Shown piece by piece: positions 1 through 64,000 of a stretch of 64,000 bases of DNA. This stretch comes from Macrostomum hystrix. Taxonomy: Eukaryota; Animalia; Platyhelminthes. How positions within the stretch are numbered: position 1 is the first letter of the stretch; each line of letters opens with the position of its first letter. Both the position numbers and the translations under genes were made by a program. Where the stretch lies: assembly GCA_950097015.1 (NCBI GenBank), contig CATNEN010000001.1:15624001-15688000 (forward strand), read 5' to 3'. The notes under the pieces are model-generated. The model had not been told where the DNA came from. It was given only the letters and a program-made list of their open reading frames with translations, and did not search any database.

Positions 1-2030
1 TCAGCAGGATTCCGGCGAATTGATCGACAAACGCCCCCGCAGCTAGGTTGATTCTCGCAAAGGCGCCCAGTCCCTTCTCGCCCGCAGGTGCAACAGCGAT
101 CGCGGTGTCTCTTCCCGTTGATGCCCAGTATGCGCTCGGTTGTATCTCTAGTGGATGTCGGGGGACGATAATCGACACGGGGGACGACAGCCGATAGATC
201 GGCTGAGCCTCTGAGCCGGCCTCTTCTTAACGGTCGGGTCAGGCAAAGGCTGTGCGGGGGTGCAGTTAAACACGATTTAATTTGTTTTTTTTTCATGCTT
301 CTAAATCGCCCTTCTCTCCATCGCCTCTCTCACATTTCACTTGCTTGCTGACATCTCGTTTGCATCTCATCTCACTTAATCGGCCTCTACTTTTTACTCC
401 CTCTTAATCCTCTCTTCTCTCATTAAATTACTCAAAGAAAAACGATTACAGAAAAGGAAACTTTGCCCCTAAATCAGCTTTATACAGCCACACCATCCAA
501 CCGCAATCAATTGATTGACGAACCTCTAATGGACATACTGCTAGGGCGATTCGTAAAGATTGATCCACGCGTGAGTTGCCTTCGCCCTCTTCCTCGCTGT
601 CGGAGAAGGATAATTCGACGTTGACCTCAGGGACAGCGCGTTTGTTAGTCTGAAAAATAAAACATTTCTAATTTTTTCTTATTCAGAAACATGTGAATGT
701 GCATAGCAGAAATTAAGACGCGGGGCCTACATGCAAATATTATAGTGGGAGATTATAGTTGCAGAGGGGAGAAGGAGAATACTTAGAAGGACAAGTTTAT
801 GAACAGGCAGGTCAGGTAACATACGTTCTCATTCACCTGAAGTTCAGCCGTTGATGGAATTACGCAAGAATGTCGCTTGAATCGGACTATAAGTCCCGGG
901 CCAGTTTCGCAGGCCACTCTGACCTGATCAGCGCGTTGGGAAGTCTGGCAATGTATGCATGCAATACGTGAGTGTACAATAGAAATATAACAAAAGAATA
1001 AAGGTGTCAAGAAAAGTTGTAAACTTTACAATCTCAAATAATTTGCTGCCTCTGAATTCTCACCTCATTGAGGGCGGTCGATACGCGCTTTAAACGAATT
1101 TTTAAACCCGGCGCTGCTGTGTCTGCACTTCCGCAGTCAGATATTAGGCACTGATCACTCATATCCATGAAATATTAAATGCTTTTGTGATGGCAATAAA
1201 TGGCAAAATAATTTCCTGTGTAATGACTCTGAACGTGTTCGGGTGGGACCGATCGGGTGGGGTGGGGAGGGGAACACATAGACTTGTTATTTCTAGAAGT
1301 TTCTAGAAGTTATTATTTCTAGAAGTCTCTGGGAGCACAGACCAAATGGATAAGATAAGGCTTTCCTTCTGTCTGTAGTGGGGAGACCAGTTATCAGTTT
1401 ATCAGTTTTTATTTGAGCTGCTCCTTCCTCTTTTGGCCGTGCAAGTCCTGTGACTATGCAGAAAAGCTCTACTAGCTAGATGTTTACCGTTTCTAGCAGT
1501 CACTTCAGATAATGGGAATTAAGTGATTCTGGAAGCATGCTTGTTGCTAAACACTAAGCTACTAAGTCAATGAGTACGCGTACAATAAAAGGAATTACAA
1601 AGATAATGACACGCTTTCGAATGCCTTATAATATTAAATTCGATTTAAGAATTTCGTAAAAATGTGCGAAAGAACAATGTTTTGGCATTAAAGTGTCAAC
1701 ACATTCTTCAGGCAACGGACGACAAGAAAAATGGACTCCTGTTATCGGAGACCACACACCGCCTCAAATAAACCTTATCGCTTATCATTCCCGGTAGTTA
1801 TTTTGCTATTCGTACTTTGCTGCTCAATATCTTAGTCTTGTCTCTGATACGTACGTGTGAGTTCATACAGTGAGTGTATACGTCTGAGTCACATACGAGT
1901 TTATGCTTGCAACTCTGGGAGTATACATTTTTTTAAATTTGTACATTTTTATGTCTGTAGTCAAATTGATGCAAAACATTAACAGTCAAAATTACATTTG
2001 CTGACAAGGGTGGAACAGAATGCGATTCCG

Positions 2031-4045
2031 CTACTCAACACCAGAGAGAGGAATCACCAGCCATGCCTTTCCAGTCTTGCGAGGGAACAGAAAGCACTTC
2101 CTGTGGGGAGTGCCAGTAACAAAAGATAGTGTTTTACAATAGACTCCGATACCCAGTTTTGAGGACGGATATGGATAGTCATACAAGTCCTTTTGCAGCG
2201 ACAGAATATTGCCAGTTACTTGGTCACCAAGAACAGAAGTAATCCGAACAACAGCCATTCACGATGCAACAGTTGTCGGGCATCTTAACAGAGTACTTAA
2301 TGGGCTGAATTGGGTTGCTGACTAGTAAGTCGCGAAGTGAAAGCATTTGATTTAGCAAGTAAGATGATACAAAGCGCGTTACTCGAAGGCGACCCTTTAA
2401 GTGAGAGAGGTAGTTCTCATATGGAAAGGCCGAAAAGTTGGACATATTTCCACGTTGCCTCGCGTATCGAAACAAGTGCAAAAGAACGTGAGCATTGTGA
2501 GTCATGAAACTGTTGCCGTACAGTTGAGCTGCGTCATACACAAAACGTTTCATGGCAGATTCAGCGGCATCAAGAAGTTCAGGCTGTGGGCTATCAGAGC
2601 AAAGAACATAACAGGCAAAGTGAAATAGAAGAAAATTCCTGTACAGCTCTGTTGGCAGAAATTTGCGAAAAAATACGGGCGCACATACAAAGTCCACGTG
2701 CGGAACTCGCTGGCTTTGAAATGTCCGAGTTCTCGGTCGATTCTCCGAGGGCGTCTTTGGAAATTTGTCGGTGCATATAGCGCACGTGATTCGGCAAAAT
2801 CAGAAAGTGCGGAAACTTGATCCGGCCTAATTTTGCGCCGCCGTCCGTCATCCATCGCAAAGAGGAAGGTGAAAAGACGCCTAGCGACGCCTAGAAAGAG
2901 CAGGTGCATTGGCTCCGGTGGGCAAGCATCAGGTAGTTGCAAGCCTGGCAGTGACAGGAGCGGACTTGGTTCATGCCGCTGGTTGGATTCCCTGCAGTAG
3001 TTGTTAGCGATAAAGAGTAGTAATAATAATAATTGATTACACCTGCCCCAATCGACAGCACAGCCGCAGCTAATGCGCGGCGCATCTGAAGGCTGCGTAC
3101 GGCTGTTCAGTCCATGGACTGGGGGGACGCCGCACCCACCTTCAATTACCTCAGCTAATGCCGGTACCTATTTAACAGCTGGGTGAACTGAAGCACTGCA
3201 GAGTTAAGTATCTTGCTAAAGGACACAAATTGTTTCAGTGGAGTCGGGAATCGAACTATTGTATATTATTGTATATTGAATATTGTATATTTTATATTGT
3301 ATATAGTAAGTATGTGAATCATTTTTTAGATTTAAAAGGACAGACATATAGACAGTCTGAATCGGAATTACATTTCTTTAGTTGCCATATCCCGATACAC
3401 CCATTTGCACATTTATATGATAACTGATTCACGTATTAAGACAACGTCAGGTCAGGTTCGTAGACATGTAAAAAACATGTCAGATATCCTGCCATGTAGG
3501 CATACAGATGTATAAGCTGGTGTACAAAATTCGCAAAAGCACACACACACACAACCCCATGCACAAACACGCACCTATTAAAACGGTAATCGTCAGCTGT
3601 GCGACACTCTCCGACTTCGACAGGGTAGACTATTCGCCGGTCGACCATCTGGGCTACCACTCTGCAGTAGGGGCAGCCGTGATGTGCGTTGTGGCCCAAA
3701 GTTGCGGTGATGAAGGACCGCGCTGGCGTGTCGCAAATGAACGCGCTGGCGTGTCCTTGATAAAGTCGGCCAGGTACTCGGTAAGAGGTGGTTTAACCAA
3801 CCCAGCATACACAGCAACAGGAAGTGGGCGACAGAATCTCGAAAACTTAACGATAATAGGCCATGCCGCGTAATTTGACGAATTGTAAATCGGCATTCCG
3901 TCAATGCCAACATCAATGTCTAGTTCCAACCTTGCTCTGTCATTCTAGGTGGCTTCCGGATTTCCAAGATCCAACATGCCGCCGCGAATCAGGAACGCCA
4001 GGTTCGAAGCAATACCGATGTAAGAAAAGTGTCCACTACCCATTA
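2031..4045 (-). pseudogene. EnSpm/CACTA(CMC)-type DDE transposase, frameshifted, intron-containing
   Basis: Colinear minus-strand fragments: ...IDVGIDGMPIYNSS..WPI (3654-3929), GHNAHHGCPYC (3436-3699), PPEPMHLLFLGV..RRPR..FKASEFRTW (2550-2942), LYG..FMTHNAHVLLHL..SAFPYENYL (2224-2697). A phase-compatible intron at ~2992-3574 (AG|GTGCGT...CTGCAG|G) contains a SINE. Confidence 0.8.
3030..3257 (-). mobile_element. tRNA-derived SINE (family A), partial
   Basis: Minus strand has the B-box GTTCGATTCC followed by TGTCCTTTAGCAAGATACTTAAC..CAGTTCACCCAGCTGT, a CORE/Nin-like central domain. Related copies at 14178-14757 and 15110-15335. Confidence 0.75.
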
Positions 4046-4154
4046 TTAACCTTTATTTAGTGTCCATTATTATTTAGCATTGATGTGAAAGGGTTCCTGA
4101 AAGAACAGGAGCCCTGTAATTTAGAAACACGAGCATCGCCATCAATTTCAGGCT

Positions 4155-4415
4155 GATCGGGCTGACTGGAACTGGGATTCTCTGACTGCTCGTCGGTGTG
4201 ACTAGAAGTCTCTGGCTGCTCAGGGTGACTGGAACTGGAGTTCTCTGACTGCTCGTCGGCGGTGTGACCGGAAGTCTCTGGTTGCTCCGGGTGACTGGAA
4301 CTGGAGTTCTCTGACTGCTCGTCGGCGGTGTGACCGGAAGTCTCTGGTTGCTCAGGTGACTGGAACTGGAGTTCTCTGACTGCTCGTCGGCGGTGTGACT
4401 GGAAGTCTCTGGAAG
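4155..4415. repeat. ~60-bp tandem repeat, ~4 copies
   Basis: Recurring GACTGGAACTGGAGTTCTCTGACTGCTCGTCGGCGGTGTGACCGGAAGTCTCTGG; accounts for the repetitive ORF 4074-4478. Confidence 0.85.
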
Positions 4416-4534
4416 TTCCATAAAGATCCGATGCAACCCCTGCAGGAACCGACTTTGGTTAGCCAAGAAGTTCCTCATGGAGCTGTCCCGACCCCCGTGA
4501 AGCAGGTTTTTGCAGGGGTTGAAGCAGGGTCAGG

Positions 4535-5925
4535 AAGAAGGATGGCATCTAAGGATGTGCGCTGATTATAGCGTTCATGTGAATGCCAAAATCAGGTCGG
4601 AAGACTATCCGATTCCCAGCGTGGAGTGCTTGCTGGCAAAACTGAAGAACGCCAAGAAGTTTGCAAAGGTTGACTTGCGCTCTGCCTACTGGCAGATCGA
4701 GCTGGATGAAGCTGCACAAGATTTGTCGATCATCAACACGTCCAAGGGACTGTTCCGTGTCAAGCGACTTCAGATGGGAATGAAGAATGCATCCTTCATT
4801 TTCCATCGGACAATGGAGAACATTCTGTCAGACATAAGGGGTGTTCTCATCTACCAGGACGACGTTCTGGTCTTCGCCGAGAATGCAGAGTCGCTGCAAA
4901 AGCGACTCCGCGCCGTGAAGACGAGGCTTGTGGAAAAGCATGTCACAATCAACGAGAGCAAGTGCGTTCAAGAGACAGACGAGATCTCATTCCTAGGCTT
5001 TAAGATCTCGGCTGCTGGCATCCAGCCAGACGACAGGCTCGTGGAGAAGATCCGCAGCATTGCCACGCCCAGTGACAAGAAGGAACTCGAGCACTTCATT
5101 GGACTCATCAACTTCTTTGGTAGGCTGATACCAAACTTCTCCGGCAAGGCGAAGCCCCTCAACGACTTGCGGCGCTCTGACGTGCCATTTGCCTGGACTG
5201 AGAGCTGCGAGAATGCGTTTCGTGTCCTAAAAAAGGAAATCGCATCACAGCCAGTTGTTCAGCCCTACTCTCTAGAGAAGGAACTCACCCTCACGACTGA
5301 CGCTTCCAAAGGTGCCCTCGCCGGCGTAGTGACTCAAGAAGGACACCCGGTCATTTACATCTCCAGAAGCCTCTCAAAGGCTGAACAAAACTACTCCAAC
5401 ATCGAGAGGGAGGCACTGGCAGTCTTTTGGGCAGTCAGTCGCCTCAAGCACTACCTTCTTGGCCGACACTTCAACATTCAGACGGATCACCAACCCCTCA
5501 TTCGCCTGCTGGGTACATCTGGTGGCATCCCGCTCAGCACATCCACACGCATCTCACGATGGGCCCTGGCAATGATGCACTTTGATTACGCTATTCGCTA
5601 CATCCCAGGCAAGGACATCCCGCACGCCGACGCGCTTTCTCGCTTGCGCTTCACAGATTCAACTACCGATTCAAAGGTGTCCAGTGCGATCAACTGCGTG
5701 GCATTCGAGTCCCCTGTCATTGCTCGTCATCGACTCGCATCTGAGATGGATGCGGACATCTTCATCCAAAAGATCATTCAACGCGTTCGCTCTGGTGACT
5801 GGAGTCGATGCTCACAAGCTGAGAAACTGTTTCAGAATGTCTCAGAGATGCTCACACTTGAGGATGGCCTGCTGTTCAGAGGGCGCCAAGTCTTCATGCC
5901 GCCTCGACTCAGAAGAGGGTCCTGA
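4535..5925 (+). mobile_element. Ty3/Gypsy pol fragment (RT + RNase H), truncated at both ends
   Basis: LRMCADY, KVDLRSAYWQI, YQDD, RNase H TTDAS/YSNIEREALAV/QTDHQPL/HADALSR. No protease, integrase or LTRs. Confidence 0.93.
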
Positions 5926-6624
5926 GTCGGGGTCCGGGGGGGAGTCCGGTTCCGAAGGGTGGGTCCAAGGTTCCGTCGGGAAGGTTCTAGAGGGAGCAGC
6001 GCAGCGCGCTTGCTTAAATAGTCCTGCAGCACGCCAACCTCGACATCCATCAAAATAACCCACATTCGCGCCAGCCTGTCAACAGGGAATTGAAGCGGCG
6101 ATGGGCCGCCCCGATTACCCAATGAACCGACGGCGGGAAACGACAGATGCTCCCCGAGAGCAGCCACCGGCAGACGGCCAATGATTGTTACTCCGCCGGG
6201 ACAATGGGAAGCGCAGGCGCCGACCTGCCTACAGTGACATTTACATGTATCTAAGAGAGGAGGTCATAAAGTCGAGCTGGGCTCGAATACTGTAAAGAAG
6301 TGGGGACATGAAGAATTAATGATCACTCATAATGCCCGAGTGATTCCCAATATCTGATCGCGGTTTGGAGGAGAATTATGACCTAAACTACTCATACAAT
6401 AAAAGCTATGGCCGCGATCAGTCATTCCTACAGGGGTCTAGACAGTTCCAGGGAGATGGGATTCAACGGCTACTTAATTCACCGCCGCCCAAAACCCGGC
6501 CCTAAGATTAATGATCTTGTTTGCGGCCAGCTGCTATGTGGGTCGCAATTATTAGATACTTAAAAATTTGAAAAATTATGCTGGCTCACATTCCCACTCG
6601 ATTCCCGCAGCACACTCCACATCA

Positions 6625-6805
6625 AAATACTAATTGCAGGTCCTATTATATATACAAATACTAATTGCAGGGCCTATTATATATACAAATACTAATTGAA
6701 GGGCCTATTATATATACAAATACTAATTGAAGGGCCTATTATATATACAAATACTAATTGAAGGGCCTATTATATATACAAATACTAATTGAAGAGCCTA
6801 TTATT
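6625..6805. repeat. 31-bp minisatellite, ~6 copies
   Basis: Unit AAATACTAATTGAAGGGCCTATTATATATAC. Confidence 0.95.
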
Positions 6806-6879
6806 TTAACACAGCTTGTGATGCATATTTATGAACAGATACTTACATGGCCTTTTTAAAATACATAGCCTTTTTCTTA

Positions 6880-7325
6880 TTTGCAGCGCAACAGGCAGCT
6901 CAGCAGCAGCATCAGCAGCATCAGCAGAATCAGAAGCAACAGCCAGCAGACAGCAGACAGCCCCCGTCCGCCTGTGCCCACTTCGAGGTGAGATAAATAT
7001 TTAATTGTGCAGCTGAATAGCATTATAGTTAGCCTCTGCAAATATATTCGAGTAGACTTTAGCTTAGAAATTATATTCTAATTGCTTTTTTCCATGCTCA
7101 TCCTCAACTCAGTGCAGCTGTACCGGCCTCAGCAGAAGCAGCAGTAGCAGCAGAAGTAGCAGAAGCAGCAGTAGCATCAGAAGCAGCAGCAGCCAGCCCC
7201 GTCCGCCTGTGCCCACTTCGAGGTGAGATAAATATTCAATTGTACAGCTGGATAGCATTAGTTAGCCTCTGCGAAATATAATCGAGTAGCCTTTAGCGTA
7301 GAAAATATTCGAATTGCCTTTCCGT
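6880..7325 (+). repeat. Tandemly duplicated exon-like unit with CAG-rich body
   Basis: Two copies of a CAG-rich tract ending GTCCGCCTGTGCCCACTTCGAG|GTGAGAT with ~100 bp of shared downstream sequence. Each copy is preceded by a pyrimidine tract + CAG. Confidence 0.6.
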
Positions 7326-8419
7326 GTTTATTTGCTTGTCGTCGCTGCCGCCGCCAGTCAAAGTTAAATCAAATTAATGAATGTCATAAGACACAGAGTC
7401 TATGTCAATCAGTGTCAATCAGTCAGTCAATCGATCTCGAACGAAATAATACATCAGTATACTGTACACTGCTGCTGCTCTAATGCAATATCAATAACGA
7501 GAGAAAAAGAGTGCTTGCGAGCAAAGACGTAGAGGAAGCGCGGTCTTCCCAGTTCTAAAAATAGCTGCAGAGCTAGCGCGTGAATTTAAATACACTGTTT
7601 ACGTTGTTATAACGAGAGAAGATGAAAGCGATTTTAGGAAGGCCTTTATGTTCATTTTTTGTCTTAATCTGACTTCCGAATAAATAAATCTAAATAGTTA
7701 GCTAAATGGAGCAGAACTGAACTGCTGCGCACTGAAATATAAGCGCTATACGAAAATTGCTATGTTTGCGTTTCAATGAGGCCCAAATGGCTCTCCGAAA
7801 AGACCGAATAATGAGTCGAAAAAAGCTGGGCAAAAATCTGAAAATTAGGAAAGTATATGAACATATTATTCCTACATAGTAATTTGCTGAAAAACCACAA
7901 ATCGAATATTTTGCTGTATATTTTCTTGAAAAAAAAGTAGACAAAAAATTATATACAGCTTAGGGAATTGGAAAAAATGGATAAAAGGAGCGCATATCAT
8001 TTTGACTGCAATGTGCCTTTAATTCATTCCACGCTGTCTAAAAGAGCGAATCTGATTTAGACAAAATATACAATAAATGTACATAAAAATTAAAACGCTG
8101 TTAAAAAGGACGCCAACAGCTAAAAAATGCATCGCATAATAGTGGCACATATAGTGGCTAAATATGGCAACATTGAACTGTAAAACAAACGAACAACTGT
8201 CTATGCAATCTAACATCACCACCATAAGCACACCTAAAGGATATTGGGTTAATTTTTTCATTGCGGAAGAAGTATCAAATTGATTTTGGTGTCTTTTTGG
8301 ACTTATTTCATTAAAACAATAACAAATGACCATGAAGAAATAAAGAAATAAACCCAAGCAGAAATCGCCTAATTAGGTTGATAGGATTACAGAAAGCAAA
8401 TACGAAACTGATTAATTGT

Positions 8420-10250
8420 TGCAAGAACTTAAGCAGCCTTGTGATTATTAATTATGGGTACAACGAAATATTCGCCTTTAAGTGGGACCTAAATGCAAGG
8501 CTGCAATGGCCTTCCGGAAACGATAGTTCTTGAAAGCTAATAAAAGCCTATTTTTAGAGAAGATAAATCATATGGAACAGAATAAATATTACGCATAAAA
8601 TTAAAAGCAGTGCCTCTGACAATACCATTATCGTAGCTTTTGATTTTCACAACCGTACCATCACTTAACAAAGCGCAATCGTTTGGCGATTTTGAAGAAA
8701 AGGAAACAACAGGTTCGCTGCGCTTATTAATATTGACACTTTGCATGCTACATAACTGATTGGCAGTCCTCTTAAACGTATGACTCCCACCCGTATTTCG
8801 CCTTTTAAGGATCCCTAAAAAATTTTAAACGGGAATGAAGAAAAAGCATCAAAACTTCGTAACTGCTTAACGTACTCCAACAAATGCAATAAGCAATGAA
8901 CATTTTATGATACAGCATGCGCGCCATAAAGCGAGGGAAAGTCGCGCACAAAAATTCGCAGACACGTTTCAGCAGCCTCGTTGTGTATTGACAGATTATC
9001 AGTGCAAAAGCAATAAATAGCAAAGTGGAGATGCAAAAAGTGATTGAAGTACTGCATTGGGAGCGCACGACTAAAAATATGTGATCCGGCATACCGCAAT
9101 AGGGTTCGAAATTCGACAGCTTTAAAATTGCGTATTTCAGAGAATGAGCGCAGCTTCCGGGTGAATGTAGAAGGCAGATACTTAAAAAATTCAATCATTA
9201 GTAAAGAAAGTGCATCAATCTGAGTCTGGGCAAGACGGCAGGCAAGATGCCTTCCTTTCTCAGGTAGAAAAAAGAAAGTAAATTTTGCGCATTACACCAA
9301 GAAGCACAAGGTGCATGTATTCGGGGGGGACTTGATCTCAGGGGCACAACGGAGAGATGCTAATCTGATTGTTTTCTTTGTTCATCGCATAAGAAGTATC
9401 TGAACGCAGATGTGTGCCCTTAGGTCCAACAAAGTCAACACGCTTGAGGAGATATTCCCCTTTCTGTTGGCAATACCCACATCCAAAGTAGCCCGTGTGG
9501 GACTTAATACACTGCAGAAAAGCTCATGCAGAAGCATCACAAACAAAGATTACCTTTGTCAAACGACAGCTAGAGTTTTGCAGAACAAATAATTCCTGCC
9601 TTTGAAGGTCCGCAATCATTTTTAACACAGGCGCCATCAATTTGTGAAGATCAATCTTTCCAACTCCAGCGTAAAGCCCCAAAGGAAAAGGTCCCATGTT
9701 GTTGGTCAAGACTAGTACTGACCATAGACCATAACTTGAACCAGAAAAAAAGCGGTAGGCCATCTACGTTAATTGATAGGGCTAGTAAAATTCTCCTTTT
9801 TCTAGTAGTATCACCTCCTGGAGAGAAAAATGAGCATAGCTGGAGTAGCTTACTTGGACATCCCGTACCGCATTTTTAGGTGTCTCATGCATCGTTCGAA
9901 GGATGTGGATACTCTGTGGGCAGTGTATTCCATGCTTCCGGAGAATTGTAAGCAGCACGCATTTTTTTCGCGCGGCACATTGCAAGCCAAGAAAAAGCAG
10001 TACAGGTCATTCGCCAACGAAGGATTTGTCGCAGGAGTTTATGGAACCAAGTCCTCTATAAACTCTAGGACACCAACATCACTTGCATTGTCAAAAATTA
10101 CCTCATGTTCTGCTTCGTCACTGCTCGACTCAGCAGCAGAATCACACATCAGCGTGTCGATCGGAGGGCCGCCCAGCTCCGAAGCAGCCTCATACAGAGA
10201 CAGTATGAGACTATTATACATTTCGAATATGTTATTTAACATTCTGAAAT
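8420..10250 (-). pseudogene. Second EnSpm/CACTA-type transposase, decayed
   Basis: Fragments: LLTILRKHG..CP, NVDG, WSVL..PLGLYAG, FVCDA, PPEYMH (~9312-9330), PSTFTRKLRSFSEIRNFKAVEFRTLLRY, SLYGAHAVS*NVHCLLHL, FSSFPF. Many stops and frameshifts. Confidence 0.78.
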
Positions 10251-10859
10251 TTGAATCGGCTTGTGAAATGAAACTATTGATTTACTGAAGATCTCAGACT
10301 ATTATAGGCATAGGAGAACCTAGAAATCTCATTCTTACACTCAACAATTAAATTATTGACTATAAACGTAAAACGAAAAAACAAAAAAAACTAAAACCAT
10401 TAAAACTGACTTAGCTTGTTAGCTCGCACAAATCACAAGCTACTAACATTAATTAAGAAATGCAAAGAAACAATAAGTAGAAACAACAGTATAGAAATAT
10501 TTATACGAAAACTGTCTGGTTGTTGGCATACCATTGCTTCACACAATTACAACATTGGTTATTTTAGTACTTTGACGAAGGCAAAAATGCAATATTTGAA
10601 GGTCCTTGGCTTTTAGAATTTACTTATAGTTTTTAGTTAGCAGAAGGCCACATGGCCAGGAACTGCATTTTTAAATTAATTTTTGAATACTTCATTTTTT
10701 ATAGCATTCTAACTGCCAAGGGAAATTGCTTGTGAAAAACTTGTAAAAACATGTAGAAAAAGCAGACGACAGAAAATGGAATTATGCAAAATGAAGGCTG
10801 ACTAAACTAAACTAGTTTAGTGCATATTAAAAAGGCATGAATCTTGTCAAATGTCAGTA

Positions 10860-12255
10860 AAAGAGCAAACAATCCGTAAAAATCAACCTTGCTGTTGCTG
10901 TCAGTAAAATATAAATGTTTAGAACTATATGAAAAACTTGTCACAAATCAGAGATGCAAAGATATCAGGAAACTTCCTTTAAAGCCAGACGTTTTGCTAT
11001 TTGATAGACAGCAGTCCTTATGACTGAGCCACCAACAGTAGCCAAGAGAGCAACATACAACAACATCTCGTATAATTGAGAATTAACAAAGTAAATTAAA
11101 ATATTTACTTGAAAAATGTTAAAATAAGACAATTAAAATCTAACTTACTGCAACTTGATTCTGACTAGCATTCTTTGATACTTCACTTTCTAAAGTCTCG
11201 AATTCTTCTTGACTAGATACTGGAATAAGACGACCTATGGATACAACTGCAGATAATTCTGCAGAACCAGCCTCAGTGTACAAATTTGGAGCCTTTGGTG
11301 ACTGAGTGACTAGTTGGTTCACATGCTTGTACATTGCATTCTGAGTGATAGTCAACACATTTAGCTTGTTAAGCAAAGCTGTAAGCAACTTTGTATTGTT
11401 GACATTGAAGCCCTTCTGGCTTGCTGGAGCTAAAAACTATCATTAGCTCTTGATTGACTATTTTGCTCAGCATTAGCTTCACCATATTGGACATCACTTG
11501 AAGCATGGCTCCATTGCCTGAGGCAATGGGCTAGAATTGGCAGCAAGGGCATTTGAGCTCTGATGGTGTTGAAACTCTGGAATTGAAGACTGGTTGCCAT
11601 TTATTCCAACTAGGACTTGCTGTTGTTCCAAACTCTTCTTTGACTTTGGTGTCACACTTAGAATAGATTCTGTAACAATTTTTTATGCAGACTCATCTAT
11701 ATCAATAGAATGGTCTATAGCACTAGTTGCATGAGCTTGAGTTAAAGCTTTTGCTAATGTCTGTGGAACATGTTTTAGAGGTGGCAACGCAATGCTTTCC
11801 TTCTCTATGCTAAAACTAGAAGTACTCCTAGGTTCATTCCCAGAAAGCTCATTTTGAAAACTCCTATTATCATCAGATTCAGGTTTCAGATGCACCAAAC
11901 CTGATTGATTTTATTGGCTTAAACCGAGCTCGTCCAGTAGAAAGAAACAATGAAATTTCTTTAAAAGATCATAGTAAGACTTTTGTCTAAAATGAATTAG
12001 TTCAAAGCAATATTGGGCTGTAAATTACAGTGCCTCAACTGTAGGACCAAGTTGAATCACAATTGCAGAATGCTCTTTTAGATTAAATTCAGACGAACTT
12101 AGTAAGCAAATCTGAGTCCTTCGAAACTCCTCATTTGAAACCAATACATTGATCAAACTTTCATCAAAATTTGTATTTTCAATAGCAATAGTCATCACAC
12201 TATTAAATTCTTTGAAATATATAAGTGCATACTTGCACTCAATGAAAGGAAGCAT
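10860..12255 (-). pseudogene. Probable accessory gene of the EnSpm element (DUF4806-like), fragmentary and multi-exon
   Basis: Same-strand ORF pieces 12025-12255, 11683-11898 and 11140-11388, upstream of the transposase. LIPVSSQEEFETLESEV resembles the start of DUF4806 and is followed by a GTAAGT donor. Confidence 0.4.
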
Positions 12256-12258
12256 CTG

Positions 12259-12635
12259 CCCGGTTTAAAAGTCATCGTCCGCCGGACGTCTTTCGGACCC
12301 CTACGGTCCCATTTTGGCCTTCGTCAGCTCAGCTAAAAAATCGAGTTAGCTGCTGAAAACGTCTTAAGAGGCCTTGATTTCAGTTATAAATGCATTTAAA
12401 AGATGAAAAAAATTGTACTTCGTATAGTCCGATTTCAGTCTGCATAAGGCCGACGCGTCCGCGGTCCGTTTTGAGTCCTCAATAGGGCGACGAGGAGGAC
12501 GATGTTCCATAAAAAATTACTTGAGTTAGCTGCTAAAAACGCCTTAAGAGGCTTTATTTTCAGCTACTTCTACATTTAAAAGATGAAAAATGGTGTAATT
12601 ATAACAGTCCGATTCCAGTCCGCAAAGGTCCTTTT
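12259..12635. mobile_element. Possible DNA-transposon terminus / MITE (CCC start, subterminal repeats)
   Basis: Begins CCCGG, has repeated GTCCG/GACGTC motifs and a ~180-bp internal duplication (GAGTTAGCTGCT..AAAACG..TTAAGAGG at ~12342 and ~12523). Confidence 0.35.
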
Positions 12636-14177
12636 TTGATCTACTGTACAGAACCTAACATGCTTGAAATACTACTCGTATTTAAACGTTAGTAGTGCAG
12701 CAAGTTAAATGTTCGGTTTGTATAATCGAATATTTAGTTTTGAGATATAAATTATTTACAATACATATCCTTACTGTTTTAATGATCAGTGAGAGCTGGA
12801 AAAAAATTTGTGTGCACATTCAGTTAAACAATTTACGAGTATATAGTGGAATCATCAAAATATTCTGAGCGTGTATACAATGCGATCTTCTGGTCGGCCA
12901 TGCATATTCCAGATGTCTGCAGTAAACCGCTCAATAGCCGAATAAAATTATTGATACTGCGGCAACTGCTTTAATTGAATTACATCTTGAATAGCTATGT
13001 ATTTAGGAGTATATAGAATAGGTTGAAATCGCATAATTGAGATGGTCCGTTTTCCGTCCGATTTGAGTCCGTAAAAAGGCGACGTGAATGTAAAATTTAA
13101 CAACACATGTATTTTGACCGCAGGCAATAAAAAGCTTTGTCTCAGAAGAAGCCAGTTACACTAAGCTTAATAAGAAGTCAGAATCAATTTTTTAGTTTCA
13201 AATTGCAGCTTAAAAACGTAAGAATGGCCTGAGCAAAGTTTTTGAAAGCGCATGCACTGCAAACTTTCACTTTGATCTGACGGGATCCTCAATTAATTAG
13301 CTATTATGTACGTGAGAATTCTCGATTAGATCAAAGAATTTCCAAAAACTATTCACAGTAAGACAATAAAATTCATTAGACAAGACAAAGTGAATATAAA
13401 CACTGATATGAAACTCGCCATCACTTTGTGGTTTATCTATAATATTAAGTGAAAGTCTATTTGATCAGCAATGTCAGTGTAGCTTAGTTAGGATATATTA
13501 TGAAGCTACAGGAATATTTTTACAAAAAAGAGTGTTATTTTAAAGCGCATAGTGTATATTTACTTTTATTTAGAAAAATACATATTTTTGCAACATATTA
13601 TAATGAATTGTACCATGTGAGGCTTAAATGTCTATATATTATATAGCTAGGTTACAATTCCTATTTTCTGCTCTAGATACTTCAAGTCTAACTTCTGTTT
13701 ATTCTGGGGCTTTCACAAGTGGCTATTTTATTGAAACAGTGAAAGAAAGAAACTGCATGCTATATAGCTATGATATGAGAACTAATTGTCATGAAAAAAT
13801 GTATTATTACTTATTACTATTAGCTGGTTTAGGTATGTGGCATGCAGTTTTGGTCATGCTTAGGCATTGAGAACAGCAAAGATCTGTCAGTTAACAGTGA
13901 GCAAGTCATGCTGATCATGCCTTTCATAATCTTGGATGGCAGCAGCATTCAGGCTAGCTCTTGTTGGCCAAGCACCAGATACAGTAGAAGTTCCAGTAAG
14001 CTCTCGTACATGCAGATCGAGAATCTTGCCATTCCTTAACCTGTTTGAAAAAGATAAGGTGGTTAAGAGAGTTGTTGGTTAGCTTGTTAGTTTTAGATGT
14101 ATTAAACAGAGCCGAAAAATAAATAACATAATAACATATATTATATATAGGCTAAGTAATTAATATAACTTATACCT

Positions 14178-14757
14178 ATCCGGCCAATTGTGCAGTATGG
14201 TCAACACCACAGCCACAGCTATTGTGCAGCATACGCTCGTATCTAAAGGCTGCACATGGCTGTTCAGTCCATGGACTTAGGGATGCCAGACCCACCTTCA
14301 GTTCCCCTAGTTAGTATTGGTACCCATTTTACAGCTGGGTTGTAGCTTGTAGCCAGCAGTTAGAGCGTCGGACTCGCATCTTGAAGCTTGATGGTTCGAT
14401 TCCTGACTCCTATTTCAATTTGTGTGTCTAAGAAAGGCACTTAACTCTGAATTGCTTCAGTTCACCTAGCTAGCTATTAAATGGATGGGTACCAGTATTA
14501 GCTGTGGTAACTTATGGTGGGTGTAGCCTCCCCCCAGTCCATGGACTGTTCTGGCTGTAGTCCATAGCCGTACGCAGTCTTCAGATGCGCTGCAAAATAG
14601 TTGCAGCTGTGCTGTCGGCTCCACATGTGGCCCAATAGAGACAGGTGTAATTAGTTATTGCATTATTATTACTTTTATAACTGGGTGAACTGAAGCAAAT
14701 AAGTTAAGCGTCTTGCCAAAGGGCATAAATTGTACTAGTAGAGTTGGGAATCAAACC
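14178..14757 (-). mobile_element. SINE family A copy split by a nested SINE
   Basis: 14178-14340 and 14681-14757 join into one copy colinear with 3030-3257. Confidence 0.7.
14341..14680 (+). mobile_element. Near full-length SINE family A
   Basis: A-box-like TAGCCAGCAG, B-box GGTTCGATTCC, CORE-like body and ATT-rich tail. Flanked by a duplicated CTGGGT. Confidence 0.75.
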
Positions 14758-15109
14758 CCCCACCCTAATTCCCCCTGCCTCATCTCTCCCATGTCTAATC
14801 CCTCCCCTTTCTCAGATTCCTACAGATAAAACGGCCGTCGTCTTTTAGGTTCTGTACGTGGCCCACAGGCTAATAAGTTTGCTGACCCCTAGCTGCTAAA
14901 TACCATTGAACCAGACCAAATAACTCATCTATACACTGGGATCACTGGCTATGGTAGGACCAAATACTAGATACCAGTACAAGTAACTTTACTTGCCTTA
15001 ACTTGCTGCTGTTTCAAGATCTACTACACCTCCATCTCCAAAGTTATCAGAGCTACTAATCAATGAAGAAAAGTGATTTGAACCAACCTTGTACATGGAT
15101 GCAAGTGAC

Positions 15110-15335
15110 TAATAATTGATTACACCAATCGGGCCAGATGTGCAGCCGACAGCACAGCCGCAGCTATTGCACGGCGCATCTGAAGACTGCGTACAGCTGT
15201 ACAGTCGTCCATGGTCTGGGGGGACGCCACACCCACTTTCAATTATCCCAGCGAATGCTGGTACCATTTAACAGCTGGTGAACTGAAGCAATGCAGAGTT
15301 AAATTAGTGTCTTGCTAAAGGACACAAATTGTCTC
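15110..15335 (-). mobile_element. SINE family A, partial
   Basis: High similarity to 3030-3230 (CGACAGCACAGCCGCAGCTA...GGGGGACGCC..AACTGAAGCA..CTTGCTAAAGGACACAAATTG). Confidence 0.8.
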
Positions 15336-15788
15336 ACATGAATGCAGCAGACCAAATAACACTAGCTAGTACCAACAGCTGTCAATAGCTAGTGAATGGC
15401 TATAATTTTTATGACACTTTAGGGTTTAGGGTCTGAAATTCAAAAGTAGTCTATGTTTAGTAAGCTTTTGAGTTCAAAAATGCATGCATTGCACCTTTTT
15501 AGACAAACTGAACCTGTACACATTTATAATCCAAACCAATGGCTCAAAAAGCTAGTAGCTATCAATTGTGGGTTAGGTTTCAAGTATTCACAAAAGGATC
15601 ATGATTAGTCAAGTACTTACAATGTGACCAGTTCTCAGATGCACTGATGTAAGGAAAGCAGTTGCTAGGCAGTACTGCCTTAAGCCAGTCAAGCTTTCAA
15701 GCCACCATTCCAGCTAGTGTGATAAGTACCTGTTCAATAATGTTGAATATGTTAATAGCTGAAAAACTTATTATTTTTAGCCATTTAA

Positions 15789-16430
15789 CTAGCAAGTTTT
15801 GCCCCCCTTCGGGGAGCAGAAATAATTAATATTCGTCTAATATAATATACCTTTTAGCAGGAGTACTTTAAGTGTCTTTCTTAAGCTTAAGCTTAAAATA
15901 GGAATTTTTGGAGATCGTTAATAACGCATTTTAGGTAAAACAAAACTATCAACTTTTTACAGTTTTTTAGTTTAGAGCCCTGTATATGTCAACGTGTTTG
16001 ATAAAAAATATTTTTTTTATTTAGTTTATAAAACTGTTGAGATCACTTTTTTAGTTGTTACTGAAAATAAATTAAATAATATTCCAAGAAATTGCGACTT
16101 TCCGAGAAATGACTTGCTTTATTCCGATTTTCTTGTTGCTTGTATTGCTCATGTGTACTACAGTTTTATACACATCCCGAGAAATTTTTTACTTTCTTCA
16201 TTTGTAAGTGAATTTCTTAGCCCTGCTCATCGTACTAACTGCGACTGCAATGTTCTGAACAATAAGTAGCTCAGCATTGCAACTATTGCCCTTGAATGAG
16301 GCCCCTCTTATTATAATAAATGACTTAAAGAGTCAGTTCAATGCAGCTATCTCATTGTGAATGGACTTTGCAAAAGCAACTGGAGCTACATCCTTCGACC
16401 TTTGGTTTGACACTTTTAATAAAGCTAACA
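15789..16430 (-). mobile_element. Helitron-like 3' terminal region (hairpin + CTAG|T)
   Basis: Minus strand reads ..GCTCCCC-GAA-GGGGGGC-AAAACTTG-CTAG|T. The same segment recurs at 30813-30836 + 41353-41974, and its end recurs at 53387-53455. No 5' end found. Confidence 0.7.
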
Positions 16431-17689
16431 TTGGCTATATATAGGCATTATATATGATATATATTATCATGCTAAATTCCCCCTTTCTTTTCTAGTCACA
16501 CTCCTCAGCAGACTTCTCTTTTCTTATATGCCTCATTCACATTGTCAAATCTTATTTTGAATCAAATCCTATATGACATAAAAGTATATTTCAAATTAGA
16601 TCCATTTTGATAGTTCAAAATGGTTAGCTCATATCAATGGCTTATTAAATATTAATGGATCAATTTCTAATCTCCTTTCTTTGTCTTAATGATTCCAATT
16701 CTGATCAGATCCTATTTCTCATCTGACCTCTTTTCTTAGTAATCCATTTTGTATCATTCTTCATTATAAATGCATGCCTGACAATTTATCTTTTAAAATA
16801 GAATAAGGCAGGTACCAGGTGTGCAGATTCATGAATCATGGGACTGGTCTTTGTCCACTGAAACATTTTTTGTATTTCTTCAATTGCAAAACACATTGAA
16901 AACAACAAAACAACAACAATTGAGTGAGCATCTGGCAAAATTATTATTATACAAATACATATCATTATGACATTATAAGAAAGCAAACTCCAAATGTAGA
17001 GAATTCAGTTCAATGAAAAAAGAAAAAATTGCATTGCACCTAAAAATATTACCCACAAACAGTAAACATGATGCACTTGCAGAAGGCTCCGCCAACAAGA
17101 CAGTATCATTGCACAGTTCATTGCATTTGACTGCAAGAATAATGGTGTCAATCCTACTGCTTGTTGGCTTGCTTTACTCTGCACTGCTGGTCAGAGGCAT
17201 TCACTGGGGCAAGTTAAGTTCACGCACTCAACGTCACACAAAAAGCTTAGCTATCACAAGTCTCTAGGTTTACTGAAGCTGCTTCAAACCTCTCTCTCAT
17301 GGCTGCATACCCTCAGTTTTAGAGTGGAAGAACCTCTGAATCGTGAAAAAGCAGCGAACACGTTATTTCAACCACAATCTCAAGGCCCATTGATATGCAG
17401 CCAACCTGCTATATATTCACCTAATATTTACCTACATTAATTTCACTATTACTTATTAACTTTCATGGCACAACTAAATTGGGATCCGATTGTATCCGAT
17501 CCTATTCTGGTTTGCCTTGATCCCAACTCGTAGCAGAAAATTTTCATTACCTTACGGACTAACTAACTCTTACTAATCATAATTCTGGTAAACAATGAAT
17601 CCAATTTTCCATTCTTCAATGATCCCATTCGTATCATGCCATGAGCCCAATTTCATTATGCGATAATTCCAATTCTGGTTTGCTATGAT

Positions 17690-18860
17690 CCCAATTTAGT
17701 ATGCAAGGATCCCAACTTAGTTATGCCAAATGATCCCAATTACGCTAAGCAATGATCTTAGTTCTGTTATGCAATGAACCCAATTAGGCTAAGCAATGAT
17801 CTCACTTCTGTTATGCCACAAACACAATTTAGCTAAGCAATGATCTCACTTCTGTTATGCCACAAACACAATTTAGCTAAGCAATGATTTAGGATTGATA
17901 TATAAGATTCTGTGAATTTAGGATTGGGATCTAAGAGATTCTATGAATTTAGGATTGGGATCTAAGAGATTCTCTGAATTTAGGATTGGGATCTAAGAGA
18001 TTCTCTGAATTTAAGATTGGGATCTAAGAGATTCTCTGTATTTAGCATTGGGATCTAAGAGATTCTGTGAATTTAGGATTGGGATCTAAGAGATTCAATG
18101 AATTTAGGATTGGGATATAAGAGATTCTTTGAATTTAGGATTGGGATCTAAGAGATTCTGTGAATTTAGGATTGGGATCTAAGAGATTCAATGAATTTAG
18201 GATTGGGATCTAAGAGATTCTATGAGATTAGGATTGGGATCTAAGAGATTCTATGAGATTAGGATTGGGATCTAAGAGATTCAATGAATTTAGGATTGGG
18301 ATATAAGAGATTCTATGAATTTAGGATTGGGATCTAAGAGATTCTGTGAATTTAGGATTGGGATATAAGAGATTCTATGAATTTAGGATTGGGATCTAAG
18401 AGATTCTAAGAATTTAGCATTGGGATCTAAGAGATTCTATGAATTTAGGATTGGGATCTAAGAGATTCTGTGAATTTAGGATTGGGATCTAAGAGATCCA
18501 ATGAATTTAGGATTGGGATATAAGAGATTCTATGAATTTAGGATTGGGATCTAAGAGATTCTGTGAATTTAGGATTGGGATCTAAAAGATCCCATGAATT
18601 TAGGATTGGGATATAAGAGATTCTATGAATTTAGGATTGGGATCTAAGAGATTCTGTGAATTTAGGATTGGGATCTAAGAGATTCTGTGAACCCAATGAA
18701 CAAGTAATGAACCCAATTTAGCTAGCAATGCTCTCAGTTCTGTAATGCCAAACCCAATTTTACTAAGCAATGATCTCAGTTCTGTTATGCAATGAACCCA
18801 ATTTCGCTAAGCAATGATCTCAGTTCTGTTATGCAATGAACACAATTTAGCTAATCATTT
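17690..18860. repeat. Composite minisatellite: ~26 x 31-bp core flanked by ~44-bp repeats
   Basis: Core GAATTTAGGATTGGGATCTAAGAGATTCTAT (~17885-18691). Flanks GCAATGATCTCAGTTCTGTTATGCAATGAACCCAATTTAGCTAA. Confidence 0.95.
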
Positions 18861-19080
18861 TGCTTAGCTAATCCCTGATCCCAATTCCATTATGATCCCA
18901 TCTAATTTTAATTTATTAGGTGAATAAAGCAGGGTTTACCTGATATGTCTCATCGGGCCGTATTATACATATCAGGTTAAACTACTTGTGATGGCTATCG
19001 AACTCAGATGCGCTACTGGCAGACAAAAATGAACTCAAGCATTACTCACGTTAATTGCATCTTTATTAGTCTTTCAAGTC

Positions 19081-20489
19081 CTACTCGTCCATGAAATCAT
19101 GTGATGGCCCAGGCTTCTCGGACACATTGGGAGCCTTAGGGGTTGACATAGCGGGGATCTGCTGACTTCTGTTGATATGATCTCGGGAAAATGTCACCTG
19201 TGAAATGAAATTTATATATGAATTTAATCAATTTTTTATATTCATATTACTCTTGAATGAATGAATAAACCTAATCTTTAGAGATAAGAGGCCTCATTGA
19301 ACAAGTTAATAATGAATCTAAGCAGTCAATCACTTATTGCTTCTTTAGTACGTTCTCTGACACCATGTTTCTATTTAACCCACACGTAATACTCGTAAAA
19401 TAAACTTACCTCTTTGTCCCCAAATCGCACTTTAATTCTTCGCACCTCAACGAATTGGTCGAACATTCACTCTGGGTACTGTAATACGATTTCGTCGTCA
19501 CGGTTAGCATATTTCTCCCGCTGGGAGCTTTGCGTCACGCGTAGCTCCTCGAAGCACTGTTGGCTAGAAAGCGCATCCTTGTACCACTGGGTAATGTCGG
19601 AGACATCAGCAGAGTCTTCTGGCCAATGCTGAATTTCCGCTTTCGAACATCCGAGACTGATTGTCTGGGAATATTCCTGGACTTGAGCACCATGAATCGC
19701 TAGAACGTCGCCCACAGACCAGTCATTCACTTGGGCAGTAGAGCTGGCCCAAAATGTGCACGACACGGAGGACCCAGACTGATCAACAAGCGTCACTTTC
19801 GCCAGGTTGACAAGTTTTCCGGAACCGGTTTTAACTTCCGTTGGTTTCTGGACAGCAGAAATCGTGCCATAGACGTTAACATTCCTGAGATATGTGAGGC
19901 AAAGGGTGAACTTACAAGAATGCATTAACTCATTCACTAAGCAACTTCACTGACTGATTTAAATAAGTTTCCCTAGAAATAATTGGCTAACCTAACATTT
20001 AGTGGGAATATATATTCCAAATCCTTTCCATTTTATTTTTAACAATTGCAACAAGTTAACTTACATTTTAATTTCACAGTCCGAAATCTCTTTTATCTTC
20101 TTATAGCTTGGTGCACGTCGAGTGACGGTCTCGAGGGTCCTCACAATGGTTCCACGTTGGTCAATTGAAACTGTTAGCTCGTGCTCATTGTCCGTAGTGC
20201 TGTATTTGGGATCCGCCTTCTTCACCCAGCCGCCGGATATGCGGACGGCGACGCCCTCACGACACACCTCCAGGAAAGGCTTAAGATCCTTTCCGAACAC
20301 GCTTACACGAATATCGCCGGTGTCGTCACAGAGGATAAAGGAAAACACTTGGCCTGGTCCTCTTTTGCCTTCAAAGTCCGTGATTTTGGACAGCCTCATT
20401 ACGAGGCCAACGATTGCAGCGTGCATGAGGCCCGGAAGCAGAGCAGAGATACACGCTTTGCTTTTCTTGGCTCCTTCGGTTGACTCCAT
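19081..20489 (-). CDS. RPA70-like ssDNA-binding protein (OB folds A+B only), 3 exons, one in-frame TGA (possible pseudogene)
   Basis: Exons 20489-20065, 19884-19410 and ~19197-19081, with phase-compatible GT-AG introns. Motifs GQVFSFILCDDTGDIRVSVF..KKADPKYSTTDNEHELT (DBD-A-like) and VNVYG..VTLVDQSGSSVSCTFW..VLAIHGAQVQEY (DBD-B-like). TGA at 19469-19467; AATAAA just after the final stop. Confidence 0.8.
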
Positions 20490-21537
20490 ATTGCTCGATT
20501 GATAGTTGCCAAAAATATGGATTATAAAAATTTCACTGATAAGGTCTTTACGGTTTGTGGTTTGATAGTTTTAGCATCAAGGCCAATTGTGCCAGTTTAT
20601 ATTGCAGCATTTCGTTTCGGACAACCCTAACTGTGATGACTCATGCCAATAGAGGGTGCCATGTAAAGATCAATTTAGATCTGGCTAACCAATCAGAGAG
20701 AGTTTTGTTCTAATCCACCCACTGGGCTACTTGTTGTGGATTGGCTGGTGATTGCCTTAGCTTTTACGTTCTTTCTTTATGTACACTGTGTGGGGCGTCA
20801 GAGTCGAGTGTGGTGCGACTTGTTATGCAATCTGTTTTCGACACACTTCAATAATAGGACACAAAAAAGATCTTAAATGTACACTGTAATTGGGAAGCCA
20901 GTGCGGCGTGTGGCTAACGTGGCTAAAATAGAGGGTTTCAAGTCAGCCAATAGCAGTAAACTTTGTATTCAACTAAAGTGATTTCATTAAACTGCCAGTG
21001 CAAGCCCCAACCTAGTGCGACTTTTCAGTAATCACAAACAGCTAAAGCCTCATGACGCTCACCAATGACGCCTCACACGATTTTAACTGGGGTTGGGGGT
21101 GGCCCTAAGCTGGTATTCATTTTTGCCTAAGCTGAAACGGGCTTTAAAAAAATGAAATGAGTTTCATTTCGTTAGCTAGGTTTTCAAACCAATCTCGCTA
21201 ATCCTTGCTTGACATGAGTGAGCGTATATAAACCAGAGTGAGCGTACGACACGCTCGTATAATTTCCACTGTATAGTTCCACTGTTTAACTCCACTGTTC
21301 CACAAATGAAGTTTACCCAGAACTTCTTTTCCGGCGGCGGCAGGCGGCGAGGAGGCCGCGGTGGTGGACACCCTAGAAAACCTAGTAAGTCTCATTTCTA
21401 AGTCTCATTACTGTAATTAAGTCTTTCGAAACCACCTGTTGAGTAAAATTGCACTTTCCAAACTTAACAGTGGCCTGTTATCTCTGCGGTGGAGGTCACC
21501 CTGTGGCCCGGTGTCCGGACCTGGCCGACATGCGGCT

Positions 21538-21570
<33 letters not shown>

Positions 21571-21590
21571 GCAGCAGCCCGCCGGCCCAA

Positions 21591-21688
21591 CAGGGTCGGG
21601 TGGCCCCCGGACGGGGGCCGCGGTCACGAGCATCGCCTCTTCGTGGCGACCCGGATGGTCGGGGCAACCCGGCCGCACCAAGATGCTC
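21591..21688 (+). ncRNA. HDV-like (nested double pseudoknot) self-cleaving ribozyme at the LINE 5' end
   Basis: P1 CAGGGTC/GACCCGG (1 mismatch); J1/2 hairpin; P2 GAGCATC/GATGCTC perfect; P3 GCC/GGC around L3 TCTTCGT; P4 TGGTCGGG-GCAA-CCCGGCCG; J4/2 CACCAA with a candidate catalytic C. Confidence 0.72.
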
Positions 21689-21817
21689 AACTCTAGGCAA
21701 CCAACCTACCCGGCACGCGCCCCAGGCGCGGCCGCGGAGCGGGTTGGACGTCAGCGACTTCAGTCTCGTTTTTGTTTTTGTTCTTTCACTCTGCTCGTCT
21801 TCTGCCTGGCCACCCCC

Positions 21818-21856
21818 CTGTTGCGTGCGGGGGACGTGGAAGTCAACCCTGGCCCC
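21818..21856 (+). other. 2A-like ribosomal skipping (StopGo) peptide
   Basis: LLRAGDVEVNPGP matches D(V/I)ExNPG|P. Confidence 0.88.
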
Positions 21857-24800
21857 CACCGGAAGGTTGTTACGCCTGTGGTCGGTCATTCAGGAGCGAC
21901 ATCGTGCCTCTCAAGTGCGCGGTGGAAAATTGCGCGCACCAGTGCCATAAGCAGGAGTCGTGCAGTGGCCTTCGCCGGTACCAGGACCATGGCACCTGGC
22001 GCTGTCAAGATCACCTGGCAGCAGGGACTACGGCGGACCGCCCGACGCCGGCCAACGCCGACAGAGAGCGACGGCCTGGGAACCCGGCGGTCTGCCGCAC
22101 CTGTGCTAGGGCCATCCGCCAAGGCACGCTCCCCCTCAAATGCGACCAAGATAATTGCGACGCCTGGTGTCATCGGACCACGGCGTGCAGTGGCATCCCG
22201 CGCTACAAGGGGTGCCCGCGCTGGCTGTGCCCCGAGCATGTGCCGGTGCCCACGGCAGCCTCCCTGGTCGGACGCCCCACTGGTGCCAACCAGAACGGCA
22301 ATCGCCAAGGCTCCCCGGCCGCGCCACGCTGTTGTGGGGGATGCGGCCGTCGGGTGGCGACCAACATCAACCCGATTCACTGCAGCATGTGCCAGGCTGC
22401 GTATCACAAGTCCTGCTCTGGTCTCCCGCGCAAGGCCGCCGAGTTTGCGCTGGCCCGCCAAGCCTGGCAGTGCGGCAAGTGCGTTATGGGGCCTGGTCAA
22501 GACACTGAGCCTGCGCCGGACGAGATGGCGCCCTGTATCCGCCTCTCCACCACTGACCGTATCAGCGCCCTCAACATTCTGCAGTGGAACGCTGACGGGC
22601 TCCTCGCCAAGGTACCGGAGCTGCTCGACCGCATCAACACATGCAGGGCTGATGTAGTGGCGATTCAGGAAACCAAGCTGCGCTCTCAAGATATTACGCC
22701 TCGTTTCCCGGGATATGCTGTTGTCCGGGCGGACCGTACCGAGGCGGATGGAGGTGGAGGCCTGCTCACGCTGGTGCACGAGCGCCTGGCCTTCAAGCAG
22801 GTCCCTTCCAAGCCTGCCAGCGCGATCGAGATGCTGCGGGTGCGCATTTACCTGGGCCCCAAGAAGACTCTGGACCTGGACAATGTGTACGCCCCGCCAA
22901 ACCGCAATGGTGGAGAGGATGTGGACGCTCTCTGGCAGACTATCCCGGCGGGGGCTGATGTCATCTGCGGCGACTTCAACGCTCATGCCCCCCTCTGGGA
23001 CACTGAGCAGCCCACGGATGCTAGAGGGGACGCTCTCATGGACTGGGCCACTGGCCGGGCGCTCGCGGTGCTCAACGACGGCGACCCGACCAGGGTCAAT
23101 CGCGGTACCGGTGGCCTCAGCTCCCCCGATGTCACGCTGTGCCGTGCAGACTGGCACGACAAGGCTGAATGGAGCGTGCAGGACGACCTTGGCTCGGATC
23201 ACCTCCCTATCTTTGTCCGGCTTCGCTGCGCCGCAGCCACTATCGCCCGTGCGCCCAGACGCGCGTGGCGCAAGAATGGAGTCAACTGGCAAGCTTTCAC
23301 GGAGGATGCCGAGAATCAGGTGGCTGACTTCAGGAGCTCGGGGGTCTCTCTGACACAGCGGGTGCAGCGCCTGACCAAGGCCATCATCGACGCCGCATAT
23401 CGGCATGTCGGGAAAACGACCTACAAACGCACAGCGCGGCCCTGGCTGTCACATCAGGCGCGTGCAGCCATCCGCCGCCGCAATCGCCTCCGCCGAGAGG
23501 TTGGCAGTCACCGAGAGGAATGGTTACAGGCGTCTGCCGAAGCAGCGCTCCTCATCAAAGAAGGCAAAGAACGTTGCTGGCAGGATTTTCTCGCGGATGC
23601 GGACTTGTGCCACGACGCCCCCAAGGCTTGGCGGCTCATCAGGAGCCTCAGCGGGACACCCGATGACAACCAAGCTAACGAAGCTCTGGTGCACCAGGGC
23701 AAGGTCTTCTGCGATAATCGTGCCAAGGCGGAGCTATTTGCTAAGCACTACGCAGCGGTCAACCGGCTGACGTTCAGCAAGGCCGATCGTGAGCTCAACC
23801 GTAGTGCCAAGGAGGCCACGCGCAACTGTGGCGGCGACGATGACAGCTGCAGCGACATCACCATGGTGGAACTTGAGGCGGCCATTGAACAACAGCGGGC
23901 TAATGGAGCCTGCGGCCCGGACGACTTCTCGCCACGCTTCTTCAAGGCCCTTGGACCTTTGGCAAGGCGCGAGCTGTTGGAAATCTTCAACCGTTCCTTC
24001 AAGACCGGGCAATGTGTGCAAGCCTGGAGGAGGGCGACCATCATCCCACTCCTCAAACGTGGCAAACCAGCGAGTGACATGGTATCCTTTCGCCCAGTCA
24101 GCTTGACCTCTTGCATGGTAAAGCTCTTGGAGCGCATCATCACAGCCCGGTTGTACTACATGGCCGAATCCCGGGGATGGCTGGCTCCGCAGCAGGCAGG
24201 CTTTCGGCGATTCCACAGTTGCGAAGATCAGGTGCTCAACGTGGTGCAGGGCATCAGCGATGGATTCCAAAGCTCCCCAATGCTGCGCTCCGTCATGGCT
24301 TTCCTGGACTACAGCAAGGCCTATGATAAAGTCTGGCGTGAGAGGCTACTGATCACTTTGATTGAGAAGGGCGTCCCAGGCACCTACGTCCGCTGGATTC
24401 ACTCCTTCCTGCAGAATCGCGAGGCCAGGGTGTGCCTCCAAGGCGAGGTCAGTCGGTTCCACAGGCTGCGCCAGGGGCTGCCACAGGGCTCGGTGATCGC
24501 CCCCTCCTCTTCATCCTGTTCCTCGATCCGGTCGTGCAGACCATCCCACCAGAGGTTCGTGTCTCCTTGTACGCCGACGACATTGCCGTCCGCAGCCAGC
24601 ACCACGCTAAAATCACGGTGGCGGCCCAGGTTCAGGAAGCCGTCACCCGCATTGCCGATTGGAGCGCCAGCCGCAAGATGGTGCTCAACCCCACTAAAAG
24701 CGAGTGCGCCTTCTTCTCCACGGACACGCACGAGGCTGCCTGGCAGCCCTCTATCACCCTGAACGGGGAGAACATGCCTTTCAACGACAGCCCGCGGTTC

Positions 24801-26274
24801 CTTGGAGTTCACCTTGACCGCTCTCTGGCCTTCCGGAAGCAGGTGGACGAGGTCTGCCGCGCGATCGGCAAACGGTGCCGTATCCTGGCGTGTCTGTCTG
24901 CGAGGGCGTGGGGATGGCCTAAAGAGAGCCTCCTCCGGACCTTCAAGGCACTCCAGATGAGCGTGCTCCACTACGCTGCTCCGGCCTGGCAACCCTGGTT
25001 GGCCGACTCCGCGGTTGCGCGGCTGCAACGTGCGCAGAACAACGCGCTCCGCATTGTCACCGGACAGCTGCGTTCCACGCCTACTGAGGCCCTTCACCTC
25101 GAGGCAGGAATTTGTACCGTTGCCACCACCAGGGACCAGCTTTGCCTTGCCGCATACGAGAAAGCTCTGCGTCTGCCAGCTGACCACCCGCGGCGTATGG
25201 CTGCCGTGCCTGTCGTCGCGCATCGCACTGCTAGGGGAAGCTGGCGTAAAAGGGCCGTTGAACTGCTAGCCAAGCTCCCAGACGATTTGGATCATCGCGA
25301 GATGCTACCCCACCTGCCCAGTTGCCCGTGGGTGCCTCGAGCTGCGGGCCTCAACGTGACCTGCGATCTCGTCGGGGCGGTAGATGTCGACACATGCCAA
25401 GACGACATGTCGGGACGGCTCTGCGCTGAGGCGGCCATCCGCCGCTATGAGGCCGACCTGGTCATTTACACTGATGGGTCGGCCCTAGGCGGCTGCTCCG
25501 ACGGTGGCGCCTCGCCGTCGTCACCCGCGGTGACCCGGCTGCACCTGAGGTGCTGGACACCATCATGGCCAAGGGCAGTCGCATCACCTGCTCGTATGAT
25601 GAAGAGTGCCGCGCGCTCAGTTTGGCTACCACCTGGATCCGACGGCACGAAATTGCAGGACGTGTCGTCATCTGCAGTGACAGCAGATCTCTGCTGTCGG
25701 CCCTGGCTGGGAAAGGCCCAGCGCGCAGCGCCCTCCCGGATCTTCGCACTCCAGCGGCCGCTCTCATGCTTCAGTGGGTTCCGGGGCACTGCGGGCTGGC
25801 TGGTAACGAGCTAGCCGATGAGGCGGCCAAGCAGGCGGCTGCTGCTCCTGCCGACAACTCCAGCGCGCCAATTTCGATGTGGAGTGCGCTGGCGGCCGCC
25901 CGACGTCACATTGCAGACCCGCCCATCAGACATGCCCGGACAGCTGCCGTCTACGGCGCCCTGGACCGCCAGCGGGACAGGGCTGAGATTCGCACCCGTC
26001 AGGACGCGGTGCTCCTGGCCAGGCTGCGTTCGGGCCACTGTAGCCTTCTGCGGGCCTATAGCAGCGTTATCAACCCGCACGCCGACCCCACCTGCCTCCG
26101 TTGCGGTATGGCCCCGGAAGACGTGGAACACTGGCTTCAATGCCCGGCCCTCCGCAGGGAGAGACTGGCTACTTTCGACAGTGATGACCTCAATCTTAAT
26201 GTGCTGACGTCCGACCCCGCTAGGTCGGTGGCGCTGGCGAGACGGAGCTGGTAGCTCACTCGGCGCCTCTTGCC

Positions 26275-26290
26275 CCAACAACAACAACAA

Positions 26291-26366
<76 letters not shown>
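26275..26366. repeat. (CAA)n(CAG)n microsatellite between the two LINEs
   Basis: About 30 trinucleotide units. Similar tracts at 21538-21577 and 30088-30122. Confidence 0.97.
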
Positions 26367-29300
26367 GGGACCGGGCCGACCCGGTGCGTGAGTACCATCA
26401 TACCCACGCGGCAAGTGACTACCCACGCGGCAGCGATGGGCCGATGGACTGGGCCACAGTCACCATCATTCCAAAGGGCAAAGGCAAGTTTAACATCACC
26501 TCCGTGTACGCACCACGAAACAGATACCAGCGGCAACAAGACAACTGGGAGCCCGACTGGGACCTCATCCCGGTCACCACGCGCGGTGTCATCGGCGGCG
26601 ACTTTAACGGCCACGGTAGCTGGGACGAGCACCAACCGGACGACGACAGAGGAGATTGCATCGAACAGTGGGCGCTCCGACGCAGCCTACACCTCTGCAA
26701 CCTCTCGTCCGCCCACACGAGGACAAACCCGGCCACAGGAGGCAAGTCCAGTCCGGATCTAACTTGGTGCTCACCTAACCTCACCGCAGTCTGCCGTCCC
26801 AGCTGGCGGACAACCGAGTGTATCGGCAGCGACCACCTGCCCCTACTCTACGAGCTGACTAAGACATCTGCCAGTGGAAAACGGAATCGCCAGACGCGCT
26901 GGTGTTTCAAGAAAGCCGACTGGAAGGCGTACAAACAATCGCTCGACAACCGAGAGGCTAAGCTCAGGCCGAGCAAACCCGAGTCAGGTTCCAGCGTGGA
27001 CTTCGATCACCAAAGGCTCAGCGACAACATCCTGACTGCAGCCCTGGAGTGCATCCCCAGAGGAGCCCGCAGCACCCCCGGTAAGCCCTTCTGGACAGAA
27101 GCCTGCGACAAGGCCTGCAAGGAGAACGCGCAAGCCCGCAAACAAGCAGAAACAAGCAGGGAAAAAAGCGACCTAGAAGCGTACCAAGCGACCCGCGAGA
27201 ACGTCCGCAACACGATCCAGAGAGAGAAAGCCGCTTTCTGGAAAGAAAAGACAGCGTCGCTGAACATCAACTCTGACCTCTTCGCTATCATGCGGTCTCT
27301 GCGCGGCGACCCAGCACCACCCCCACCGAACGCGGCGCTCAAGATCCCGGCCGACCCGACCCGTGGCGGCTCGCCCAGAACCGCCACCAACGATAGAGAA
27401 AAGGCAGAAGCGTTCTGTAGTCTCTACGCCAGCATCTCACGGATCCCACGGGACCACGACGACCGCTCCATCAACCACCAGGCCTATAGAGCTATGCAAG
27501 CACCCTGCTGTAACAACAACGATCGTAAGGGGCTTTGCTCAGCCTTCTCTGCAGCGGAGCTAAAGAACGTCCTGACCGGGCTTAAGTCCGGCAAGAGCCC
27601 CGGCGACGATCAGGTTACGAACGAGATGCTGAAGCACCTCGCAAGCCCCACGGAGAAGAGACTGCACGATCTGGTGAACAAGTCGTGGCTGACCGGAAAA
27701 TGCCCGCACCAATGGCGGCGCGCCACAATAATTCCTATCCCGAAGCGCGGCAAGCCAGCGGAGGAACTCGGCAGTTACAGACCGGTCGCCCTCACCAGCT
27801 GTATCGCTAAGGTCGCGGAACGACTGGTCTACCACCGTCTCAGCTACTTCTTGGAGTCCAACGGCAAGATCAGTGGAGTGCAAGCCGGGTTCCGGAAGGG
27901 CAGATCATGCGAGGAGCAGATCGCCCGCATCTCACAACAAATCTTCGATGGCTTCGAAAGATCCCCAGCGATGCGATCTGTCCTTGGTCTCCTGGACTTC
28001 TCCCGCGCTTACGACAGGGTCTGGAAGAGAGCCCTCCTCCTGAAACTTAAAGAGGTCGGCACCCCACCCTGTGTCCTCAGGTGGATCAACAGCTTTCTGG
28101 CGGATAGAAGGGCCAAGGTCCGAGTAGGCACCAGCAACAGTAAGGAACGCACCTTCCGCGAGGGGCTCCCACAAGGCAGCGTCCTGGCCCCGCTGCTATG
28201 GCTGGTTTACATCAATGACCTACCAGACACCATCCACGCCGCTTCACCGGACACGAGTGTGAGCCTTTACGCCGACGACAGCGCGATACTCGCTACCAAG
28301 GAAAAACTTCAAGAATGCAAGAACATCCTGCAACCGGCTCTGGACGCCATCGCCGGGTGGTGTAAGAGATGGAAAGTCGAGCTCAGCACCGCGAAGTGCA
28401 GTTACAGCACCTTCACTTTATCCCCGGCCGAAAACAGAGGCAAGACAAGACTCGACCTCAACATCAACGGAGACCCACTGCGGTTCGAGGCGAACCCGAC
28501 CTTCCTAGGGGTCAAATTCGACGACCACCTCGGTTTCGGAGAGCATGCCAAGGATGTCAGACGGAAAATGGCAGCTAGACGCCGACCGATCCAGATGCTC
28601 GCAGACAGACAAACAGGCGCCGACCAGAAAACACTGCGCGCAGCCTACATCGCAACCTGCCGCTCCATTGCGGACTACGGCAGTGCCATTTGGTTAACGA
28701 GCGCAGCACCAAGCAACCGGGCACTTGTGGAGAGGCAGCAGAACGCGTGTGCACGCCTAATCACCGGCTGCGTGATGCCCTCTCGGACGGACAAACTGCT
28801 GGCCGTCGCCAACCTGCCGCCCCTCCACCACATCGCCGCGGAAAGAGCTAGCAACCTCCGCGAGAGGATGGCCAGACTACCGGCCGACATCCCAGCGCAC
28901 CAAGCAGCAACCGCGAACGAGCGACCAAGACTCAAAAACCGGACCTACGAAGCCGCAATGAAGAACCGGGCCAACGACGGCCAGCGCGGGGAACGCATCC
29001 CGGACGCGCTCTCGGATGCCAACCGCCCGTACCGCGCCTGCTGGCGCCGCATCGCGCAAGAGCTGGAATGCAGCACCACGCTTGAGGCCCACCCAAGAGC
29101 ACCAACGGCAATCGGCCCAGCACCGTGGACCATCAGCAGAAGCCTAGAAGTCCGCTTCGACACATCGGCCGCCAAAGAAGCAACCCGACAAATGCCAGCA
29201 GAACTTCGCGCCGCCCTCGCCGAACCAACCGTGTCCCGTCTCACGGAGCACGTCATCTGGACCGACGGCTCGGTACAGGACGGTTGCAGAAACGGCGGGG

Positions 29301-30088
29301 GAGCAGCAGTCGCACAATGGCTTCCACCAGAGGCAGCCCGCATGTCTGCGGCGGGCGCCCTATGCAGCAGCTTCACGGCCGAACTCACCGCTATCCGAGA
29401 GGGCCTCCGCCTCTGCAACACCGCGGCAGACAGACCCCCGGACATCACCATCGCCACCGACAGCCTGAGCGCCATCACGACCCTGAGCGCCGGGCCACTT
29501 AGGCAGAGGGACTCAGTAGCAGCCGACTGCTGGCAGCTCATTCTGGACCTGATCGAGCTAGGCACCAAGATTGGCTTCTGCTGGGTTCCGGCCCACTGCG
29601 GTATTACCGGCAACGAGGCCGCCGATCAGGCGGCGGCCAGGGCGGCAAAACTAGACCAAAGTCAGGTCCCGATCCAGTTGGACGCCGCCAGAGCAGCCAC
29701 CCGACGCTGCCGGCGCGCCCTGGATATCATAGCAGTCGGCCCTTTCTGGAGCCCGCCCCAGGGTCTGCCGCGGAAGCAACAGGTCCTGGTCAACCAACTT
29801 CGCGCGGGCGCCAGCATGGTCGATAGAAAGACCCGCTACCGTCTCGGTGTCGACGCGTCCCCGCTGTGTCCCGATTGCGGCGAGGTGGACAGTGTCGACC
29901 ACGTCGTCCTCCACTGTCCAAGAGGCGACCGCCACCGAGCCCTACGCGGAATCCCGGCCGAGAACTTGATGGAGAACCCGGCCGCGGTCGTCGAGCTCCT
30001 GCGCAGTATGGGGCGCCTCTAGCGCCCCCGCCCTTATCGGTACTCCGGATCGGGTGCGCCCTGGAAACGAAAGAAAAAAAGAAAAAAG
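26367..30088 (+). mobile_element. Second, divergent I-group/Ingi-like LINE, 5'-truncated within APE, ORF otherwise intact
   Basis: SVYAP, GDFNGH, SDHLPL, GLPQGS, YADD, WTDGS, ATDS, WVPAH..GNEAAD, CPDC..HVVLHC; stop at 30022; short 3'UTR and A-rich tail. Confidence 0.93.
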
Positions 30089-30506
30089 CAGCAGCAGCAA
30101 CAGCCGCAGCAGCAGCAGCAGCGGAATAATTAAATTCAATTTGTTTGTGGAATTAACTTGATATGATTTCTTGCTTTTTTTATTTGTGTTTGAGAATTTA
30201 AAGAATTCTAAATAAATAAAATAAATAATTCTGTTTACTGGATAAATAAGTGTTTCGTGTTGCTTTTTCTTACTCCTAAATGAAAATAAGAAACTTAACT
30301 GACACAGCTCATTGCTATGATCAATTTAGAACCTAAAATGAAGTTTTGGAGCTTAATTGAAAGTTTTTAACTAAACAAACATCCACATGAAAGTATGCAA
30401 AATAACATATTATAAATAAGGGAATTCAATGACAACTGATGAGTTTAATAATTGCTTTGTGAATACTTACTTACAAAGACAGTAGAGATGATGAATTCGC
30501 AGATTG

Positions 30507-30805
30507 CTCCGCCAACAAGACAGTATCATTGCACAGTTCATTGCATTTGACTGCAAGAATTGCATTCTCTGAATTTAGCATTGGGATCTAAAAGATTCTC
30601 TGAATTTAGCATTGGGATCTAAGAGATTCTGTGAATTTAGGATTGGGATCTGTTATGCTCAGTTCTGTTATGCCACAAACACAATTTAGCTAAGCAACGA
30701 TCTTAGTTCTGTTATGCAATGAACCCAATTTAGCTAATGATTTTGCCTAGGTAATCCCTGATCCCAATTCCATTATGATCGCATCTAATTTGAATTTATT
30801 AGTGT
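30507..30805. repeat. Internally deleted copy of 17087-18920
   Basis: 54-bp match to 17087-17140, three 31-bp satellite units, then a match to ~18730-18920. Confidence 0.85.
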
Positions 30806-32307
30806 TCAGTTCAGCAAGTTTTGCCCCCCTTCGGGGACTTCCCGGTCCGCAACAACCACGCCAGCTACCGAATTTTTAATATTGCCTGTGCCACATCTAC
30901 AACTTAACAATTTCTGTAAAGCGACCTTAGTTAAGCGTGTGCCATTGCTTTTCGGTGACCTTGTAGGCTGGGCTTCGACGCTGGGGGTGATTAAAAAACC
31001 CGGGAATGTAAAATACGGTTGCTGGAACGGTAGATGTTATTTTGTAACGTGACAGTGAAAAGGAGATGTGTGCCAATTATAAATTCTTGAACTTGGGACC
31101 AAAATACAACAAATAGGTAAAAAAAGTGGCAGCTGTTTGGCTTTCAGGCTTTTTTGTTCAGTGTGAAAGGTAAAAATATAGATTTTTTAAACAAAAATCG
31201 GTTGCTGCAATTTACTCAGTGTGGCACAGTTGTGCCAACTCGAAAATATTGACCTAAACGAAGGTATCCATGTGTGCCATACTTCAGAATACATTTACCC
31301 ACAACATTTCACACCTTTTTGGCAATTTTGTTGTGAGCAGACAATCGGAGCATAATAGCACAAATATTTTCGTTGCATGATCAAGCTCTTGTACGATTAT
31401 AGCGAGCAAGACTAATGCACATAAAATAAATAGTGCGAATAATAAAATACCTTACCATTTGGTTAGCAGCATAAAGCCTTTTTATACTGGTGTTTGTTTA
31501 CTTCGATAGAAAAGAATAAATTCAAAATTCAAGACGTTGACCACCCGAGCTACTTTAAACTGCGCAAAGCAAATAAAATAATAGGAATCTCGAATATTGC
31601 CTTCCTCCTATGGGCTTATATATATTTTTGGAGGAATCTCGAACATTGCCTTCCTCCTATGGGCTTGTATATATTTTTGTATATATACTTATATTTATAT
31701 TTGTATATTTTGTATATATATATATATATATGTACTCTATAATTTAGTAAAGGTGGTGTTCTAATTTGTCGAAATATTACAGATCCTATACTAGCTATAA
31801 GCCTTGCAATGCCTTAGTTGCCTAGTTGAGGGTGAAGATGCATTTTTACAATGTATGTAGTATTTATAATATAATGCATGCTCCACGAAGTTAATGGTCC
31901 TTCTAAATATAGCTTTTTTCTATGGCCTTCTCTAAGCTGATTTTATAATAGGCCTTTTCCTATAGAAAGGATACTATACTATAAAAAACCTCTGCTAAGT
32001 TGTTTGCTTACCCAAAAGAAAGCAAAAGTTGTTTGCTAAAGAAAAGTAGGCTAATAAATGGATGCATAATTGTGAATATACAAAGATCCATCACCATGTT
32101 AATAATGATAGGCATAAAGGTAAATCTTGAAAGTCTAGTCTATTAATGTAAAAGGATTTATTTTGTCTATAATTAACCAAGGTGTTCTTTTGTCACATTG
32201 GTTTTTGGGGGTAAACTTTGAAGAAAAGTATACTGGTAGCAATCTTACTAAATATATTTAGCAGGAATCAAAATGTTGCACTGCAAATGATATTTTGGAT
32301 TTGATAC

Positions 32308-33238
32308 TTCGATCCAGCTTGTAACAACTCGATCCAACCTCAATCCAACTTCGATCCAACTTCTAACAACTCGATCCAACCTCAATGCAACCTCGATCCA
32401 ACTTTAATCCAACTTCTAACAACTCGATCCAACCTCAATCCAACTTCTAACAACTCGATCCAACCTCAATGCAACCTCGATCGAACTTTGATCCAGCTTG
32501 TAACAACTCGATCCAACCTCAATCCAACCTCGATCCAACTTTAATCCAACTTCTAACAACTCGATCCAACCTCAATGCAACCTCGATCCAACTTTGATCC
32601 AACTTCTAACAACTAGATCCAACCTCAATCCAACATTGATCCAACTTTGATCCAGCTTGTAACAACTCGATCCAACCTCAATCCAACCTCGATCCAACTT
32701 TAATCCAACTTCTAACAACTCGATCCAACCTCAATCCAACATTGATCCAACTTTGATCCAGCTTGTAACAACTCGATCCAACCTCAATGCAACCTCGATC
32801 GAACTTTGATCCAGCTTGTAACAACTCGATCCAACCTCAATCCAACCTCGATCCAACTTTAATCCAACTTCTAACAACTCGATCCAACCTCAATGCAACC
32901 TCGATCCAACTTTGATCCAACTTCTAACAACTAGATCCAACCTCAATCCAACATTGATCCAACTTTGATCCAGCTTGTAACAACTCGATCCAACCTCAAT
33001 CCAACCTCGATCCAACTTTAATCCAACTTCTAACAACTCGATCCAACCTCAATGCAACCTCGATCCAACTTTGATCCAACTTCTAACAACTAGATCCAAC
33101 CTCAATCCAACATTGATCCAACTTTGATCCAGCTTGTAACAACTCGATCCAACCTCAATCCAACCTCGATCCATCCTCAATCCAACTTCTAACAACTCGA
33201 TCCAACCTCAATGCAACCTCGATCCAACTTCGATCGAA
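32308..33238 (+). repeat. Tandem array inside left TIR (~10-11-bp subunits with higher-order structure)
   Basis: GATCCAACCTC/AATCCAACTT(T)/CTAACAACTC units. Confidence 0.95.
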
Positions 33239-33338
33239 GTATATTGATTATCGAATATGATGAAGCATAGCGAAGTGTTATCATATATCCGCCAGTTCTT
33301 GTCTTCAGTTTCGTTTATTTCTTTTCACACTTTTTCAG

Positions 33339-34313
33339 GAGAAGCTGCTGAAGAGTTCCTGCGACGCAGACCTTCCGGATCCCGGGCCTGTTTTACCCTG
33401 TCCTACGCTGCCGTCTATTGTTGTCTTCTCTCTGTCTGACGGCCAAGCAATTGACACTGTTTGTCAACGTCTCTGTGCGTGTACTCGAGCTTTTAGTGCC
33501 CTGAAGATTCGAGTTCGCGAAGGTTTCCGTCGATGCGGTCACGATCAAGTTGCTGTCGTACAGCTGGTCGCTGATTCGACTAAAGCAGCCTTCCTACACA
33601 GTGTTTACGGCAGCGGTGGAAAGTGCCAGGCGGAGCATAGAAGAAACGGAGCTATTTGGTTGCAAGCAGCAGTTCATCCAACAGTTCTAAGTCCGACTGA
33701 AAATGCTTCTTTCTCTTCGCGCCGTCAGCCTGCAATTTGGCGCTTGCCTTCAAGTCGGCCGGTACAGCGTTTGCGTCAACAGGTACTGCACGATATTCGG
33801 CAGTTGATTGCTGTCGCCGACATCACTGCGCTCCGAACACTATCTGCTTTTATTCGCTGCTTGTCTAGCATGCAGCGAATGCCTCAAAGGCGGCGACGAC
33901 GAACACAGAACGGAAACCAACTGTATGCGGACGAGCGGCAGCAGGAAGAGGAAGAGAGGAAGAAGCAGCAGCAGGAAGAGGAAGAGAGGAAGAAGCAGCA
34001 GGAAGAGGAAGAGAGGAAGAAGCAGCAGCAGGAAGAGGAAGAGAGGAAGAAGCAGCAGGAAGAGGAAGAGAGGAAGAAGCAGCAGCAGGAAGAGGAAGAG
34101 AGGAAGAAGCAGCAGCAGGAAGAGGAAGAGAGGAAGAAGCAGCAGCAGCAGGAAGAGGAAGAGAGGAAGCAGCAGCAGGAAGAGGAAGAGAGGAAGAAGC
34201 AGCTGGTTACAAAGACGAGAAAGCGAAATATGGAGATACTCAGTCGGACAGATCCCTTAGCTCCAAAACGAGCATTGCGGCAGCGTCTGCAGTTGGTCAA
34301 GAATAATCGGTAA
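33339..34313 (+). CDS. Second gene of the Foldback element; unknown protein with (QQQEEEERKK)n charged helix
   Basis: Frame open from the acceptor TTTTCAG|GAG at 33339 to the stop at 34313 (~324 aa). About 8 charged repeats at 33938-34202. Start codon not identified. Confidence 0.55.
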   Translation, partial: EKLLKSSCDADLPDPGPVLPCPTLPSIVVFSLSDGQAIDTVCQRLCACTRAFSALKIRVREGFRRCGHDQVAVVQLVADSTKAAFLHSVYGSGGKCQAEHRRNGAIWLQAAVHPTVLSPTENASFSSRRQPAIWRLPSSRPVQRLRQQVLHDIRQLIAVADITALRTLSAFIRCLSSMQRMPQRRRRRTQNGNQLYADERQQEEEERKKQQQEEEERKKQQEEEERKKQQQEEEERKKQQEEEERKKQQQEEEERKKQQQEEEERKKQQQQEEEERKQQQEEEERKKQLVTKTRKRNMEILSRTDPLAPKRALRQRLQLVKNNR

Positions 34314-35243
34314 TAAAATCATATGGTAATGTGCTTAAAAAGGTATGCTAGTACATTTTTACGTCTCCGTTGCAGGCATCTTAGTAACCCTGAAGTCGTA
34401 TTTTTCTGACAAAAACGTATCCTACATTTATTTGTCTAGTTTCAAATCAAGTAATGATGTTTATAAACTTGTCTTCCTACAGTAGTTTATAGTCACTAAC
34501 TATGTATAGATAAGCTCTATGTACTTCAGACAAAAGTGTGACAAAAGTCTTGAGGTCCCCAATTGTCTGTGCCTCTATACAGATACAAAATATGTATCTA
34601 TTTACCCTTCCTATATACCCTGATACTTAAAATGCACGTCCCTGCTTTCGTTCATTTAATATATACTTTTTGCGAGTTTTTCGACGTTAATTCTATTTTA
34701 CAAGGACTGATGAACTTTGTTTGACTAAGCTTGAAAACCTGGTTCAGTTGTTCGCTTTACGTACGGTTCTAGTGTAGTAATTTTTCGCAGTAGCTAATTA
34801 CGCAATGTTACGCAATAATACATGTTGTACTTTGAATGTACTTCTTATTAGACAGCTGTCACCTTCACGAAAAAGAAAAATAAATTTATTTGGTGAATGT
34901 GCACGTTCGGGTGCCTCAATGAAAAAAAGACTGAACAAATTGTGATTTCAGTACATTTCAATCAACTTTTACTCTGTGCTTTTCACTAACAAAAGGTGGT
35001 AAATGCTATTGATTCAATAAAAAGAAACTGGCAGTAAATACAGCACGTACACTTGTGCCTTGACACACGTAGCTAACTGTACAACAACTTTTGGAGAAAA
35101 CGGCTGCCTATAAACAAGAAGAGAGGTTGGATGGAGTCGTTACAAGCTGGATCAAAGTTGGATTGAAGTTGTTTCACGTTACATTGAGTTGTTAGAAGCT
35201 GGATCGAAGTTAATATATTCAGAATCGGTCTCAAATTGTATCG

Positions 35244-38200
35244 CTACTGGCCTGATGTTTCCTCCGAGTTAGTAATCGTGTAAATGTACAGGTTAGCCCT
35301 GTTTCCCAGAGGTGGCTGGCGTCCACGCTCTACAGCGGCGGTCATGACACCCTTGCTTCTTGCCAAGTCGTCGTATTTAATAGTTCCTGAGGCGTACCAG
35401 ATGCGGGACAAATAGTGCCCCCCTTCCTTGAAAGTTGTAGCACGATGTTGATATCTGAAGATTGTGAATTTGCCGTTACAGCATAGAAGTAAAGTTAGCA
35501 ATGCTTATGTATTAGTGCATGCAAGACAGCGATATGTAGAGCCTTTAAAAATGAACTAAGAATACTACGTTTCTCTCTTACTGAATACTGCAGTCCGAAA
35601 AGGGGCGAACCACTTGAGAAGGGGCAGCTCGGCTGGCGCCCAATGGATCAGAGTCTGTGGAGGAGATGACTAGAACCGGCGGAGGGCTGAACTGAAACTT
35701 CGGAGCCTGACTTCGACGCACGTGATCGCAGACTGAGCACGGCCCATAGGACTCAGAAGAAAGAAAATCTCGCAGATAATCCTCGACTGTGCCTCCAGCT
35801 GCACAGTTACTTCCAATAGTGATTGCGTGTCCATAGGAAAGTTGCTCTGGATTTGGGCAACGCGGGTTGAGGCACCGGCTTTGATACACTAGTCTGTGCT
35901 TTGAACCAAGGAGCTTCATACATACGTCAAGCTCACTGCCGAAGAGGCCAATTTCGATTTTCTGATTTGTCCTGATGAAACGTTCACTGCTGAATGCGTC
36001 GAGTTGAAGAAGAAGCTTTGCTCGTGCATGCAAAGCTTGCTTCTCGGTGGTGGACTGCGATGCTTCGTTCAGAAAAACTACCAATGGATCCTCAACAATA
36101 TGTTGGAGACTTGCTTTGAATCCAGGTTCATCCAGATAGGCTATGGTTAAGGCCGTGAGCAAGTTGTCTGCTGTGCAAGCGTTGTACACGTATACGCTCA
36201 TAGATCCGCCTCGAGAATCTGGCACACCAGTAGCCAAACCGGAGCTCCTCAACGTGGCAAATTCCAATGCCTGTCGAGGTGGTCTTCCCTCTAAAGGATA
36301 GGTCCTGGAAGTCTACAAGAGAGAAATGGAACAGGAACACAAAGTTATCACCGTCTGTTAAATGGCCACCAACTGACGAAACAATAAGCACTGTCCTACG
36401 TAGACCATTGTACTTATGGTGTACGTTATGTCCGTTGCAATAAATGAAATAAATGAAATGTAAAATACATTAATAATAAAGAGTAATATAAAATACAAGA
36501 AAATAAATACGTAATGCAATAAATAATGAACAATCCACTACTTGCCGACGGTACATAAGCCGGTAGACGACGCTTTTTGTTTACTACAGGTTGCAGCGGG
36601 ACATCTGCAGGCCGAGCCTGTTGAGAGTTGACCATTGGACAAAAGATGTCAGACTTTCGTTTCCGGGTTTTATTCGACAATGGCACCGTTGGCGCACCTT
36701 GCTGTGGCTGCGACTCTGACGCTGGTGACGAATGCTGCTCTGGCTGCGACTCTGACGCTGGTGGCGAATGCTGCTCTGGCTGCGACTCTGACGCTGGTGG
36801 CGAATGCTGCTCTCGCTGCGACTCTGACGCTGGTGGCGAATGCTGTGGTGGCTGCAGCTCTTCTTCAATATCATCTTCTTCCAAAGAAGTCACACCTGTT
36901 ACACGGTACATGTCTCTCTTGAACAGAATTTCGTTCCCATTGTGATGAGAATGGAGCGCCTGGATGAACTCAGAGAGACTGACTTGTTTACTCTCAAAGA
37001 CACTGTTCTTCATAAGGCCAATCCAGCGCTCCGTGTGCCCCTCCGTAAATCGTGAACTGCTGGGCATAATGCCGCAGATAAGAGGGAGATACGGAGTGAA
37101 TGTATTGGTTATGCGTTCAGCCAAAGCCGGACATACATAGGCGTTCAGACTATCAGTAGACTCGTCAAACGGCAGTGCACTCACTTCCAGTTGAACTTCT
37201 TGCCGGATTTGTTCAGCCCGCTGCCAGAATGGGGACCGGCGCATTATGGTTCCGTCTGCATTGACTTCTATTTGTGAAGATTCGTTCGTCTCTTGATCCA
37301 GAGTCTCGAACTCGGCACGGACGCTCTCCATGTTGCTCATTACTCTTAGAAATTTTTTCGGACAACATCCTAGATGCCGATCCATTCTTTCAACTACGGC
37401 TTCCGTAGGAGCCATGAGCACAAGGTAGATGGCTCTCAACAGCCTGTCAGCTGTTTGAATGCTGTCGATCGCTACCATGCACACCATAGACCGCAGCCAG
37501 AACTGTTTGACTGCCCTGTTACTGCAATTGGTTACTTCCTTCAAGCGAGTCATCTCCTTGACTAGATGACTTCGGCCAAGACCGATGACAGGAAGGGGAT
37601 CCCAATCGCTGTCCTTAGTCAAGTGATGAAAGCATTCTTTGATGTAGAGCGACAGCGATAGACCATGAAAGCAGCCGATGAGTCCGTGTAAAGTGGCAAA
37701 ATTGAAGTCTGTAACCACCTGCGAAACGCGAACTGTTGACAAAAATGTCGTACATTCTCTAAACCAAACGTCCAGGCAAAAGCGCAGGGTGATTCCTGTC
37801 TGAGATGTCGATAGAATCTCCAACAATGGCATCACTTTCCCACCAACGGTAGGGTTCTGAAGCACCAGAGCGTGATAGTAGATGGGCTTGGTGCAACTGC
37901 TGGGGCGCTGATGGATTGGAGCAGCAGTTGAATCCATTCCCATACGTATGGGCCAGCCCCTCAGCTGCATCTCCCGTAGACTCTGAAAGGGACGGGAATG
38001 GAATAGAATGATGGTCTCGGCCCGACCCTCACTCTGGATAACCTTTCTGATATACGCGGGTTGTAGGACCCTCTCAAGTCGGCGCAGTTCTATCAGGTCA
38101 TCCATGTCTGGAACTCCCAGCTCAGCTCTGCGCAGTCGCTCAGCTGCAATGCGTAGGGCCTCTGACGAAGGCACCTCACTGAGGGGTTCGTTGGCGGCAA

Positions 38201-39124
38201 TGGCCGCTGCGACCCTGTAAGAGTTCGAAACCAGCGTCGATCTCGCGAGCTTATATCGCCGTTCACCAGTCAGCCGCCGACTTCGAGCCGCAGGGTGGTT
38301 CTCCAATGGCGCAGTGACTGTCCGGAGTTCCCATGACGTCAAACTCGCATCTTTGGCTTCCACAATAAACGTTGCTGGACAGGTAGGCTCGCAGCAGTAG
38401 ACATGAGCGTAATGAATCCCCGTCTTTCTGCGAAACTTTCCTACTTTTTTCGCGAGACAGCACGGTTCAACCGAAAGAGCAAAAAGGCGAACCACGTCGC
38501 TGAACCAATCTGGCTTTAAAACACCGTCACGGAGAAGTCCTGCGGGCTCGCTGAAGCTCTGGTGGAAGATAGGCAGAATTGTCGAGGAGGAAGAACTGAA
38601 AAGAGATGGTTTTAAAGGAAGACATTGTCAGTGCCAATGTCATCTGCCAATGACATCTGACTAAATAAAGGGCACGGACAGTTCGCAACAGGCATGCAGA
38701 AATAGTACGCGAAACAAAAAGGCTATCTTACATGCAGCGCGTCTCATCAGTTGAAGAGTCTGCGTTACATTCAGCTGTTTCGATGGGAACGTCCTCAGAA
38801 ATGTCCTTGTAATTACGTAGCAGAAATGTATAGACGTACTTTTTGTTTACATCAGAAGGAGGAACGTGAAAAAATCTGCACAGACGCGGCAAGCGATCGT
38901 CATCTGACCGATGATGGCTAGGAAGTGGAGAACTAATATACTCCTCAGGGTCAATACCGCACAGCTTGAAGAAATCAAGCAGACTTGAACGAGTCAGTTG
39001 CCGTTCTAGAATAAGGAGAGACGAATAAAAAACGAATGTACTATACTCGTATAGTATATCAACTACGCCTTTCACGCCCCAGATTCTGAGCCGTTGTAAA
39101 CTTACTTAAAGAATCATCCGCCAT
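35244..39124 (-). CDS. NOF-like MULE-type DDE transposase with C-terminal USP-like cysteine protease domain, ~1094 aa, 5 exons
   Basis: Exons 39124-39106, 39005-38732, 38595-36546, 36312-35582 and 35454-35244 sum to 3285 nt, all phases compatible (third intron GC-AG). Kozak CCACCATGG. Motifs MGMDSTA, IYYHALV, VVTDFNFATLHG, RSHLVK, TEGHTERWIGLMK; C-terminal NACTADNLL and GHYLSRI..KYDDL. Confidence 0.78.
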
Positions 39125-39267
39125 GGTGGACCAAAACTGAAAGGTCCTGAAATTGAAATTGAAAGGAGGCGAAACTATAAATAACAATAAATAAACGAAA
39201 CTGAAGACAAGAACTGGCATATATGATAACACTTCGCTATGCTTCATCATATTCGATAATCAATATA

Positions 39268-39882
39268 CTTCGATCGAAGTTGGATCGAGGTTGTATCGAG
39301 GTTGGATCGAGTTGTTAGAAGTTGGATTAAAGTTGGATCGAGGTTGGATTGAGGTTGGATCGAGTTGTTACAAGCTGGATCAAAGTTCGATCGAGGTTGC
39401 ATTGAGGTTGGATCGAGTTGTTACAAGCTGGATCAAAGTTGGATCAATGTTGGATTGAGGTTGGATCGAGTTGTTAGAAGTTGGATTAAAGTTGGATCGA
39501 GGTTGGATTGAGGTTGGATCGAGTTGTTACAAGCTGGATCAAAGTTGGATCAATGTTGGATTGAGGTTGGATCTAGTTGTTAGAAGTTGGATCAAAGTTG
39601 GATCGAGGTTGCATTGAGGTTGGATCGAGTTGTTAGAAGTTGGATTAAAGTTGGATCGAGGTTGGATTGAGGTTGGATCGAGTTGTTACAAGCTGGATCA
39701 AAGTTCGATCGAGGTTGCATTGAGGTTGGATCGAGTTGTTAGAAGTTGGATTGAGGTTGGATCGAGTTGTTAGAAGTTGGATTAAAGTTGGATCGAGGTT
39801 GCATTGAGGTTGGATCGAGTTGTTAGAAGTTGGATCGAAGTTGGATTGAGGTTGGATCGAGTTGTTACAAGCTGGATCGAAG
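39268..39882 (-). repeat. Tandem array inside right TIR (shorter than the left)
   Basis: Reverse complement of the 32308-33238 array, with fewer units. Confidence 0.95.
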
Positions 39883-41352
39883 TATCAAATCCAAAATATC
39901 ATTTGCAGTGCAACATTTTGATTCCTGCTAAATATATTTAGTAAGATTGCTACCAGTATACTTTTCTTCAAAGTTTACCCCCAAAAACCAATGTGACAAA
40001 AGAACACCTTGGTTAATTATAGACAAAATAAATCCTTTTACATTAATAGACTAGACTTTCAAGATTTACCTTTATGCCTATCATTATTAACATGGTGATG
40101 GATCTTTGTATATTCACAATTATGCATCCATTTATTAGCCTACTTTTCTTTAGCAAACAACTTTTGCTTTCTTTTGGGTAAGCAAACAACTTAGCAGAGG
40201 TTTTTTATAGTATAGTATCCTTTCTATAGGAAAAGGCCTATTATAAAATCAGCTTAGAGAAGGCCATAGAAAAAAGCTATATTTAGAAGGACCATTAACT
40301 TCGTGGAGCATGCATTATATTATAAATACTACATACATTGTAAAAATGCATCTTCACCCTCAACTAGGCAACTAAGGCATTGCAAGGCTTATAGCTAGTA
40401 TAGGATCTGTAATATTTCGACAAATTAGAACACCACCTTTACTAAATTATAGAGTACATATATATATATATATATACAAAATATACAAATATAAATATAA
40501 GTATATATACAAAAATATATACAAGCCCATAGGAGGAAGGCAATGTTCGAGATTCCTCCAAAAATATATATAAGCCCATAGGAGGAAGGCAATATTCGAG
40601 ATTCCTATTATTTTATTTGCTTTGCGCAGTTTAAAGTAGCTCGGGTGGTCAACGTCTTGAATTTTGAATTTATTCTTTTCTATCGAAGTAAACAAACACC
40701 AGTATAAAAAGGCTTTATGCTGCTAACCAAATGGTAAGGTATTTTATTATTCGCACTATTTATTTTATGTGCATTAGTCTTGCTCGCTATAATCGTACAA
40801 GAGCTTGATCATGCAACGAAAATATTTGTGCTATTATGCTCCGATTGTCTGCTCACAACAAAATTGCCAAAAAGGTGTGAAATGTTGTGGGTAAATGTAT
40901 TCTGAAGTATGGCACACATGGATACCTTCGTTTAGGTCAATATTTTCGAGTTGGCACAACTGTGCCACACTGAGTAAATTGCAGCAACCGATTTTTGTTT
41001 AAAAAATCTATATTTTTACCTTTCACACTGAACAAAAAAGCCTGAAAGCCAAACAGCTGCCACTTTTTTTACCTATTTGTTGTATTTTGGTCCCAAGTTC
41101 AAGAATTTATAATTGGCACACATCTCCTTTTCACTGTCACGTTACAAAATAACATCTACCGTTCCAGCAACCGTATTTTACATTCCCGGGTTTTTTAATC
41201 ACCCCCAGCGTCGAAGCCCAGCCTACAAGGTCACCGAAAAGCAATGGCACACGCTTAACTAAGGTCGCTTTACAGAAATTGTTAAGTTGTAGATGTGGCA
41301 CAGGCAATATTAAAAATTCGGTAGCTGGCGTGGTTGTTGCGGACCGGGAAGT

Positions 41353-41974
41353 CCTTCGGGGAGCAGAAATAATTAATATTCGTCGAATATATACCCTTTA
41401 GCAGGAGTACTTTAAGTGTCTTTCTTAAGCTTAAGCTTAAAATAGGAATTTTTGGAGATCGTTAATAACGCATTTTAGGTAAAACAAAACTATCAACTTT
41501 TTACAGTTTTTTAGTTTGGAGCCCTGTATATGTCAACGTGTTTGATAAAAATTATTTTTTTTATTTAGTTTATAAAACTGTTGAGATCACTTTTTTAGTT
41601 GTTACTGAAAATAAATTAAATAATATTCCAAGAAATTGCGACTTTCCGAGAAATGACTTGCTTTATTCCGATTTTCTTGTTGCTTGTATTGCTCATGTGT
41701 ACTACAGTTTTATACACATCCCGAGAAATTTTTTACTTTCTTCATTTGTAAGTGAATTTCTTAGCCCTGCTCATCGTACTAACTGCGACTGCAATGTTCC
41801 GAACAATAAGTAGCTCAGCATTGCAACTATTGCCCTTGAATGAGGCCCCTCTTATTATAATAAATGACTTAAAGAGTCAGTTCAATGCAGCTATCTCATT
41901 GTGAATGGACTTTGCAAAAGCAACTGGAGCTACATCCTTCGACCTTTGGTTTGACACTTTTAATAAAGCTAACA
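41353..41974 (-). mobile_element. Second copy of the Helitron-like 3' region (continues from 30813-30836)
   Basis: Nearly identical to 15806-16430; ORFs 15994 and 41538 differ at 2 aa. Confidence 0.85.
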
Positions 41975-42500
41975 TCTATATATATAAAAGTGAAAACTGT
42001 GTGTGTGTGTGTGCAACCTTTTGTCTTTATAGACGCCGAAACCGCTCAACCAAATCGCACCAAACTTTGCACATACCTAAAACCACCTACGCTGAGTGCA
42101 ATAGGCTACTCAAATTCCCTAAAAATCATTTCCTTCCTGCTCAAAAGTGCAAAAAACTGCTCAAAAATCGTCAAAAAATCACTCAATTCGACACATCGTC
42201 GCCCCACTTTGTCAGATTTTCTCCAAATTTGATCCACTTACACTTTACATGTTTTCCAACAATGCTGTCAATTTTGAACATCTCTACTCAATCCAGAGCA
42301 AAGCTGCATCATCTCAAAGTGAGTCACTTTTTGTTTTCCGAGGACAGCCACCCCAACTCCCCTCCGCCACTCTGCGGGCCAAATTTTATTACAGCCACCC
42401 CCTCCCTTCCCCGGGCGCAGAAGCCCCAGACTGTACATTGTATTTCAAGCCGTGAATGTACACAGCCCAAACCCCTAGACTGTCTACTGGCCCCCAAGCA
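41975..42500 (+). mobile_element. Non-autonomous Helitron-like 5' portion
   Basis: A|TCTATATATATAAAAGTGAAAACT(GT)n begins exactly at the A^T of the AACA^TTGGC seen at 16427-16435. The same head occurs at 56792. 3' end not found. Confidence 0.6.
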
Positions 42501-42772
42501 GCACTGAGACTGAGTGCGGTGAGTGCGGTGGCGTCCCAGTGCGCAGGGCTCTCCGGTCGATATTTCTCTCCAGCCACAGTCTATGGCCGCGGGCTAGCCG
42601 GCCCCAGCTCATGCGTTTATTATGCGCCTAGCCAGGGTGCCCTCGTGGTGAGGTGAGCTGGGCTAGCCGATCGCAGCTCATGGGCCCAGGGTGCGCTCCT
42701 GGTGTGGGCCTCGGATATGGGATAGGAAGGTGACGGGGGGGGGGGAAGGAGGAGGGGGAGAGGTTGCCCATG

Positions 42773-43030
42773 AGGGCGGATAGCTCAGTCAGTAAGGTGT
42801 CGGACTCTGGATCAGATGGTCCTGGGTTCGACTCCCGACCTAGTCTAGAACTATTCGTGCAGCCCTTGGCAAGCTGCTTTGCCCTGATGTGCACACAGTC
42901 TACTCAGCTGCAGATGAGTACCGACATTTCGTCGGGTAATAATAATTCCGGCTGGCGTGGAATAAAGCAGTTCTGTGCGGCAATTCTGTGGGGTTCGGAT
43001 GCTGCCGATATGTTTGGAAAAATAAATTCT
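42773..43030 (+). mobile_element. tRNA-derived SINE (family B)
   Basis: GGGCGGATAGCTCAGTCAGTAAG (A box)...GGTTCGACTCC (B box), then a CORE-like CCCTTGGCAAG..CAGTCTACTCAGCTG..ATGAGTACC. Confidence 0.7.
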
Positions 43031-43050
43031 TTAAGAGTTTTCTTAATTTA

Positions 43051-43665
43051 AGAGTTTTTCAAAACATATAGGCTATCCTACTGTATGTGATTCCTTTGGT
43101 GCTTCGAGTGTACTGTATAGTGCTGATATTTATGTAAATCAGCGTAAAACCGCTTTTTTTCTTACTCAGCCGGATTAAGAAATGAGTAGGCTTATGTGAT
43201 GTTCTTGTTGTTCTGCAAAACATATAATCATTAATTTAAATAAAAAATGAGTCGAACCAACGACCTGCAGTTGTCAGGCTGACGTGCTACCAGTTTCACC
43301 ACTTGACATTGCCCATATACAACGAAGAATTACTATTTATTAGTATATTCTTTCGTTCGAATACGTTTTCAGAGTTTTTCAAAACATATAGGCTATCCTA
43401 CTGTATGTGATTCCTTTGGTGCTTCGAGTGTACTGTATAGTGCTGATATTTATGTAAATCAGCGTAAAACCGCTTTTTTTCTTACTCAGCCGGATTAAGA
43501 AATGAGTAGGCTTATATGATGTTCTTGTTGTTCTGCAAAACATATAATCATTAATTTAAATAAAAAATGAGTCGAACCAACGACCCGCAGTTGTCAGGCT
43601 GACGTGCTACCAGTTTCACCACATGACATTGCCCATATACAACGAAGAATTACTATTTATTAGTA
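43051..43665. repeat. 320-bp tandem duplication containing a minus-strand tRNA-like fragment
   Basis: AGAGTTTTTCAAAACATATAGG at 43051 and 43371. The minus strand has TGGTGAAACTGGTAGCACG..GGTTCGACTC in each copy. Confidence 0.9.
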
Positions 43666-45384
43666 ATTTGGCTTACTAATTAGTAATTTATTACTTTTTT
43701 GGCTGCAGGCTGCAGCTTGTGCTTACTTATTTTAAGCAATGGCCATCGTTGCGATCAAATTCGCAACGCAATATTAGCAACGCAAGCCAATATATCGCGA
43801 GCTAGCGAATCGCTCCATTATCTAACGACGGGTCCAGCAGGTCCCCAAATTTTATCTGCAAAGCTTCAAAAACCAAAAGGGTGAACGTCAATATTACAAA
43901 TACTCAGCAAAAGTCAAAATTATTAGCACCCGTAACGAAAGTCATCGATTTATCGTTGCACCAAACATTCTACTTATTTTTGTCATTGCATGTAATCCAT
44001 AAAGTTTTAAATAAAGACCAGCAAGGCAAAAGTCATTATTTTTAAAGCATAAAAGTAACTTAAAAGAAAGGTTGAAGCGAAAATAGTTCGCTAGAAGATT
44101 TTTTTTAAACACATACTACATAAAAACGGCAAAACAGCGTTTAAATTTTGTAGGGTACGAAGTGCAATGCCTCACACCAGTATCTAAATGTTTTACTTTG
44201 TTTAGAGTTACATAAAGTTTCCGGAACATTTAACCTTTTCGACAGAAATCAACATGATAAATAATCGACCAATTTATAAATCTAATTGATGCAAAGTCAT
44301 TGCATTCTGTCGCAAAAGCAGTATAATCGCACGAGTTCAACCTACTGAAACATCGATTTAGTTAATTCATCTACAAATATTATATATTTTTAATAAAAGT
44401 GTCTGAGCTTTCGTGTTTTGCTACAAAGTAGGGAAACCGTAAGACTTTCTGGTATATTAGGTCTTAATTTAATAATTCTCGAAAAACCAAGGTATTCCAA
44501 ATAATTAGCTACGAAACACATTATTTTCCTTTCTTGAAGATCGGCTCGATATTACCCGCAACTTACGTATGTAAACCGTAACGTACTCGTAGCGTTCAAG
44601 TTTAAAAAAACAAAATCGTAATAAAGGTATAGGCTACTTAATACTGCTTTGAAAAAACAAATAATTATGTTCTTAAACATATACATAAAGAAGGCTCTGC
44701 AGATTTTTTGGCGCGGTTTAAATAATTTCAGATGCATGTTCGTCGGAGTTGTCCGCCATGTTTTTAGCTTTTTCAAATTTTAATTTTGAACTGAATTTTA
44801 ATTAATTTTGTAATTTAATTTTCTCTTTGAGTTCAACTGAAAGTGAAAGGCAGGTAAATCGGGACAAAAAAGTACAAGATTGTACCAATTGCAATCATTC
44901 CACATCACTGTTACTTTTTCTAGATTATTGCCACTTTGGTAGCTAATTTCGTTCTTCGTAAATCGTAATTAAGGTTAAAAAGAAAAATATTTGTATTGTT
45001 TACTTCACTCTTCACTTAGTTTTGGACAAATCAGAGTCATTTGCACAAGGTAATTAAAAACTCGATAAATGTCTAAACAATGTCAGTTGGAAAATAACAT
45101 ATGTCGCTATATGGCAAAATTACATGGTTAATATGATGTAATATAACACTCTAGATAGCTAGTATTGAATAGGAAATATTATCTGACTATCTTTGGCAGG
45201 TTAGAAACTAGTTAACTCGGCAGTAAACCAGTACCATAGCTAGTGCCTATAAGCATTTACTCATATTTAGTTTACATTGAAGATAGGTTAATCCAAAATT
45301 TTGTTAGAGGTTGTGCAAAGAGGCTGTCTACAATATTAAATACTGTAGAGCAATGATTATAAATTACTTTCTCATTTCCAGACA

Positions 45385-47832
45385 ATGTATCGCGGCATCG
45401 AACTGAAGCGTGTTGTCAAAGCTACACTGCAAACTGGCTGTCGTGGGCGACCCAGAAAGATTAAGACAATCATTAGCGGCCGAAATCGAGGCTCAACATC
45501 TCGGCGTCCTGTGTCTGAAGCTACTCCTGTTCCAGTGGAAGCTAGCACCGAGAATGATGTCGGTATGCCTGAGTCTTTTGCTCCTACAGTAGAAGATGTT
45601 GAATGGGTAGATTTTGACAGCTTTGCTGAGAAATACAGAGGTAGTTACGAGAAGCATTTTCTCTTAAATCTGTGTTCCTCTTGCTATGAGCACGAAGGTG
45701 TATATCGATGTGTTACTTGTCGACTTAGCTTATGTGCCAGCTGTAAGAATGAGACGCATAAAAAGTTTTCAGCCCACAAGTTTCTCATATGGAATAAGGA
45801 GAGTCTAATGTTTCAGGAACTGGATGCTACTCACGATGCTTTTGAAATGTTTTGCTGCGCTTCTAGTAAATTGAATCTGAATGTCTGTGCGGCTACAAAA
45901 GTTGACCTTATAGATCTGGCTGGAAGCGTAAAGGTCATTTTTATTACCTGCGACTCCTGTGATCTTATTGGTGCACTCCTTTCTCAAGGGTTCTTCCCTT
46001 GTTGCGAAGGGTCAAAGCCTGATTCAGATGGGTATGCATTCTTTTCTTTTACCTTTTTGTCCCTGCTAGACAGTTTGTGTATGACTGGGCAGTTGCCTGT
46101 TCACAGAGCGGTCAGTACACTGCTCATTGGGCCAACTCTGGGACAAGGTACATATAATTTGGCTCTTGTAAAAAGCACTTATCAACGCATTCAACGACAT
46201 GATGTTTTGCTGCGGTTTCGCCACCTGCAAATGGCCTCAGCAAAATGGCCAAATAATTGTCTTCTCTGTCCAGATAATCACGCTGTGCGCAAAACTGTTG
46301 TCTGTGCAGATGCTCTATTTGGTTGGCAGCGCTTTAAAGCCAGGGGGCGTACACAACTGGAAATACCATCAGATGGTCGTCCATTACCTACGCCGCTTGT
46401 CTATGTAGATATTAAAGCGGATGTGCCAAAAAATCGAGCAGAGGAACAGAATTGTCCTAATTGGAAGGCCGGTGCTCATGAACCATTAAGCCGTGAGCAG
46501 AGACATGATGTCACGGGTTTCTTTGGATTATTCTGTCGTCACAATCGCCTTTTGTGTGGCTCAAATATCACAACTGGTGGAGAAAAGTTTTGCTACCTGG
46601 AACAGTGCCTTGAACACTTTCTGCGAAACGTCAAAGTGTCTAAGGAATTACTTGTCGTATATGACGTGGGTAAGTTTATTATTAATTTATAAAATGCATA
46701 CAATCTATGAAATACTGTTGCTTGTGTACAGTTATATGACAACATGACTTACTCTTTATCCCAATTCACAGGCTGTCGCGTATCCAGCCGGGTTACGTCC
46801 GCTATTGCGAAGTCTGGTGCCAACATTCAAGCGAGTAGCTGTGCAATAAACGCTTTTCATGCTCTTGGTCACCTGCCCAGTTGTCAAAAAAAGTTTTCTG
46901 TTCGCGTTACTCCAGGCGCAGGTCTATGCGATGGAGAGAATACTGAGCGAGCCTGGTCTCAACTCAGGCCGTTCGGTAAGTTTTTAAAGTACATGCGAAA
47001 AGACCGACGAGCACAATACATGGCGCATATTCTATACTTCTTTAATGCACAACAGCTTCTTAGCGCTTCTGGGTGGTTTACACAACGTATTAAGCTTATG
47101 GTAGGTGCGGGAAAAAGCATTCTAAGTGAACTAAAAGAGCTACAAAGCCAGTCTGCGATTTTGCAGCACTCGGGGGTCCTAAATGACAGTCTGGTCATCT
47201 CTGAGGATGAAATTTTGGATTTAGGCTCCCAATGGTATGAAGATTCCCTCCGAGTAGCTGTACACAACTCGGAAGATGATATCCTATGTGAGCTACGCGC
47301 TCTTGCAGTGCACAGAGATCATTGGAGTAAACATGTTGGTAAGTCAGTTGGCCAAAGTCAAACCAGAATGTGCTTGCGAAAGGTTAAAAGTTATGCATAT
47401 GACATGAAAAAACTCTACGCTCGTCTTCCAATTGAAGACAGAGCTTCTTTCGATGAATATAAAAAACCGCGTAGTGCGAAATATGAACATTTGTCTGGAA
47501 CCGACCTTTCCATCCGATTTCGTCAGCGGGCTATAGACGTCAGTAACAAATATAAACGCCTAAAAGAAGAAGCGCATATTATTTCAGATGAGTGGGTTGA
47601 CCTTCAGGTTAATTTGCAGAGCCTCTGTGATGACTTAGCGAATCAGCCGGGCTTAGCCGCTCAATTTCGGGAATTGTTTAGAAGACTGCTTGAAGATGTT
47701 GCAAGTAAAAGCGTGACTGATGCTGTAAAATATCTTCTTGCGAATAAGTTCTCCCTCAGCACACTGAGTCAGAGCGCTAATGAAGCGGTTGCTTCAGAAG
47801 ATTCGGAGTCTTCTGATAGCGACTCCGATTAA
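45385..47832 (+). CDS. KDZ (Kyakuja-Dileera-Zisupton) transposase with CxC/B-box-like Zn domains, ~781 aa, one intron
   Basis: Removing intron 46670-46771 (GTAAGT..TCACAG) creates YDVGC. Motifs CADALF, GLFCRH, GEKFCY, AFHALGHLPSCQ, GAGLCDGENTERAWSQL; N-terminal AT-hook GRPRK and CSSC..YRCVTC..LCASC..H..H..W. Confidence 0.87.
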
Positions 47833-47929
47833 GTATCCAACCAGTGTACTGATGATTCCACCGTTACTTGTGTTTTTAATTGAAGTCAAGCGCTGCCTTG
47901 TAATGTCACTCTGCACCTACTTTTGTGTG

Positions 47930-48185
47930 GGTGCTGTGAAGCGTTAAGTTTAAGATCGCTAAAATTAATACCAGTAAGCCCAAAATTTGGACACATTTCT
48001 TTCAACTAGCAAATTTTTTGCAGGTCACTTTGCACATGCAATACAATGTGCTGTGAAGCGTTAAGTTTAAGAGCGCTAAAATGAATACCAGTAAGCCCAA
48101 AGTTTGGACACATAGTTCTTTCAACTAGCAAAATTATACAGGTCACTTTGCACATGCAATTCAATGTGCTGTGAAGCGCTACATT
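47930..48185. repeat. ~118-bp tandem duplication
   Basis: GTGCTGTGAAGCG at ~47931, ~48048 and ~48166. Confidence 0.8.
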
Positions 48186-48735
48186 TTAAAGCGCTATGAG
48201 CCCATGTGTCAGCCTTCTCGCGGCGGACTCGTTGAGCGCGAATAAAGTCTGCTAATTACCGTGCGCTGCCAATCTTACCGTGCATGTTTGCACTATCCAG
48301 CGGACTGGCAGTGTACTTACGTTAGCTGTTTTTATTCGTGGGACTAATGACACTATTAAATTCGTTCATTTATCAGCTTTTCCGTTCAATTCCGTTTTAT
48401 TATTATTATATAGCTCACAGTTTCATTGTCTGTCAAATAAATGGAGGGGCTCCTAAACAGTGTTTCGCGTTTTCGTTTTTAATTGCTTGTTTTTTAGATG
48501 CGCTTTCTTTCTGCTCATTAGTTGGCTGTGCAGGGAACAACTAGGACAAATGGAGATAGATGTGCATTTGAGAATAGACTGCCTGCTTTATACAATTATA
48601 TGCATGGCAGATCAATGTCCTTATTAGCGTTTATATATTAGCGTTCACGCCTTCATTTAGGGTCTAGCTTTAATTGTCAACGTTTCAAACTTCAATCTCG
48701 ATTAAATTTCAGGCCAGCATCACTTCCATTGAAAG

Positions 48736-49194
48736 TTGATGACACCTCCCAACATTCACGCCGCGATTACGTGTCTTCAGTGCCACTGGAGTAGCAGGGC
48801 ATCAGGTTTTAAACAGCATTGCCGCGGAGCTCATCCGGACCTATCTGAAAGGCGAATCGACGCCAACTTTCGCTACTGTCGCCTACAACATAAGCTGGAG
48901 TTGTCTCCTATTTTTTATCTCTGTCCATATTGCTCTACTATCACTTCGGGATTCGATATGCACATGCTCATTCACAATCGCGGGAGAAGAGGAGGCGATA
49001 GAATCATCATCACGACTGAGGACTTCAAAGCTGCTAACCTTGCTGCATTAAGTTTCATTGACGAGCTACGCAACATCGCTGTTGGTGGTAAAACTAAACC
49101 TACTAAAAGTCCTAAACCTAAACTCCTGCCAACGAAATATCGCCGGCTCTTCCAGCAGCTGGTCAACCTACGAGTGCTCATTCAGTTGATTTAA
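48736..49194 (+). CDS. Hypothetical Zn-finger protein exon (two C2H2-like motifs)
   Basis: CLQC..FKQHCRGAH and CPYC..FDMHMLIH; TTTCAG acceptor just upstream (~48712). Confidence 0.4.
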   Translation: MMTPPNIHAAITCLQCHWSSRASGFKQHCRGAHPDLSERRIDANFRYCRLQHKLELSPIFYLCPYCSTITSGFDMHMLIHNRGRRGGDRIIITTEDFKAANLAALSFIDELRNIAVGGKTKPTKSPKPKLLPTKYRRLFQQLVNLRVLIQLI

Positions 49195-49265
49195 ATCCAC
49201 AGGTGCCTGGGGCCCAAGACTACAGTTGTAATCAACGCTCCGCTGCAGCTTTAAGCTACAATTCT

Positions 49266-49358
49266 GATGTCAACATGATGACGTGCGCGATGTCAACATG
49301 ATGACGTGCGCGATGTCAACATGATGACGTGCGCGATGTCAACATGATGACGTGCGCG
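49266..49358. repeat. 23-bp x4 perfect tandem repeat
   Basis: GATGTCAACATGATGACGTGCGC. Confidence 0.95.
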
Positions 49359-49766
49359 AGCATTCAACACAATGGAAATGACGATCCATACAATTTTTTA
49401 GGCGGTGTTTCTGGTCTTTCAACCATTGTGACCAATCTTTGAAGAAGCATCTTGCTAACGCTATTTTAGCTTTTATAAATATTTGCACAATTAAAGGTAC
49501 GTGGCTACGCACTTCTACGCCTTTAGCCTTGTCTAATGTCATTTTTCAATTCCCTCCAGTCGTCCAAGGCGTTTTGTTGTTATGCGAACTCGGCCAATCT
49601 GACTTCATAATTGCTTCATATGCGTTCATATGCATACAAGTGTCAATGCTCATATGCGTGTGTACACCTTTCGTGTCTGCTTGCCTGCAATCCTACTTGT
49701 ACATGTATTTGACTTACCTATAGTCATTACGCTTAGCTAGAGTAATTTAGCCCAGGTGTGGCAACA

Positions 49767-50045
49767 ATGGTCAGAGGAGAGCTAGAGTCAAACTGTTCAG
49801 AATATGTTCCGATGACTAAATTATTCAGTTTTCCCTGGTAGTCATGCAATTTCTTGGATGGTCAGAGGAGAGCTAGAGTCAAACTGTTCAGAATATGTTC
49901 CGATGACTAAATTATTCAGTTTTCCCTGGTAGTCATGCAATTTCTTGGATGGTCAGAGGAGAGCTAGAGTCAAACTGTTCAGAATATGTTCCGATGACTA
50001 AATTATTCAGTTTTCCCTGGTAGTCATGCAATTTCTTCAATGGTC
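49767..50045. repeat. 91-bp x3 tandem repeat
   Basis: ATGGTCAGAGGAGAGCTAGAGTC... at 49767, 49858 and 49949. Confidence 0.95.
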
Positions 50046-50421
50046 GTGCTCCCTTGCAAACGAGCAGCGGAGTGAGAGGAGAGAGTTCTGAAGTTCTAAA
50101 CCCGTTTGACAATGATAAAATCTCAAACTCTAATTCCTGCTTTCTTTATGCTCACTGTGCATGCACTGTATGTGTTTTTACGTGAGGGTCTGTACTTTGT
50201 TCAATTAATGTTTCTGTCTAACTAGGACTTTTCACCAATTCTTTTCCGTGTCAAACTTCAGGGAAAATACATAAGCTAATTTATCAAAACATATCAGCGC
50301 ATCTCATTGGCAAAACTTGTGCCGCACAGGCACGGCATAGGTGACCTGCTGCAAGGTCACCATGTTGCAATACTGACTAAAATTACTATTATGTTATTAT
50401 TATTACTTCTTTCTTGGAATC

Positions 50422-50800
50422 ACAGGGTGCGGTGACAGAGAAGAGGGTGAGGTGACAGAGAAGAGGGTGAGGTGACAGAGAAGAGGGTGAGGTGACAGAG
50501 GAGAGAGTGAGGTGACAGAGAGGAGAGAGTGAGGGCACAGAGAGGAGAGAGTGAGGGCACAGAGGAGAAAGTGAGGGCACAGAGAGGAGAGAGTGAGGGC
50601 ACAGACGAGAAAGTGAGGGCACAGAGGAGAAAGTGATGGCACAGAGAGGAGAGTGAGGGCACAGAGTGGAGAAAGTGAGGGCACAGAGGAGAAAGTGAGG
50701 GCACAGAGAGGAGAGTGAGGGCACAGAGTGAAGAAAGTGAGGGCACAGAGAGGAGAAAGTGAGGGCACAGAGAGGAGAGAGTGAGCCACAGAGAAGAGAA
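50422..50800. repeat. Purine-rich ~20-bp minisatellite
   Basis: GTGAGGGCACAGAGAGGAGA(A/G)A variants. Confidence 0.95.
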
Positions 50801-51419
50801 AGTATACTACTGACATAGTCAGAGTCGATAAAATTACTAAAAAGTAAGAAAATGGTCATAACTTTTTTCTTCAAAAGACATTGAGCTCGGACCGCCTAGA
50901 ATGAATTTCCCGTCCAAAAATAGTTTAGAAAACATAGTACCTAATAGTATGGAAGCAGTAGCTAGCAATCGGCTAGGTACTTGAAATGTTTTCGCATGTA
51001 TTTCGTCAAATTTTCTAGGTGACTTTCCAGGTTAATAAGTAGAATTAGGTAGAAATCATTTGAAATCATGAAACCACAATCGTCAGATAGTACAATTATC
51101 GCTCTTAGTACAATACAACGGCAGCAAATCTATCGACGGAATTAACAACATCTGACGCTAAATCTACTGACCTACCAGACAATGTCAGTCTCATCTCTCT
51201 AGATGAAGCGGTTTTCAAATGGGGTCCACTCAAAGTCGATACCGCCCTGCCTGTCAAGGCTTGTCATTTTGACGGGGGTACCACTGACAAAAGTGATTTC
51301 GGGATGCCCCTTAACTTTGATGAATTTCGATGGGATTTGATTCCCCGTATTCTGGGATAGACGTAGAAGCGATCCCTGTCGAAATCCGGGGTCAATAAGT
51401 AAGCCTGCGGCGTCGCATC

Positions 51420-52852
51420 ACACAGACTATACTTAATTATTACTATTGTAGCCAGATTTATAAACTTGAACTGGAGCTTGTGGGCACCCATTGCCGTTTA
51501 GGAAAATTCAAGAAACCAACAATTGGTACCACGCTTGACCTCAACTACATTATTTTCGCACTACACAGACTATACTTAATTACTATTGTAGCCAGATTTA
51601 TAAACTTGAACTGGAGCTTGTGGGCACCTATTGCCGTTTAGGAAAATTCAAGAAACCAACAATTGGTGCCACGCTTGGCATCAACTACATGATTTTCGCA
51701 CTACACAAACTATACTTAATTACTATTGTAGCCCGATTTATAAACTTGAACTGGAGCTTGTGGGCACCTATTGCCGTTTAGGAAAATTCAAGAAACCAAC
51801 AATTGGTGCCACGCTTGGCATCAACTACATGATTTTCGCACTACACAGACTATACTTAATTACTATTGTATAGCCAGATTTATAAACTTGAACTGGAGCT
51901 TGTGGGCACCTATTGCCGTTTAGGAAAATTCAAGAAACCAACAATTGGTGCCACGCTTGGCCTCAACTACATGATTTTCGCACTACACAGACTATACTTA
52001 ATTACTATTGTATAGCTAGATTTATAAACTTGAACTGGAGCTTGTGGGCACCTATTGCTGTTTAGGAAAATTCAAGAAATCAACAATTGGTGCCACGCTT
52101 GGCCTCAACTACATGATTTTCGCACTACACAGACTATACTTAATTACTATTGTATAGCCAGATTTATAAACTTGAACTGGAGCTTGTGGGCACCTATTGC
52201 TGTTTAGGAAAATTCAAGAAACCAACAATTGGTGCCACGCTTGGCCTCAACTACATGATTTTCGCACTACACAGACTATACTTAATTACTATTGTATAGC
52301 CAGATTTATAAACTTGAACTGGAGCTTGTGGGCACCTATTGCCGTTTAGGAAAATTCAAGAAACCAACAATTGGTGCCACGCTTGGCCTCAACTACATGA
52401 TTTTCGCACTACACAGACTATACTTAATTACTATTGTAGCCAGATTTATAAACTTGAACTGGAGCTTGTGGGCACCTATTGCCGTTTAGGAAAATTCAAG
52501 AAACCAACAATTGGTGCCACGCTTGGCATCAACTACATGATTTTCGCACTACACAGACTATACTTAATTACTATTGTATAGCCAGATTTATTAACTTGAA
52601 CTGGAGCTTGTGGGCACCTATTGCCGTTTAGGAAAATTCAAGAAACCAACAATTGGTGCCACGCTTGGCCTTAACTGCATGCGTTTCGCAGCCAGTTTCC
52701 CAGTTTCCCCAGTTTCTTCAGTTTCCATGGAGAGACCTGGCGTATATTGTTGTTGTTGTTGTTGTTTCGCAGCACACAGACTACTTAATTATTACTATTG
52801 TAGCCAGAGTTATAAACTTGAACTGGAGCTTGTGGGCACCTATTGCCGTTTG
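51420..52852. repeat. ~141-bp satellite, ~9 copies plus a partial
   Basis: CACAGACTATACTTAATTACTATTGTAGCCAGATTTATAAACTTGAACTGGAGCTTGTGGGCACC... Confidence 0.97.
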
Positions 52853-53386
52853 CATGCACTTGTCACCACTGTCTGCTGTTGTTTGTGTCTCATGCTTGGT
52901 TTGCGTGCCACTGGGTTGGGCCGTCTGTCTGGGATCCCCGAAATCCCCAGTCCCAGGGTCTGGAAATTAATTAGACTGCATGAACGCATATATAAGGAGC
53001 CGCGATATCAGACTGGTTCTTTACTGTGTGTTTCAATTCTGGCCTTACTTCTGCCTTTGAGTTATTACAACTTACTTAAGAAGCCGTTTACAAATTATCA
53101 GTAAGATATATACATGTAGCTTGTGGATGCACAGCACGATTTTGTGAATGTCACACGGATATGACATCCCTCAGAGAAACGGAAATTAAAGGGAACCATT
53201 CGTCATGAACATATATATACTCATCTATGAGCAAAATGAGGTGTGCTACGAAGCCAATAATGAGGTAAGTCAGAGTTTAACGAACACTGACCATGTCAAA
53301 ATAATAAATATATATGTGTGTATCTGGCTTAACCTAAAGTCAGTACCTATTTTTTCAAGACCTTTTGTACATTATAGTATGACTAC

Positions 53387-53455
53387 TAGCAAGTTTTGCC
53401 CCCCTTCAGGGAGCAGAAATAATTTTAATTCGTTCAGTATATACTTTTTAGCAGC
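53387..53455 (-). mobile_element. Third Helitron-like 3' terminus
   Basis: A|CTAGCAAGTTTTGCCCCCCTTCAGGGAGCAGAAATAATT, homologous to 15789. Confidence 0.65.
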
Positions 53456-53483
53456 TGTATAATTTTCAGCTTTTTTAAAACTA

Positions 53484-53942
53484 CAATGATCCCCCAGTTG
53501 ACAATGATCCCCCGGTTAAACACAATCCCCCCAGTTGACAATGATCCCCCAGTTGACAATGATCCCCCAGTTGACAATGATCACCCAGTTGACAATGATC
53601 CCCCAGTTGACCACGATCCCCCAGTTGACAATGATCCTCCATTTGATGACTACCCATTGATGATGATCCCCAGTTGACAATGATCCTCCATTTGATGACT
53701 ACCAATTGATGATGATCCCCAGTTGACAATTGATCCCCCAGTTGACACTCTGGGGGGAACTCTGGTTGGCTATGATTCAAGCTCTGGTTTAGCCATGATT
53801 CAAACTCTGGTTTAGCCATGATTCAAACTCTGGTTTAGCCATGATTCAAACTCTGGTTTAGCCATGATTCAAACGATGGTTTAGCCATGATTCAAACGAT
53901 GGTTTAGCCATGATTCAAACGATGCCATTAGCCATTATTCAC
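53484..53942. repeat. 18-bp and 22-bp minisatellites
   Basis: GACAATGATCCCCCAGTT (53484-53745); TGGTTTAGCCATGATTCAAACTC-type units (53760-53940). Confidence 0.93.
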
Positions 53943-56791
53943 TGATATTTTACATTTTTATGACATGCTTTAACTCACAAAAGAAGGTAAATGCTAGAAA
54001 AAGAGCTGCCGCACACGTGCTGAGCGTATAATGTTGTTGTAGTCCTTTACAAAGTACGTTGCAGTCTTGTAGCTTGTGGATGCACAGCACGTTTTGTGAA
54101 TGTCACACAGATATGACATCCCTCCGAGAAACGGAAATTAAAGGGAAGCATTCGTCGTGAACTTATTTTCAGAATTTTCTCATTTACACGTTGCATGAGT
54201 AGTTGCTTAACTTTATACTCGCAATCAGGCAATCGCAGTCGCTTTCTGTTATTTTTGTAATTAAAAAACACAAAAACACAATAAAAAGCACAGATAAGCA
54301 AGAGTTCGAGCAGATAAGCAAAAAAGGCATTCGACAGGGTGACGGAAAAATATCTCGTTTATAAGGTGAGCGGCATGTTGAATCAAAGGCTCATAGGCTC
54401 ATAGATTCGTAGCAGAAGCCGTAGCAGGAATCGTAGCCAGAATCGCAGCACAGCAGTACAAGAATGAGCACAGATAAGCAATAATGAGCACAGATTAAGC
54501 AGGAGCACATACAAAAGTGGGCGCAACAAGAGAAAGATTCAGTCTTGCGAGACAGCTTGCCACCTGTCTCACTGAGGTCAGTCCAGGGTTTGCACTTTCT
54601 CAACACGCAAGTCAGGCGTCGGTGAGGCAGGTCTGCGGATCCAATATCGGCAGCACGGGTGTCACCTGGCCCTGCTTCCGTCTGCTGGTGGCGCCACCGC
54701 CGCCTCCGCCACCGAAGCCGCCAACCCAGGCAGCAGACGTCCAGGCCCATTCGCTTGACCTCCGGTTTCGAGCGCAGCTCCGTGATCAGGTTGGTCTGCA
54801 GCAGCTCCTGTAGCAGGTCCTGACGGGACAAGCCTGGAGCTGATGGATTGTACAAGTTGACAACCAAGTTTGAGAGCCCGTTGATGCGTCTGATGAAGGC
54901 CATACGTGTCGGTAGGCCTGTTTGAGTAGGGCAGGTGAGTACGGCCTTGATGTCTAACAGGTACCATGCCAAGCAGAACAGGTGAACACTGTGTCTAACA
55001 GAACAGGTGATCACAGACTCTCTGTCTAACAGGTGACACTCTTTGTCTAACAGGTGACGCTATTGGTCTAACAGGTATTTCTAACAGAAATAAATTCCAG
55101 AATGACAGATTTGGAATGACAAATGAATTCTAGAATTATAAGTGATGGACAGATTGAAACAGGACTTGATCTTCATTCATATTCACATTAGAAAATGTCA
55201 AATAACTCACTGGAAATGCAGGCGCATCACTGTTCTAGACCACAGGTCGAAGAATGAGGTAGCCATGTGGCTAGTGCACTAGGCAGAATTGCACAACAAG
55301 AGTCAGCAGCTGCTGTCAGACACAGGTTAATCCTGGAATGGTGCAGGCTTTAGCACAACGTATTATTAATGTCAAATCAAAGTGAATGAAGTACTGCGAT
55401 AAAATGACTCCGTAGCTTCGCTGTTAGCAAAGGAAAGAATATAGAAGGCAACAAAATTATCCAAAAATAGGCCTCCGGGCCCTCTTTATTTATTTGCGCA
55501 CGGCAAGGCCCATCAGACTTACTGTGTAGCTAAGATGCATTTCTCATGCGTACTTCCTATAAAATCTGATGGACACAACATCTCAGCTCTCAGAATTATT
55601 ATTCTGTAGAACCTACACGGCGTTGAAAAAAAGCGTTGATTACATGCCTATACTTATATTAAAGGATATATTGACTTACAAAAGACATAACTGCAATCTT
55701 AAAAACTTTCGATGCGATCATGACTTGGTTTGAAAAAGGCTCAGTCAAAACCATGAATTACAAAAAATATGCATAATTGAAGGTTACATAAAATAATATG
55801 CACGGATTTTTGTGACATTGGAAAGTAAAATAAACATTTCTCCCTATGTTCAAATAGCGGACCCTAAGCGCGCTGTTCAATACGTTGAAGTTCCAGTACC
55901 TTGCAGCCCTGTCTTATCGCTTGTCTTTATTGATGCCTATTTGAGTATCCAGAAGCCTAAGATTGGCCGACCGCAGGCGTCGCAGGCGTCTGCCTCTGCG
56001 CGGCGGCGGCGGCGGCGGCGGAGGCGGCGGAGCATCCATTCTGCAATAATGCATTAAATGCAATTTAAAATTAGGAGGAAATTTCAATTAGGAAAATAGA
56101 ATTCCAACTTAAAAGCAAGATTAAAGGAATTATTTCGAAAACTATAATGATGATAGGGAGGCAATAAAAGTTGACGGTTTCCCCGAGCGAAAATTTTTTA
56201 ATAAGTGAGCAATAACAATAATGTGTTGTAAAGCATGCTCTGTGGAAAAGTTGGCTCATTTAAATGAGCATCGGAAAGTCAGAATTAAAATGAGATTTTA
56301 TACGACCGAGCCACAACAGTTACGTTATGAAACGACTTGCTTTCTAGGAAGGATGGTTTCTACACGGTATCTTATGAGGGACCATTTAAATTAACGTTTC
56401 GCGTTCAATTTCTATGAAGACAAGGGTACGTCAAGTTATAAATTGCTTGTCTCTCAGTATAAAAGCGAGGCATAATGTGAAAGCGGAGAATATTGAAATT
56501 TAGCAGAATACAATATGCAGTAATGTGCAGAGCTGGGCAAGTGTTACTGCTAATCACAGGCTTGGGGAGGCAGTATGAGTCTGTTGTTTGTTTTATGTTT
56601 GACTTGCACATTCGAAGTGTTTAACTCAAACAATATGAATCTACTGCTCTCAACCCAGTGCCACTGTCCTAACTTGTCAGCTCGGCTCATAGCTAATGTG
56701 TCCTGCTATGATCATCACTTCATCACTAAATGAATGCACCCACATTCCATTTATGTATTAAAATGTAGACCTCTAAGAGTATAAAGTTTCA

Positions 56792-56840
56792 TCTATATAT
56801 ATAAAAGTGAAAACTCTGTGTGTGTGTGTGTGTGTGTGTA
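56792..56840 (+). mobile_element. Helitron-like 5' head fragment
   Basis: A|TCTATATATATAAAAGTGAAAACTC(TG)n, same as 41975. Confidence 0.55.
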
Positions 56841-57445
56841 AATAGTGAGCTATCCAAGCCTTTTTTACATAGGCTACAGAGTTTATGCTTATCTTAACAA
56901 GTCTTAATACTAGAATAAAAAACCTGTATATTGGGTCTATTAGTCTATATGCATAGCTTATTGGCTGGCAACTTGTCATAATTGTATAGAAACAATGAAT
57001 TATTCTAAATGAAATTGGGACCCAGGAATATAAATTCTTATTAAGATTTCCAAGCAACTACTGGGATATGGGATCTATGAGCTGGGAGCCTAGGATCAAG
57101 GACTAGTGTTGCCCCTAAAAAAAAACCATTTTTAATAAAAGAAACGAAATAATGATGTTTAGTTGTTCCTTGGTCTTTAATAAAGAGGAGAGTTAGGGAG
57201 AATGCGATGAGAATATGTTCTTCTCAGAGTTCTTCTGTTTTTCTCAATCTCAGATAGTCTTTGCAAAGCTCAACGTTATAAAAATAAAGATGTACTGAAG
57301 TTTATTAGATTCGATAAACAATTTTCTTTCTTAGTAGAATCAACAAGTCCACTGTCTAATGACAAAATAGTTTGAGAGTCGAGACTGAACGAGCGTCTTT
57401 GTTCTGGTCTTGTGTTAAATAAACTCTTGCCCACCGGCCGCGCAG

Positions 57446-60400
57446 AACTCAGGACGCAGCTACGCCGCCGGCAGACATCAGCATGGCCCTAGTCGCAAAA
57501 ACACCATCCGCTGTCAGGATATCGCCGGATGCGTCTACTGCGACCAGAGCGGTCACAATGCGTCTCGCTGTGACCGTGTCACCCAGCCCGAGGACCGATT
57601 CAGTGCTGTCCGACGGAAGAAACTGTGTTTCAATTGCCTTGGGGATCACGAGGCACGGCATTGCCCCTCTTCCAGCCGGTGCCGCAAGTGCGGCTCCAAG
57701 CACCATACCTCTCTTCATGGCGCTTACCCGAGGGAACCCGCCATCCAAACTGGAGCAGGCCCCTCGGCGCACTCGCGAAGGCCGCATCAGCCGATAGTCA
57801 ATTCGCATCTCAGTGACACCTCCCCCCTTGTGGAATCGACGGAGGATTCATCCGGCCCTGTTAACGCCATCTCCTGCGTCTCGTCCGCGCAGGATAGCCT
57901 CCTTCAGCCCGTAGTGATGGCCACCTTCTCTGCTCCAGCTGTGAACCCGGCAACTGGGGATTCGGCTCCGATCACGGCCCTTATCGATGGCGGTTGCAGC
58001 TACACCTACCTTCGAGGCGACATAGCCCGGCGAATCGGCCTCCAGTCCCTCGGTACAATCAGCCTCGACAGCTCTTCGTGTCATGCCGAATCTCGCCGTC
58101 GCGTGCACGCCAACATTGTTCGCCTGGAATTAGCCACACTGGATGGTCGACGCATGCCGCTGAAGGTGCTCTCAGTCGAGAGGATTGCTCCAGCCATTCA
58201 CTTACAGGCGCTACAGCTTCCGAAAGATATTCTAACAACCCTCGCCCATCTGCCTCTTGGGATTGCCAATGCACCCCCGATGGTGGACAAGGAGGTGGAC
58301 CTGGATCTGCTGATTGGAAATGATTATGCACAGTTACTCGTAGGCCCGAGCGTTGGTGCAATACCCCTACGTCGCAGCTTCACCGCTCACCTGACCCCGT
58401 TTGGAGCTGTCCTTACCGGCTCCCTCACAGGAACCTCGGACACCCATGCCATCTGCACCCGGGCCACCGAACTCCTCTGTACCGGGCGCCTCATCGTCAA
58501 CTCACTCCACGGCTTGACAGAGCAACCTGTCCCGGACAACCTGTCCCATCTGGAGCTACTTGTAGATAGGATGACCAGTCTCGAGATCCTCGGTCTGGGT
58601 CCAAACACAGAACGGACCACGCAAAGCGAAGATCTCCAGACCAAGCGCCTTCTGGATTCTGCCACTCGGGAACCCGATGGCCGTTTCTCAGTCGCTCTCC
58701 CCTTCAAGCCAGGAGCCGAGCAGCTTCCTTCGAATTTCGGCCAAGCCTATGGCCGTGCTCGCGCAGTTCACAACCGCCTGGATCTCTTGCAACGCATGAA
58801 GTACTACGCTGAGTTCGAGAAACGTAAAACCGAGGGCGTACTCGAGATCGTCGACAGTCGGTCGCCACCTGGACCGATCGTTCACGTCCTACCTCACTTC
58901 CCGGTGATAAAGGAATCAAGTAACACAACAAAAATACGACCCGTCGTTGACGCCTCCGCTCCGACATCCCTTGGAGGCAGCTGCTTGAATGACCTCCTGG
59001 AGACTGGACCAAACCTCCTAACCGACCTTCTCCAGGTCCAGCTCCGTCTACGAGTCTACGAATACGCCTGCGTCAGCGACATCCAGTCTGCATTCTATCA
59101 GATAATGGTACACCCCGGGTGTCGAGACGCTCTACGCATCATCCTGCCGAGAGACATCGCCAAGCCACTCGACCAAGACAGCATGCAGCTTTGGCGCTTC
59201 ACGCGGATCGTAATGGGCGCCAGCCCATCACCCTGGATCCTTCTCACGGTGATCCACAAACTCTGCGCCGACGCCATCGCCGGTGGAACCCACCGTTTCG
59301 GACTCCACAAGGGCGAGGTTGAATCTATCCCTTCTGGGCTCTACATGGATAACCTCGTGCAAGGCTACGATTGCAAGACCGAGGGCCCTCGTTTCGTCGC
59401 TGGACTGCGGGCTCTATTCCACTCGGGGCAGTTCCACCTCCGGGAGTTCGCAGCAAACGACTCACAGGCTCTTCAGGGCCTCCCTGAGGAAGATCGCGTT
59501 GAGAACCCAGTCGTCAGAAACCTCGGTATCGTCTGGGACACCGTCAATGACACCATCCGACTTGCCATGCCTACGATTTCATGCGGCATCACGCTTACTC
59601 GCGCCAGCTTACTGAGCGTCATCTCCCGCCCCTACGATCCATTTGGATACGTTGCCCCCCTCGTTCTGGCGGGCCGACTTCTCTACAGGGCGGCATTCAA
59701 GCCTAACGATGCCTGGGACACTCTGGCCGATCCTGCCACCGTTGACGCTTGGTCCAGGCTCCGTTCAGACTTCGTTGACATCGACCGCATTGTCATACCT
59801 CGTCGCTGCGTCACGAAGCGCACTGTTCCCAGTCGCCTGGTCATCTTCAGTGATGGTTCATCACAGGCGTATGGCTTCACCGTCTATCTGCACCACACTC
59901 ACGATGGTCGAGTGACCACCACCCTCATCTACGCGAGAGCACGTCTCGTCCCAACTGGCAAGAAAGGCCTACTAATTACCGTTCCGCGCATCGAACTCTG
60001 GGCCGCTCTTATCGCTACCCGCGCGACCCTTCTCTTACGAGATATCCTTACTCCAATGCTAGAGATCAGCGGTATAACCCACTTTATCGACAGCCAGATT
60101 GTCCTTTACTGGCTCATGGACGGTGCCAAGCTCCGTCCCTACGAGTGCCACCGCGTCCAGGAGATACGCAACTCCGGGTTGACAGAGGACCGCCGCTACG
60201 TTCCCACTGCCGAGAATCCGGCCGACCATTGTACCAGGCCCCTAACACTGACCCAGCTTATCGCGTCGAACTTCTACACCGGTCCCGAGTTTATTCAACG
60301 GCCTTACCATACGTGGACCTCCTGGCCGCTCCCCGGTCAGTCCGTCAACCCACCAGAGGAAACTCGGCGTAAAGATAAGCCGTCTATTTCGCTTCTGCAC

Positions 60401-62098
60401 GCTACCAAAGGCGTTGCTGAGCCCCCACCTGGAGACATGGATATCACTCGTTTCGGATGCCTCAACACCCTGCTCGGTGCAACCGCATATGTCGTCCGCT
60501 TCGTCACGAGGGACAGGACCCGCGGAGTCCCAGGCTTAAACGCGCGCAACGCCGCCCTCCTTCTCTGGGTCCGGTACACACAGCGTTTACATTACCTCAA
60601 GGACATGATCGCTCTTCAATCGGGCAACCCTGGGAATTGTCGGCTGGTGAATCAGCTTGCCTTGTATCTTGATACCGACGGTTTCGTCCGCTTGAGCTCA
60701 CGCATGGCCAACGCCAATTTGGACGCTGATGCACTGCACCCGTTGCTCCTGCCCTCGAGGAGTCACCTCAGTTATCTATTGATCCGACATATCCACGAGC
60801 AGGAGGTACACGCGACTGCCTCCACAGTTCTTAGTCGACTGAGGGAGCGCTTCTGGATTGTCCGTGGCCTTGCCACTGTGCGCAACGCTCTACGTGGCTG
60901 CCTTGTTTGCCGCGCCTCCAAAGCGCCACCCATGACTCGCCCACATCATGGTCAGCTGCCACCTGAACGTTTGGACTTCACGCAGCCCGCTTTCCGCTCA
61001 ATTCTCATCGATCAGTTAGGACCGATATATACATGGGCGTCCACGACAAGGACGTCAGCCAAGCGCTGGGTCCTCATCCTCTCCTGCGCGACCAGTCGTG
61101 CTGTGCACCTAGAACCTCTGACGGACTACTCCGCGGACGCGGTGCTCCACGCGTTTGAGAGATTTTGGGCCCGGCGAGGCCTCACGGAAGGTACAATCTT
61201 CCTCGATCAGGCGACGGCATTCCAGGCCACCGCCAAGCTGGTAGATACCCTCCTGGCGCCGACGTTCCAGCACAAGATCTTCACGGATCTTCAACCTTTT
61301 GCCACCACCCGTAGACTCCGTTTCAAGTTCGCACCGGTCCGTTCCCCTTGGCACCAGGGTGCGGTGGAAAGGCTTGTCGCTCTTACCAAAGCCAGCCTAC
61401 GGCCGGCACTCTGGCGTCGTCGGATCGATGACGATGAACTGCGGACTCTACTCTGCAGGGTTGAAGCCGTACTCAACACACGCCCCCTCACGGCTCTCAG
61501 CAACGACCCAAGGGATATGCGCCCACTGACACCGGCACATCTTATAGCCCCAAACGTCTGCCTCGACCTGCCAGCCGCTTCAGAGAGTCTCCTACCACCG
61601 GCGGACTCGTCAACCGGCAACGTACTACGGGCGCTCTACTACCGCAGGGAACAGATTATCGACGCCTTTTGGGATCGCTGGCGCCGCGAATACCTCCAGC
61701 ATCTGCGATCAATCCATCTGGCAGAACGACGACGCAATCCAGGGGTAACCCAGCAGCCTCGTCAGGATCAACTCTGCCTTCTCGTTGAGAGCACACCTCG
61801 TGCCAGTTGGAAGACTTGTCGCATCCTAGCCCTGCACCCGGATGCACAAGGCGTCGTGCGCTACGTCACAATCCGCACCAGTGCCGGTTACGAATCCCGG
61901 CGTCCTGTCGAGCATCTCGTCCCGCTGGAGGCCGAAGTTGTGGAGCCGGATCCAGAAATCGGCGCCAGGGCGAAGACCCAGGACAGCTCACCGCAGTCGC
62001 CAACGGCAACTAATGTCACGGCTGTACCGACTTCGGTCCGCTCTCTTCGCGCCCGTAAGCGGCAGGGAGTCCGAGACGCCCTGTTTGACATTCCCTGA
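57446..62098 (+). mobile_element. BEL/Pao LTR retrotransposon gag(C-term)-pol, 5'-truncated
   Basis: Upstream of 57830 and in the same frame: CVYCDQSGHNASRC and LCFNCLGDHEARHC..CRKCGSKHHTSLH. Then protease LIDGGCS, RT KIRPVVDAS/SDIQSAF/YMDN, Pao RNase H FSDGS/VPRIEL, and integrase HHCC + GAVERLV. Confidence 0.95.
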
Positions 62099-62218
62099 GT
62101 GTTACTTCGTGCACTATGAACCTAGAGTTTACCTCAAAGAGACTAAAACTGATGTTCTATCTTCCGCTTCCTAATTTCCTACGCCGTATCCTAGCCATCC
62201 GTACAGCCCCCCCCAATC

Positions 62219-62472
62219 TGTCGGATTCATCTGGCAATCCTCCACGTTAATTCAAGCTTGCCCTACTGCGCTAAATTTAGCTCCTTGTTACACCTTGTTT
62301 ACCCATAGACACCCCCAGCCTCAACTGTACTCTTAAATTAAATACAAAGTCGCCCAGCCGTTCCCCAAAAGAAACTACACACACGCATGTTCGTTCTAGC
62401 AACTTAAGCTTAACATAAAGCCTTTGTCTCAGTCAGTTGACGACAAGGGTGATCCTGCAGAACGATACGACA
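62219..62472 (+). mobile_element. Putative 3' LTR of the BEL/Pao element (~254 bp)
   Basis: TGTCG...CGACA inverted termini, following a C-run 120 bp after the pol stop. Confidence 0.6.
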
Positions 62473-62838
62473 ACAACGTCGTAGTTTATGGTCATTCCGG
62501 ACCGCGAATGATTGTGTCTTGACTGGTGGCAATGTTGTTGGTGTGAGTTGTGGTGTGATGTGCGTGAGTTGTGGTGTGAGTTGGTTCGACTTTAAAGTGC
62601 ATTACCCAGCAACGCTGGTTTTCCCTTTTCCCGCAGGAGACCGTCGGCCTGCTAATGCCCTTCAGTGCTGGCTACCCAGCCATTGAATTAGGTCGGAGAC
62701 CTGGCAGGAGCGCGGTTTGACTTGGTACCGGCGGTACCTGATTGGTGGGCGGACTAATCGTTCTGATCTAGTCCTGACCTTAACTGCAGGTACTGGTGGT
62801 TCGGACACAGCCGATTCAGAAGTTTCTTCCACCAACTC

Positions 62839-64000
62839 TTACTGCTCTGAGCTAGCACTGGGGCTAGAGGTTGTACTGGAAGTGGTTCCGGTGCTGGTTT
62901 CAGTTCCAGACTCTCCCGACGAAGGGGTCGAAGGGAGGGTTTCAGCGACAGCACCCGCCTCTCTTTCCGGAAGGCGTGAGATCGGGGCTACATGTGTGGT
63001 CTGGTGTGGCAGAGTGACTAAATTGAAGTCGTCAGTTGATAGCCGCGATTGGCTAGAGGATGATTCTGATTGGTTGGACGTGGTTGAAGAGAAGCCAGCA
63101 ATGTTGGCTGGTCCGTAGCGATTGACTATGTCTTGGTAAGATGGCTGTCTGATATAGGGCTTGAGCCTGTCTATGTTATAGATGTTGTGCTTCGGGTTTG
63201 GGACCCGGTTGGATGTGTGGGTGAGTCCTAATTCAGGCGCTAAGCGATAAGTGCGTTCTGAGCAGCGCTGAATGACTTTATATGGTCCTAACCACACGGA
63301 TGGTTCGATTCCCTTGTGGTTTGGGTTGAGCACCCAGACTAGCTCTCCATCGTTAAATTCGGTGCGAAGGGCACTTCGGTCGTAATAGCGCTTTTGTCTC
63401 TGTTGGGCCATGCCCCTAATGTTGCGGGCTAAGGCTGAGACTTCGACTAGCGTCTTGTGGAGTTGGTGAGCGAATTGCTCTGGCTGATAGTGATCTCCCT
63501 TAGGAGGGTTGTGAATGAGGTCTAACGGTAGGTCGAGTTCATGACCTAGGAATAACTTGGCAGGTGAGAAGCCAGTTGATTCGGCTACTGTGGCTCTAAT
63601 CGACATCGCAGCGAGTCGGCCAGCAAGGGGCCAATCACATTGTCTTTCAAGGCAGATAGCCCGCATTTGAGCCTTGACTGTTTGGATCATACGTTCAGCC
63701 TTGCCGTTGGCTTGAGGTCGGCGAGGGGTGATTCGACCCATGTCGATTTGGAGTAGTCTAGTGAGTTCAGTGAGAGTTCTATTGATGAATGCGGTTCCGT
63801 TGTCGGACACCAATTGTTCCATGGTTCCGTATCGGGCAACCCATTCAGTCAGGATGGTAGTGGCGGTGGTTTCAGCACCTACGTCTGTGACTGGGGTAAC
63901 TTCCACGAACCCTGTGAAGCGGTCTACCATAACGAGTAGGTATTTGAACCCTTCTCGCTCCTCGAATGGCCCAGCATGGTCCACGTGGACCACTTGGTTT
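62839..64000 (-). mobile_element. Ty3/Gypsy integrase (runs off the window)
   Basis: VHVDHAGP, VDRFT, VSDNG, PQANGKAER, GPYKV..IDRLKPY. Confidence 0.93.

Follow-up and report, generated by a model that had tools for sequence, protein, structure and literature searches.

A complete foldback transposon with a MULE-related transposase, probably autonomous, in the flatworm Macrostomum hystrix

The analysed window, a stretch of 64,000 nucleotides from a Macrostomum hystrix contig (CATNEN010000001.1, positions 15,624,001 to 15,688,000 of the forward strand, assembly GCA_950097015.1), carries at 30837-41352 an inverted-arm element of 10,516 bp (Table). The arms are 100% complementary over 2,086 nt (30835-32920 versus 39269-41354), and register-shifted satellite matches prolong the pairing to 33288/39219. 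A preceding sequence-only reading had put the arms at about 2.5 and 2.2 kb around a coding loop of about 5.9 kb, in agreement with the 2,452 bp of the left arm (30837-33288), the 2,134 bp of the right arm (39219-41352) and the 5,930 bp of the loop measured here. Both arms have the same layout, with a unique outer part of 1.47 kb, a satellite with a period of 53 bp and higher orders of 106 and 159 bp, and an inner part of 53 bp. The satellite does not occur outside the four copies of the element, and the number of its units in the left arm differs among them (7.5, 17.5 and 21.5). A search of 30000-42000 against Rfam found nothing. Two convergent genes, one for the transposase and one referred to as ORF2, start at the inner arm ends and run inward.

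Table. Coordinates of the element, its genes and its target site in the window.
Feature	Position	Strand	Remarks
Unoccupied target	15806..15814	.	CCTTCGGGG; in paralogous repeat, 98% identical, starting ~15791
Left TSD, 9 bp	30828..30836	.	CCTTCGGGG; identical 9 bp present once at paralogous empty site
Left arm, unique terminal domain, 1,472 bp	30837..32308	+	terminus ACTTCCCGGTCCGC; near-identical in 8/8 arms, 4 copies
Left arm, satellite	32309..33235	+	17.5 units x 53 bp (106/159-bp higher order)
Left arm, inner domain, 53 bp	33236..33288	+	mirror of 39219-39271
Second gene (ORF2)	33339..34313	+	324 codons + stop; open frame; AUG putatively from host spliced leader; acceptor 33337-33338
Transposase exon 5	34946..35454	-	CDS 35247-35454; stop 35244-35246; predicted USP His box GGHY...YDD; 3' UTR; poly(A) site 34946
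Satellite-like fragment, 89 bp, in transposase 3' UTR	35123..35211	-	found in every copy
Transposase exon 4	35582..36312	-	USP-like domain, Cys box (VYNACTADNLL), zinc-ribbon-like CxxC pair
Transposase exon 3	36546..38595	-	Cys/His-rich beta-sheet N-terminal domain, DDE core, 12-aa tandem repeat, basic stretch
Transposase exon 2	38732..39005	-	splice joints from run contigs and reading frame
Transposase first coding exon	39106..39146	-	ATG 39124-39122; polypyrimidine-AG acceptor at 39147-39148 just upstream
Right arm, inner domain	39219..39271	-	
Right arm, satellite	39272..39880	-	11.5 units x 53 bp; unit number equal in 4/4 copies
Right arm, unique terminal domain	39881..41352	-	
Right TSD, 9 bp	41353..41361	.	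CCTTCGGGG

The transposase gene of the loop comprises five exons and 1,094 codons, as derived from exon phases and coordinate arithmetic. The transcript evidence consists of contigs of public runs (e.g., X2 and X6), which contain three GT-AG junctions and one GC-AG junction on the transposase strand, as well as a poly(A) tail. The introns are kept in all four genomic copies, and the joined form therefore comes from RNA; its haplotype is that of copy D, not of the window copy. Upstream of 39148, the contig of run X2 extends into 255 nt that were found neither in the window nor in the whole genome. A loose end of X2 at 35123 was considered as a possible deletion derivative and rejected, as the 89-bp satellite-like fragment is located there in every copy. 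On the opposite strand, the loose end of X6 at 33338 is identical to the 3'-terminal 21 nt of the spliced leader of Macrostomum (SL; sequence in PMC8629364). ORF2 thus appears to receive the host spliced leader, the AUG of which would open its 324-codon frame. The predicted product is charged and of low complexity (QQEEEERKK repeats), with a basic tail, and has no real Pfam domain.

The DDE core of the transposase contains D221, D296, E522 and H343 (exon 3 numbering), residues that, together with K529, are conserved among 61 aligned relatives. The Cys of the CxxH motif following the second D is replaced by Gly in the window protein and in 18 of these 61. Relatives number 238 among 1.8 billion representative proteins, and word-based protein searches with the protein or with the 61-sequence profile yielded no match. 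Pfam applied to every ORF and exon gave low-complexity matches only, and MULE, PHD, THAP and hAT dimerisation domains were not detected. PDB sequence searches with the 689-aa ORF and with the homologues P0013 and P0014 likewise returned nothing useful. When its profile was aligned by hhalign with that of PF10551-positive ORFs from the M. hystrix genome itself, on the other hand, the probability was 91% (E 1e-6), and D1, D2 and CxxH lined up; two relatives match Pfam MULE (PF10551) weakly, and the Atlas neighbours of the transposase are MULE clusters. Among solved structures (VIA), the AF2 model (pLDDT 77) is matched best by ISCth4, a transposase of the IS256 family (Z 12.2 and rmsd 5.2 over 242 aligned residues), followed by the P element (Z 10.5) and Hermes (Z 10.2). 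The model also shows an N-terminal four-stranded sheet with conserved Cys and His at residues 47-92. Traits of Mutator transposases include a structure akin to that of IS256-type enzymes, a C/DxxH motif after the second D and a DNA-binding zinc finger of WRKY/GCM1 type near the N-terminus. On sequence comparison, the transposase is assigned to the MULE relatives, with a DDE domain that is probably homologous to PF10551.

The carboxyterminal part of the transposase is predicted, mainly from the model of a homologue, to be a protease domain with a USP fold (peptidase C19). Residues 790-1101 of the P0014 model match USP46, USP18 and USP12 at Z 15.6-15.7 over approximately 230 aligned residues, and the best 50 PDB matches of this tail model are all USPs. 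Exons 4 and 5 are colinear with P0014 807-939 (E 6e-4) and 1037-1097 (E 7e-4), and the alignment retains NAC..D..L and GGHY..YDD; Pfam UCH gave no direct match in the tail. Among 39 long relatives, 17 carry a PHD finger and 13 a Peptidase_C48 domain. In a tree of the DDE domain, USP and Ulp1 tails are clustered, requiring a minimum of two changes. A full-text literature search found no report of a USP domain on a cut-and-paste transposase, which does not prove its absence.

The terminal 24 nt have exactly eight matches in the 220-Mb genome, four forward and four reverse (reversed-pattern control, 0), which is not attributable to chance and corresponds to exactly four copies at four loci on three contigs. 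Collecting the copies by their terminus and tabulating the duplications, as the sequence-only reading had proposed, showed a constant TSD length: every copy is flanked by a perfect 9-bp duplication, and all four are different (CCTTCGGGG, ATCGCAGAA, CGCATCGAC and GTCTAAAGT). The 7-bp and 5-bp readings that had been considered for the partly palindromic target of the window copy fall because each copy has its own perfect 9-bp duplication. A TSD of about 9 bp (8-11) is characteristic of the Mutator (MULE) superfamily. The unoccupied target that had been pointed out in the same window is present, the right flank of the element (41353-41984) matching 15806-16443 at 98.3%, while the left flank matches the paralogous repeat only from 15791. 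The suggestion that the element is young is borne out by the unique arm parts, near-identical in all eight arms, and by coding exons that are 99.6-100% alike among copies. Exons are free of indels in copies A, B and D, and copy A has three private non-synonymous changes. Arm-only non-autonomous derivatives, envisaged by the same reading, do not exist in the genome, the genome-wide terminus search having found neither these nor MITEs; the four-copy family showed neither excision events or footprints nor insertion polymorphism.

Between copies, the arms differ in their satellites. The same 24 satellite positions separate lineage A from B/C/D in the left and the right arm alike, and this mirroring indicates that the arms evolve in concert, perhaps kept alike by arm-to-arm copying. 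An interpretation of the 28 inter-copy arm mismatches as two arm haplotypes was rejected, as the unique parts are near-identical everywhere and the differences are mirrored satellite variants. The genome harbors two sister families (2 and 3) with intact long ORFs and the same foldback design. Their transposases are 29-33% identical to that of the window, and their termini have only ACT in common with those of the window element. Families 2 and 3 share a second ORF (48% identity), and ORF2 shows no significant similarity to that of family 3 (E 1.3).

Taken together, the element is very likely a MULE-superfamily DNA transposon of foldback design that moves by cut and paste, is probably autonomous and was mobile very recently in M. 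hystrix. The DDE transposase would recognise the ACT...AGT termini, and probably also the 53-bp subterminal repeats, excise the element and insert it at 9-bp staggered cuts. Perfect identity of the arms over 2,086 nt is also what a long-read assembler would produce by an inverted duplication, yet such an artefact has practically nothing to recommend it once the same termini are found at separate loci with different perfect TSDs, a paralogous empty site exists, lineage-specific satellite variants stay separate between copies and sister families share the design. It is also quite improbable that the foldback element belongs to a different superfamily (for example hAT, or P as in Galileo) and merely resembles a MULE. 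The P element and Hermes score no more than about 2 Z units below the best structural match, and the D-D and D-E spacings of 75 and 226 resemble those of P transposases. Against this, P elements have TSDs of 7-8 bp and hAT elements of 8 bp, as opposed to 9 bp in all four copies, and neither the N-terminal THAP typical of Galileo-type elements nor a hAT dimerisation domain was matched by Pfam. The profile-profile homology to PF10551-positive ORFs, with its motifs in register, the weak Pfam MULE matches of two relatives and the MULE clusters in the Atlas further speak against it.

A more serious alternative, although still an unlikely one, accepts a real foldback MULE but holds the window copy to be non-autonomous, the family being either dead already or dependent on a related one for mobilisation in trans. 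Low copy number, the loss of the CxxH Cys, the private changes in copy A, the copy D haplotype of the observed transcripts and the intact long ORFs of the two sister families are in its favor. Cross-mobilisation is nevertheless unlikely because the sister termini share so little and the transposases are so divergent. The sequence-only reading had called the element possibly autonomous, and autonomy appears probable on the grounds that the ORF is intact in three of four copies, the catalytic D, D and E are present and the gene is spliced and polyadenylated. Beyond the autonomous MULE favored here, a broader proposal is put forward tentatively and is itself rather doubtful: that USP-tailed foldback MULEs are a clade not described so far, whose transposition machinery includes a ubiquitin-type protease, with sister clades carrying Ulp1 instead; that the flatworm elements are adapted to host RNA processing, ORF2 having no start codon of its own and using the SL AUG; and that the arms are actively copied from each other.

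Judged from published descriptions, the closest described kin appear to be Rehavkus-type foldback MULEs, although none of the relatives found bears a Rehavkus name. Rehavkus is a Repbase group that has been joined with MULEs, represented in Tribolium by Rehavkus-1_TC and Rehavkus-3_TC. The window element shares with Rehavkus a TSD of 9 bp, long TIRs and tandem repeats in subterminal position, and the PHD finger of Rehavkus recurs in many of the long relatives of the window transposase. In the window protein itself, however, Pfam detected no PHD finger, and the tail has a predicted USP fold. Rehavkus TIRs span 26-400 bp in Table 1 of PMC6446971, as compared to 2.1-2.5 kb here. The described hosts of Rehavkus are arthropods and annelids, whereas the host of the window element is a flatworm. 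Plant KI-MULEs and Ulp1 (C48) transposases are similar in combining a MULE with a protease for ubiquitin-like modifiers, either attached or as cargo, but their module is Ulp1 and that of the window is USP-like (C19 fold). Maize MuDR also has a 9-bp TSD and two convergent genes that start next to the TIRs, but its TIRs are about 220 bp long and lack satellites, and the second gene of the window element has no similarity to anything searched.

The arms of Drosophila FB consist of tandem repeats out to their tips, in contrast to the 1,472 bp of unique sequence at the outer end of each window arm. The sequence-only label "FB-NOF-like" therefore describes the foldback design and does not establish family membership, the outer parts being unique and the transposase a MULE relative. 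Like FB/FB-NOF, the element has long inverted arms with tandem repeats, a 9-bp TSD and a loop that in FB may be coding (PMC3169594, PMC4079207); in design it works like FB, yet it is not assigned to FB. In Tetris of Drosophila virilis, the TIR has three parts, the terminal domain (at most 866 bp) being followed inward by tandem repeats and then by an inner domain; the TSD is 8-10 bp and complete copies are few (PMC4079207). The TIR plan, TSD size and scarcity of complete copies are shared with the window element, but Tetris lacks coding sequence and its repeats have dispersed into satellite arrays independent of the element, whereas the window element codes for proteins and its satellite stays within the copies. 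Tm1 of Meloidogyne and Phantom MULEs combine FB-like composite TIRs and a 9-bp TSD with a MULE-type transposase in the loop (PMC3169594), all of which recur here. They differ in having FLYWCH and a Pfam-recognisable MULE domain, neither detected in the window protein, and in lacking a protease tail.

Most described foldback elements, including Tetris and most FB and Tm1 copies, come without their transposase. The M. hystrix element is a complete and apparently working foldback transposon from a flatworm genus that serves as a laboratory model. Its transposase is present, its gene model has transcript support, and four dated copies are available together with an empty site. The element could be used to test whether the number of subterminal satellite units tunes transposition, how the two arms stay identical and what role a USP-type protease has for a transposase.

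The transposon at 30837-41352 is a young foldback element of the Mutator superfamily and is probably autonomous. Its frame is a single inverted pair, 30835-32920 against 39269-41354 (2,086 nt, 100% complementary by repeat finder), and register-shifted satellite matches extend the arms to 33288 and 39219. The inner part of both arms is built from a 53-bp unit, with higher-order periods of 106 and 159 bp (Tandem Repeats Finder). At the left junction ...GCCCCCCTTCGGGG abuts ACTTCCCGGTCCGC..., and at the right ...GCGGACCGGGAAGT abuts CCTTCGGGGAGCAG...; repeat finder and junction sequences show that all coordinates given by the sequence-only reading were correct. That reading had also placed an unoccupied target at 15806-15814, and the uninterrupted sequence, GCCCCCCTTCGGGGAGCAG, is indeed found at 15791-15819, with the right flank 98.3% identical to 15806-16443 over 638 bp. 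Similarity of the left flank to this empty-site repeat starts only at 15791; the insertion therefore lies 15 bp inside a repeat, the second copy of which is unoccupied. The host repeat (15791-16443, and 30813-30836 plus 41353-41984) opens with AGCAAGTTTTGCCCCCCTTCGGGGAGC, a hairpin-like C4-TTCG-G4 motif. Within the left flank there is also a 31-bp tandem repeat, of which many further copies lie at 17700-18900. Immediately left of the element, a block of 60-64% G+C (22000-30000) contains a non-LTR retrotransposon, seen as a 1,250-aa ORF (26270-30022) with endonuclease, reverse transcriptase and RNase H domains.

The M. hystrix assembly comprises 220,453,370 bases in 42 contigs (PMC10468722, Table 1), and the window corresponds to C1:15,624,001-15,688,000. 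Across the assembly the element's first 600 bp are found eight times at 100% identity, and the 24-nt terminus four times in each orientation (0 in the control), which amounts to four copies, A to D. All have termini of the form ACT...AGT, and their 9-bp duplications, CCTTCGGGG, ATCGCAGAA, CGCATCGAC and GTCTAAAGT, are all perfect and all different. The TSD is 9 bp, as had been claimed, and of constant length in 4/4 copies on genome-wide tabulation. Readings of 7 or 5 bp are allowed by the palindromic target of copy A and are ruled out by the other three copies. Nor could an assembly artefact yield four loci with four different TSDs plus an empty paralogue. Arm-only non-autonomous derivatives, for which the sequence-only reading had suggested looking, were sought genome-wide with the terminus and the first 600 bp, and none was found. 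A degenerate transposase fragment with stop codons, 51-60% identical, lies 23 kb from copy B (C1:23271330-23272704) and is an older relative of this family.

Features of the foldback element, its copies and its sister families (positions without prefix refer to the window)
Feature	Position	Size or ends	Remarks
Copy A	window, 30837-41352	10,516 bp	
Copy B	C1:23,295,625-23,307,704	12,080 bp	
Copy C	C12:1,272,900-1,285,250	12,351 bp	
Copy D	C11:4,463,035-4,476,224	13,190 bp	
Unique terminal domain	left 30837-32308, right 39881-41352		
Satellite array	between terminal and inner domains of each arm		
Inner domain	left 33236-33288, right 39219-39271	53 bp	
Intron	35455-35581, minus strand	GT-AG	X2 contigs
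Intron	36313-36545, minus strand	GC-AG	X2 contigs
Intron	38596-38731, minus strand	GT-AG	X2 contigs
Intron	39006-39105, minus strand	GT-AG	X2 contigs
Family 2		~11.2 kb	2.4-kb arms; 89-bp satellite; two copies
Family 3		13.35 kb	2.5-kb arms; 111-bp satellite; apparent 8-bp TSD

All eight arms are nearly identical over their unique 1.47 kb. The left arm of copy B is interrupted by a 1.29-kb insertion, which has an 11-bp duplication of its own. Copy D has 3.3 kb of inserted sequence terminating in (TAA)n and has lost ~460 bp of its left arm, and copy C has ~1.4 kb of extra internal sequence besides a longer satellite array. Copy A alone among the four has both arms and the loop uninterrupted; its gene shows five private substitutions, three of them non-synonymous. 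Indels are absent from the coding exons of A, B and D and present in exons 3 and 4 of copy C. The idea of a young, possibly autonomous foldback is thus supported by near-identical unique arms, indel-free exons in A, B and D, and a spliced, polyadenylated gene.

Genome-wide, the satellite is found outside the arrays in one form only, an 89-bp fragment that every copy has in its loop. The right array holds 11.5 units in every copy; in the left array A and B have 17.5 units, C has 21.5 and D has 7.5. The arrays of lineage A differ from those of B/C/D at 24 positions, the identical set in the left and right arm, and the two arms of one element differ at only 3-5 array positions, indicating that changes in one arm were copied to the other. 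Such copying may proceed by conversion between the inverted arms, or alternatively by repair synthesis of one arm from the other.

Contigs of the public sequencing run X2, aligned to 33300-39299, revealed four splice joints, and an untemplated T16 at 34946 marks a minus-strand poly(A) tail. The run is listed as 'DNA?'; the introns are retained colinearly in all four genomic copies, and the joined form is therefore RNA-derived. From the ATG at 39124, exons of 19 + 274 + 2,050 + 731 + 208 nt give 1,094 codons ending at the stop 35244-35246, with phases unbroken across the five exons (arithmetic on ORF coordinates); the joints confirm this 1,094-aa gene model. Upstream of the minus-strand acceptor at 39147-39148 the transcript runs on into 255 nt that are absent from window and genome (searched with the first 30 nt, 2 mismatches allowed) and are not the spliced leader. 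X2 differs from the window at six letters, which are exactly the copy D haplotype. This run is labelled organism B, and X1, the run with the best DNA match, organism A; either both labels stand for a single species, or there was mixing of samples, or a near-identical element exists in another species.

A second gene, ORF2, lies on the plus strand of the loop. In a further run, X6 (organism A), one contig breaks off at 33338 and leaves 21 letters, CGAAGACTCAATTTATTGCAT, unmatched; together with the G at 33338 these equal the final 22 nt of the 35-nt Macrostomum spliced leader (PMC8629364). The join is preceded by a polypyrimidine tract and AG, and the terminal ATG of the leader is in frame with 324 open codons, the stop falling at 34311-34313. 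Up to 33660 the frame itself contains neither ATG nor GTG nor TTG, and the authors of the M. hystrix genome paper considered it probable that the start codon comes from the spliced leader. The encoded protein is charged and repetitive, and Pfam recognised no domain in it. Contigs on this side reach as far as 34927, which leaves 19 bp to the poly(A) site of the transposase gene; the two genes are therefore convergent, each starting just inside an arm. The mudrA and mudrB genes of maize MuDR are likewise convergent and start just inside the terminal arms.

Transposase searches and folds were run on separate exons. Exon 3, which contains the DDE core, gave no match by Pfam or word-based protein search, and an exhaustive phmmer search returned 238 relatives, the best being a Macrostomum lignano hypothetical protein (33% identity, E 1.5e-62). 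D221, D296, H343, N484, E522 and K529 (exon 3 numbering), invariant or nearly so in a 61-sequence alignment, are all kept in the element; the Cys of CxxH is Gly, as in 18 relatives of that alignment. The family profile matches an alignment of PF10551-positive ORFs of the same genome at 91% probability (E 1e-6), and D1, D2 and CxxH line up between the two. The AlphaFold model (pLDDT 77, pTM 0.70) has as its top structural match the IS256-family ISCth4 transposase (Z 12.2), followed by the P element transposase (Z 10.5) and Hermes (Z 10.2). Together with the 9-bp TSD, the profile and structure matches place the element in the Mutator superfamily.

Accessory domains vary among the 39 long relatives, with a PHD finger in 17 and a Ulp1 (C48) protease in 13. 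A third kind of module, a YqaJ-type recombinase/exonuclease domain, is present in 4/39. In the element, exons 4 and 5 are colinear with the C-terminal part of several relatives, and both the Cys box (NAC..D..L) and the His box (GGHY...YDD) are retained. The fold was read from a model of one full-length relative, P0014, whose residues 790-1101 match USP46, USP18, USP12 and other USPs at Z 15.6-15.7 over ~230 residues. The best 50 PDB matches of this tail are all USPs, and those of the tail's Atlas neighbours that have been assigned to a named family are UCH clusters. The transposase tail is thus a predicted USP-fold protease domain. On a quick DDE-core tree of 61 rows, which excluded 44 hits with tails too short to classify and 47 with <280 core residues, USP and Ulp1 tails are clustered (minimum 2 changes; 0/500 shuffles as low). 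The USP tail is therefore a trait of the clade, not a single capture. The element falls in a group of eight (SH-aLRT 88), all with USP tails, where its neighbours are the M. lignano hypothetical protein and one sister family from the M. hystrix genome. Between DDE core and tail, a 36-bp tandem repeat (36700-36845, 4.1 copies) codes for QHSPPASESQPE repeats; family 3 has a different repeat, SASASGPSVPG, at this place, and in M. lignano P0001 the repeat is different again.

At least two further families are present in the genome, with transposases 33% and 29% identical to that of the element, the same design and termini beginning with ACT. The position of the USP Cys box is shared by family 3, whose reading frame stops at the same point as exon 4; this fits an intron at the same place. 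In family 2, one copy lacks the final 7 bp of the right terminus and the other has no clean TSD; either decay or an exchange of flanks between the copies could account for this.

The sequence-only reading had called the element FB-NOF-like. This fits the design, which resembles that of Drosophila FB, and is no sign of family membership: the transposase places the element in Mutator, closest to Rehavkus-type elements. Members of Rehavkus, a MULE-allied group, have been described as foldback elements that combine long TIRs and 9-bp TSDs with variable tandem repeats in subterminal position, and their published hallmark is a PHD finger. Pfam finds no such finger in the element's protein, unlike in Rehavkus, and because of this lack the element is Rehavkus-like and not a member. 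Satellite-armed foldback MULEs are known from beetles, flies and nematodes (PMC3169594 and PMC4079207 among the sources), and the kind is therefore not new. Four features go beyond routine annotation: a USP-fold tail, a gene that borrows the AUG of the spliced leader, arms that have evolved in mirrored fashion and, in copy A, an element that is complete.

What the first reader, a model, noticed from the sequence alone, without database searches (positions are those of the whole stretch)
35244..39124. Five scattered ORFs splice into one ~1094-aa transposase-deubiquitinase-like fusion
Seen: all four introns are phase-compatible (one is G|GCAAGT, GC-AG) and give a stop-free 3285-nt CDS. The central part has MULE-like D (MDSTA), D (VTDFN), xxH (RSHL) and E (HTERW). 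After a Q/S/P-rich repeat linker comes NACTADNLL, CxxxxC/CxxC and GHY..KYDD, which resemble the Cys and His boxes of USP (C19) proteases. Inference: the transposase carries its own ubiquitin/Ubl protease, analogous to Ulp1-bearing MULEs but of a different protease class, possibly to counter silencing or degradation.
Basis: partly seen in the sequence, partly recalled or inferred. Interest (0 to 1): 0.85.

Follow-up and report, generated by a model that had tools for sequence, protein, structure and literature searches.

The report
Foldback transposase with ubiquitin-protease-like tail
This is the five-exon transposase gene of a recently mobile Foldback (NOF-type, Mutator-superfamily) jumping gene in a Macrostomum-like flatworm. 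The protein ends in a ubiquitin-protease (USP-fold) domain with its catalytic residues intact, a layout shared with insect NOF-like transposases and related to the uncharacterised vertebrate protein C14orf28.

Summary
The gene lies inside a 10.5-kb Foldback element with perfect 2.1-kb inverted arms and a 9-bp target duplication. At least four copies sit at different sites. I never joined the exons. The single-gene model rests on divergent paralogs that carry core, linker and C-terminal domain in one open frame, and on exon-by-exon profile matches that run in order. The core is a DDE transposase, homologous to insect NOF-like proteins (hhalign E 1e-32). Its best structural match is the IS256 transposase ISCth4. 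The tail, modelled from an intronless paralog, has a USP fold (Z 10-12, all top hits USPs). A profile of the family hits USP12/USP46 at E 8e-6 with the Cys, His and Asp positions aligned, and Cys and His never vary. The fusion is ancestral to the NOF clade, not new here. UniRef already labels two insect members "USP domain-containing", but I found no paper describing it. Protease activity, substrate and splice junctions remain untested (no usable RNA). The scan found this before on another copy in this genome (s1-339201), with the same conclusion.

The parts
30828..30836 (.). Left 9-bp target-site duplication, CCTTCGGGG
   Evidence: the same 9-mer flanks both ends; two other copies have unrelated flanks up to this exact terminus.
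30837..33288 (+). Left terminal inverted repeat of the Foldback element (terminus ACTTCCCGGTCCG...). The outer ~2.1 kb is 100% complementary to the right arm. The inner part is made of 53/106/159-bp tandem subrepeats.
   Evidence: arms 30835-32920 / 39269-41354, 2086 nt, 100%; I2 32744-33288 / 39219-39763, 96%; tandem arrays 32309-33235.
39219..41352 (-). Right terminal inverted repeat with the same tandem subrepeats
41353..41361 (.). Right 9-bp target-site duplication, CCTTCGGGG
39106..39124 (-). Exon 1 (19 nt, start codon; donor A|GTAAGT). Its use as the true start is inferred only.
38732..39005 (-). Exon 2 (274 nt), N-terminal region. Weak collinear match to the N-terminus of the insect NOF-like profile.
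   Evidence: NOF profile positions 56-80, E 0.008, marginal.
36546..38595 (-). Exon 3 (2050 nt). It holds a Cys/His-rich N-terminal beta region, the DDE transposase core (D 37934-37932, D 37709-37707, H 37568-37566, E 37031-37029), a Q/S/P-rich 36-nt repeat linker (36700-36845) and a basic VVNKKRRL motif (36587-36564). It ends at a GC donor (36545-36544). An alternative GT donor lies at 36554-36553.
   Evidence: core model.
35582..36312 (-). Exon 4 (731 nt), the first three quarters of the USP-fold domain. Cys box YNACTADNLL at 36186-36157 (catalytic Cys 36177-36175); zinc-ribbon-like CLNPRC at 35874-35857 and CSVC at 35739-35728.
   Evidence: positions 41-224 of a family profile built without window sequences, E 1e-26.
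35244..35454 (-). Exon 5 (211 nt including TAG), the last quarter of the USP-fold domain. His box GGHY...KYDD at 35423-35367 (His 35417-35415, Asp 35372-35370).
   Evidence: profile positions 238-293, matching from the exon's first residue, E 4e-9.

Best explanation
The locus is the transposase gene of an autonomous, recently active Foldback-type DNA transposon of the NOF clade of the Mutator superfamily. The element spans 30837-41352 and has a 9-bp target duplication. The roughly 1094-residue product has four parts: an N-terminal Cys/His-rich region that presumably binds DNA, an RNase-H-fold DDE catalytic core with an alpha-helical insertion domain, a low-complexity repeat linker ending in a basic motif that looks like a nuclear localisation signal, and a C-terminal USP-fold papain-like cysteine protease domain. 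That domain belongs to the C14orf28-like subfamily and keeps a Cys-His-Asp triad. Shown here: the architecture, the homologies, the predicted fold and the conservation of catalytic residues. Inferred: the core carries out cut-and-paste transposition. Also inferred: the tail is an active isopeptidase that removes ubiquitin or a ubiquitin-like modifier, from the transposase itself or from host chromatin or repair factors at the element, and so protects transposition from degradation or silencing.
For: Element: perfect 2086-nt inverted arms with tandem subrepeats and a 9-bp duplication. At least four copies exist, two of them shown to have different left flanks.

One gene: core, linker and tail lie in a single open frame in paralogs at 26-36% identity (L007 889 aa, L011 1024 aa; L032 1283 aa also includes the His box). 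NCBI's Macrostomum lignano model PAA68264.1 joins the equivalent last exon. The window's exons match the insect NOF profile in order: E2 56-80, E3 147-690, E4 856-974, E5 1073-1101. Exons 4 and 5 occupy adjacent positions, 41-224 and 238-293, of the protease profile.

Core: hhalign of a flatworm-only alignment against insect NOF-like proteins gives probability 99.9%, E 9.6e-33 over 493 columns. That set includes CAG5093138.1, named 'Similar to NOF: 120.7 kDa protein in NOF-FB transposable element'. D263, H310 and E489 are invariant. hhalign against this genome's own Pfam-MULE proteins gives E 5.6e-4 with both Asp residues in register. All nearest language-model clusters that carry a Pfam family are MULE. 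The AF2 model (pLDDT 71) best matches ISCth4/IS256 at Z 11.7, then Hermes 10.7 and P element 10.6.

Tail: the AF2 model of the intronless paralog has pLDDT 77 and pTM 0.76. Foldseek gives 94 hits at E<=1e-3; all those listed are USP-fold chains. VIA gives Z 12.1 for USPL1 and 10-11 for USP30/12/46/14, CYLD and PAN2. A search over 48,161 representative chains that does not depend on Foldseek puts USP-fold chains at ranks 1-29, coronavirus PLpro at 8-9, and other papain-like folds at or below about 7. A profile of 20 family members hits USP12/USP46 at E 7.8e-6, and all 39 hits are USPs. NTC aligns to GNTC, CxxC to CEEC, and HY..YDG to GHY..FDD. The catalytic Cys is present in 100/100 sequences and His in 78/78. 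The third residue is D in 62, N in 10 and S in 1.

Ubiquitin docking: weak support only. Score 0.47 against a best control of 0.12. The mark was reached by 51 of 78 solved complexes and 2 of 108 mismatched pairs. At 0.60 or under it was reached by only 5 of those 78 and by all 4 mismatches that passed (of 180). Runs agree in at least 79% of contacts, and the partner's pLDDT is at least 82.
Against: No enzymatic or RNA evidence was obtained. The only run that held part of the stretch gave one 256-nt contig inside exon 3. Neither Pfam MULE nor Pfam UCH reaches its gathering score on this family. In distant homologs both stay below threshold (MULE 18-19 bits against 27.6; UCH 16.2 against 23.9). 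The fold was predicted on a paralog only about 16-24% identical to the window's tail, from a shallow alignment of 12 rows. The window's own tail was not folded, because that would need exons 4 and 5 joined. TM-scores to solved USPs are low (0.3-0.47). The ubiquitin docking pass is weak, and because USP-ubiquitin complexes are solved it may only reflect likeness. The best structural match, USPL1, is SUMO-specific, so the substrate is open. In the flatworm family the D/C of the Mutator (C/D)xxH motif is Gly.
Confidence: 0.72

Rival explanations
1. The USP-fold domain is a cis-acting processing protease. It cuts the transposase polyprotein, for example in or after the repeat linker, to release the DDE core. 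It would not act on host ubiquitin or ubiquitin-like conjugates.
For: Babu et al. 2006 (PMC1702500) proposed such self-processing for the OTU domain fused to Medicago MULE transposases. USP-fold viral proteases (coronavirus PLpro, Z 8-9) cleave polyproteins at LxGG. A motif like LL[KR]NGG lies 15-20 residues upstream of the Cys box in many members, and the window has SRGG at 36216-36205.
Against: The Gly-Gly is not conserved: NYS, NHG, NGN and NYN occur at the aligned place, and the window has RSSG there. In the model this segment is a beta strand inside the domain. The standalone relative C14orf28 has no polyprotein to process. Nothing was tested.
Confidence: 0.13
2. The tail is a catalytically silent USP-like module, as in PAN2 or USP39/Sad1. 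It would serve only to bind ubiquitin, a ubiquitin-like protein or another partner, for example to tether the transposase to modified chromatin.
For: PAN2 pseudo-UCH and the yeast splicing factor 4msx are among the top structural matches. The residue three places after the catalytic Cys is Asp in 95/100 family members instead of the Asn of canonical USPs. Pfam UCH is not reached.
Against: Known pseudo-USPs have lost catalytic residues. Here Cys (100/100) and His (78/78) never vary and the third residue is D/N in 72/73, across families under 20% identical. That pattern fits selection for catalysis.
Confidence: 0.1
3. The gene model is wrong. The transposase would end at the stop at 36426 (intron 3 retained), and exons 4-5 would be a separate gene or a dead remnant.
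For: No RNA junctions were obtained. Intron 3 has a non-canonical GC donor. If that intron is retained, the exon 3 frame ends at 36426.
Against: Paralogs and homologs from other phyla have no intron there and read straight from core to tail. Exons 4 and 5 are intact and 99-100% identical in all full copies. Their profile matches are collinear with exon 3.
Confidence: 0.04

Closest known systems
NOF protein of the Drosophila FB-NOF Foldback element and insect NOF-like proteins (e.g. CAG5093138.1, 'Similar to NOF'; A0AAU9THP6 and A0AAV7X230, named 'USP domain-containing protein' by UniRef)
   Same: Foldback arms with tandem subrepeats. The same order of parts: N-terminal region, DDE core (IDATGG / VVxDxS / DxSH / VE in insects), variable linker, and a C-terminal NTCxxD ... 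CxxC ... GHY..YDD domain. Core homology is E 9.6e-33 and tail homology E 5.5e-7.
   Different: Only about 20% identity. The flatworm gene has four introns. The (C/D)xxH motif reads GRSH. D. melanogaster NOF itself could not be fetched, so the link runs through proteins that their annotators named as similar to it.
Cellular USP deubiquitinases (MEROPS C19; USP12/USP46, USP30, USP14, USP7) and the SUMO-specific USPL1
   Same: Predicted thumb-palm-fingers fold (Z 10-12). Cys box NTC, zinc-ribbon cysteines, His box and following Asp all align to USP12.
   Different: Below the Pfam UCH threshold. NTCxxD replaces GNTCYxN. The domain is compact (about 290 residues). It sits at the end of a transposase. 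Its substrate is unknown.
C14orf28 / DRIP1 (vertebrates) and 'C14orf28 homolog' proteins of bivalves
   Same: These are the nearest named relatives of the tail. They are the top language-model cluster (0.96). A profile made only of this genome's copies retrieved XP_069772444.1 at E 1.5e-6 and XP_045214923.1 at E 3.9e-8 from 1.84 billion proteins. C14orf28 was classified as a papain-like deubiquitinase domain with a second fingers-like domain in PMC10318531.
   Different: C14orf28 is a standalone host protein of about 300-330 residues with no transposase. That paper does not mention transposons. The direction of descent is unresolved (tree).
Other transposon-borne Ub/Ubl proteases: an OTU domain on Medicago MULE transposases (PMC1702500), VTD and OTU domains of Helentrons (PMC9741609), and Ulp1-type tails on MULE/Rehavkus-like elements (own knowledge; also noted by the scan in this genome, s1-085069 and s1-344280)
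   Same: A mobile element carries its own papain-like Ub/Ubl-type protease, usually at the C-terminus of its main protein. VTD domains of transposons were shown to be active deubiquitinases.
   Different: This is a different protease family. No Ulp1/SENP, OTU or VTD structure is among the 50 matches listed. The tail here is USP-fold.

Membership tests
Mutator superfamily, NOF/Foldback clade | Significant homology of the transposase core to NOF-like proteins | tested here: met
   hhalign of flatworm-only alignment A3 against insect NOF-like alignment A7: probability 99.9%, E 9.6e-33, 493 columns. Exon 3 alone against the insect profile: E 4e-32.
Mutator superfamily, NOF/Foldback clade | DDE triad on an RNase-H fold with an alpha-helical insertion between the second D and the E | tested here: met
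   D263, H310 and E489 are invariant in 9 sequences. The first D is in DSTG/DATG. The model matches ISCth4 (IS256) at Z 11.7, Hermes at 10.7, P element at 10.6, plus RAG1 and Transib.
Mutator superfamily, NOF/Foldback clade | Pfam MULE (PF10551) at its gathering score | tested here: not met
   No hit on the exons or paralogs. A whole-genome scan with PF10551 finds 55 other loci but none of this family. Only 18-19 bits against 27.6 in distant homologs P0026 and P0065. hhalign to this genome's own MULEs: probability 30%, E 5.6e-4.
Mutator superfamily, NOF/Foldback clade | 9-bp target-site duplication and long inverted arms containing tandem repeats | tested here: met
   CCTTCGGGG on both sides. 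Arms of 2086 nt at 100% with 53-bp subrepeats. 9 bp is the size reported for MULEs and Foldback-like Tm1 (PMC3169594).
Mutator superfamily, NOF/Foldback clade | (C/D)xxH motif between the second D and the E | tested here: inconclusive
   His is invariant. Insect NOF-like proteins have DxSH, but the flatworm families have GRSH, with Gly at the D/C position.
USP/UBP cysteine proteases (MEROPS C19) | USP fold (thumb, palm, fingers) | tested here: met
   Model of paralog L032:2411-3394 (pLDDT 77). USP-fold chains fill ranks 1-29 of a search over 48,161 representative chains, Z 9-11.8. 292 chains reach Z>=8. The window's own tail was not folded, because exons were not joined.
USP/UBP cysteine proteases (MEROPS C19) | Cys box with catalytic Cys, and His box with catalytic His followed by Asp/Asn, aligned to those of solved USPs | tested here: met
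   Profile A4 against PDB sequences: USP12 at E 7.8e-6. NNtC aligns to GNTC, and HY...YDg to GHY...FDD. Cys 100/100, His 78/78, D/N 72/73. The window has C at 36177-36175, H at 35417-35415 and D at 35372-35370.
USP/UBP cysteine proteases (MEROPS C19) | Pfam UCH (PF00443) at its gathering score | tested here: not met
   No hit on the window exons, paralogs, L032 tail or C14orf28 homologs. 16.2 bits against 23.9 in P0065.
USP/UBP cysteine proteases (MEROPS C19) | Isopeptidase activity on ubiquitin or a ubiquitin-like modifier | not testable with these tools
   There is only a docking test with this genome's own ubiquitin: weak support, score 0.47 against a best control of 0.12. It may reflect memory of solved USP-ubiquitin complexes.
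C14orf28/DRIP1-like USP subfamily | Closest sequence relatives are C14orf28 homologs | tested here: met
   ray and clam 'C14orf28 homolog' proteins are retrieved by a profile built only from this genome.
C14orf28/DRIP1-like USP subfamily | Standalone host gene without a transposase | tested here: not met
   Here the domain is the C-terminus of a transposase inside inverted repeats.
Ulp1 (C48)-bearing MULE / Rehavkus-type transposases | C-terminal Ulp1/SENP-fold protease, often with a PHD finger | tested here: not met
   No Ulp1/SENP structure is among the 50 matches listed. No PHD or Peptidase_C48 Pfam hit.

The most novel reading that the evidence does not exclude
The USP-fold tail of NOF/Foldback transposases and the vertebrate gene C14orf28/DRIP1 would be one family linked by domestication: C14orf28 would be a transposon-derived protease that lost its transposase. 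In the transposon the domain would be an active de-ubiquitinase or de-SUMOylase that protects transposition from host degradation or SUMO-dependent silencing. That would make USP enzymes a further protease class, alongside Ulp1, OTU and VTD, recruited independently by mobile elements.
Probability: 0.3. Interest if true: 0.75.

Novelty: new member of a known kind. Interest (0 to 1): 0.55.

Why it matters
Foldback/NOF elements cause chromosome rearrangements in Drosophila, yet their large protein has stayed poorly characterised. This locus shows that the whole clade, from insects to flatworms, carries a USP-fold protease with an intact active site. I found no mention of such a domain in the two Mutator surveys I text-searched (PMC6446971, PMC13359780), and no held paper pairs FB-NOF or Foldback with ubiquitin terms. 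Only automatic database names point to it. The element adds a USP-fold case to the Ulp1, OTU and VTD proteases already known on mobile elements. It gives a young, intact, multi-copy element in a laboratory flatworm genus for testing why transposons carry such enzymes. It also offers a lead to the origin and function of the uncharacterised human protein C14orf28.

Tried and rejected
- **Pfam on every exon and on three long paralog ORFs:** nothing meaningful.
- **phmmer of exon 4 against PDB sequences:** noise only. The 12-row profile A2 against PDB also found nothing. Only the 20-row profile A4 reached USPs.
- **Two word-index protein searches with the core,** one single sequence and one alignment: blank. 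This reflects the word index and the length window, not absence. The full HMM search and a search seeded with P0048 did find relatives.
- **PF10551 over the whole genome:** does not touch this family.
- **RNA:** one candidate run, one 256-nt contig inside exon 3, no junctions.
- **53-aa ORF at 38527-38688:** its UBA_8 hint (E 0.13) was rejected, because that frame is not the coding frame of exon 3.
- **First tail alignment (A1):** it misplaced the exon-5 fragment, so I replaced it with A2.
- **Right ends of the other copies:** Only their left flanks were compared.
- **Phantom paper PMC2927773:** not held.
- **Joined sequences:** I did not build, search or fold the joined 3285-nt CDS or the joined protein. 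All tests were done exon by exon or on natural intronless relatives.
Full report
**What is there**

The finding lies on the minus strand, inside a larger structure. Positions 30835-32920 and 39269-41354 are a 2086-nt inverted repeat with 100% complementarity. It extends inward through arrays of 53/106/159-bp tandem units. The true termini are 30837 and 41352, because the 9-mer CCTTCGGGG flanks both ends. Two other copies of the element have unrelated sequence right up to the same ACTTCCCGG terminus. This is therefore a 10.5-kb Foldback-type DNA transposon that has moved recently. The genome (220 Mb, 42 contigs) holds three copies of the gene at 99-100% identity, plus one interrupted copy. Near-identical NCBI proteins come from Macrostomum lignano, so the host is that flatworm or a very close relative.

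**The gene model**

I located each boundary by coordinate.

| Exon | Coordinates | Length | Donor |
|---|---|---|---|
| E1 | 39124-39106 | 19 nt | GT |
| E2 | 39005-38732 | 274 nt | GT |
| E3 | 38595-36546 | 2050 nt | GC |
| E4 | 36312-35582 | 731 nt | GT |
| E5 | 35454-35244 | 211 nt, including the stop | none |

All acceptors are AG.
- Phases are compatible, and each exon is open in its own frame.
- The GC donor (TCG|GCAAGT) is plausible, but a GT donor 9 nt upstream (TAT|GTACCG) is also in phase 0. Only RNA can decide between them.
- RNA gave nothing useful. One run held a 256-nt contig inside exon 3.

**Evidence that it is one gene**

The genome contains diverged paralogous families at 26-36% identity. 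In these the core, a repeat linker, a basic VVNKKRR-like motif and the C-terminal domain are read in one uninterrupted frame: L007 889 aa, L011 1024 aa, L012 775 aa. In a still more distant family the whole protein, including the His-box region, is one 1283-codon open frame (L032).

The NCBI model PAA68264.1 (1106 aa) of the L007-type family joins the last exon at the equivalent place. A protease-domain profile built without any window sequence matches exon 4 at positions 41-224 (E 1e-26). It matches exon 5 at positions 238-293, starting at that exon's first residue (E 4e-9). An insect-only full-length profile matches E2, E3, E4 and E5 in collinear order.

**The core**

- Pfam finds nothing, and PF10551 does not detect this family in the genome.
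- A flatworm-only alignment aligns to 13 insect proteins with probability 99.9% and E 9.6e-33 over 493 columns. That set includes one named [quoted passage not shown].
They line up with DGTF and MxDFE of this genome's bona fide MULEs, at a modest E 5.6e-4.
- All nearest language-model clusters that carry a Pfam family are MULE.
- The AF2 model (pLDDT 71) matches RAG1, Transib, Hermes, P element and ISCth4. After re-alignment ISCth4 comes first at Z 11.7, roughly tied with Hermes and P element. ISCth4 belongs to IS256, the bacterial kin of Mutator.
- Together with the 9-bp duplication, this places the protein in the NOF/Foldback clade of the Mutator superfamily as a divergent member.

**The tail**

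Because exons 4 and 5 could not be joined, I modelled the natural intronless paralog L032:2411-3394. The model has pLDDT 77 and pTM 0.76.

- Foldseek returned 94 hits at E<=1e-3; every listed hit is a USP-fold chain.
- Re-alignment gave Z 12.1 for USPL1 and 10-11 for USP30, USP12/46, USP14, CYLD and PAN2.
- A search of 48,161 representative chains that does not rely on Foldseek put USP-fold chains at ranks 1-29. Coronavirus PLpro scored 8-9, and other papain-like folds scored about 7 or less.
- At sequence level, a 20-member profile hits USP12/USP46 at E 7.8e-6, and all 39 hits are USPs. NTC aligns to GNTC, a CxxC to the zinc ribbon, and HY...YDG to GHY...FDD.
- Over all relatives collected, the Cys is present in 100 of 100 and the His in 78 of 78. 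The following residue is Asp or Asn in 72 of 73.
- The window's copy has all three residues.
- A docking test with the genome's own ubiquitin gave only weak support. The score was 0.47 against a best control of 0.12. The mark was reached by 51 of 78 solved complexes and 2 of 108 mismatches. At 0.60 or under it was reached by only 5 of those 78 and by all 4 mismatches that passed (of 180). Runs agree in at least 79% of contacts and the partner's pLDDT is at least 82. The result may simply reflect likeness to solved USP-ubiquitin complexes.

**Distribution and relatives**

A profile made only from this genome's tails found just 76 proteins at E<=1e-3 among 1.84 billion representatives. Several are proteins of 1000-1300 residues with the same core in front. 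Others are fragments that span the junction between core and tail.

Two hits are named "C14orf28 homolog", one from a ray (E 1.5e-6) and one from a clam (E 3.9e-8). C14orf28 is also the top language-model cluster. A 2023 survey classified human C14orf28 as a papain-like deubiquitinase domain with a second fingers-like domain, and did not mention transposons (PMC10318531).

A quick tree places the ray protein among mostly standalone sequences, inside the half of the tree that also holds the flatworm transposon copies. Support is weak and the tree is unrooted, so the direction of descent is open.

**What is known**

Mobile elements with Ub/Ubl-type proteases are established. Examples are OTU on Medicago MULEs (PMC1702500) and VTD and OTU on Helentrons, where VTD was shown to be active (PMC9741609). 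Ulp1-type tails are known on MULE/Rehavkus-like elements. That last point rests on my own knowledge and on scan notes s1-085069 and s1-344280, which I did not test.

For NOF/Foldback I found no paper linking the protein to ubiquitin or a protease. The two Mutator surveys I searched do not mention one. However, UniRef names two insect members "USP domain-containing protein", so automatic annotation already sees the domain.

An earlier follow-up in this scan, on another copy in the same genome (s1-339201), reached the same reading. My tests were run before I saw that note.

**Verdict**

The element is a new flatworm member of the NOF/Foldback family. The USP-fold tail is an ancestral feature of that family and has been little noticed. 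Its activity, its substrate (ubiquitin, SUMO or the protein itself) and its benefit to the transposon are inferred, not shown.

Noticed in passing
window 33660-34313 (+); also L035:1477-2457 (+) and L039:3376-3861 (-): There is a second ORF inside the element, convergent with the transposase gene. It ends in E/K/Q-rich 30/57-nt repeats. Paralogous Foldback families carry a similar ORF in the same relative position, with a shared N-terminal stretch. Pfam gives nothing. It may be an accessory protein of the family.
   Followed up: partly
window 36313-36545 (intron 3): This 233-nt AT-rich intron, which holds 28-bp tandem repeats at 36447-36515, is absent from the paralogous families and from homologs in other phyla. 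Those read straight through this point. It looks like an intron gain, or an insertion that is spliced out. A GT donor at 36554-36553 is an in-frame alternative to the GC donor.
   Followed up: partly
window 36205-36216 (SRGG); aligned motif LL[KR]NGG in P0003, P0004, P0009, P0014, P0059 and L007: Many family members have a ubiquitin-tail-like LxNGG motif 15-20 residues upstream of the catalytic Cys. It could be an autoprocessing site or only a structural strand. The Gly-Gly is not conserved at the aligned place in the window's copy.
   Followed up: no
L031 (G000:C2:3385500-3393500), open frame 2359-5682: A copy of the L032-type family reads in frame from its G/R-rich linker into a reverse-transcriptase-like sequence of a non-LTR retrotransposon. 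The tail has been replaced by a nested insertion.
   Followed up: no
P0032 (573 aa), P0069 (614 aa), P0050 (1308 aa): Two anonymous proteins carry two tandem copies of the same USP-like domain. In P0050 the domain follows a long N-terminal region that does not match the NOF core profile. The domain may therefore also ride on other kinds of element.
   Followed up: no
window 35100-35220: A short stretch of the same 53-bp subrepeat that builds the inverted arms lies just downstream of the stop codon, in the orientation of the right arm. It is an internal remnant of the arm repeats.
   Followed up: no
G000:C1:913176, C25:7215843, C32:960114: Other long open frames of about 1060-1090 codons give weak PF10551 matches (E 0.07). 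They may be further divergent Mutator-like families in this genome, perhaps the Ulp1/PHD type noted elsewhere by the scan.
   Followed up: no
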